64,000 bases of DNA from contig NIVC01000202.1 in NCBI GenBank assembly GCA_002269645.1, positions 434,001 to 498,000 on the forward strand. Reading direction: 5' to 3'. Position 1 is the stretch's first letter. Every line of letters begins with the position of its first letter. Positions 1 through 64,000 of the stretch are shown here, one piece after another. Source of the DNA: Macrostomum lignano. Lineage: Eukaryota. Under the pieces are notes generated by a model. The model searched no databases. It had not been told where the DNA came from and saw nothing but the letters and a program-made list of their open reading frames with translations. Position numbers and translations under genes: made by a program.

Positions 1-229
1 TACCGAAAGAGAAGCATTCAAATTACACAATAATTGAGATAAATAGATAAAAAAGTGAAGTTACAAGCATTACGACAAAATTTTGCGTTTCGATTTCGTT
101 AAATATAATTTATCAAACAAATGCTAACGGTTAAAAATGTTAACATGATTAAAGCATTGATTTGAATATTTTACACTGCTGCACATCGGGAGCTGAGAGG
201 CAAAACCCATGTTGTACACATGTTGTACT

Positions 230-510
230 ACAAAAAGGAATAGGGAGATCTGGAAAGGTGCTACACAGAATCTGGGAGGCTGGAGTCAGACTCGACAGGT
301 GGGATCTAGAAAGGTGGAGACCACATCATTCGGGATCTGGGAAGGGGGAATCACACAAATAGGGATCTGGAAAGGGGAAAGCCTCAAAAAAGGGATTTGA
401 GAGGGGGAAAACCACACAAATAGGAATCTGGGTAGGGGAAAGCCTCAGAAAAAAGGGATTTGAGAAGGGGAAACCACACAACTAGGGATCTGGGAAGGGG
501 AAACCACACG
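230..510. repeat. Imperfect ~60-bp purine-rich tandem repeat
   Basis: Recurring GGGATCTGG(G)AAGGGGAAA...CCACACAAATA units. Confidence 0.7.
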
Positions 511-588
511 TAAGAAACTCGCATGGGATTAGCACCAAGCACGCCCAGAACTATTTCAGATATAGTCAGTAGATCATCATCAGAGCGG

Positions 589-2051
589 CTAAATTCCGTG
601 ATTGCACAGCTGGCAGACCAGCAGCAAGTCCTCCCTAGACAGTGTAATCCGACTCCTGTGCTGGCATAGCCTGTAGGCATCGCTCAAGACCTGTACAACA
701 TAGGCTTCGGCGGCCGTCTGCAGACAGCAAATCGCCAACGCTTGCCAAGTGTCGCCAACGCCCGGCGATACAACCAGCTGACCATTGTGCTTCAAATAGG
801 CCGTGATCTCTTTCACTAGGCGCATAAATGGCAGCTTTCTAATTAGCAGATCAGTTGAAGATTGGAAGTAGCGAATCTGACGCTCCACGTGCTGACGCTT
901 GCGACGATGCTGCTGCTGCGGCTGCTTGGTGTGGGGAGGGTTTCGATTGACGTGAGCTAGCGACAAAAGTGCAGAATGAACTATTGTAGTGGGATTCAAC
1001 TGAACGGACTTGAGCTACATTAAATAGCCATGCTTAAAACATAATAATAATAATAACAATAACTGATGACACCTTGCCTTAATGGCCAGATGTGCAACCG
1101 ACAGCTCAGCCGCAGCTTTTGCGCGGCGTATCTGAAGGCTGCGTACGGCTGTTTAGTCCAAGGACTGGGGGGTCGCCACACACCCTCAATTACCCCAGCT
1201 AATGCTGGCACCCATTTTACAGCTGGGTGAACTGAAGCAATGCAGAGTTAAGTGTCTTGCTCAAGGACACAAATTGTTCCGAGTGGGTCGAAAATCGAAC
1301 CCCCGGCCTTTCAGGCGTGAGTCTGACGCTCTGACCACTAGGCTACAACCCCAACCCCTTAAACCTAAATAGTCCTCCTTTAGCCTAAACGGTCTTCGCA
1401 AACCTAGATAGTTCTCTTAAAACGTATCAGGTACGTTTTAAAAAACGTAAAAGGTAAAAAAGTGTTATGAGAAGCAAAGGGCGCACGCACCTTTCTAGCA
1501 AGCTGCTGACTCTTGCTACCACTAGGCGCTGCCGCAGTTGTCGACTTCTTCGAATGAGACGCAGAAGCAGGAGGATGAGAAGGCCTCCTGGCGGCTCTGG
1601 CTGGCTCATTTTCAGCATTATCGGCAGGCGCTGCAGCCGACAGCGAGTCATCCGAATCCACATCGTTTTCACCAGCCACAGCGGCAGGAGGCTCAGGCGA
1701 GGCGGACACGCGAGGCCTCACAACAGCAGGAGCAGCTGATCGCCTGTACGACTGACGAGCGCCGGATGAAGCGGGCGTTGCTGAAGCTTCAACCCGACGG
1801 GCTACAGGAGACGGGGCAGCAGCGGCAGCAGCGGTAGCCGGCCGATTCCTAACCGCGGCGCGGCCAATTAGGGCTGCAGCAGGTGTGCTAGATAATGGCG
1901 GAGCGAATTGAGCCGGCAGTTGGGCCGGGTCGCGGCTAGCGTTGGCTTTGTCGCCTCCGCCGCTAGTGACAACTACATTAGTTGATTTAGCGTTCAGTGG
2001 TTGCTTCTTGGTAGCTGCTGCTGCCGCTGCTTGAGACTTTTGCCGCCGCAT
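589..2051 (-). CDS. CENPA: Centromeric histone H3 variant (CenH3/CENP-A-like), probably 2 exons
   Basis: The 3' exon (acceptor ttttgtcgctag at 957, exon 956-589) encodes a histone H3 fold: RQIRYFQSSTDLLIRKLPFMRLVKEI...WQALAICCLQTAAEAYVVQVLSDAYRLCQHRSRITLSREDLLL. It has the CenH3 hallmarks Q68->M, F84->W, T107->A (DAY) and about 10 extra loop-1 residues. The upstream ATG-initiated A/S/P/R-rich ORF (from 2051) is the likely N-tail exon. The in-phase donor would be at 1487 (gtgcgc); the stronger-looking donor at 1491 is out of phase, so the join is unresolved. Confidence 0.7.
1084..1352 (-). mobile_element. tRNA-derived CORE-type SINE (copy A), in the CenH3 intron
   Basis: The minus strand reads GGGGTTGTAGCCTAGTGGTCAGAGCG (A box)...GGTTCGATT (B box), then GTGTCCTTGAGCAAGACACTTAACTCT...CAGTTCACCCAGCTGTAAAATGGG, which resembles the MIR CORE. 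Three other copies occur in the window. Confidence 0.8.
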
Positions 2052-2139
2052 AATAGCTTTTATGTTATTTTTGTCAGGTTTGCAGGCTTACAGCATCAAG
2101 ATAAGATGGGTTTGACTTAATAAGGAAGTGGAAAATTAA

Positions 2140-3400
2140 GGACTAAGTGACTAAGTGACTAAGTGACCAAGGATGTGAGGACTTGTGGCGTCGTGCGACC
2201 AGACGCCAGAAGATGGCCCAAGTGCTTAGCAGCCAGAAAGTACCTCTGGTTTAAGTACCAGGAATGGAGGAGGCCTTTAACAAGGTGATCATCGACATTA
2301 GTGAGTCATACTCGAAGACAACAGGCGTACATATTGTCTGTAATTGACTCAGCGACTCGGTTTTCCCGCTCCAAAAAGATCAATGCAGTCTGTGGCCAAA
2401 GCAGCGATCGACTGCTTCACAAGGACTGGCTTCTCAAAAGAGATTCAAAGTGTCAGACACCAACTTCTGGTCCACGATGCTGCAGGCCTTGTACTGATGA
2501 ATTGGAATCGGCACTATACCATCCATCAAGCTAGTAGAACGATTCCAAGGCACACTGAAGACCATGCTGAGAAGGCTGTTGGCACGCAAAAAGAAGTGAT
2601 ACCAGTATCCGCCATATCCACTGTTTGCTATCAGGGAGGTGCCATAAGAACAGCCAGGCAGTTCAAGGACCATTCAATCTGCTGCGTCAGGCCTGGGACA
2701 GACAGTAATAAGTAAGTTACTCACCAAGGTCACCAAGGAGGTCATCAAAAGGACATCATCTCCTTTGTCCTGGCACAGAGAGATTGACTGCATGCAAGAC
2801 TAGACGCAGCAAGCAGGTGGAATGGAAGCACCAGAAACTCTGGTATGACTGGAGATTGTAGGAACAAGAATTGTTGTCTGGCAATCACGTGCTACTGTTA
2901 CTGTCATCATTGTCCAAGAATCTGCATGCCAAATGGCAAGGTCTGTACCAATTGCTAGCAAAGTGCACCAATGGGGTCCAATGTGAACTATTGGATTCAA
3001 ATAGGAAATAGAATTTATGAACATTTTCTATATAAACTTGCTCAAAAAATACAAGCCACAAGAGGCATTCCTGGTGCAGGTGTCAGTGTACTTGCAGGAT
3101 ATTGAGCCAAAGATATCGAACACCTCGATGAGAAATCGACTCAAGCCAACTCAAGCATGTCATAAAGGACTTCATGGGTGTCTTTAGCAAAACCCCTAGC
3201 TGGACCAACCTAGTCTAAACACTTCCAACCAAGTAGTTAAAGATTTGGCAATCCAAGGTATAACAGATAAGTCCTCTAAAATGAAATTCACTGAATGCTA
3301 TCCAGCTTGGAGCAACTAAGATGCCTAACAGTGACTATTGCTTGCAAGTGTACCTATTGGCTAGGGATAGCATGTGCCAATTTTAATCAAATTCAAAATA
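2140..3400 (+). mobile_element. Decayed Gypsy/Ty3 integrase remnant
   Basis: Broken frames give YILSVIDSATRF, YHPSS and a TPF/ELxxG-like region typical of retroviral-type integrases, with many stops and frameshifts. Confidence 0.65.
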
Positions 3401-3573
3401 CTGAATAACAAAAACATAGCATTGATGCTTGGGAGTGCCTATGGCCAAAAGGGCTAAGTTGGTTTTGTTAGAAGGAAACAATAGTTTTTGTTATCCAAGT
3501 TAATAGTTTAGCTAACCCAGCTGTAAATTTCCATTTGGCAATAGTAGATTTTGCCTTGTCTATAGACATAGAC

Positions 3574-3913
3574 CAGGGGTAGGCAAACTTTTTTATCTTA
3601 AGGGCCAGATAGAGAACCTAGAGCATGACTGCAGGCCAGATGAGGGGAGAGAAGAGAGAGGAAAGAGGAGAGAGGAGAGAAGAGAGGAGAGAGGAGAGAA
3701 CAAAGAGGAGATAAGAAAAGAGAAAAAAGAGGTGAGGAGAAAAGGAAGAGAAGAGAAGAGAGAGGAAAAGAAGAGATTAGAGAGAGGAGTGCTTAGAAGA
3801 AATACAGACATTGAGCAGGCCAGATTGCTGTTGTGAAGTTTCAAAGGATCCCAAGGGCCAAATAGGCTTTGCAGGCTATATGTGGCCTATTGGCCAGAGT
3901 TTGCCAACCCTTG
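3574..3913. mobile_element. hAT-type MITE with internal AG-rich tract (CpG-decayed copy)
   Basis: Ends are CAGGGGTAGGCAAAC ... GTTTGCCAACCCTTG, with a degenerate 8-bp flank (ACATAGAC/ATATAGAT). It is homologous to the copy at 53831-54077. Confidence 0.7.
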
Positions 3914-5289
3914 ATATAGATAGATAACCATTGATAAAAGATAACCAAGTTGATCATTTGGCCTGTTGGCCATAGATATTAGCACAAAGAAATATATATA
4001 TGGTAACTAGCAACATTTTATAAATATCATGCTTTAATATCAACTTCCATATAATACAGATCAGAATTATAAATTTGCTTAAATTTCATCTATTTGTCTA
4101 TTATTGTTTCTTTATTTTATTTTAAACTTATAAGTTTTTCTCTATACATTTTTCTTTAAGCATGATATATGATATTGCAAAGTTAAAACTTAGAAAATTT
4201 TTAAAATCCTATTTTTATACAAACTTGCCTTTTGCATATATATTGACAAGTCATAGGATCCCTTTTGAAGTCCCTATCTATAGATCTATTAGAAGATAAG
4301 ATTATTCAATTGGCAAATTAACTAGAAAATGTTTAGTAGCCCATATCTAAAAACTTAAAGCACTTAATTATACAACTTGATGGAATTAAAGGAATTGGCA
4401 ACCTAATATCTTTTTCTTTTCTCTTTACTCTTTTTTTCACCTTTTTTTACCTTTTCATCTATTGTCTACTTCATTTTTTCTTTCTTTATCTTATTCTTAG
4501 CAATTAATTATTTTTAAAAAATTGACAAAAGCCTATGAGACATATAAGAACTTTTACTAAAAACATAAAGCTGCAAAAATACAATAGTTTGCACAATAGG
4601 CTATTTATAGGGGCCTAGTCTTTCAAAAATATCTATCTTATCTTCCTTGATTAGGGTGACTTTATTTAACACTTTGATGTTTATATTTAGGTCTTAAATA
4701 AAGGGCCTTGGTATTTTTTCAAAAATAATGTTTTAACTTTTTTTAAATTAATAAATAAAAGCAAAAATATGCTATGTCTATAGATAGCACTAATGGTTAA
4801 GCCTATGTAGCAGCCATTCTTAAATTGAATGCAAGTTTTCTTTAATTAGCATGCAAAAAGCTATGCCTAAGCCTATACTAGATTCTAGAGTTAGCAATCT
4901 TTTGGTTTCCTGCTCTAAATTATTTAAACCCCTTTTTGAACTTTACAGCTACTGCTAGTATGGCTGGCCAACTTCCAGTGCCACAATCTATTGTCTTTGC
5001 TATTGAAGTCATCAACAGCATTATACTATGTGACCTTGATATGAATCATTGAGGATTGGTTGCGCTAGTACCCAATGTTAACAAAGAAAAATGTGATAGA
5101 TGGCGAGGTACCACCTGCTTGCTAATAACAGGACTTGCGAGAGACATGTGGCATTGCTTTGTCCTGTAGGATTTTTATGTGGTGCCAAGCTTCTCCCATC
5201 AGCATTTTGGCAATATCCTCTATTGGAGATATATATATATGTAGCAACGCAGAGAGTAGCACAGAAAAAAGAGATCTAGCTAGACTTTG

Positions 5290-6495
5290 CGCAGACATGT
5301 TTGCAGAACAACCAAGAGGGCAAGTCATAGCGGACTGGGGGCTGAGCCCAATGGCCTGCAAGTCAGTCAGAGATGTATCATTTAATGTCATAGTTTGGCC
5401 TTGGCCACGACGCAGGCACTTAGTGGGCTAATATAGGAGAGCTAGCACCAGAGGATTTTGCTTGCCCTGGCCATGGCTTCTTAGGCAGCAGCCAAATAAC
5501 ATCTGACGGCGTTTACAGATAGTGCAGCTGAGCGCAGGAACACTAGTGCAAGTCATCAGGTCCCTGGTCAGAACACTATCAGGGTAGTGCATGCCCAGGG
5601 CATAGCAGAGCAGTGACCTGTAGTGGGCATCCAGGGCTTGCTGTTGCATTGCAGTCATTGGCATAGCCTCCATGCCATATAGGAGAATCGGCTCAATGGC
5701 AGTGCGAAAAAAGGCACATCTTTAGGTTGTCATGAGCTGTTGAATTGAAGATGCTCCTGAGCTAGGCCTGAGTCCTATCAGAAACAATGGTGTTGGGGCT
5801 CAAGACAAGGGAGCCAAGGTAGAGGAAATCCTTGCACACCTTGATGACTTCTCTATTTGGAAGAGCTAGCGCAGGGGTAGTTGCAGAGGCCATGTGGAGC
5901 ACCTCAGTCTTGGATGCATTGATCACCAAGCCAACTCGGGTACCCTTGTAGAGTCTAGACAGAGCCCATTGGGCAGCAGCCGGATCGTGACACAGAAGAG
6001 CAATGTTGTCAGCATAGGCTAGAGCAGGCAGCGAGATGGCAGGATATCGGGAGCTTCAGCGTGAGACCAGCACATAGCCATCATCTTCACGCAGGCATTG
6101 GTGAAGAACATAGTCTACTACAACAATGAAGAGTAGTGGAGCCAGCATGTTGCCCTGAAGGACGCCAGAAGTTGTGCTAAATTCTTCAGTGGGGCTGTCG
6201 CTTAACTGAACAAATGCTCTTAAAATGCTGTATAAGTCTATCACAGCAGCTACAAGTTTGGAAGGAATGTCATAGTAGGACAAAATCCACAGAAGTGCAA
6301 GTCTATCAACTGAGTTGAATGCTTTGCGGAAGTCAACAAAATCAATTAAGATAGAATGCTGATATGTCTTATAGGCTTCAATGATACAGCAGATGGTTGC
6401 AACCTGCTCAGTTGTAGACTTGCCTGGTCTGAAACCACTTTGCCAGCTGAGAAGCAGCGGATTCAGCCTAGGCAAGCGGTTGCATAGCACTGCAT
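5290..6495 (-). mobile_element. Decayed non-LTR (RTE-like LINE) reverse transcriptase, 5'-truncated
   Basis: ORF 6056-6490 has QSGFRPGKST, FVDFRKAFNSV and GVLQGNMLAPLLF RT motifs. The downstream frames (5428-5673) resemble a LINE ORF2 C-terminus. Confidence 0.8.
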
Positions 6496-7045
6496 TGTGG
6501 CATGTTTACTAGATAATATATTAGATAATACTGGATAATATACTCTACTATATAATATACTACTACCCTATGTAGAACTCTGTGAGCTTGTTGGATTCTG
6601 AAAAGTTCAAAAAGGGGTTTAATTAATTTAGAGTGGGTAACCAAAGGATTGCCCTTGGACACCCTATAGTCTACTATAGGCCTACATAGCATATAGGCAA
6701 TATAGACATAGGTTAGTGCACATAAATAGGCCTACATATTATTGTTTAGTAAAGAATCATACTGTAACTGAACTATATGACATCTAATTCTAAGGTAGGG
6801 CCTAGGCCAATAGATCATTGAATATACTATAGCCAGTAAGCCAGGCATAGCCTAGGCCCTAGCCTAGGTGAAAGACTTGGTCTTATAGGCAAGTAAAGTA
6901 TTTTATAAGACAGATAATGTGACTAATGAAAACAATATCAATCAATGAAAAGTAAGATGGTTCAGATTAGGCCTAACTAAACCCTAATAAAAAATAAGTT
7001 AGGCCTAGCCCTAATGAGGAAAAATGATTGATTAACTTCAATTTC

Positions 7046-7554
7046 TAGAGCTGTCACGAGATCTCGACGAGACAAGATTCGAGACAAGATCTCGACATTT
7101 TTTCTTGTCTCGAGAAATCTCAAATTTTGTCAAGAAATTCAAGATGAGATTCAAGAATTTTTCTGATACTTTTTTTCAAAAGCTTTTAAGTGATAAGATA
7201 TAAAAAGGGGAGCAAATTTTCATATAAATACAACTGTTTGTTGTAACACACTTGATAGGGCAATTTTCAAATGGTAAAATCTAGCCAATGTTGAGCAGTT
7301 ATTTAACAAAAATAGCAAAAAATTTAAACTAGAATTAAGAAAGTATTCTGGAAAATCTAAAAAATATATTTTAGAATTGTATCTTATCAAGAAATTTAAG
7401 ACAAGATAAAGCAAGATAAGAGCAAGACAAAATGCATTTCTGAAATATATTTTTTAGATTTACTTTGTCTTGTCTCGTCTCGAAATTCTCGACTTATAAG
7501 CCTTTCTCGTCTCGAATCTTGTCTCGAATAAAATCTCTAATTTTGACAGCTCTA
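7046..7554. mobile_element. hAT-like MITE with TIRs and subterminal repeats
   Basis: TIR TAGAGCTGTCA/TGACAGCTCTA, subterminal GAGACAAGATTCGAGAC repeats, and 8-bp flanks TCAATTTC/TCAGTATC (6/8 match). Confidence 0.75.
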
Positions 7555-10500
7555 TCAGTATCAATTTCCACAAAAACATGCCACAAATGAAAAGGCCTAT
7601 GTTCTTCGGACTTAAAAAATGATTTGCCAACCGAATCTTTCTGTTCCAGATCACAAGCAATTTTGACTGAAATAAGCTTTATTGTCACCGCTGTACTGGT
7701 TATAATTTTGAGGTATATTAGGTAAATGGCAATGTGAAGCATTGTCAAATCAACGGGTAATACATCGTTAACACGTGTTTTTTTGTATAAGCATACTTCT
7801 AGATGCATTGTTTTGTTTTAAGCTTTTCAAAGAAACTGAAATATCTTAAATTCTTTTGTTAAACCATAAACGAAACTACTTATATGCCTCTTGTTTTACT
7901 TCCTTTCATGCGCGCTATTATAAAAAAATCTTTCGCGAAAATGTCGTCACTTGTAGCAAAAACAGTAAATTACTTATTAATACTTCAAATTATCAAATTA
8001 TCCATCCAATTAAGTCAAACTTCGTGTGATCACGAACAACTTTTATATCAATTTTGATTTCTTTTTAAATTTTTACATTCATTGTATTGTAAGGATTTTA
8101 ATTTCTAATATTATAGAAATTTTATTACAGAATTTAATTTCTTATATTATCTAATATAATATTTAGATTTTTAGATTTTAATTTGGACATTTGTACATTA
8201 TATATGGTTTAATTCTATAATACAATTTTTAATTAAAAATGAAATCAAAAGATTTTTTGTATATTATAAAATAAAGTAGGCCTATTTTAGACTTTAGTAT
8301 TTAATCTAATAATTATATAATATAAACTAGGCCTAGGCCCTAGCTATCATTGTCTTAACATCAAGAAGGCCTGGGTATAGCCTTTGAAATTTAAATAACT
8401 TTAGCCAATTGGTTTTTACTGATGCCAAATCAATGCTAAAATGAACTATAGTTAATATACTCATACTTAGGTGCAACCTTGGGATTCACTTGGCTGTTTC
8501 TATTGGCAACCCACACATGTAAGTCACTATTAGACAGAATAGTAGTCACGTGACTGTCTTAGCAAATAGCAACTTACATGTACATGTGTTGCCAATAGAA
8601 ATGACCAGGTGATTCCTAAAGTTGCACATATATGGATATACTGCTATATATAACAAACTCAGCAAATGACATGGCTATCCTGCAGAATTGTTTGTTACAC
8701 TTACTCATTACTATATACATTTTTTATCTATGAAGTGTTTTGGCATTAAAATTCAGTTGTGGGGGTTGCAACTGTCGGTACATGACCAAGATGGCCACAC
8801 ACCAAGATGGCCACAGCTTTAAGTGTCTAAATAGATAATAATAAGCCTAGGTCTATATATTTCACTTATTTCCTATTGGTAATAATTAGAGAAATAGATA
8901 CTAAAAGATGCTATATTGGAATTGTATTATATTAGGCCCTTATATTATAGTCATTCTTTTGGCTTTAGCTTTTATTATAGCTTGACTTATATATATTTAT
9001 TCACTATATCAAGCAAGTAGTCTAACACAAAATAAATACCTTGCCTTGTATATTTATCTTAATTTTTGTATAGCATTACTAGTAGCAATGGTTTCTCAAT
9101 AAACAGATATGATAGATTTGATAGATGTAATGATAAGGAATAAATTGGCATAAAAACTAAAAAAGATTATTTAGTTTCAAATCTATTATTGCATTAGTAT
9201 TTATAAATATGATTGATTAAACATAATAAAAATAACAATAGCTACTATGTTACTAATTAATGATAAAAAGAGAGGAAAGCCAAAGAGACTCAATGTTGTG
9301 GCCATCTTGGTCTTATACCCAACTGTCAAAAGTGTGATTGCTCTCACTGAAATTATCCTACCGCTGAGTCACCAAAGTTGTGCTAGGGGTAAACTTCTAT
9401 CCCTATAAATAATTCCACAGCTGTCACTAAAGTTGTCAAAGGGCTTAACTTTTGTCTATATATTAAATGTTTTAATGTTGGTAGCTGCTATTTAGCCCTT
9501 ATAAGTATTGTTTTCCTGTTATTCCAGTAGCGTTTACTATTATTCTGGTAGCGTTTATTGTTATTTTGGACTGAGTGGTATATTGGCTTACTGGTATGTA
9601 TATTGCATATACTTCTAATCCTGGGCGTTACTGAGATCAGAGGATCATAGTCTCTGGTTATTCTTATATGTATCAATTTAGGATCTACTTTGTATTCTCT
9701 TACTACTTCCACTTCTCAGTAGTATATACTGTATGTGTTCTCTGCCACTTCACTTCTCTTCTGCAAATGAATAACTTGGAAAACAATCTTCAATAATGTT
9801 TACTTGGAACTCTTACTATCCACTATTAACTGTCTTGTTATCAAACTGCAATGCGCAAGGTTGGTCTCTCCTCCACTGAAAATGCTTCTATTTATACTTT
9901 AATTTTTATTGCTAGTTTAAACAAATATTAGTTTGCATAAAATATTATAAAAAATATGTGTATTATAACAATTGTGTTTTCCTAGATTTGGCACGCATTC
10001 AAAATAAGTTATATGATTATCAATTTTATAAAAGAATCAGGAAGGCCCTGCACACAACTTAACTTTTATTGCAATTTCCAGGTTTTTCAAAATTTTAGTA
10101 TGCAATTTTGAATTTATGTGCTGATGTCATTGGCAAATAAATGTCTTTGAATTCTGATACAAAGTCTAGGGCTTTAAAGAGAGAGGGTTTTGTTTAAAAT
10201 TTTTTGCTAAGCTACAAATATTGCAAATAAAGTGCTTTCTACTTAAAAATGACTAGTGGTCAACTTTCTTCCCTAACATGGATTGTGCCACTAAGAGGTT
10301 TGCCCAGCCCTTGAACTAACAAATATTTTAATGCCAAAACACTTCTAAAATTTTGGCAAAATTTAAGATATAGCTGATTATCTAAGTTTGTTATAATTAT
10401 ATTTATATTAAATACCATTGTATTCAATGCTATTGAAAAATATCTATATCTTTTGTTTAAAATAACTACATATAATATTTATTGAATTTTTCCTTTAGTA

Positions 10501-11153
10501 TGCCCTAAATAGATAATACTAAGCAATTGCATAATTATTTCCCATTTCATTGCTGCCTAATATTTGTAAAGCTATTATTAGCTATATTTAAATGTTTTTA
10601 GCCTAGGTAATTACTTCTTTATGTGTATATAAATGAAATTAGACCAAATTTGACCTGCCCTTTTTGTCATGATTTAAAGCACTAGCAGATCAAAAATCTT
10701 GTTGCATACTAGGCATTTTACTAAGTTTATTTCTAACATTGAAGCAGGAAATAGATGAATTGACCAAGAAAAAGTTTTTATTTCTAATTTCAAATTTCAA
10801 ATAATTTTTTTATAGAAATGCTTGTAAAACTTAAAACAAAATCTTTATTTGCTTGCAATAAAAATTAAGGAAATAATTGTATACAACCAGGTATCCCTAT
10901 GCTTTAGGTCTACAAGAGCCGTGACTCTTGAAGCTTTTAATACTTAGGCAAAATAGAAACAAAATATTGTATAGAATTGAGATTTTTACTCTTATAACAC
11001 ATGGAGCTTGGTTGGTATTAACTTGTTGAATTAGAAAATGAATACTCTAAACCAATAGAAATTAGCTGTGGTAAGATTCTAGTTTCTTAGTAAAAACTGT
11101 TTAGTTTAACTGGAAGGCATGGCAGTCTTTTTACTTTAAATTAAATCCCATGC

Positions 11154-12443
11154 ATGGCCATGTCCTCCACTGGTGTTCTGTTTGCGCCACCCAACTATTT
11201 TCGCGCCCAGCGCGTTGAAATTGCTGCCGCCTACTCTGGCTTTAAACTGACCAAGGCCAAGTATGAGCCAGGCAAAACCGATAGCACCCTGGTCAAGAAG
11301 GGCTTCCCAGCTGGCTGCCTGCCAGCTTTCGAGTCTGGCAAGGAACAACTATTCGAAGCCAACGCCATTGCCCAGTTTGTTGCCAACGAGCAACTGCGAG
11401 GCGGCTCTGGCAATTCGGCCAACGTTGCCCAGTTCGCCAACTGGAGCGACGCCACCTTCGTGCCGCCCATGACCGCCTGGGTGCTGCCCTGCCTTGGTGT
11501 TACCAGGCCCGACGCTGGCCAGATCGAGGCCGCCAAGGCCCAGGTAGCAGCCGGTTTGAAGTTTCTGGACTCTTATCTGGCCACTCGAACCTACCTGGTT
11601 GGCGAGCGAATCACCCTCGCCGATGTGGCTGTAGCCTGCGATCTGTTGCCGCTGTTCCAGCACGCCATGGGCCCAGAGCAGCGCCGGCCATACGCCAACG
11701 TCTCTCGCTGGTTTAACACCCTGGTTAACCAGCCGGAATTCAAGCGAATCCTAGGCGAGGTGAAGCTGGCCGATAAAGCTGGCGAATTCAGCCAGGCTCG
11801 CTACGATCAGCTGCGGCAACAGTCGGGCGGCAAGAAAGACGACAAGAAGCAGGCTAAGAAGGAAGAGCCGAAGAAGAAGGAAGCGGCGCCTAAGAAGGAG
11901 GAGCCAAAGAAGGAGGCTACAGCTACCGCTGCCGACGAGAGTGAGAAGAAGAAGGAGGATAAAGATCCTTTTGCCAAGCTCCCAGTCGGCACCTTCAACA
12001 TGGACGAGTTCAAGCGCGTGTACTCCAACCAGGACATTAAGACCGTTGCCATACCATACTTCTGGCAGAACTTCGATCCCGAGCACTACAGTCTGTGGTA
12101 CTGCGAATATCTCTATCCGGAAGACCTGCGCCTCCTATTCATGTCCAGCAATCTGATTGGCGGCATGTTCCAGCGCCTGGAAAGGATGCACAAGCACGCG
12201 TTCGGTTCCATGGTTGTGTTTGGCGAGAATAACAAGAGCACAATTAGTGGTCTCTGGTTCTGGCGCGGCCAGGGTCTGGCTTTTGAGCTTAGCGAAGATC
12301 TACAGGTGGATTATGAGAGCTACTCGTGGCGCAAGCTGGATCCTAAATCCGATGAGGCTAAGAAATTGGTTGAGGCCTACTTCCTGCATGATGAGGGCGA
12401 CTTCGGTGACAAGAAGTTTGCTAGGGGCAAGATCTTCAAATAA
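11154..12443 (+). CDS. EEF1G: Elongation factor 1-gamma (eEF1B-gamma), intronless, 429 aa
   Basis: GST-like N-terminal domain (LFEANAIAQFVANEQLRG, TYLVGERITLADVAVAC), K/E-rich linker, and EF1G C-terminal domain (FNMDEFKRVYSN, FWQNFDPEHYSLWYCEY, NLIGGMFQRL, ISGLWFWRGQGLAFELSEDLQVDYESY). AATAAA at 12557-12562. The start could be the second Met (11160). Confidence 0.96.
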   Translation: MAMSSTGVLFAPPNYFRAQRVEIAAAYSGFKLTKAKYEPGKTDSTLVKKGFPAGCLPAFESGKEQLFEANAIAQFVANEQLRGGSGNSANVAQFANWSDATFVPPMTAWVLPCLGVTRPDAGQIEAAKAQVAAGLKFLDSYLATRTYLVGERITLADVAVACDLLPLFQHAMGPEQRRPYANVSRWFNTLVNQPEFKRILGEVKLADKAGEFSQARYDQLRQQSGGKKDDKKQAKKEEPKKKEAAPKKEEPKKEATATAADESEKKKEDKDPFAKLPVGTFNMDEFKRVYSNQDIKTVAIPYFWQNFDPEHYSLWYCEYLYPEDLRLLFMSSNLIGGMFQRLERMHKHAFGSMVVFGENNKSTISGLWFWRGQGLAFELSEDLQVDYESYSWRKLDPKSDEAKKLVEAYFLHDEGDFGDKKFARGKIFK

Positions 12444-14189
12444 TCTGGCATCCATCGCTAGCAGTTTGACTCAAAAATTTACTATCTAATCTTCTTCTTT
12501 GGCCACACGGCGCCAATGGTGGTTGGGCTTCTTTCGGAAGCTTATTATTATTGATCAATAAAATAACAAAAAGGCCTGCAAAAAATATCAGACCATCTTT
12601 CAAGAAATGGACGACATTTTTTAAGTTGTTTTTTCAGCTCTCTTGTTGTTTTTTTCTTTTTTGCGTAGCTATAGTGCACATATACTCGCCGAAAGCAAAT
12701 TTCGTTGTAGAGATCGAGGTATTTAATGGGATTGTGTACAGCTATGGTTGCTTTCATTGCTTCAGCTCAGCTGTCCTAACGGTTTTTGACAGCATTTTCA
12801 TTTTACTACTATAAGTAGCGTCTCACCTTTTTTACCAGCTGACTCCTGAACACAAAGAAGCTCACGCTGGGTGTACAACGGCCCTGAGTTTCGAATTGCC
12901 AAGGATGTAAACTCTGTGCTTCGGAGGTTGGACTTCATGTGAATCGCACTCGAACGACAGCTGCTCTGCCTCTATGGCTCCAATGGAATAAAGGAATATG
13001 AGAGCTAATGTAGATAACAGTGACAGCATGGAGCCATGTATGCTCTTGTTACTTGTATTTAGGTACTACTTACTGGTATGATCCGCAAGGAGTTGAAAAC
13101 GAATCTTTATAACCTTCATCAACTCGCACATACTCATAATGCTACCGCTGCTATGCTCTCTAGTATCGTTCGAAGAGCAAATCTTTCGTGTTGTGCAAAC
13201 AGGGTGAGCAAAAGAACAAGGTTTGCGTGGCAGAAACTAATTCACTGCGAAAGATTTGCTCATTAATCTGCGTTTACTAACGAGAGGTAAGCGAGGTAAC
13301 AAAGCAAAGGTCATTTTTAAAGTAGCGGAGGTTCCCATTTGTAAAATTACAGGGATGGACAATCAAAGCAGTCTAGGATTTTTGTTCATATTTTAGCTTG
13401 CATGTTTCTGTTGCTGGATACTGCTTTCATGTTGCTTTTGACTCTCCCGACCCTGTAAGGGAATTTCTTACAGTCGGCTTTGGGGAAACTGTAAAGCAAA
13501 AAGGACAAGGTGGGCATAATGTTAATTTATGACTACATAGGCTAATTATTGCCGAAAGCAAGGCTTGTACGAGCGTATGACTGCACCAGGTTGGAGCAGG
13601 AAAATCTTTTGTGGGTTTCCAAATCCTAATGGCTAATGCGACGATCAAAGTTGGATATATTTTAAAAAAATCCTGACTATGAAATGCAAATGTGCGAAAA
13701 CGTTTTGGCACTTTTCTGTATCTACTTTTTCATGTCGATGTGACCTTTATCGCACATAAATGGTTCTTACTCGTACTTCTATACTTTTCCAACTTTCAAA
13801 TATGGGTCCAGTTTACAACTTCCGAGTGTCAAATACGAGTAGCTGCAGACTTGTCCATATTCTTAACTTGTGCGTGTTTGTCTTCTATTCTGGTCTGCTT
13901 ACCAAAAGCACTCTACCGGCTAAGCCAATGGTATTGGTTTCTGTCTGCATCCACCTACGATTTTTAGGCCAATCAGGTACTCCTGAGAGGTCGTAATTCT
14001 TTCTTTTTCAGGAAATATACAGTAAGTGGCAATCAGACAAGAGGCCTAAAACAAGACTGTTGACTGGGGCTTTGAAACAGTTCGGAATTCATTCAGCTGC
14101 CTGAAGCCTGCTCAAGCAGGAAAATTCATCTCAAACTGGATAACTCGAGCATCCTTAATGCTACCGTCAGCTGTCCTGGCAAGCATCCC

Positions 14190-17100
14190 ATGGACTATCG
14201 CTCGGTGCTAACCGGCATAGTCCTGGGCCTGATTTCGCTGGGTACAGTGTTCGGCAACTGTCTGGTGCTGCTGGCCGTGGCGCTGCATCGAAACCTTCGC
14301 TCAACAACCGGGGTATTTGTGTCCAATCTCGCCGCAGCCGACCTCCTGCTCGGTGCTTGCGTGTTGCCATTCAGCTCGGCTCTAGAGGTCACCGGTGGTT
14401 GCTGGCATTTTGGCAACATCCTCTGCGACATCTGGGCATCGGTTGACGTGCTCTGCTGCACTGCAAGCATCATGTCTTTATGTGTCATCTCCATGGAGAG
14501 GTACATCGGCGTGACCCGACCACTGCAGCACGCTAGCATCTTGACCCACCGTAGGGCAGTGCTTGTGGTCCTCTTTGTTTGGTTGCTCTCCTTGCTGGTC
14601 TCCGTTGGGCCACTAATTGGTTGGAAGAAACCACGAAACGGCACCGAAGATCCTTACAAATGCGAAGTGTCCGACAACACTGCCTACATTGCCTTCTCCG
14701 TGACGTTTTCTTTCTATTTACCGCTGTGCGTCATAATCTTCTTCTACATCCGCGTCTACCAAGAGGCTGTCAAGCAGACACGCTTCTTGACCTCCGGAGT
14801 AAAGACCGCGCGAACTTCTGGTCCAGCCTCTGCGGGAGCTTTTGTCCAGCGACATCTCACAACGGCGGCAGCCGATGGCTCAAATTCAAAAAATTCATCG
14901 GCAGTTGTGCTGCGCGTACACAGAGGCGGCGGTGGCAATCTAATGGCCAACTCCAAACAGCCGAAACTGCAGCTGACTGGTAAGTGAAGGGGTTTCTGAG
15001 GACGTAAATTTTTGCGTGTTTTTCAACAGTACATAGGCACGCACTTATACGATTATAGAAAGTAGTGTCTCGATATGAAGTGACATTTATAGAGTGACTT
15101 TTTCGACATTGCTGGGATCACGAAGCAGGCACGAAAATTAGATTATTTCGATACAGTAGTTGATAATTTGTAGTGTCTTTTTAGAAGCATTCAGACCTCT
15201 TGTTTCCTTCAGCTCGTACTAGCTCCAATTTACCTTGTTGTAACTGTTATTTAGTATATATAATGTGGTAGGATTGTTTATGACTTATGAGACCAGACGA
15301 TAGTGATGACTTATGAGACCAAACGACACGAAAGGAAATTCAATTAAAACTTGCGCTTTGTATTTAGCTTGTGAGATGGTGCCTTTTCTCCAATAGGCAT
15401 GTTGGCGGTAGGCTCCTGCAGCATCATCAGATAATGCTACTTCAGAAGGCGTGCGTAAGTCAACCGTCAATCCACCCGCACAGGCTTATGTAGCAACTAG
15501 CAAGTTAGCGGCAAGTCATCTGGTGCTTCTCTAGCTCACAGGTTAAGGGCGTGAATTTGAGGATTTTCCCGGCTCGAGCAAGGTGGCATTGCGATATCCT
15601 ATTGCGTTTCAAAATCCCCGTCGAGCTGTGAGATTTGCGATCCGATTGGCATCTCTAATTTCTGGATTTCTGTTTTTCTCCTCCGTTATTGATTGAATAT
15701 CCCGATGCAAAGAAAGAGTGAGGAAATAAATTTGTCGCAGTCGGTGACGCTACTCCCTTTGTAACGGCGAGACGAATCTGTTTTCAATAGCCGCGCGCAC
15801 GGTGCCAACTGGCGTCGGAATATAATTCCCTCCATCAAGAGGCTGACGTGCCTGCATCTATTAGAGCCCGGCTGAAATCCAAGCCAAGCCAAGAGCGAGG
15901 AAGTCAGTCAGGAGCAGGAGATCATTTGCGGAAGCAGCGAGGAATCAGGAAGTTGGAAAATGTTCGGCGCAAAGCTTTAGTTAGTCAGTCGCCTCTCATT
16001 CCTCCTGTGCAGCTCCTATTCTTCATCATTCTCTCCTAGCATCTGTCAAGGCGGCTTTTGGTTGTTTTTAAATTCCACGCGAGTGTGTGGAGAGAAACCA
16101 ATAAGGACAACAAGAGCCAGGGGATGAATTTGATATTTATAAGATCCTCATTGCGCGCGTTTGTCTCTCGGGCGGATGTTTTCGGCCTCTGTTGCGCATG
16201 TCAGGAAGGAGAGACGACAAACGCGACTATCAGATATCTGCAAAATTTGGATTGCTTTGAATTAATAAGAAGAAGCCAACTAATTTTCAGGAACCAACAG
16301 TGACATTCCGTTTTACTGAGGAAATTTTCGTGAATTTTTGCAAAGAACAGCATTCACGAGGCCAGTAAATATAGGCAGTTCTATTTTTACCATATTTTGT
16401 CTAATCTATAGGCATCTCTTTAATGCCCTTCGTGTTAGCCGAAAGATAAGAATTTTTCGCGCGTTCAATTCCATTTTTCCCCACGTCTGACTGAGGATTG
16501 CCGCGGAGTGAAAAAAACCAGTTGTAAAACTGCTTGCCCGCCAGGCGGGGAAGCGCATTGCTTCCCTGAAGGAAAGCAAGTCTATTTGCGCACGGCTGAG
16601 CTAAAGCAAATTTAAGTCGTGACTCGCCATTCCTTTCCAATTCCTTGCTGCTACGCTATCCCCTGCCGGCCGAAGCCGTTAATTCTTAATCCAAGTCCTA
16701 CACGACGCGTTGGCTGGGCCGCAGTTGTCGGTCTCTAAGACACCGGGAGGGAGGCCCAGCAGAGCCAGCAGCAGTAGCGGCAGCACAAACACTGGGCTGG
16801 GCTTCCATGCGTGGCCAGACCAGCCAAGCGGCTAAGTCAAATAACAAGTGTTCCGATCTGAAAGCCGGCAAATAACTGCATCTCCTACCAATGCAGATAA
16901 GCTATTGCTTGCTTAGCACCGCGTCGGCCGAGAGTCTTACGAGTAATTGCAGTTCGTTGTTAGCTTTACTACTAGCTCGTAGAATAACAACTTGCAAGCG
17001 ACGCTTGAAGCAACGCCTCTGGTGGGCGAAATTTTTGGATTGTGCATTCAAGTATTTGTATAATAATTCCCGGATGTCATGCAGCTTATTTCTGGTTTTT

Positions 17101-20100
17101 TAATAGTGCCTTTAGCAGCTTCTGTGTTTACCAGCACATTGTCTAAGGTACATCACTGGTTGGAAAAGTGAAGCGGGAATGCGCTCTCAGTTTCCATATC
17201 TTATCCTGGATACTTTACTCATCCTGCTGTCTCGATCAGCTTCACTTCCCCTCTCGGCCTGTTTGCTCAGGCAGACAGGACTGCATGGCTGCTTGGCTAC
17301 TTGGCAGAATGCGCTGTGCGCGCGAATTCCGAACAAACACGGTCTACACAATACAGCTTCATGCAGCTGCTGAGTTGGAGCGCGCACTCGTTCGACATAG
17401 ACCATTTTTTGCGAAGAATTTCTCTAAAATAAAATGCAATTTAATTTCCATCTCTGTCCAAAAAGCAAATTGTATTTAAAGCGCTTCTCACTCTTGAACT
17501 CATCAAGCGATGTAGAACAGACAATAGGCAGCTCCATTTGAATGATTTTTTAAACAATATTTTAGAGCTATTTAAAAATTGCTGATGGATTCTGGAAAAA
17601 CGCGATCAGAACGGGTCAGGGCAACCTTCAAATAATGTGACTGTTGCTGGGACCAAGTATTAACTGTATATCAGAGGCTAAATGCTTAGTCCCTACTAAC
17701 TTAATATTCTGTGTCCCAATGCTGATGAAGTCATTGCGAAGAACATACCGGAGTTATCACACTGAGAGAGTTCCAACACGTGCGGATGATAGCTATAGAT
17801 ATAGATTCATATGATACTTTCTTATGCAATCCGCCTGACCCGGATCTGCCCCAAAGGATCAAGATGAGGCCAAAAATATACCCAGAAAGAAATCAATTCT
17901 GTACAAGCTCCCATTGAGGCTTAGGCTATTTATATAGAAGCTTTGAGCTTGGAGATTACAAAGAAGGCGTCGTGCCACCTGGGGCTATATGGTATTAGTC
18001 AGCACAGAAGCAGCACTTTGATGGACAGTTTCATGCAGCTGACGGACAGCTATGAAAATAATCAGGATCCTTTGTTGTGATAGTCCAGATCCGTAGCTAG
18101 ATAGAGCCGGTAGACGTTTCTGTAGTTTACCCTCCCAGAGCAACAGGTTGCTACAGGTTAAATAGAAGCTTCATCGATAATGACGACCTCCACTGTGCGC
18201 AGGCCGTGGGGATCAGCGTGCACTCTTTGGCGAAAAAGCGAATCTGCAAGTTCGCCTTAAAGATCAGTCTCTGTCGCTACTGAGAGAGCAGGAAGCGGAA
18301 GTCGCCGTAGGACAAGTTGGCCAGAAAGACTCGCGAGAGATTGCTTTCTCACATGCTGAGCACGGATCTCAAATCCGATCGTTTCATAAACCCCACAGCA
18401 AAAAGGGGAAGAGGGATCTTGGGGCCAACTGTCAAAAAGCAGCGCTTAAAGTATGAAAAAGTCGTATAAGTTAAAAGAGGAGAACTTCATTCTCTTCTTA
18501 CGATCATAGCTCGTACACTGACTGGTTTCACTCTCTCCTCAGTCTTTGAGAGTACATGTCAGCAGTGGTATTGCGCTAGTGCAGTTCGCAGTACACATTT
18601 TTTCTGCTGGAATCCGGCACAAAATAAATATGGAGCCGCGGAATGCAAAAAACTCACTAGAAAACTGATTCCTAGAAACCACTCCGACCTTTTTATAATT
18701 TATCTTTCCTTCTCTCAAGCGCTTCTTCTGTACAACTAACCGTACGAGACTTTTTCGGTGCTCAAGCCAGCCAAATAAATATTTGTAGTTTGTAGTGAGT
18801 TCATCTCAACGAAGCTTAGTATCTTAATGAGTAGCCGTTGTACATATAGTCTCAGTTGAGCACAGGCTGACTCAATCAGTAGGAAAGCACGGGCCACAAA
18901 AATGAACTCAATTCAACAAGCCAACCGAGCGCTCTGCTTTTTCCTCCATTCTACACTACATGCCGGAGGCTCAGAGAGCGCACTTTTACTGGCTTTTTTA
19001 AATTAAGGGTCCCGTACAATTTTCTTAATGCCTCGCTCGTGGCAGCCCAAAATAGTCATCTTTTATCTGTCCTGCCCTTTATCAATCAGTGGTTTGTGTT
19101 TTACTCTCTGACGATAATCGGATCTAACTGTCTTTGAAGCCCCGCCCAAATGTGTCTCCAGCAGCTTCTACCTCTGCCTCCTTTCTTGCCTCTACCCTGC
19201 CTCCCTCCCTTGCCTACTCCTCCCCTACCCTGTGCCCTGCCTCCCTATCCCTTGTCTACTCCTCCCCTACCCTGTCCCCTGCCTCCCTATCCCTTGCCTA
19301 CTCCTCCCCTACCCTGTCCCCTGCCTCCCTCCCTTGCCTACTCCTCCCCTACCCTGTGCCCTGCCTCCCTATCCCTTGCCTACTCCTCCCCTACCCTGTC
19401 CCCTGCCTCCCTATCCCTTGCCTACTCCTCCCCTACCCTGTCCCCTGCCTCCCTATCCCTTGCCTACTCCTCCCCTACCCTGTGCCCTGCCTCCCTTTCC
19501 CTTGCCTACTCCTCCCCTACCCTGTCCCCTGCCTCCCTATCCCTTGCCTACTCCTCCCCTACCCTGTCCCCTGCCTCCCTATCCCTTGCCTACTCCTCCC
19601 CTACCCTGTGCCCTGCCTCCCTTTCCCTTGCCTACTCCTCCCCTACCCTGTCCCCTGCCTCCCTATCCCTTGCCTACTCCTCCCCTACCCTGTGCCCTGC
19701 CTCCCTTTCCCTTGCCTACTCCTTCCCTACCCTGTCCCCTGCCTCCCTTTCCCTTGCCTACTCCTCCCCTACCCTGTCCCCTGCCTCCCTATCCCTTGCC
19801 TACTCCTCCCCTACCCTGTGCCCTGCCTCCCTTTCCCTTGCCTACTCCTCCCCTACCCTGTCCCCTGCCTCCCTATCCCTTGCCTACTCCTCCCCTACCC
19901 TGTCCCCTGCCTCCCTATCCCTTGCCTACTCCTCCCCTACCCTGTCCCCTGCCTCCCTATCCCTTGCCTACTCCTCCCCTACCCTGTGCCCTGCCTCCCT
20001 TTCCCTTGCCTACTCCTCCCCTACCCTGTCCCCTGCCTCCCTATCCCTTGCCTACTCCTCCCCTACCCTGTCCCCTGCCTCCTTATCCCTTGCCTACTCC

Positions 20101-23100
20101 TCCCCTACCCTGTACCCTGCCTCCCTATCCCTTGCCTACTCCTCCCCTACCCTGTCCCCTGCCTCCCCACAATGCTACTCCTACTTCACTCCGCCAGTAA
20201 CTAACCCATTGTACATGCAACTGCAAACTGTTTTTATTTCAACTGCAAATTTACTCATTCAATCGCAACCATAACTAACTCTAATTCACTGCAGCAGCGC
20301 AAAACAAGACCGAACAAGGTAAGCAACACCACTAAGTCAGTGGTTACTCCAAGTCAAGCAGTCCAAGTTTTTGATGCATGCTATGTTTTTGTTGTGAATA
20401 CTATAAAATTGCAGCCATTTGACTAACCTATACCGAGTCCAACTCGTATTTCGAATTGCCAACCATGGCGAGTGATAGGAAGAATTAAGCAATGCGGTAT
20501 AATAATAATCATTTATAGCTCCTACAAATGAGAACTCGTTTTGCGGCTGAAAAGCGTAGAGAATTTTGGAAGGTTGCTTCGTATAGGCTCAAGTTTTTTC
20601 AAGTCTTCACAATACTCCACGGCAAAGGACATTGCAGTTCAGCTCTAAACTGTTTTGATACTTCTCTCAGCGAATTTATGTAGATATTTTAACAATAGAC
20701 GAATTTCCAAGTACTAATGTTGTAGAAAACAACCTACAGTGAGGAAGACCTATAGCACCAGATTACGTCTGAATGCCTAAATTTGTTGTTTAAATGTTGT
20801 GACACTGAAAATAGTTTCCTCCGTAGCTTGCACTATTCTCTGCACTACTTGCTAGATTAGATTAACATAGGTCATGCACTCCATTTTGCTGAGATATCCC
20901 GCGCGTAGATCTGTCTGCCTTGATTGAATAATTCTCATTAAGTTATACCTGAACCCAATCTAGCAACTTATGATCGAATTATTCGCATATTCTGATGTAA
21001 AGCTTTAGCAACTGAAATTACACGTGTAAAGTATTGCAGTAGTTCTTAGCTGTAAGTGTCGTTCTGTCGATCTCTAAGTGCCGCTAAAATTCAATGTGTA
21101 CTTTCGCTGGGTACCTGCATAGTGTTCTGAGTCTGCAAATGCACTCGGACCCGTTCTGTAGAACCCCACCTTGCCTATAGTAATTTCCTCAACGCCCGCG
21201 ACCCTAAATCATTATTTTTTCGTCCTATAAGTTTTATAGTTGGCTGCTCAGAGCTGCGAAACGTTGATACTGCGGGGGTGACAAAGAAATTCTCTGGAGA
21301 CATAGGAGTCAGGGCTTATTAGCGCTGTCAGCCATAAAAGCAGCAAGAACTACGAGCAAGCCATGCATTTTGCCGTCGGCGAAATCTCGAGGTGAACTTA
21401 ATTAAACAAGCTTTATTATTTATTCAGATATAGTTTCCAGCCCCTTGGACGAAGTCTTGGGGGTTCGGGGAGATTGAAAAATCCTTTCTAAATCCATTTC
21501 CCTTAGCCTACTTCCTAAATTCCTTAGCGGTTGCACTTTCAAATGAAACTCTCGAATGTCGAATCCATCTTCGGGACAAGATAGCAGTGGCATGCTCAAT
21601 CCCATTGCGCCATCACTGATCCCAACCCTCTTGCAGATGAAAGAGAGCGCTGATATGGATTAAAAAGTTCAGGGCGAGTTTAAGTTCTGAGGTTCCTTGC
21701 CCTCCTTTTCCTTCCTTATCAAATTTGATGAAGCTGTCATCCTACGACAAGGCTTGCGGCACATATTTCTTTATTTTTTATCAAGCCTAGCCTCAAGCGA
21801 GCTCAGAGGATTTCTGCGAGTTGAGGGTTATGTAATTCAAATGGCTTTAGGGTGATTTCAATGTTTAATTTTACCTTTTACTGGAGAGTAACACCGTTTT
21901 GCCGTGTGCAGTGTGTACTAGTCAGGGAGATGTAGGATACTTCCAATACAGCTACCGCTGTTTCTATGAGTATATTTGTACTGTTATTTAAGTACCAATC
22001 GTAGTGTCCGAAAGAGCCGAACAACAAGCTGATAGCTTATTGATTGAAGAATTCCTCACATACTGCATCTATCAGACAACTAAACTGCTCTTCAAGAAAG
22101 AGCCAATAATTTGGTTATAATCCTAACGAATCCCACTGATCTGGATTCAAGTATATTTGTAATAGAAAAGTTGCAAGCAGGTCACTCTTAAATAATTATT
22201 GTAGATACAATTCCATTTCAATGCATATTAGTTTCTGCGTATCAATACACACATACACAGTTAGCACACATAGCTATATAAAATATAAAAAAGTAACATG
22301 CTGTGCTTGCATGCTATCTTCACTGCACCAGATCAAATGCAATCATTGATTATGTAATGAAAAATGGCCTTCAAAAAATGATACGATCTTTGAGTTTTAG
22401 GTCCTTGGCTCGATTGTCGCCTTGGTGTGCAACAGTGCCCACAGTTCCCTGCAAACTATAAATGCCGCTTACCTTTATTGAATATTTTTAATTACGTGGG
22501 AGGGCACTTGTACTTTTATTAAGCATCTAGCTTGACTGTATATGCGGCTGCTATAGAGTGCCAAGATAACCCTGGGCTTGTATAGCATTAGTTTTCTACT
22601 CATTTTGTACTAAATCAGTGTCCCGATCTAGCGATATGGAGGCTGCCGCAGTCGAAGTGCGCATGTCGTATAAGATTTGTCCACATCCGCTAGGCGCAAG
22701 TGGACTCCAGTGTCAAGACGGCTGCAATTATGATGGCTAGGCTGCGAGGCAGGTAAACAGAGGGAAGAGATAGTTGGGCATCGAGGAAGCTGGTAGATGG
22801 TTGGAAAGCCGGAAGTACTGAAGAGGGATGAGGTTCTTCATCAGTCAGACGTTAAGTAAGTATTGCGATTGTCTGCTCGGGTCTCAGTAGTGCAACAGAA
22901 ATAAAAAACGGGCAATCTACTTCTACCATTGCGGAATGGTACTCGTCATCCTTTCGTAAATTTTTTATTTATTTATAATAGACAGTCAATTGCTCTCAAT
23001 GAGCTTGGCTGAAAAATGATGATGGTTCTATGTATGCATCACAGTCACTTCAAGTGCGAGTATAGTCTCCGTTGAGTGGATTTGAATATCTCTTTCTTTT

Positions 23101-26100
23101 TCCGAAGCAAAAACTGTAAGTGAAGCATGTAAGTAAAGCATGTAAGTGAAGCATGTAAGTGAAGCATTGTAAATGAGGATAATTGTTCTAGAAATCCAGT
23201 AAAAATATTGGATGCACCCACGGGAAGCTGAAGCTTCAGTCTTCCACAATGTAGCCTTGCTTTTTTCATCATCATTTCCCCTAAGAGGGTAGAAGGGAAG
23301 GTAGAAGGGCTGCTCTCGGTTAGCACGTGGCAATCCGTATTTTAACAGGTGCCACTCAGTGAGCCGATAAACAGGGCCAGACGAGACAGTGGTCGGGGAA
23401 CCAGAAATTGCCGGGGTCAAAAAAGTCTTATATTAGCTAGTCCAAAATGGACCTGTTTTTCTACCCCTTTTCTGCGATTCACCCCCCCCCCGCAATGCTG
23501 GGTGCTAATTCGGTGGCCAGTTTAACACCCAATATAGGAGTGCATCTAGCAAAATGACCCGGAAAATCTGAAGAATCCTGTTCCACCCCCTGGGGGAATT
23601 CCTTCGATGCGTAAAACAGTTAACTGTGTCGGCATTGGGCGGCCCGCCGTGTCACGCGCCGGCAATTCAGTCAAGAAAGATGGAACAGCTAGGGGGAGCC
23701 GATCGCTGGTTAGGCAGTTTGAATTAACATAGAGAAAACTGCAAAGCTGTCTAATGAATTGTTCGCCGGCTCGCCCATGCTTAATTAGCTCACTGCATCA
23801 AAGAGGCGACTTCCTGCCTCCAACCTGCGGTGCCCTTTGCCTTAGGCAGAGGTTTAGGGTCAGAGGCTTGAACCAATTTGTAGCTAGCTACAAGCATACG
23901 TGTATATACAGAAATTTCTTGAATTGGCAATCCCACAAGCTTGCTGCTTTGCGACTCTTTGGCAAGCTTGAACAAGTGTAAATTCTTACAAAGCGTATTC
24001 ATTCATTCTGCTTATGAGTGACTTGGCGCGCAGATACCTGCTTACCGTCTTTGAGTGAAATTATAGGCCCCAACAAAGGCTTAATTTAGGCCTTCTTTCA
24101 CGTCAGTTGTTCGACCTCCCTCTCACCGGATCCTTTAATAAACCCAACTTGCAGTGCTTTTTAGGTAGTTACGAAGGTAGATACTTCACTTAGGACTATT
24201 CTAACGCTTGGAAGTAAAGTACATCGTGTAGCGGCTCTTGACATTTCTTAACTTTTTTTAACTTCGAAGCATGTTCAAGTATTTTTATCAATGATTAAAA
24301 TGTATCTCATTTATTTTCCAGGAAAGCTGGCCAGATTCAAACGTGAAAAGAAGGCGGCTAAAACTCTGGGCATTGTGGTCGGCGTCTTCATTCTGTGCTG
24401 GCTGCCGTTCTTCTTTATTTACCCATTCAGTAAGAAATTAACCAATTGTTATACTTTGTTAATACTGTACCATCCAATACTCATCCAATGAACAGTGTTT
24501 GATGTACACACCGGAGCTTTGGTGATCAACTGCCAACTGGATACCCAATTGAAAGATGAGAGAGATGCCTGCATCACAGACGCTAATGTACATTTGAGGT
24601 CTAATATACATTATTACAAGAGTAATCGGAAGTGTTGAGGGTGGATAGTCAATGCTATAATACGAGTAGCTACTAGATATGTTACTCGCAAAAATGCACG
24701 CATCTACTCCTTTTCAGTAGCAAATCAGCGTTTTTTTGCCTTTACGAGTATATTATAAGCAAATAATCAAGGACTGCAGATTGCAGAAAAGGTTGAAAAC
24801 CAAACCTAGTGTGTGTGCAACGCGCAAGGAGAGAAAATGGGTGACGCCCCGACCCCGGCCATGCCAATAAACAGTTACGACTTTGACCTCTCTCCTTCTT
24901 ACTGCTCTCTCATTGGCTGAGCTAGATTGGCCCTGCCTCACTGGCGCAAGCTTGATTTGTACTCTCAGTCGACTGGCGACTGTACATTGCGTCCCCTCTC
25001 TCCCTGCAGCCAATCAGCTCCGGTCTATCTCACTTACAAAACGCCATTAAAATATATTTAATTGCCTGACCGATTAATTAAAAATTAAGTAACAGCCTAA
25101 ATAATGCCTATGGTATAATAATTTCAGCGTATGCTGAAATTTAATTTGGTGGAGGGATAATTAGTTAGATAGATGTTAAAACATCTCACTAAATAATGGC
25201 ACCTCCAGAGATAGGCTAAATACATGTTTCCCTATTTGTTGTCCTTAAATTTTTGGTCCTTTGTTTTGATATACCTGCGTGACCTAACTAACACCGTAAG
25301 AAATGATATTGACCCTTAATGGTACGTGTATAGTAAAGATAAAATATAATAATCCTAATCCCCACCAAAGCTAGCCCAGAATTTTAAGGGTCAGTCGGGA
25401 AAATGGGGGGATACATCCCCGTAACCCCCCCCCCCAGCATATGCTAGTGGCCTGGGCCATGCCGGAAATTAAAAGGAGTTACATGTTTGTTGTTTATTCT
25501 TAACCCCATTGCTACTGAGGCTGCAAACGAAATTTTAGCTGTCACATTAAATTTGTGAAACTATGCACATAAACTGCTGAAAAAAAGAGTAGACGCTCTA
25601 CTTTTCACTTTAATTAGGAGTGGCACAATCTTTATCCAGTACGAGCTATCTTTGACATAGAGCTTTTGCCCATCAATGGCTTTATTGAAACAAAAGTCAC
25701 AGGCCACAAATTTTACACAGAATGCTCAATCACTTCTATGAAGCCGAGTTAAAATTCGTGAGCACTAATTTTGTTGTGAAGTCTATGGCCAGTAGTATCA
25801 ACTAGCGAAGAATAATTTCGCAAAGTATCAAAAGCAGCAACAGATCCTATTACAAGGATCAAATTTTTAAATCTATGACCACATACATAATATTTGTCTA
25901 TGGTCAGAAGTGCTTACAATTAAGCACTGAGGGAGGTGGTTTCATATTCAAGAATGAAGGGCAGACTTATACCCATGGATGAAGGAATACCTTCATCCAG
26001 GTATTCCTTCATCCATTCTCATACCCTTCCCAACCTACCTAAAAGAGAACGGGAGTGATATGCTCTGCTGAAATATATCTATGGTAACCGCCTTTCACGA

Positions 26101-28276
26101 CGGACAGTCTGGGACGGACAAGCATGGCAAAGTGCCATCCAGCCTACTTAACTTTTCTTCACAACAAGAGTAGCTTGTGTGAAATGTAATTCTTGTGCAA
26201 GAAATTTTCTCAAAATGCGTGATTGAGCATTCTGTGTATATTCTGTGGTCACAGGCTGTCAATTCTGACAGCGGGCACTAATTTCGCTATAAAACTTCAG
26301 TGGTCTATGACTTAGTCAAAAAATATAAAGCCTTGAGAACTACAGCACGAATAGAAAGTCTTACTCCACGATGTATCTTATTTTTTGTCATTTGATCTAC
26401 CGTGTATCATATTTGTCACACTTTTGAAGAGGGACGCTACGCTCTGCCCAGAGGGGGAGCCAAGGCACGCAAAATCACTCAACAGATGAAAGATTTTCTT
26501 CTGGATGCAATAGAAGACAACCCCTTTGTCACATTGCTGCAGCTTCGTACTGATCTTTTAGCCGAATTCAATGACGCACTGAAAAGTATTGAAATCTCAA
26601 GCAACTCGAAAGCATTAGACGGCCACCTTTTCACACTGAAGTATGCTTTGAAAGAGGGTGATGTCCCCGAATCCCGAAAAAACGGAAAGAAACAAAATCA
26701 AATGGCTAGATTTCCCGACGTGGCTGGTTGATTTGCCTCCGTCTGTCGAGTTGGTACACATCAAAGAATCTGGATATGGAGTTTGGATGAGACGCGGCTA
26801 TGGAAGAAGTGCTAGGGGCACACGAGTTCGAAGAGACGTGCACTGCACACCCAGAAAAGTCTATCTTGTCACATCAAAACAGTAAACATCACCTTCCGAT
26901 GTTCCGATCTTAATCTATTAACACTATTCTAGCTGCATCATATCGGAAGTATCAACTGAGAGCAACTTCAAGCGCTTTTTCTGGGTGTCTGCCAGAATAT
27001 TGCAGCTCAGCTCCAGTAGAATAGGCCACGCGTGTGATATCGTTGGACGGCGCACGATTTCACCACGGATTACAAATTCCACAGGAATTCGAGAATCGCA
27101 ATTGGCATACCATCATTGGCATGCCACCATATTCTCCACTCCTAAACCCGGGTGAAAGGGGCTGAGTCAGTCAGAGTTCAAAATGAGTTTGCAATGGTGC
27201 CAGCCGATATGACAGCTGGCGATTGGCGCCTCATGGTGTGAACCTTCAGAAGCGCCGTGATGTTGGAGCTATCGGTTGTGTCGCGTGGTATCTGCACACG
27301 TTGCGCTACATAGCACATAGCACATAGCACAGTGTCAGGCTTTGAAAAACATTGCCGGATATAGCTTTAAACTAAATCTTATGATTTCAACAGGTTATAT
27401 TCTGATCCGCAGAGACTTATGCAATATGTTTATTGTTTATTGTTCCATCGTTGTTACCACCATCAAAATAGAAGTTGTCCCTGACAGAAAAATTGGTGTC
27501 CGCTTTCATAGTTAAAAGCCCCCAGTCTATAAACTAGACCGCAAAATGCTATAAGTAAGTAACAATAGTGTTGTGACTCGAGCTGAATTACCTTACAGAG
27601 AATGCAGGAACAACTGAAATTGCGCCCAAACTTTGCTAGCTTGATCTATATGATCCACCTTAGACAAAATACATTACATGCTCTTGCTTAATTTCCGATT
27701 CAGTAGTCCAGAAGGTACAGGTGAGGTAATTAATTTATTGTGAGTTTTTTGTGCTAAAAATGAATGTTTCTGTCTCCCGCAGAGACTATCGTGTGCCAGC
27801 AGTGCCAGATGCCTGACCTGCTATTCAAGGTGGCTTTCTGGCTGGGCTATTGCAACTCTCTGTGCAACCCGGTCATCTACGCCTGCTGGAACCGCGAGTT
27901 CAAGCGCGCCTTCGGGCGAATCCTGGCTTGTCAGCTGGCCAGGCGCGGTCGCAGCCGTCGCTGCGGCTGGCCGAAGAATAAAAAAGCCAGCGACTCGTGC
28001 CAGTCGAACAACTGCCACAGCGTGCGCGTCAGCGGCAGCTGCGTCACCGGGGGTGTCGGCGGAGTCGACATTGAACTGCAACTTGCGGCGTTGGAAGGCG
28101 AAGACAATGGCGGAGCTGGCGGCGCTGGCCTGGACACGTCCTACTTTCCCAAGTGCTCCCTGTGTCCCAGCAGCCGTCCGCAGAGTCCGCTGATCGGCCT
28201 GAGCCGAGGAGGTCGAGGCTTTGCTGCCGCGGCTCTTGCCGCCGCTTCGGCTGCGGACGACTCTGATGAGGATTGA
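14190..28276 (+). CDS. Class A biogenic-amine GPCR, alpha1-adrenergic-receptor-like; exons 14190-14979, 24322-24429, 27783-28276 (463 aa from the annotated Met)
   Basis: TM motifs [67 protein letters not shown] and [15 protein letters not shown]. Both introns are GT-AG phase 1 and join in frame. The true start may lie further upstream. Confidence 0.92.
19160..20165. repeat. 42-bp pyrimidine-rich minisatellite (roughly 23 copies) in GPCR intron 1
   Basis: Unit CCTGCCTCCCTATCCCTTGCCTACTCCTCCCCTACCCTGTCC. It explains the spurious 14-aa-repeat ORFs. Confidence 0.95.
26340..27140 (+). mobile_element. Decayed IS630/Tc1-mariner transposase in GPCR intron 2
   Basis: Fragments in different frames: HTH-like [11 protein letters not shown]...[22 protein letters not shown] (first catalytic D region), VLDGARFH and [10 protein letters not shown]. 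Confidence 0.7.
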
Positions 28277-28820
28277 CCAAGAGTTGTTTTTGATTGCATC
28301 GATTTAACTCAACTGACTGCGAATTTTGTCAAATATTTAATTTCATGTTTGAAAATTGGTTCAACAATGTGTAATAGATGTAGGAAAAATAGCGTTATTT
28401 TCTCCGTAAAAAAGCGCACCCTAATATTTTTAATCTAATTTAAATGCATATTCTACTAATAAGTAGCACCCAGAGGTTCCACCTTATCTCGTATACTATG
28501 CATCTTAGTGTCTCGTCTGTCAAATGCACCTGCATGAAATGAACGGCGAGTGTATCCATGTATCAGAAGACTCCGTCTATATTTATTGTCAAACTGTGCA
28601 AAAATAAATAAGGATTGCAAATAAAATGTTTCAGTTTACAAAAAGAGAGAGAAAGATGGGCAAATGAAGTTGTCTCAAGTTTCGTCCATGTACTCGTACA
28701 TTCTCACATGGATCCGAGCATGTCCGAAGTAGTTTTTCAATAATAAAAACCTGAATAAACTTCCATTAACTTCGTTAGATTGTCAGTATATCGGTGGCCT
28801 TTTTAATAACGCCAACTCAC

Positions 28821-28945
28821 GAAGTACTCATCGCCGACCAAGATGATCTAGATGTACTTTTGATCAGATTCACTGTAGTTGGAATTCGCGTCCCCAGCTT
28901 GGGCGCTCGCCGACTTCGCTGCAGCAGCAGGTGTCCGCGCTCGTT
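28821..28945 (-). pseudogene. ADAM exon-4 homologue (3' part), frameshifted, with CAG->TAG stop
   Basis: Aligns to 59552-59660 including the donor gtgagttggc, with a 2-nt insertion and an in-frame TAG. Confidence 0.8.
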
Positions 28946-28964
28946 GCCAATCTCCAAGAGACAG

Positions 28965-29221
<257 letters not shown>

Positions 29222-29243
29222 GTTCATAACAACGCCAACTCAC

Positions 29244-29450
29244 AAAGAATTCATCGCCCACCAGGATGATCTGGATGTACTTTCAATCAGACTCACTGTA
29301 GTTGGAGTTCGTGTCCAGCTTGAGCGCTCGCCGAATTCGCTGCAGCAGCAGCCGCCGGTGCCCGTCGGTGGGCTGCGGCGGAGAGGCTTTGACGGGCGAG
29401 CCGGACACGCCGCAGTTGGCCTCGGGGGGGGGGGGCGAGGCCAGCGGGCA
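29244..29450 (-). pseudogene. ADAM exon-4 homologue, 5'-truncated, with CGA->TGA stop
   Basis: CGVSGSPVKASPPQPTD...[14 protein letters not shown] matches functional exon 59837-59552 and has the same donor. Confidence 0.85.
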
Positions 29451-30599
29451 TGGTCAATTAAAAGAATGGTCATCTTTACTGCCCCAGTTCAAATGCAATC
29501 GGTGATTTTGTAGTAAAGAGTGACATAATGGGTGAATGGACATCTACCCCTCGTATACAAGAAGCCGCGAATTGGGCAATTGAGAATACAAATAGACAAA
29601 GAGGATAGCTACAGATTTTTGTCCTATCTCAGCAGTGTATTTTTACAGGAAATTGGCCTCTAAAAGTTACACTATCCTTGATTGTATAACACCCTGAGAT
29701 ACTGCTAGTGGTCCTTGCTATGCTAATGTCAAACCATACACTAAGAGAAATTGAGAGAAATCCTCCATGGATTTTTACAAGCATAAAACCCACATTTATT
29801 GTACCTTTAACGAGCTTAGGCCAATCCAGTCGGTATGGCCCTAAGTTTTATAGCGATAGCAACTAGATTGTATAGTTTACAATGCTGAAGAAGCTTTACT
29901 TTCAGCTATTCTGTTGCTATAACACATAGAAGAGCTAGTGAAGAAAGAGACAGACACAATACACTGTACAATAAGCTTGTTAAGTCTTACTCAACTTGAG
30001 CCTTGCTTTCGATGACACTTAAACAGCCTGAATGTACATCTACCCCTCGTATATAAGAAGCTGCGAATTGGGTAAGTTTGCCGTTAACAGAAATCAAAAT
30101 GAAATCCATGATATATTTGATGAGGACGCACTTTTTTCCAAACCCCGCGCTAGCACATGGGCTCTAAACTTACTAGCCTACTAACAGTGGGCAATGAGCA
30201 TTTTTATCCTCTTTCTGCGGATTGTCATAGAATCTATACTAGATATAATGTCTGGTCATACTAGTAGTCATAATAACATAGGCGCAGCTTTTTGGGTCAT
30301 AAATCATCGCTTTCAAAGCTGGTCTGACAGCCACCTGCGCCTCACTCAGTGTTGAGGCGGGCGCCAGATGGTCTGAGAGGATGCGGGCGGTAGCTTTTTT
30401 CTCATCATTTTGACAGGCCATCAATATTTATGAGGTCAGAGCCTATTGTTCGTGTTCACTCAAGCGTGTGACAGCTTTGACAGCTATGCGTTTTACCCCT
30501 AAAAGTACTTGGGGATTAGCGATTAGTGATTTCTCTTCATTATCTTCACTTTTTATTTAATAAGAGCTTTCTAATGTATATTTTTTCATTAATTTCTGT

Positions 30600-32100
30600 C
30601 AATCCTCCGCGAAAAGTCACATCATTTTGTTGCGATTTTTATTGATTTATGGCCGCACCTGTCATCTTTTTACGACCCTGTGGGAACTGATAGGACATCC
30701 TGGTCACGTGATTCTGGGTAGCGACAAGCTTAGCCAATCAGAAAATTCGGCGCTCATTTTAACAAATCGGCTCAGCCAATCAGAATCGACGTGTTCCATT
30801 ATAACAAACTGCGGTCCAGTTGGCGGCTATTTAAACCGGTGTTTTTGGCCCGCTCGGACTCCAACTTGCTCGGGCCCAGCACGCAACTTCTGGTTCCCGG
30901 AGCGCGACCGTCGTTTCTTGATCCCGGATTGCGACTTCCCCCCATCATCATCAAGGACGAATCCCTCGGTTATCAGCAGCGAACATCAAGATTAAGAACA
31001 TCACCTGCTAGCTATTTGCGAAGGTTGTGACATCAGCATCATCCCGGGCCTACAGCTGCGAAGGCCTAAGCCGATTCGGTCACTGTGGATTACCTGGTCT
31101 CCGGCTGTTGAGTTTCTGATTGGTTGGGTGAGAGGCTACCTAGACTTGCTTGATTGGGTGATTTCCTATCTGTCCCCTGTTTCAATAGCTGGATTAGGCG
31201 CACACTTTTGCTCTTTTTGTTCAGTAGTGCTGTTGCTGAGGCAGAAGACATTCAATAATACTGTTAGTAGTCTAAACATTTTGTTAGTAGTCTGAAACTC
31301 CAATACAATCTGAAGTGTGAAGTGATCTAAGGAGAAGGTTAAATCTGACAGTTATTTTTATCGGTTTTATTTCTTTGTTCGCCGATGGCTCAGATGAGTA
31401 GCTAAGCTAGTAGGCGCCGGTCACAGTGGACAAATGGCAAGGCAGTTCTCAGTCGATCAATCTATCAAATCAGTTAGCGAAACTGCCAGGAGTGCTGAAT
31501 CGGCGCCAGAGATGTACTTTGTGCACTCTAGGTTAGCCAAGCGGCTCGGGTAATGAATCACGCGGTCTCTGATGTTCGAGTTAGTCTATCATCAGCGCTA
31601 TGAGAGGCTAGTTAGCGCGTTGAAGGCCAAAAGTACATACTTTCGTATTTAGCAACGTAATAGTACATGTAGCTACCCCATAGTCTCACCACTGCAAGAA
31701 TCCCCTGCACAAGTCCCCTCTGTACCTGCATGGCCAATGCGATCTAGTCCCAGCAGTGTCCCTTATCATCGGCTATGACTTCGAGATTGACAGCAAAAAT
31801 ACACTAGTTGGCAGGTAAGTGCAAAGCCCCTTCTAGTCGGAAGCCTGATTTCGAGAGTCCCGGTGTGGTGAGCCAGGACGCACGGGCTGGTGGCAGCGAG
31901 TTAGCTAACCTGCGGGTCAACTAATTTCTACCTTCAAAATTCTCCCTGCTTGTCTCTCGCTGTCCCTCTCTTAGCTATAGGACCTAGACTGCTCGCCACA
32001 CGATCAAGCTACCATGGGGCTGACCATCTGACAGAGTGGGGGCCAGGACTCTAAGCGATTCATTTCTGAGCCTGAGGCCCGAAGGCTTCCCCACAAGGGG
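30600..32100 (+). mobile_element. Probable degenerate LTR retrotransposon remnant (promoter-like segment plus decayed gag/pol)
   Basis: Two AGCCAATCAGA CCAAT boxes and TATTTAAA at about 30730-30835, followed by GC-richer broken coding-like sequence. No intact motif was read. Confidence 0.35.
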
Positions 32101-32557
32101 GCCGGAAGGTCGAAAGCCATCATATTTGGCATACAAATAGACTAAATAGCATAGCTACATAGTCCTGCCTGGTCAATAATATCACTTTGCAAACAGCAAT
32201 TGCCAAACCCAGTTTCTGTACAGCATGGTTTCGAAAGAAAGTTCAACAGGAAAACATCGTTTTGTAAGGCGGACAAGAAATATACGGTATCGGCTGCATG
32301 CCGAATTTATATTTTAAATTGGCGCCAATTTCAGCGCAAAATAATCCAGAAATAAATGTCTGACAACTCAAAATTTCACAGCTGGAATGATTTTTGCAGA
32401 TTTTTTTCTGCTCAAGCAAAGAAATATTTTGGTAAATAGCTCTCAATTACGAGCTAAAATTGAAAAATTTACAAACAAATATGGCATATCCATCAAGTTT
32501 GTTTATTGACGGGAATCTCTGACAATATTATCCTTCTTTGCGTTTCTCTTGCCTTGT

Positions 32558-33833
32558 CTAAATCTGGCACATCAAAGCTGACTGCTGCTTCAGTAGCTGA
32601 AAAAGCAGAAACAGAGGCAGTACAGCGATCAGCCAGTTTGCGACCCTGCTAGTGCTGGCGTCCTTGGTCTCGGCTTTGGGTCTCCAGGGAGGATTTTTGG
32701 GTGGCGGTGCTAGATTTGCAGCTGAAGTGAAATTAGGAAAATTCAAATGGGCGCGCTGTATTCGAATCGTGTGAAATTTTACGATCAAGCAGAGAATACC
32801 GAGCGCAGTAGCATGAGGCCACCGAGAAATGAGAAAGCGATGTCGGTTGCATTTCTATTCGTTCTTCTACATTTCAGCCAGAAACTGTACTTTTGACATT
32901 TTTGTCGGAACTAGAAGCGAATCCCACTCAGAATAGGTGATTGATCTGATCACCCAAACGCTTTAAACTATCTCACAGAAATCGCGAGAAAATGATTAGC
33001 ATCGTTCAGTCGAAGGATAAATAAGCAGAATTGCGACCAACAGGGAAGTAAGTATTTGATTTGCCTAAATTGGGTCAAATTCACTCCTTCTGCTGTTGGC
33101 ATTCTATCTAAAGCGAGACAGTGAGACTGTGCGACCATAAGACACTACTGTTACAGGACAAACGGTTTTGGCCTTTAGAAAAATTACAAAAAAACATTCA
33201 CTCACTAGGGTTCGACCCCGGAGCTGCAGTAGGCGGCGGAGCAGGTGTGGGTTTCGGTTGGCCTGAAATTTGAGTTGCGAGCTGAGTCTTGCAAGAGAGA
33301 TATGAATCTGGCTGGAGGGGCTGGAGAGGGGTGAAGAAGGCTGGAGAGGGCTGAAGAGGGCTCGAGAGGGCTGGAGAGGGCTCGAGAGGCCTGGAGAGGG
33401 CTGGAGAGGGCTCAAGAGGCCTGGAGAGGGCTGGAGAGGGCTCGAGAGGCCTGGAGAGGGCTGGAGAGGGCTCGAGAGGCCTGGAGAGGGCTCGAGAGGG
33501 CTGGAGTGGGCTCGAGAGGGCTGGAGAGGGCTGGAGAGGGCTGGATAAGGGCCTGGAGAGACAGGGGTGACAGGGAGATGGGAGGAAGAAAATCGGATAA
33601 ATGGAGAGCAAGGGATACGAATGCATTGGGATTTGGACTGGGTCAGGCGGAAAGTAGGATGTGGGGAGTTGGAGCGGCTCTGTGCAAGACGGGTATATGA
33701 CTGGAGTTGAGTAGACAGGCAGCAGATATGAGTTCAGTCGGCCTGACTTACTTTTCTTGGAAGATGAACACGCCTCGCTGCAGAGCAGTGCTGCAGCAAG
33801 ACAGCTCAGAAGCAGCAGCCATCGGACAGACAT
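32558..33833 (-). CDS. Small Pro-rich surface protein family, copy 1 (signal peptide plus GPI/TM-like C-terminus); exons 33833-33752, 33262-33206, 32721-32558
   Basis: MSVRWLLLLSCLAAALLCSEACSSSKK|SQPKPTPAPPPTAAPGSNP|TANLAPPPKNPPWRPKAETKDASTSRVANWLIAVLPLFLLFQLLKQQSALMCQI*. All introns are GT-AG phase 1. Confidence 0.85.
33305..33560. repeat. (GGGCTGGAGA)n 10-bp repeat in copy 1 intron 1
   Basis: Seen directly. The same motif occurs at about 36290-36440, 37890-37940, 44030-44280, 45050-45160 and 49570-49800. Confidence 0.9.
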
Positions 33834-34689
33834 CTTCAATGCAGAAAAAGCAGCAGAAGCGCTTTGAACTCGAAAGCTTGAGATGTCGAATTCGACTGAC
33901 GACAAAAGTTTTCTGCAAAGTCGGTCTTCTCTCTGCGGATGAAAAACGTAACTCGATAGCCAGAAGCTCTATTTTTTCGGTTTCATTTATAGACAAGTAC
34001 CAGCTTGAACCGCTGGGTTGCTTGAGGCTGATAATTTTCTATATACTAAAAATAAATGTGCCCATAATTCTTGTTTGCGAGCCTCTTAGCTGCTGAGCTG
34101 CAGCCATAGACAGTTCTGTACAAAGCGATTCCTGTCTCTCTAGCAGCGTCAGAGGGCCTACGATTGTCTATGCCAAAACACCAACCATACGGGTATGCGG
34201 AGCCGTGCACTTTTTTGCAATGCAAGGGAAACCCAATTTAATTGGGTTCAAGGAAATTCACTTTAACAGTCTGAATTACCCCATGTATATCCGCAAATCA
34301 AACGGTATTTAAGGCAAATATGGCCAAAATGCTTTGCCCCAGCAGTAACCGGGCCTCCAACCCCGTTTTTGCGCAACAATGCAACAAGCGCAACCACAGC
34401 GGCCATTATTGAATAGAGTTATAATTTTAACACTGAGACCCTATTATAAGTGTTTCGCTGCAGAAGTGTTTTGCACAGTTTGCTTTAGTAACCAAGTGAC
34501 CAAGTCTGCATTTTCAATGATGAAACAACGCGCCTGAAGTACCCATGCAAGCGAGTGACAAATTAGTCTTTAGATGGAGAAGACATGCGGCTAATGCATA
34601 TTATACAAGAACCTAATTATTTGGAGCGTTGCGGGTCGCGGTGATGCAGCAGGATTCGCCCGGCCGGTTTAAGCTTCAGCTGGAGGTAG

Positions 34690-35340
34690 GCTTATTTATG
34701 CTCGGCTATCCACAGATACAAACTAGCAGTCTTGAGCATTGTGGTGACCAGGTCCTGCAACGGTGTGTCTGAAGTGCGGGATGAAGCGGCGATAGAATCC
34801 GATGGTGCCGAGGAATCCGCGTAGAGCCTGGAAGTTCGTTGAACCGACCACTCGGGGATGGTTGCTACCTCAGAGTCAAGGGGTTGAATGCCATCAGCGG
34901 ACACTAGATGACCTAGGAAGGTGATTTACTGCTGCAGGAAAACGCACTTGCTTAGCTGGACTTTCAGATCGTGCAGTTTTATGCGTTGGAGTCCAAACGG
35001 CGTAATAATGGCTGTCTTTAGAATGTCGTCTTCAGCGATTGAAATCTGGCAATAGGCGCGAACCAGATCTACGCTCGTAGCTTGGAGTAGAACTGGGTTT
35101 CATGGAGGCGCCGCGTGAAGCACCGTATGTGGGGCACTGGTTAGTGATCCACTTGGGTGATCTTATCTAGTCCACGGCAACCCTCACAGAGTCGCTATTT
35201 GCCGTTGGGCTTGCCATCGTCCTTCTTAAGTGCCATGTAATGCGGAGATGCGGGGATTGCAGTGGCCTGGATAGGCTAGTGAAACGGCGAGATGTCCGCG
35301 GCGGTCACCGGCAGTGTGCAGTCTTGTCGGCGGTGGATCA
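34690..35340 (-). mobile_element. Decayed Gypsy reverse transcriptase fragment with internal deletion
   Basis: The minus strand gives HMALKKDDG, DLVRAYCQISIAEDDILKTAIITPFG, then jumps to KCVFLQQ*ITFLGHLVSADGIQP. The YxDD segment is missing. Confidence 0.75.
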
Positions 35341-35536
35341 ACTAGTTGATGCGTCTGGTAGTCGACAAGAAGACCAAACACTTTTATTAAAAAAATCCTA
35401 TATCATGGTTCTATAAGATTTTTCATTGTACGAGGTATCAGCAAGTTAACTTTTACAAGCATAAAATCCACACTTTATGTACCTTTAACGAGCTTGGGCC
35501 AATCCAGTCGGTATGGCGCTAAGTTTTATAGCGTTA

Positions 35537-35718
35537 CCTCGGCGGTTCGCCTACCTCGGCGGTCTGGTTCCTGGCGCGTCCGCGAGGATCTGCGGCGTCG
35601 CCGCGGGCTGGCTGACGCCGGCGCCCCGGATTCGACCGGCGGCATGGCGTTCATTCGCGACCTGGCCTTAAAGCGCGCCCTGTGACGCTAACTGCGTATT
35701 CTGTTGTTGTTGTTGTTG
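35537..35718 (+). mobile_element. 5'-truncated non-LTR retrotransposon 3' end with (TGT)n tail
   Basis: A GC-rich 182-bp insert ending CTGTTGTTGTTGTTGTTG, flanked by the 12-bp TSD TTTATAGCGTTA (35525-36 and 35719-30). The empty site is seen in the paralogous blocks near 29847 and 60415. Confidence 0.85.
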
Positions 35719-35980
35719 TTTATAGCGTTAGCAACTAGATTGTAATCGTTTGTAATTCAGTACAAACTTTACTTTCAGCTATTCTGCAGATATAACACAG
35801 TGAAGAGCTAGTGAACAGAGAGGCAGATACAAAACAAGCATGTTAAGTCCTACTCTATTTGAGTCTTGCATTTGATGACGCTTGATCTTACTTGAGCACA
35901 CTAATTGATGCACCTACGCTCGTATGCTCGTGTCTAACTCCATCTGCGGCGAAATTTTCAACAACACGGGCCGCTCGCAC

Positions 35981-36160
35981 CTGATCAGACCGTTCCGTTG
36001 TTTCACAACAGCCAGACTGCCTTCGGGCTCCACGTCGCCTTAGTAAAAACAGATAAAAAACTCTTGCTGTCGATGAGAGCTCAGAAATTTGAACCTATGG
36101 CCTCCATTTTCACCAAAGTGAGACTTGACGTTTGTGCTGTCGGAGCTGTGGAGAAATTCT
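35981..36160 (-). pseudogene. ADAM exon-3 (prodomain) homologue with CAA->TAA stop
   Basis: Same acceptor (gccgattatttcag) and donor (gtgcga) as 60780-60607. Reads EFLHSSDS...ICFY*GDVEPEGSLAVVKQRNGLI. Confidence 0.85.
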
Positions 36161-37090
36161 CTGAAATAATCGGCAGAAAATGTTAGACGACATCAGGGAC
36201 TTGGGTACGATGGGACTCAGGGACATCAAGGGACTCTAGGACACCAAGGGCCTCAAGGACACAAAAGACTCGAGGATTGTAGAGGGCTGGAGAGGTCTGG
36301 AGAGGGCTGGAGAGGGCTGGAGAGGTCTGGAGAGGTCTGGAGAGGGCTGGAGAGGGCTGGAGAGGGCTGGAGAGGTCTGGAGAGGGCTGGAGAGGGCTGG
36401 AGAGGGCTGGAGAGGGTTGGAGAGGGCTGGAGAGGGCTGTAGGGAAAATTATGTTTCCATTTTTTTCTATCCGTTTGTCATGTGCCATTCCGAACAATTA
36501 TTTCTATAACCAAAATCTTTGGCAGAAAAAATTCAATCATAAATGACTCGCATTGATCAGCCAGCCTGAATCTACATCTACCCCTCGTATATAAGAAGCT
36601 GCGAATTGGGTAAGTTTCCCGTTAACTGAAATCAAAATGAAATCCATGTTATACTTGGCACACAAATAGACAAGATAGCATTGCTACATTATATATTCGT
36701 GTCTGGGTAGTTTAATAATTTTGCAGACAGTAACTGCAAACCCAGTTTCTGTACAGCATGGTTTCGAAAGAAAGTTAAACAACAAAATATCGTTTTGTAA
36801 GGCGGACAAGAAATATACGTTATCGGCTGCATACCGAATTTATATTTTAAATTGGTGCCAATTTTAGAGCAAAATAAACCAGAAATGAATGTCTGACAAC
36901 TCAAAATTTTACAACTGGAATGATTTTTTGTAGATTTTCTTCTGCTCAAGCAAAGAGATATTTGGTTAAATAACTTGCAATTAAAAACTTTCAAGTTACA
37001 AATAAATATGGCATATCCATCAAGTTTGTTTATTGACGGGAATCTCGGACAATATCCTTCTTTGCGTTTCTCTCGGCTTGTCTAAATCTG

Positions 37091-38175
37091 TCACACCAAA
37101 GCTGACTGCTGCTTCAGTAGCTGAAAAAGCAGAAACAGAGGCAGTACGGCAATCAGCCAGTTTGCGACCCTGCTAGTGCTGGCGTCCTTGGTCTCGGCGT
37201 TGGGTCTGTCGGGGCCTTTAGGCTGCTGTGGTGGTAGCGCTGGAGTGAAATTAGAAAAATTGATTCGAATTCGAATTAAGTTGAATCGTTAAGTAGCTGA
37301 AATATAGTAAAGCGCATCCAGTGGGGTGAAGGCAGACAGTGATGCAGTGAGACAGTGTAACAGTGAGATGGTGGGTGAGTAAGTGAGTAAGACGGTAAAA
37401 GAGCCAGAGAGTGATATAGTGATACAGTGTGAGACATAGTGAGACTATAGTGAGTCTCATAGTGAGACTCATAGAGTCGCATAGAGTCTCATAGAGTCTC
37501 ATAGAGCCTCATAGAGTCTCATAGAGCCTCATAGAGTCTCATAGAGTCTCATAGAGTCTCATAGAGTTTCATAGAGTTTCATAGAGTCTCATAGAGTCTC
37601 ATAGAGTCTCATAGAGTCTCATAGTGAGACTATGAGACTGATTAGGGGGGAGGAGAGACACAGTGAGAAGTCACTTTGACAGTGCGACAATGGAAGACAG
37701 AGTGAGACTGTGCGACGGTGGAATGAGACACACTTCCATTGCAAGGCTTTTAGAAAAATTACTGACAAAATAATTCACTTACTGGCGTTGGAGCCCGGAG
37801 GTACAGTAGGCGGAGGCGGAGGCGGAGGCGGTGCGGGTTTCGGTTTGCCTGAAATTTGAGTTGCGTGTCTTGCTGGAGAGACATGAAACTGGCTGGAGAG
37901 GGCTGGAGAGGGCTGGAGAGGGCTGGAGAGGGCTGGAGAGTGCCGAAGAGACTGGAGAGACAGGGAGATGGAAGGAAGGAGTATCGGATAAATGGAGAGC
38001 TGGAGCGGGAGGTAGTTGGAGCGCGTCTGGGCAAGACCGGTATTTGACTGGAGTTGAGTAGGCAGCAGATCCAATTCAGTCGGCCTGACTTACTTTTCTT
38101 GGAAGATGAACACGCCTCGCTGCAGAGCAGTGCTGCAGCAAGACAGCTCAGAAGCAGCAGCCATCGGACAGACAT
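37091..38175 (-). CDS. Small Pro-rich surface protein family, copy 2; exons 38175-38094, 37848-37783, 37239-37091
   Basis: Exon 1 protein is the same as copy 1. Exon 2 is SKPKPAPPPPPPPPTVPPGSNA. Exon 3 is TLPPQQPKGPDRPNAETKDASTSRVANWLIAVLPLFLLFQLLKQQSALV* (TGC->TGA trims the last 3 aa). Splices are phase 1 throughout. Confidence 0.85.
37470..37625. repeat. (AGAGTCTCAT)n 10-bp repeat in copy 2 intron 2
   Basis: Seen directly. It is not expanded in the paralogous intron of copy 4. Confidence 0.9.
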
Positions 38176-38774
38176 CTTCAATGCAGAAAAAGCAGCAGAA
38201 TCGCTTCGTACTGGAGAGCTTGAGATTTCCAATTTGACTGACGACAAAAGTTTTTTGCAAAGTCCGTCTTCTCTCTGCGGGTCTCTTAGCTGCTGAGCTG
38301 CAGCCACAGACAGTTCTGTACAAAGCGATTCCTGTCTCGCTAGCAGCGTCAGAGGGACGACGATTGTCTATGGCAAAACACCAGCCATACGAGCATGCGG
38401 AGCCGTGCACTTTTATTGCAGTTCAAGGTTTTCCCCAAGTAACTTTTAGTGGTCCTTGGTTTTCCCGTTTTCAAGTGTAACAGCTTTTTAAATAGAATCT
38501 TCGAACCTGCAGTTACAATGAAGACAAAAAGTTGAAGCCGGTGTTTCAATGCCGCAGTTGCCACGTCCTTTTCGTCTACGACATGAGTTGTGGCTAGATT
38601 GTTGTAAGAAGGGAACGGATGCTCAGAGATTTAAATAAAATTAAATACCTCGCATCTTAGTGACATAGCTAATTCCGGGGACTGCATGGTCTTTCTCATT
38701 TTGCAGTTTGCTAATGACAAAGTCAACCAACAGACCATTGATCAGCAGCCGATCGTCGAGCCCGGTCCGCGGCA

Positions 38775-39025
38775 GAGTCGAGCCTCAGTGCGCTATTGCG
38801 CGGCGCATCGGAAGGCTGCTTACGGCTGTTTAGTCCAAGGACTGGGGGGACGCCACACACACCCTCAATTACCCCAGCTGATGCTGGCACCCATTTTACA
38901 GCTGGGTGAACTGAAGCAGTGCAGAGCAAAGTGTCTCGCTCAATGACACAAATCGTTCCGGTAGGATTAAGAATCGAGCCCCGACCTTCAAGTCTTGAGT
39001 CCGACGCTCTGACCACTAGGCTAGG
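38775..39025 (-). mobile_element. tRNA-CORE SINE (copy B)
   Basis: Colinear with 1084-1352. Confidence 0.8.
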
Positions 39026-39299
39026 CTAAAATCCCTTAGAGTCTCCCGGGATTCGCGTCAGGGTTTCTTCTACCGACACTGCTGCGATGCAGCGCAATGA
39101 CGTTGGCCGGCGTGCGAAAATGGTCCAGCCGCGCTTGCTGCACAACGTAATGCACCATCTACAGATGCACGTCATTCATCAGTCATATACCTGTCATTTG
39201 CAGTCACGGTTTATTTATTTACATGTCGTACTGTACGTACACTTTCTTATCTGGGCCCCTCTGCTGCTTGCATCTGGTTATAAATTTTTGTCTGCTCTG

Positions 39300-39480
39300 G
39301 CCCGTACAAGATTGCCACCGACACCGCGCGACTTCGCGGCTCTTGCTCGCGAGTTGATACGGGCCACATTCAGGCAAGACGAATTACTAGTCACTACTCC
39401 GCACGGGCGTACATCAACGGCTGGTACATGTACATGTAGGCCCCGACTGCCCATGTCAGCTGTGCAACGTCAACTGACGG
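39300..39480 (+). pseudogene. BEN-domain-like fragment, probably transposon-derived
   Basis: ARELIRATFRQDELLVTTPHGRTSTAG...RPRLP resembles the BEN consensus (ARxLxxxLFxxEEL...G...KPxL). Judged by eye only. Confidence 0.4.
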
Positions 39481-39505
39481 CCGTAGTCGATTCTGAGAAA
39501 GACAG

Positions 39506-39546
39506 GCCAGAAGCAGCAGCTATCGGACAGACATCTTCAATGCAGA
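39506..39546 (-). pseudogene. Truncated exon-1 relic of the small-protein family
   Basis: The minus strand reads ctgcattgaagATGTCTGTCCGATAGCTGCTGCTTCTG (W5->stop). Confidence 0.7.
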
Positions 39547-40379
39547 GGGGTAGGTACATTAACATTGAGGCTGACCGAGGCCTCATTATACATTTGATTG
39601 AGTTCTAATTTAGGTAAAAACGCTTCAAAAGAAGTTTATCTACGAGTTACTAGCGTCCACTGGCCGGAGGAAGGAACCGGAAAAGCGGCGGGGTGCAAAC
39701 AGTACGAAAGCAACCTACTTTTTGTTCAACCCCTTCTTTTTTGTTTGCTTTTGTTTAGTTATGGTTGTTTTTCCACCCTATTGTTTTTCGTAACTTTTAC
39801 CGTTTTTATTCTGCATTTTTTTTTCAATCGAGATTACGTATTATTTCTATATAGATAAGAACACATCTAAACATTGCTATACTTATTATAAGTTATAGCG
39901 CAGTTACTGCACAACCATGCTAATAAACATATTTCTGTGCCAAACAAAACAAGTGGCACAGTTGTGACACTGCCGACTGAGATGATTTTTGTTACTAATC
40001 GACAATTATGTAATAAACAAAAACTAGGTTTGCCAGTTTACAACAAAATCATATTAGCCAGTGACAATATGATAAACATTCGATATATAGTCTATTGACA
40101 GTCTTTAGTTTTCTCACGCGGTATACCACCTAACGTTAGTTTGATTGATTTAAGTTGAAAGTAGAATTCTCGAACTTGAAATTTCCATACAGTGAGTTTG
40201 CACTCAGGGAACACCCGACTGCAATTGAGTAGTTGGTAGCTGATTTCATGATTGAGCCATCATTTCTGGACAACAGATCTAGTCGAGTAGTTGGTATCAG
40301 ATCTCTCGGTAAAGTCTTCAATCGATACAACAGAGCTGGTTGATGCGGAAAAGTTTTTTTCCAGACTGGCCTGGATCAG

Positions 40380-41650
40380 ACAGTCAACGACTAATGGTGT
40401 TTGATAGATCTACCTTCTTTGAGAACTTCATTCTCTTGTTGTAGAGGTCCACACTCTCGTCCTTTTGTGATCCGTTACGACTTGAATGTCTGACCTATTT
40501 ACTAACTTCATCTTCGATGATAAGGTTTGAGACTACCGTTGTTCCAATGCAATGATTTGTGTTGGAACGGCAACTTAGACCAGCCTGATCGCACAGTTTT
40601 TTCATAAACTCGTTTTCATAAACTCTTGCCGAGCACCAGGGTCTTGTGGTACCACATAAGTCTTTATCGGCTCGAATCCAGGGACAGACTACATCTGCTG
40701 GAATCACCGACAGATACAAGTCAATCGCGCGTACAGGACAAGAGCCTGGATCATGCGGTGTCCCGGCTAGGATAACGCTCTTAGACGTCGACGGATTACT
40801 AAAAAACACATTTCGATAAGTGTCTTCAGCAGGTCAACATAGCGAACACCGCAACACTCGTATATTTTCAAATCGGCCGTATTCAACTCTCCGCGAAAAC
40901 CAAAGCCATAAACAATCTTGAACAGAACTTCAAATTACAATCGGATCAGCGTCAAACGATCGAAATAGAGACCTGGGCGATTGAAGTCTTCGTCGTCATT
41001 TGGACAGTACTTCGGACCGCTGCTTACATCCTTCTTTTGCTAAAGCGATTTGACCAACATAGCCTTGTACGTTCGATCAAACGATAAGAACGCATCGTTG
41101 CCAATCACATTCGAAAACAAGTCAGCTTACTTACAGCATACGGCTTTCCGTTAGCTTTTTTTAATTGTTTTAATTAACCGAAGAACAGACGTAGATAGGA
41201 GTTGAGTTACCTGACCGGCATTTTCTCAATGTGATCAGATAAATTCTCCTCGTGTAGAAACTGTTTTTAGTTTGCGAATATGCAATTCAGTTTTGTTTAG
41301 GCGTCGATTTCAGTTTACTTTCTTGCTCCACTTGATGTAAGCCAGCATCCTCTTCTTCAGTCAAATCACGGACAGGCTTCCCACGTCATCTTCCGGCGTA
41401 GGGTTGAGTAGCTCCTCATCGACTAGCTTCTCTTGCTCATCCGTCAGCCCTGTCTATTGACCCATTCTGTCGGCATGGTCCCTAGGATCGAGATTTGCAA
41501 TGAAATCGAGCTCATCTGAACTCAATCCACCAATTTCGTCTTCACGTATTGAAGAATATCGCAGCATACAGTAGTATTCGACAAACAGAAAGGAAATATA
41601 GACTTTCTGTTTTTTTTCAACGGCATGTCAACGAGCGTATTAGGTGATAT
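40380..41650 (-). mobile_element. Decayed tyrosine-recombinase (Crypton/DUF3504-like) element
   Basis: CPVRAIDLYLS, MKKLCDQAGL...TNHCIGTTVVSNL (compare TNHSLRAT), then IQVVTDHKRTESVDLY (compare TGHKSxxSLxxY) in another frame. Confidence 0.6.
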
Positions 41651-42172
41651 TAGCGGCCTTAACTCTGACGAATTAGATTTTATTGCCGCTAAAGTTCTAT
41701 GTTGGTAATGTATGCTTTTGCCGGCTTTACTTTAAAAAATATACAAGTTGTAAAAACATTAACTAAATACTAATATGCATACGAGTTTTTTTATTTATTG
41801 AAGTCGGCCATAGACAATTGCAGCGGGCGGGCAGCCGTCATGGATGAATAAAACCATGGATGTCAAGGTCATAGATGTCATGGATGACAATTTTGCCCCG
41901 CGAAGCCCCCGTTCGCATCGATTGGCTACTTAGTTGGCTACTTACCTTAGTTGTCTATGGTAAAAACGTTGTAAGCTGTAGTGCTTGTGCATGGAAAGTT
42001 CCTATGTAACAATTTTACAGGTAACTGAAATGTATCCCCCACTTGCCCCGGGCGAACGTCTATGGTCTCAGTGTAAATTTCATTTATTTGCATCGGTGCA
42101 GATAAACGGTTTATTTCACTCGCCCAAAGACAATATTAAAAAGCTGTTTCTAACTGCTCACTTGGCTACATA

Positions 42173-42365
42173 GGGCCGTATGCAGAAATCTCTGTCTAGG
42201 GTAGTCCGGTCTTGAAAAGCTAGTCTGGACTTGGATTTGGTATGCAGAAACGCAAAGTTAGACCAGTCTACTATAGACAGAACAGGGTAGCTGGACCATA
42301 GACCATAGACTGAACTACCCAAGTCCGGACTAGCTAGTCTGGACTAGGCTTTCTGCATACGGCCC
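42173..42365. mobile_element. 193-bp MITE, PIF/Harbinger-like
   Basis: Perfect 16-bp TIR GGGCCGTATGCAGAAA/TTTCTGCATACGGCCC with 3-bp ATA flanks. Confidence 0.8.
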
Positions 42366-42869
42366 ATAGAGAGAATTGTCTGAAACATTCACCGCATGTC
42401 TGAATCTGCAGAAAATGGTATAGAAATTCTGCTATAAACCATAGACATCAAATCATTTTAAAAAAATTGTCTTAACGTTCTTAAATGTGGGGCTCTGCCC
42501 CCACATCCTCGCAAAGGGGCTAAGCGCCCCCTTGACCCCGCTTTCCCTGTTACGCTGCTTCTACTTTTAAGTGGTGGAAACATTACATATTCCCTGTTAA
42601 TAGCAAATGGGGAATATATACCATGTATCTTCGCAATAAATAAATAGGTAATGTATAATAACTACTGAAACGAGGAGAATGTCTATGCAGAATCTCCGAG
42701 GTGAAGGAGATTTGCCATAGACATTCTCCGAGTTTCAGTTGGTTATTGAAATGTATCCCACGAATGCAAGGAGCGGAGAATATTGACTAGATTCGCGGAG
42801 ATTATGAGTATTCTCCGCTCCCTGTATTCGCGGGACACGTTTTGTCTATGGTTGACTTACGCTCAGATC

Positions 42870-43250
42870 CGCTCTCTCGCCTTTCAGTTTCTCAACCTCG
42901 CACGTGACAGCTTGCTACCTCAGACGGGCAGCATAGCTGGTGACAGTCTCACCTTCGGTTTGGCGCATAGACATAAAGGAGGTCCGTTCGGCGATCAGCA
43001 GCTTCTTCTTGGGCTCCATGAACAGCGGCAGACTTGCCTCGATAGCAGACCATTTGAGCTCGGACACGGTCTTTGGAGCCGCCAGTTGCTTAACTTTCAT
43101 GAGCTCAGTTACGAGCGCTCCGAGGCAACCCAGAAAGGCCTTTGATACTCATCCAAAACCAGTGCCAAAACCTGCTTTAATGCAGCCAGATACAGATGCC
43201 GACACAGATCAACATCGGCGGTCACAATCGATCAAGTCTTCCAGATTCTC
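42870..43250 (-). mobile_element. Gypsy gag fragment
   Basis: LFMEPKKKLLIAERTSFMSMRQTEGETVTSYAARLR matches the retrotransposon-gag Q-x2-GE-x3-Y-x2-RL motif. Confidence 0.7.
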
Positions 43251-43543
43251 CAACTAAATACTCGAATTTGGAAAGACCAACTGATCAATACTATATAAGA
43301 AGTACAGCCACCACTCACAGAGAAAAATCAAAACACAAACCCAACAGTCTACGATAATTTTAGTTTCAGACTTCTGTCTATGGTGTATGGTGTGTACGAG
43401 CCCCAGGATTTGGGATTTTGGCGTCAGTTTTAATAGCTACATTGGCGCTCCATGTTAGCCCGGTACTCTTTGGTCCGTCAATCGAATTCGACATCTCAAG
43501 CTTTCGAGTAGAAAGCGCTTCTGCTGCTGTTTCTGCATAGAAG

Positions 43544-45769
43544 ATGTCTGTCCGATGGCTGCTGCTTCTGAGCTGTCTTGCTGCAACACTGCTATGCGGC
43601 GAGGGGTGTTCGTCTTCCAAGAAAAGTAAGTCAGGTTGACTGAACTCGGATTTGCTGCCTGTCTACTCAACTCCAGTCAAATACCCGTCGTGCTGAGGCC
43701 CGCTTCAACTCCCCAAAATTTCCTACTTTCCGCCTGACCCGAGTCCAAATCCCCTTGTAGGACTTCTTGAAATTTAGGCAGATAAAATAGCTGTAGTTTT
43801 GATAGTATCATAACTTCGTCTCTACAGGGGTTTTTGATGGTGCTGATTTCAAATTTGAGCTTTATTTTTTCGTAGCTTACGTACCTAAAGTTCAAGAAGT
43901 CCTCCTTGTATTCATATCCCTTGCTCCTTTTATTTAAAGCTTATTTTAAGCTTTATTTAAAATTATCCCTTGCTCCTTTTATTCCCTTACTCCCTTATCC
44001 TTTTATTTATCCGATTCTCAAGCCCTCTCCAGCCCTCTCCAGACCTCTCCAGCCCTCATCAGCCCTCTCCAGCCATCTCCAGCCCTCATCAGCCCTCTCC
44101 AGCCCTCATCCAGCCCTCTCCAGCCCTCTCCAGCCATCTCCAGCCAGCTCCAGGCACTTTCATGCCTCACCAGCCCTCTCCAGCTCCACCAGCCCTTTTT
44201 AGTCTTATCCAGTCATTGTAAGCCATCTCCAGCCCATCTCCAGCCCCTCTCCAGCCCCTCTCCAGCCCCTCTCCATCCCTCTCTATCCCTTCTTTTGTAT
44301 CTCCAACAAGACTCGCTCCGCCAATTTCAGAGCCACCGAAACCACCACCGAGGCCAGACCCACCTGCACCTCCAGTTTTGACAGGAAACTCCGGTGAGTG
44401 AATAATTTTATGAGTTGGGATGTAAAGCATTGTTGTTGCTGTTGTTGCGGGTCTCCGTGTGCCTTGTTGTTCTGGCCGTTTTTTAGTCTCATAATTTCCA
44501 TGTTCCTGCAAGTGTTGTGTGTTCCCAGCCTTGTACGCGACTTGTACACGATGGAATTGCTCGGATGTAGCGACCGAACAGCCGCTCTGCCGGGGTGTCT
44601 GCAGGTGCTGAGCCCTTGGAAGCCCTCGGTTAAGGCGTTTTTTATTAAATCAATCACGGATACCGACATAGGGACAAATCGTTTTAGTATAGTGGACTAG
44701 CAACCTGCGCCCCCGTTAGGGGGGAAAAGAAGCAAGAAACGTTTACCAATAAACTACACATTTGTTTTGATATTGCGCAATCTACATTGTATTTTTTTAA
44801 GTCTAATGATGGCTCAAAGAAAAATGCATCCGCTCTGATAGCCCAGCAAGCTATCTGGACTAAGATATCAGATCCTCTATGAGCTTTGCCTTTCAGCAAG
44901 TCCCCCGAGCTATTCCCCCTGAAAAGCTCGAACTTTCAGCAATTCAAACCTTGACATCGTAACAATCCTCAAACCATCTTATGGTTCAAAGAGCGATTCT
45001 TTTCTGGTTCAACCCTAAACCTAGCCCTAAACTTGCTGAGAGTCAGCTCTGTCCAGCCCTCTCCAGCCCTCTCCAGCCCTCTCCAGCCCTCTCCAGCCCT
45101 CACCAGCCCTCACCAGCCCTCTCCAGCCCTCTTCAGCCCTCTCCAGCCCTCTCCAGCCACTTTTATGCTTCTCCAGCAAGACTCAACTAACATTTCAGCG
45201 AAAAACCCAACATCAATGCCGCATCCAGCTACAACTGTGGCGCCCAAAGCCGGTGAGTGAATTATTTTCTCAGTATTTTTTCTAAAAACTAAAATGGTGT
45301 GTCCGTAAAAGTAGTATGTCTCATTCCATTGTTGCATAGTCTTAATGCTTCACTGTCTCACTGACTGAGAACAGAATTGAATGGAAGACGAGATTCTACG
45401 ACTTTATTACTCGTATCTAAATAGTTTATGCGAGCAATTGAAATTTTTCTCGTGTGTTCTTTCACTCTACGCCATAGACTGTGAACCATGGACTCTGGGA
45501 CATAGACTCTGGACAGAAGAGCCATTTTCTATATGTACAGTTACTTTTCATAACTTCTAACAATACAATGCGCTCTTTTATTAATTGATCACTTACTTAA
45601 TTTCACAGGTGCAGGAATTACTAATTCAAACGACTGGAAAGACACAGCCGCGGCCAGGTTCAACTCGGCCAGCACTAGCAGGGTAGCAAACTGGCTGATC
45701 GCCGTACTGCCTCTGTTTCTGCTTTTTCAGCTACTGAAGCACCAGTCAGCTTTGGTGTGCCAGATTTAG
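43544..45769 (+). CDS. Small Pro-rich surface protein family, copy 3, with duplicated middle exon; exons 43544-43625, 44331-44393, 45199-45252, 45609-45769
   Basis: MSVRWLLLLSCLAATLLCGEGCSSSKK|KPPKPPPRPDPPAPPVLTGNS|AKNPTSMPHPATTVAPKA|GAGITNSNDWKDTAAARFNSASTSRVANWLIAVLPLFLLFQLLKHQSALVCQI*. All splices are phase 1 GT-AG. Confidence 0.82.
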
Positions 45770-46244
45770 CCAAAACAAAGCCGACAAAAGACGCACAGAA
45801 TGAGATATTGTCCACGAATTCCGTGGATGGATAAAATTGACAATATAGCATTTTTTGTAACTTAATGACAAAAATGAATTTGTTTAGTTTCACTTGTTTG
45901 TCAAAATTTGAATGATGTGATACAGAATAATCTGTGTTCTTGTTCAAGAAATCTGCAAAAGATCAATTCAGCTGTGAAATTTTAAGTTGTCAGACATTCA
46001 TTTCTGGTTTATTTTGCACTGAAATTGGCGCCAATTTAAAATATAAATTCGGCATGCAGCCGATACCGTATATTTCTTGTCCGCCTTACAAAACGATGTT
46101 TTCCTGTTGAACTTTCTTTCGAAACCATGCTGTACAGAAACTGGGTTTGGCAATTGCTGTTTGCAAAGTGATATTATTGACCAGGAAGGATTATGTAGTT
46201 ATGCTATTTAGTCTATTTGTATGCCAAGCATAAGTTTACAGTAT

Positions 46245-46436
46245 TGTAGTGTACGCCCAGTCTATGCCTTTACTCTTCTGTGATGACTAACTATGGCCCT
46301 CTCGACCAACGTGCACTGCCACTTGTCCCTCAACTATTGCGTAACATTGTAGCCGCACGTCGGCAGTGATACTATATAGTAGCTCAAATATACGGTCCAT
46401 GAGACCATGATTTTCTCAGCACACAAGCGCACTACA
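46245..46436 (+). mobile_element. 5' LTR of a Gypsy element (192 bp)
   Basis: Ends TGTAGTG...CACTACA form a perfect inverted pair. They are followed immediately by a PBS-like TTGCGTCGCGAGC and the gag frame. Confidence 0.7.
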
Positions 46437-48787
46437 ATTGCGTCGCGAGCAAGCCTACCCACACCACCCACATTGAACTTGCGCGAAGAGCCCCATGCGG
46501 CACATACGAAGTGGAGCAAGTGGCTGGCTCAGTTCCAGCTGTTCGCCGCGGCTGCTGACATCTCTGACAAGAAGCGACTTCGCCAACTCCTTCTATACAC
46601 AGCGGGCGAGGACCTGCAGGCCATTGCAGCCGGACTCGCCGACACCAGTGATGACGTCGACAAGCTCATCAAGGCTCTCAATGAGCACTTCACCAGCCAG
46701 CTCAACCTGCCCTTCACCCGCTACCAGTTCCGGCTGTGCACCCAGCAGACCGGAGAGTCCCTGGACGACTGGCTGCGGCGGCTCAACAACACCGCAGACT
46801 GCTGTAAATTCGAAGGCCTCCGGGACTCGCTGATCCGCGACCAGCTGATCGCCGGCTGCAGCTCCGAGCAGCTCCGCAGGAAGCTGCTGGCCATGGACAA
46901 CGTGGACCTGGGCCAGGCGGTCCGGGTGGCCAGGGCCATGGAGGCAGCAGAGGCGCAGGCCAGCCTCATGGAGACCAGCGCAGCGACCGTGCAGCGGCTG
47001 CGCAAGCGCGAGTCCAGCCCGCCAGAGCAGCCGCAGAGATCAGCCACGCAGGCAGCCGATCGCACGCAGCCAAAGTGCATCCGCTGCGGCAACTTCGGCC
47101 ACCGCAGCTGCAGCGCAGCGGTAGGCAAGACCTGCAACCGATGCGGCAAGCCGAATCACCTCGCCAAGGCCTGCCTGTCCCGGCCGGAGGACGTGCGAGC
47201 TCTGCGGGTCGGCAGCGACAGTTCGGACGAAGAGGACGACGTCTTCTGCCTGACCGTGATGGCCTCTGACAAAAACGCAACAGCGGCTCTTGCCACGGTG
47301 CTGGTAGAAGCGACTCCAGTGCAGGTGCTGGTTGTAGTGTGAGCATCTTTGCGTGTATTTTGTTGTAAATTGACTGCATTAGTTTCTATATTGTTATTGA
47401 ATTGTTATTTTGCTTTAGTTTAGTCATACGTTTTTGGTGTACTTTTTCCTTGTTAGTTAGAATCAATTTTGCGTAAACAGGTTAGAGTTAGACGCCGTTT
47501 GTGACTCAGCGGAGGGTTGAGTTTGTCTGCGAACCCCAGCTTTGCGCGGCCAGCCAATCAGAACCGGCCTGGACCCTGGCACGCGGCAAGTTTCAATTCT
47601 ACCCGGCGCCGCGGGCACAGTGCAATTCGGCTTAAGCAGGCGGCCGGCCAGACGACCACCACCCGGCTTGAGGGGGGTTTTGAGGGGTTGTGACTCTGAC
47701 TATATATGAAAGTGTGTTTTGGCAATCGGATCTCGCTTGCTCCCTTTCCCCGGTTTTGTCTTGTCCAGTTCCCGGCCGGTGGCCCGATTTCTCCTCTCTT
47801 GTTGGTTCGCGCTTTGAGGCGCCTGAATTTATCACCCCCGGTCCATATTTTTGTTCCCGCCCAACCGCAGTAGTCTTGTGGCGTAACGTCTACGGCAAAT
47901 TTCTGTCTGAAGTCGTCGCTATCAAGCGCGGTTAGATAGAGACTGTCGGATCTGATCAAGTACGCGGCCTCGACCCCGAGGGCCTCAGTGTTACACTGAA
48001 GGGCAGTGCCGATAGAATTTAGTCGGTACTCCGTTGAACGGTCGATTCGGCAGGGCTCTCGTTTGAGAGTAGGTTCTGGCTTAGGCCAGGGGTTAGGAGT
48101 CTTCTCCGTGGTCCTGTGTTCGGTGCCTCCTTCTTCTTCTCAGCTGAGATCCGCTTGTCAGTGCGTAATATAATCATTATTATTAATCGTTACTATTCGT
48201 TATCATCAGTCTAATTATCTGCGTCGCGAATTTGCTTGAATCCTGTAACTTGAGTATCAAATTAAATCGTCTAGCCAATTATCAGTTTGTATCATATAGG
48301 ATTATCACTCTCTAAATCTTTCGGTTCGCGTTCCCTCGTGTTCTTTATTTTCTTGTACTGTACCTGCGGCTATTGGAGAAAGACTGGTAGGACTCGCCGA
48401 CCGGCGATAGGCGATTAGGATTAATAGCTTTAAAATCTCTGACGCTCCAAGTAGGTTTGTCTAGGGCCTAAATAATTGCTTACCGTGCATGCTATTATCT
48501 AATTGCCTATTTATCACATGGTGGACAGCGGAGCCGACTGTAACATCCTCACCGAGGCAGCCTGGCGAGAGCTCCCGGGACCCCCAGGCCTGCAGCCGAC
48601 GACAAAGAAGATTTTCTCATTTCGATCAGCTAAACCTCTGCGCACTGTGGGAGCCCGCAGCCTGCAGGTTTCGGTTGGCTCAATGGTCCGGCGTGCCAGC
48701 TTCATCATCGTCCCAGGGACCGGCACCAGCGTGCTCGGCCGTGCAACCTCGACATCCCTGCATCATTATCGCGATCGCGGCCTGTAA
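46437..48787 (+). mobile_element. Gypsy/Ty3 gag-protease, interrupted by a solo LTR and 3'-truncated before RT
   Basis: WSKWLAQFQLF, QQTGESLDDWLRRL, IRDQLIAG and two zinc-knuckle-like motifs (CIRCGNFGHRSC, CNRCGKPNHLAKAC). Removing 47333-48522 restores VQVLVDSGADCNIL (aspartic protease). Confidence 0.9.
47333..48518. mobile_element. Solo LTR (1186 bp) nested in the Gypsy protease
   Basis: TGT...ACA termini, 4-bp TSD TGGT (47329-32 and 48519-22), and an internal CCAAT box. Confidence 0.85.
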
Positions 48788-49286
48788 AATTGGATCAATT
48801 TTTTGCCTTTTCGACTGCAGGAAAATAACTGCCGATCCGAATAAGTTGGCAGTTCAAGGACCCTTTGGCATTCCTAACTAAATAAAAAACTTGACTTTTG
48901 TGAATCGATTTCCTTCTCTCAGGTTCAAGAACTCCTTTAGATGATCCTTTGACTGATTAAGACTGCAGGCTCAAAGATTCTCTTAAAAAAGCTGTTACAC
49001 TTGAAAACCGTCAAACCTTGCACTGCAATAAAAGTGCACGGCTCCGCGTGCCCGTATGGCCCGTTTTGCCATAGACAATCGTCGTCCCTCTGACGCTGCT
49101 AGCGAGACAGGAATCGCTTTGTACAGAACTGTCTGTGGCCGCAGCTCAGCAGCTAAGAGGCTCGCAAACGTTTGGTCTCACCCTCGGAGCGAAGACCGAC
49201 TTTGCAGAAAACTTTTGTCGTCAGTCGAATTTGACATCTCAAGCTTTCGAGTACAAAGCGCTTCTGCTGCTTTTTCTGCATTGAAG

Positions 49287-50437
49287 ATGTCTGTCCGATG
49301 GCTGCTGCTTCTGAGCTGTCTTGCTGCAGCACTGCTCTGCAGTGAGGCGTGTTCATCTTCCAAGAAAAGTAAGTCAGGCCGACTGAACTCGGATCTGCTG
49401 CGTGTCTACTCAACTCCAGTCATATACCCGTCTTGCACAGAGCCGCTCCAACTCCCCACATCCTACTTTCCGCCTGACCCAGTCCAAATCCCAACGTACT
49501 CGTATCCCTTGCTCTCCATTTATCCGATACTCCTTCCTCCCATCTCTCCGTCTCTCCAGTCCCTTATCCAGCCCTCTCCAGCCCTCTCCAGCCCTCTCCA
49601 GCCCTCTCCAGCCCTCTCCAGCCCTCATCAGCCCTCTCCAGCCCTTTCTAGCCCTCTCCAGCCCTCTCCAGCCCACTCCAGCCCTCTCCAGCCCTTCTCC
49701 GGCCCCTTCAGCCCCTCCAGCCCTCTCCAGCCCACTCCAGTCCTCTCCAGCCCTCTCCAGCCCCTCCAGCCTCTCCAGCCCTCTCCAGCCCTCTCCAGCC
49801 AGTTTCATGTCTCTCCAGCAAGACACGCAACTCAAATTTCAGGCAAACCGAAACCCGCACCGCCTCCGCCTCCGCCTCCGCCTACTGTACCTCCGGGCTC
49901 CAACGCCAGTAAGTGAATTATTTTGTCAGTAATTTTTCGAAAAAGCCTTGCAATGGAAGTGTGTCTCATTCCACCGTCGCACAGTCTCACTCTGTCTCCC
50001 ATCGTCGCACTGTCTAAGTCCCTTCTGACTGCGTCTCTCTTCCCCGCTATCTTAATCAGTCTCGTAGTCTCACTGTCTCACACTGTATCACTATATCACT
50101 CTCTGGCTCTTTTACCGTCTTACTCAATTACTCACCCACCGTCTCACTGTCTCACCACGTCACTGTCTGCCTTCACCCCACTGGATGCACTTTACTATAT
50201 CTCAGCTACGTAGCGCTTCAACCTAAATCGAATTCGAGTACAATACGCCCTTTTAATCTTCCTAATTTCACTCCAGCGCTACCACCACAGCAGCCGCCCA
50301 TAGGCCCCAAACGACCCGACGCCGAGACCAAGGACGCCAGCAATAACAGGGTCGCAAACTGGCTGATCGCTGTACTGCCTCTGTTTCTGCTTTTTCAGCT
50401 ACTGAAGCAGCAGTCAGCTATGATGTGCCAGATTTAG
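49287..50437 (+). CDS. Small Pro-rich surface protein family, copy 4 (102 aa); exons 49287-49368, 49843-49908, 50277-50437
   Basis: MSVRWLLLLSCLAAALLCSEACSSSKK|SKPKPAPPPPPPPPTVPPGSNA|TLPPQQPPIGPKRPDAETKDASNNRVANWLIAVLPLFLLFQLLKQQSAMMCQI*. It is an inverted near-duplicate of copy 2. Confidence 0.87.
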
Positions 50438-51133
50438 ACAAGGCAAGAGAAACGCAAAGAAGGATAATATTGTCCGAAATTACCGTCAATAAACAAACTT
50501 GATGGATATGCCATATTTATTTGTAACTTGAAAGTTTTTAATTGTAAGTTATTTATCAAAATATCTTTGCTTGAGCAGAAGAAAATCAGCAAAACTCATT
50601 CCAGCTGTAAAATTTTGAGTTTGTCAGACATTCATTTCTGGTTTATTTTGCGCTGAAATTGGTGCCAACTTAAAATATAAATTCGGAATACAGCCGATAA
50701 CGTATATTTCTTGACCGCTTTACAAAACGATGTTTTCCTGTTGAACTTTCTTTCGAAACCATGCTGTACAGAAACTGGGTTTGGCAATTGCTGTTTGCAA
50801 AGTGATATTATTGACCAGGCAGGACTATGTAGCTATGCTATTTAGTATGTCAAGATTAATATGGTATTATAGTCAGGCTCAGCGCTTCAGGCCTCATCCA
50901 TGGATGAATAAAACCATGGATTGCTCGTCTGCCTTAAATTTAGGGATGCAGTTTCGCCTCGTGAAGCCCCCTTTCGCACCGATTGGCTTAGCTGGAGCGT
51001 GAAGTGAGTCAGGAATTGTCAGTCAGCAAATTTTTTACCGAGCATCGGTGATCGACAAGTCACCATGAACCACAGCACCTATCTCTGCTGCTGATGCTCT
51101 CAACAATCCTCAATCCTGAAGGTTTAGAATGCC

Positions 51134-51310
51134 GTGGAACTTACGATCTCAGCGTTGTCAGCGTTGTGGGCAAAATTCAACCGACTACCGCGCCCTGAGG
51201 GCACCTGTCGAAAGTGCGGGAAGCCAGGTTACTTCTCATGCGTGTGCCGGAGGGCCAGGACCCACTTTGCTGCGCCAGTTGAAGCCGCTGGCATCCAGTT
51301 GACGGATGTC
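51134..51310 (+). mobile_element. gag zinc-knuckle relic
   Basis: CRKCGKPGYFSCVC is a degenerate CX2CX4HX4C. Confidence 0.45.
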
Positions 51311-51834
51311 AGCAATTGCTGACTTTGCAAACAGCAATTGCTAAAGCCAGTTTCAGTACAGCATGGTTTCGAAAGAAAGTTAAACAACAAAATATCGTTT
51401 TGTAAGGCGGACAAGAAATATACGGTATCGGCTGCATGCCGAATTTATATTTTAAATTGGCGCCAATTTCAGCGCAAAATAAACCAGAAATGAATGTCTG
51501 ACAACTTAAAATTTCACAGCTGAAATGATCTTTTGCAGATTTTCTTCTGCTCAAGCAACGATATGTTCAGAAACAATTTCTAAAACAATATTTATGAAAT
51601 AAAAGATCGTTCGAAAATTCGCAAGGAGGCCACAATAGTTTTTTGTAATGTCAAACGCAGAAAAGTTTGTATCACATCATTGAATTTTTGGCAAAAAGAT
51701 ATAAAACCATATCAAGTGTACATTTTACAAACGGGGTTAAAAATTAAAATGGTGCATAAAAAAGCAAATTTTATACATCAACGGGATGCGTGGACAATAT
51801 TTATCTTGTCTGTTTTCTTTCGGCTTCGCTCTGG

Positions 51835-62175
<10,341 letters not shown>

Positions 62176-62689
62176 TGCCTCACCGATGTTCTCACTCTCG
62201 AGCCTCTGCTGGCTGAAGGAGGGGAGGAACGTGAAGGAAGCACTGGGAAATGGAGCAGGAAAATGACTAAAGCAGCTGGGTTGCCAGTTGCTCAGGGTAG
62301 ATATACTCGGCCGTGAGAGCGGACTGTGTGAGCGATGGGGGGGGGGGCGGGTCCGGGCCAGGTACTGCACGGCGGCAATGCGCCATTGGACAATGCAGAA
62401 GCAGAATGGGTAGTGAGGGAGAGAGAGAGAACTGAAGGGGGTGGCGGGCTCGAAATGTTGACTTGTTTCAGGAGGCGGGTGCGTTGTCTGGGCTGTGAGG
62501 AGTAAAACTGGTTTAATGCCACTCCCTCATCGGCTGCCAGCAGCTGCTTCTGGCTTTGTTGAAGTGGGACTGAACTTTTAAAATATGCAGATAGCGTTGC
62601 TCAGTTAGAGGACAGCTACTTAGTAGCTAGAGCGGAGAGGGCAGGAGAGGAAAGAACAGAAGATGTAATGAGATTAGATTAAAAATTAG

Positions 62690-63225
62690 ATAAGATTGGA
62701 TGAGATGAGATGAGATTGTATATGAGATTGGTTGAGATAGGATGATATGAGATGAGATTGAATGGGATGAGATTGGATGAGATGAGATGAGATTGGATGA
62801 GATGAGATTGGATGAAATAAGATGAGATTGGATGAGATGAGATGAGATTGGATGAGATGAGATGAGATTGGATGAGATGAGATCGGATGAAATGAGATGA
62901 GATTGGATGATATGAGATGAGATTGAATGGGATGAGATTGGATGAAATGAGATGAGATTGGATGAGATGAGATGAGATTGTAGATGAGATTGGTTGAGAT
63001 TGGATGAGATGAGATTGGGTGAAATGAGATGAGATTGGATGAGATGAGATGAGATTGGATGAGATGAGATTGGATGAAATGAGATGAGATTAGATGAGAT
63101 GAGATGAGATTGGATGAGATGAGATGGGATGAAAGGAGATGAGATTGGATGAGATGATATGAGATTGGATGAGATGAGATGAAATGAGATTAGATTAGAT
63201 GAGACGAGATGAGGTGAGATTAGAT
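62690..63225. repeat. (GATGA/GATTG)n pentanucleotide-based satellite
   Basis: Seen directly. Confidence 0.93.
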
Positions 63226-63709
63226 GAGAGGAGAGGAGGAGAGACTACGAGCTAGAGCAGAAAGTTGGATATTGCCCATGTCACACTCATGTGGATACAG
63301 CATACCCAGACTTAGATATCCCTGCACTCCACTAAGCAGAGAGGATTCAAGCAGGTATGGAGCGCACAGGACTAAGGCTGTAAACTTGATGAGGTCACGG
63401 GTGTACAGGAGATCCGGTTGGAACTGGATTTTTATTGCAATAATTTTTCCAATTCAAACAAAACTTCCGTTTATAATCCAATAAACTCTAGTTAGAGCTT
63501 GATATTTTAATTGGAATTTTTATTGAGTCCTTGACTACGCTATGGCTGAAGAAGGCGAGCTGGCAGAGGCCAGCTACTATTTTTAGAATTGAAGTGCACC
63601 TCAGCATCCACCCGATACACGAACGGTCACTCTGTACTTAACCAACAACAATAAAGCAGGGGTGTCACCATGGATTTGATGCTGGAGGGGGAACGAAGTC
63701 AGGAATTCT

Positions 63710-64000
63710 TTATGTACATGAATAAATTCCTACATGTACATGAATAAATTCCTACAGGTACATGACTAAATTCCTACATGTACATGATTAAATTCCTACA
63801 TGTACATGACTAAATTCCTACATGTACATGACTAAATTCCTACATGTACATGACTAAATTCCTACATGTACATGACTAAATTCCTACATGTACATGACTA
63901 AATTCCTACATGTACATGACTAAATTCCTACATGTACATGATTAAATTCCTACATGTACATGACTAAATTCCTACATGTACATGATTAAATTCCTACATG
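63710..64000. repeat. 22-bp minisatellite TAAATTCCTACATGTACATGAC, running off the window end
   Basis: Seen directly. It has a palindromic CATGTACATG core. Confidence 0.93.

What the first reader, a model, noticed from the sequence alone, without database searches (positions are those of the whole stretch)
589..2051. CenH3/CENP-A candidate with ~10-residue loop-1 insertion and very long N-tail
Seen: an H3 fold with M at H3-Q68, W at F84, DAY at T107, and a loop 1 of TAYLKHNGQLVVSPGVGDT (19 aa versus 9 in H3). Established: these substitutions and a longer loop 1 distinguish CenH3 from H3. Inference: this is the centromeric histone, with a ~190-aa low-complexity tail. Loop 1 is unusually long and the C-terminal half is Cys-rich (ICC, LCQH, VCQLC).
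Basis: partly seen in the sequence, partly recalled or inferred. Interest (0 to 1): 0.7.

Follow-up and report, generated by a model that had tools for sequence, protein, structure and literature searches.

The report
Flatworm centromeric histone H3 gene
This is the two-exon gene for the centromere-type histone H3 (CenH3/CENP-A) of the flatworm Macrostomum lignano. It is a real, expressed gene already listed as a CENPA homologue in a published table, with a long loop 1, an unusual cysteine pattern and an older diverged second copy that nobody has described.

Summary
A minus-strand gene lies at 589-2051: exon 1 2051-1491, a GT..AG intron 1490-922 carrying a SINE, and exon 2 921-589. It encodes a 297-aa protein with a ~199-aa Ala/Ser/Pro/Arg-rich tail and an H3-type histone fold.

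The spliced product with donor 1491 and acceptor 921 is letter-for-letter NCBI PAA88081.1 of Macrostomum lignano. That shows which junction the deposited annotation uses.

The fold matches human CENP-A (3e-18), Cnp1 and Cse4 better than any ordinary H3 (about 1e-13). It carries M68, W84 and A107-Y108. Loop 1 is 10 residues longer than in H3. No H3 tail motifs or histone 3' stem-loop are present.

A published table already lists this transcript cluster as trans-spliced, enriched in S/G2/M cells, depleted by irradiation ("Neoblast, stringent"), with best human hit CENPA. The CenH3 reading is therefore well supported but not new. Centromere localisation remains untested.

Three points appear unreported:
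- Five Cys in the fold, including VCQLC in place of the near-universal ARRIR in alpha3.
- A +10 loop 1, which is long but not unique among CenH3s.
- A second, old paralogue at a contig end (71% identity, dN/dS 0.18). It keeps the loop length and four Cys positions but has three 1-base insertions.

The parts
1491..2051 (-). Exon 1 (CDS): ATG at 2051, 187 codons encoding the Ala/Ser/Pro/Arg-rich N-terminal tail, ending ...QQLARK before donor AAG|GTGCGT
   Evidence: The spliced product is an exact match to NCBI PAA88081.1.
922..1490 (-). Intron, 569 nt, GT..AG, phase 0
   Evidence: It is about 6-fold more diverged between the two genomic copies than the exons (12 substitutions plus 25 gap columns against 3 substitutions and 0 indels; Fisher p=0.002).
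1051..1352 (-). tRNA-derived SINE inside the intron, in the same orientation as the gene
   Evidence: blastn finds copies at window 61611-61913 (90%), 38784-39023 (87%) and 56831-57086 (85%). The last begins with an Rfam tRNA hit at 56831-56900.
589..921 (-). Exon 2 (CDS, residues 188-297 plus stop TAG at 591-589): alphaN, alpha1, loop 1, alpha2, loop 2, alpha3 of an H3-type histone fold
   Evidence: Pfam PF00125 6.4e-22. PDB best hits are CENP-A at 3e-18. AlphaFold model pLDDT 80.9. Foldseek top 13 hits are CENP-A, CATD-chimera, Cse4 and Cnp1 chains.
748..804 (-). Loop-1 segment T227-T245 (TAYLKHNGQLVVSPGVGDT), 10 residues longer than in H3 and 8 longer than in human CENP-A
   Evidence: Its length and the flanks LKHNGQL / PGVG[DE]TWQ are conserved in paralogue B.
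592..615 (-). End of alpha3 and C-terminus, VCQLCNHGI (C290, C293), where nearly all relatives have ARRIRG
   Evidence: Motif census: ARRIR 133, ARRLR 22, VCQLC only in this gene. Conserved in paralogue B.
301..509 (.). 30-bp minisatellite (6.8 copies) about 80 nt 3' of the stop, probably within the 3' UTR. Copy number differs in the second genomic copy.
   Evidence: The published transcript length of 2266 nt implies long UTRs.

Best explanation
This is the CenH3 (CENP-A orthologue) gene of the free-living flatworm Macrostomum lignano.

Shown here:
- The window is contig NIVC01000202.1 of assembly GCA_002269645.1.
- The gene has two exons, and its spliced product is the annotated 297-aa protein PAA88081.1.
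- The histone fold is of the H3 type and is closer to CENP-A, Cnp1 and Cse4 than to H3.
- A near-identical second genomic copy keeps the reading frame and splice sites while the intron drifts.
- The transcript is trans-spliced and enriched in cycling (S/G2/M, irradiation-sensitive) cells.

Inferred from what is established for CenH3 in other eukaryotes:
- The protein replaces H3 in nucleosomes at centromeres.
- Its divergent loop 1 plus alpha2 (the CATD-equivalent region) is read by a dedicated chaperone and by inner-kinetochore proteins.
- The long basic, disordered tail serves kinetochore or regulatory contacts.
- The nucleosome it forms marks where the kinetochore assembles in neoblast and germline divisions.
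For: - Exact match of the spliced product to PAA88081.1 [Macrostomum lignano]. A sister copy, PAA78451.1, differs by one residue.
- L002 positions 1-8051 equal window 8051-1 at 100%.
- Pfam Histone, E=6.4e-22.
- PDB ranking: human CENP-A 3e-18, then Cnp1 4e-17, then Cse4 about 2e-14, then H3 about 1e-13.
- Seven CENP-A-only shared positions against one H3-only.
- The tree places it outside the H3/H3.3 cluster.
- Foldseek top hits are centromeric nucleosome chains.
- No ARTKQTARKS-type tail motifs (direct reading). No histone 3' stem-loop anywhere in the window at Rfam gathering score. An intron is present.
- Exons are conserved about 6-fold better than the intron between the two copies, p=0.002.
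- PMC5816591, supplementary table 2: cluster MligTCv3c-11146.0 (Mlig008829.g8, Mlig000639.g2, Mlig028392.g1) is TRANSSPLICED and classed 'Neoblast, stringent'. logFC G1 to G2/M is +1.0 to +2.5; logFC after irradiation is -0.57 to -0.93 (FDR down to 5e-7). The best human hit is CENPA at 1e-14, the reciprocal fly hit is cid, and the planarian counterpart is typed 'Neoblast'.
Against: - No localisation, ChIP or loss-of-function data exist (literature searches found none).
- Deep nodes of the tree have bootstrap below 50, and the grouping with Drosophila CID (60%) is probably long-branch attraction.
- The alpha3 RRIRG motif, which human CENP-A retains, is replaced by CQLCN, and the fold is less basic (pI 8.7 against 9.9). 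Some contacts may therefore differ.
- I could not scan the rest of the M. lignano genome for a more conventional CenH3.
- Enrichment in cycling cells would also be expected of many other histone variants.
Confidence: 0.86

Rival explanations
1. It is a lineage-specific, non-centromeric H3 variant, for instance a stem-cell- or germline-chromatin variant with a long tail. On this reading it only resembles CenH3 because both have escaped the constraints on canonical H3.
For: - CenH3-like substitutions can arise in any fast-evolving H3 variant.
- Tree support for deep nodes is weak.
- The alpha3 arginines kept by most CenH3s are lost.
- The expression pattern (cycling cells) is not specific to CenH3.
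Against: - The specific residues shared with human CENP-A and not with H3 (W84, A86, A96, A107, Y108, L110, L119).
- The consistent ranking of three independently named CenH3s above every ordinary H3 in the PDB.
- The fly reciprocal best hit is cid.
- M. lignano chromosomes are monocentric (own knowledge), so a CenH3 is expected, and no other candidate turned up among the closest relatives retrieved.
Confidence: 0.1
2. It is a non-functional relic or an annotation artefact: two unrelated ORFs joined by a gene predictor.
For: - The intron holds a SINE.
- The gene is flanked by transposon debris and minisatellites.
- One old database version (P0123, 346 aa) has a frame-shifted C-terminus.
Against: - Two genomic copies keep intact frames and splice sites, with 3 exonic substitutions against 12 substitutions plus 25 gap columns in the intron.
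- An old paralogue shows dN/dS of 0.18.
- A trans-spliced transcript with regulated expression is on record.
- The window's frame gives a proper alpha3 ending exactly at H3 position 135.
Confidence: 0.03

Closest known systems
Human CENP-A (PDB 3AN2, 3NQU, 6SE0 and others)
   Same: - Best sequence match in the PDB (3e-18) and among the best fold matches.
- Shares W84, A86, A96, A107-Y108, L110 and L119.
- The alphaN region lacks the RYRPGT motif.
- Loop 1 is longer than in H3, and the N-tail is unrelated to H3.
   Different: - Loop 1 is 8 residues longer than in human CENP-A.
- The tail is about 199 aa against about 40.
- Alpha3 reads VCQLCNHGI instead of ARRIRGLEEGLG, so there are no alpha3 arginines and no LEEGLG-type tail.
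- It has five Cys, whereas human CENP-A has one (own knowledge of the human sequence).
Drosophila CID, and the Cid1-5 paralogues of Drosophila (own knowledge of the literature: Kursel and Malik)
   Same: - The published table names cid as the reciprocal best fly hit.
- It is the nearest neighbour in the NJ tree (60% bootstrap).
- It has a long, rapidly evolving N-tail and a lengthened loop 1.
- Old CenH3 duplicates exist within one genome.
   Different: - The tree grouping is probably long-branch attraction.
- The Macrostomum paralogue B is known only as a truncated, possibly frame-shifted copy, and no tissue specialisation has been shown.
Fungal-type CenH3s with long loop 1 (for example hits P0140, P0153, P0165, ending RIRGVWGG[IM]G), and S. 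cerevisiae Cse4
   Same: Loop 1 is also 10 residues longer than in H3, and several have N-tails of 100 residues or more. This shows that a +10 loop 1 and a long tail lie within the known range of CenH3.
   Different: Their loop sequences are unrelated. They keep ARRIRG and have 1-2 Cys.
Canonical H3 / H3.3
   Same: The same fold. The alpha1 start (LLIRKLPF.RLV.EI) and the AEAY core of alpha2 are kept. The protein ends at the same position as H3 residue 135.
   Different: - It has none of the H3 tail, and Q68, F84, T107-N108 and C110 are all changed.
- Loop 1 is 10 residues longer.
- The gene has an intron and no 3' stem-loop.
- PDB scores are about 15 bits lower than to CENP-A.

Membership tests
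CenH3 / CENP-A | H3-type histone fold | tested here: met
   Pfam PF00125 6.4e-22. All 175 PDB matches are H3-family chains. AlphaFold gives alphaN-alpha1-L1-alpha2-L2-alpha3. Foldseek hits are H3/CENP-A chains.
CenH3 / CENP-A | N-terminal tail unrelated to the invariant H3 tail | tested here: met
   Direct reading: the tail begins MRRQKSQAAAAAATKK and runs about 199 aa, Ala/Ser/Pro/Arg-rich, with no ARTKQTARKS, K9, K27 or K36 contexts.
CenH3 / CENP-A | Loop 1 longer than in H3 | tested here: met
   +10 residues. The model shows a 14-residue coil plus a roughly one-turn extension of alpha1.
CenH3 / CENP-A | Replacement of H3-invariant Q68, F84 and T107 (diagnostic positions of Malik and Henikoff; own knowledge) | tested here: met
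   M68, W84, A107.
CenH3 / CENP-A | Closer to named CenH3s than to H3/H3.3 in sequence comparison or phylogeny | tested here: met
   PDB ranking. In the NJ tree it falls outside the H3/H3.3 cluster, but deep bootstrap values are weak.
CenH3 / CENP-A | Not a replication-dependent cluster histone (introns, no 3' stem-loop) | tested here: met
   One intron. No Rfam Histone3 hit in the 64 kb. No other histone genes in the window.
CenH3 / CENP-A | Expressed in dividing cells | tested here: met
   From the literature rather than my own data: PMC5816591 supplementary table 2, class 'Neoblast, stringent', enriched in G2/M, depleted by irradiation.
CenH3 / CENP-A | Localises to centromeres and is required for kinetochore assembly | not testable with these tools
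   No published localisation or knock-down was found.
CenH3 / CENP-A | Recognised by a CenH3 chaperone and by CENP-C / CENP-N through the CATD, loop 1 and the C-terminal tail | not testable with these tools
   The partners were not looked for. The C-terminus (NHGI) and alpha3 (VCQLC) differ from the vertebrate motifs.

The most novel reading that the evidence does not exclude
Macrostomum lignano may maintain two anciently separated CenH3 lineages.

- Lineage A is this gene, present in 2-3 near-identical homeologous copies.
- Lineage B lies at the end of contig NIVC01002819.1 (annotated fragment BOX15_Mlig003845g2).

B is 71% identical to A, with dS about 1.4 and dN/dS of 0.18. It keeps the exact +10 loop-1 length and four Cys positions (H3-equivalent 91, 111, 128, 131).

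If B's three single-base insertions are PacBio errors at a contig end (two sit in CC and GGGG runs), this would be a case of specialised CenH3 paralogues, for example soma/neoblast versus germline, in a flatworm known for hidden polyploidy and karyotype instability.

Separately, the conserved Cys set that replaces the alpha3 arginines could make the centromeric nucleosome sensitive to redox state or metals. That is pure inference.
Probability: 0.2. Interest if true: 0.55.

Novelty: new member of a known kind. Interest (0 to 1): 0.3.

Why it matters
M. lignano is the flatworm model in which transgenesis works, and its karyotype is unstable, with hidden polyploidy. A validated CenH3 would be the obvious handle for mapping its centromeres by tagging, ChIP or CUT&Tag. 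No flatworm centromere has yet been defined with CenH3; the tapeworm genome paper (PMC7653826) says explicitly that this validation is missing.

The gene's identity is not a discovery, because automated annotation already points to CENPA. The loop-1 insertion, the cysteine pattern replacing RRIRG, and the diverged paralogue are modest new details of interest to people working on CenH3 evolution.

Tried and rejected
- Six splice combinations were tested by exact look-up: donors 1491 and 1487 with acceptors giving exon 2 from 1008, 999, 980, 956, 924 and 921. Only 1491/921 exists as a deposited protein.
- The word-indexed protein search with the fold alone returned only distant H3-family proteins (41-50% identity) and missed even the gene's own cluster.
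- With the full protein, that search returned only its own cluster.
- With an A+B alignment of the lineage-specific part, it returned only the B fragment.
- No orthologue from another species could therefore be retrieved. The planarian and schistosome counterparts named in the published table (dd_Smed_v6_13844_0_1, Smp_040020.1) could not be fetched by name, so I could not test whether the loop-1 insert is shared across flatworms.
- Looking up names for ten of the best hits from the searches gave only two labels: an Argonauta 'H3.3-like' protein that looks like CENP-A, and a frog CENP-A.
- ARAGORN found no tRNA in the window, although the SINE heads are tRNA-derived; Rfam calls one.
- No AATAAA or ATTAAA occurs within 1.7 kb 3' of the stop, so the poly(A) site is not located.
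- The idea that 'LCQH' preserves H3 C110 was rejected: the Cys aligns to position 111.

Full report
**What is in the sequence**

On the minus strand, an ATG at 2051 is preceded by in-frame stops. It opens 187 codons of an Ala/Ser/Pro/Arg-rich sequence that ends at a good donor, AAG|GTGCGT, so exon 1 ends at 1491. About 570 bases further on, an ORF ending in TAG at 591-589 encodes an unmistakable H3-type histone fold.

I built six possible splice products and looked each up by exact sequence. Only donor 1491 joined to the acceptor AG at 923-922 (exon 2 from 921) is on record. It is NCBI PAA88081.1 / UniRef A0A1I8HJ49, 'hypothetical protein BOX15_Mlig028392g1 [Macrostomum lignano]', 297 aa. The DNA around that protein in assembly GCA_002269645.1 (contig NIVC01000202.1) is 100% identical to window 1-8051. 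The window is therefore M. lignano, a free-living flatworm. This shows which donor the deposited annotation uses; I did not examine split reads myself.

- Pfam Histone scores 6.4e-22.
- Against H3, the protein has M at Q68, W at F84 and A-Y at T107-N108.
- There are 19 residues (T227-T245, window 804-748) between the conserved E-I and W-Q, against 9 in H3 and 11 in human CENP-A.
- An AlphaFold2 model built on 121 sequences (pLDDT 80.9) gives alphaN, alpha1 (about one turn longer than in H3), a 14-residue coil, alpha2 and alpha3.
- The tail before alphaN is 199 aa, 25% Ala, pI 11.7.
- The fold holds five Cys at H3-equivalent positions 90, 91, 111, 128 and 131.

One detail needs correcting. The Cys of 'LCQH' is at position 111, not the H3 C110. 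Position 110 is Leu, as in human CENP-A.

**Is it a CenH3?**

- *PDB ranking.* All human CENP-A chains (3e-18, 69.5 bits), S. pombe Cnp1 (4e-17) and yeast Cse4 (about 2e-14) rank above ordinary H3/H3.3 (about 1e-13 or weaker).
- *Shared residues.* From W84 to the end, seven positions are shared only with human CENP-A and one only with H3.
- *Tree.* A neighbour-joining tree of 34 histone folds puts this protein and its paralogue together (bootstrap 100). They sit on a long branch among CenH3-type sequences, outside the tight H3/H3.3 cluster. Deeper nodes have weak support, and the pairing with fly CID (60%) is probably long-branch attraction.
The human CENP-A stretch agrees with the alignment printed.
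- *Fold search.* The 13 best Foldseek matches are CENP-A, CATD-chimera, Cse4 or Cnp1 chains, but the margin over H3 is small.
- *Gene type.* The gene has an intron, and the window holds no histone 3' stem-loop at Rfam's gathering score.

**Is it a live gene?**

A second genomic copy lies on contig NIVC01000689.1 (protein PAA78451.1). It is collinear over more than 10 kb at 94-99% identity. Between the two copies the exons differ by 3 substitutions in 894 nt and no indels (one A79V change). The intron differs by 12 substitutions and 25 gap columns (Fisher p=0.002 for substitutions). The SINE in the intron is shared by both copies.

**What the literature says**

No paper in the library discusses a Macrostomum CenH3. 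However, supplementary table 2 of Grudniewska et al. 2018 (PMC5816591) lists transcript cluster MligTCv3c-11146.0, made of Mlig008829.g8, Mlig000639.g2 and Mlig028392.g1. Its entry reads:

- TRANSSPLICED, with a transcript length of 2266 nt.
- Member of the classes 'Irradiation', 'S/G2/M' and 'Neoblast, stringent'.
- logFC G1 to G2/M of +1.0, +2.4 and +2.5.
- logFC after irradiation of -0.61, -0.57 and -0.93, with FDR down to 5e-7.
- Best human hit CENPA (1e-14), reciprocal fly hit cid, and planarian and schistosome counterparts named.

The CENPA homology and the cycling-cell expression are thus already on record by automated annotation.

**How unusual are the special features?**

About 24 have 36 or more, and the longest is 42. 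These include fungal-type CenH3s with exactly +10. The insert is therefore long but within the known range.

The cysteines are more unusual. The modal count in about 228 folds is 1. Five is the maximum apart from P0123, a frame-shifted prediction of the same gene. The alpha3 motif VCQLC is unique, against ARRIR (133) and ARRLR (22). The fold is correspondingly less basic, with pI 8.7 against 9.9.

**A second, old paralogue**

The exhaustive HMMER search found a 66-aa M. lignano fragment, P0141 (BOX15_Mlig003845g2). It is 67% identical over the loop-1-to-alpha2 part. It sits in the last 436 bases of contig NIVC01002819.1.

Read across three single-base insertions, the copy runs from HRR to a stop after CQLCRV. 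It is 71% identical in protein and 68% in DNA, with dN 0.26, dS 1.43 and dN/dS 0.18. It keeps the following:

- The same loop-1 length (GQLPAAPGVGET against GQLVVSPGVGDT).
- The motifs LQTAAEAY and SDAY.
- Cys at positions 91, 111, 128 and 131.

Whatever the loop and the cysteines do, they have been kept over a long time. All three frame disruptions are +1 insertions. Two of them sit in CC and GGGG runs, and all lie at a contig end of a PacBio-based assembly. I therefore cannot say whether B is a recent pseudogene or an assembly error. Its 5' part lies beyond the contig end.

**Mechanism**

The gene, its splice form, its family resemblance, its conservation and its expression class are shown. 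The following is inferred from what is established for CenH3 elsewhere:

- The protein replaces H3 in centromeric nucleosomes.
- The divergent loop 1 and alpha2 serve as the recognition surface for a dedicated chaperone and inner-kinetochore proteins.
- The long disordered basic tail provides further contacts.

What the Cys pattern does is unknown. A redox or metal role is speculation.

**Verdict**

This is an uncharacterised member of a well-known family whose homology was already flagged in a published table. Interest is modest, at 0.3. It comes mainly from the gene's usefulness as a centromere marker in a transgenic flatworm model, and from the possibly duplicated, Cys-rich CenH3 lineage.

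Noticed in passing
L003 1-436 (end of contig NIVC01002819.1 of GCA_002269645.1; not in the window): A diverged second CenH3-like copy. It is 71% identical in protein, with dN/dS 0.18 and dS about 1.4. It has three +1 single-base insertions and is cut off by the contig end. A roughly 33-bp tandem array follows directly on its 3' side.
   Followed up: partly
L001 6001-7486 (contig NIVC01000689.1), and a third locus named only in the literature (Mlig008829.g8): Near-identical homeologous or allelic copies of the gene (1 aa difference), which fits the hidden polyploidy of M. lignano. An older database version (P0123, 346 aa) carries a frame-shifted C-terminus that reads into window ORF 384-680.
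   Followed up: partly
window 11154-12443 (+): An uninterrupted 429-aa elongation factor 1-gamma ORF (Pfam EF1G 1.5e-45 plus GST_N/GST_C). This exact product is not in the protein collection. It may be an intronless gene or a processed copy.
   Followed up: partly
window 14190-14987 and 27764-28276 (+): Two ORFs of one rhodopsin-family GPCR that looks aminergic (7tm_1 1.2e-50; TM7 NPVIY motif in the second ORF). They are separated by about 12.8 kb of repeat-rich sequence.
   Followed up: partly
window 33198-33905 (-), 37759-38307 (-), 49056-49916 (+): Three copies of an ORF that starts with the same signal-peptide-like segment (MSVRWLLLLSCLAAALLCSEA...). Each runs into the 10-bp minisatellite GGCTGGAGAG, which translates as SPALSSPLQP repeats. 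There is no Pfam match.
   Followed up: no
window 1051-1352, 38784-39023, 56831-57086, 61611-61913: A family of tRNA-derived SINEs at 85-90% identity. One copy lies inside the CenH3 intron and is shared with the homeologue. Only the copy at 56831-56900 reaches Rfam's tRNA threshold, and ARAGORN calls none.
   Followed up: partly
window 46407-47342 (+), 6056-6490 (-), 2163-3200 (+): Retroelement debris: a gag-like ORF (PNMA, zf-CCHC), a reverse-transcriptase fragment (RVT_1 1e-11), and unclassified short ORFs just upstream of the CenH3 start.
   Followed up: partly
window 19195-20167, 52113-52975, 55126-55629, 58989-59499, 60849-61418, 62688-63238, 63712-64000: Unusually dense mini- and microsatellites, for example 42 bp x 23 copies at 96% identity, 33 bp x 15 and (ACAG)x128. 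They produce many spurious long ORFs.
   Followed up: no
window 55820-56599 (-): An ORF containing [15 protein letters not shown], which resembles the start of an ADAM-type disintegrin domain. It runs into a 14-bp minisatellite, and Pfam gave no hit at E below 0.001.
   Followed up: no
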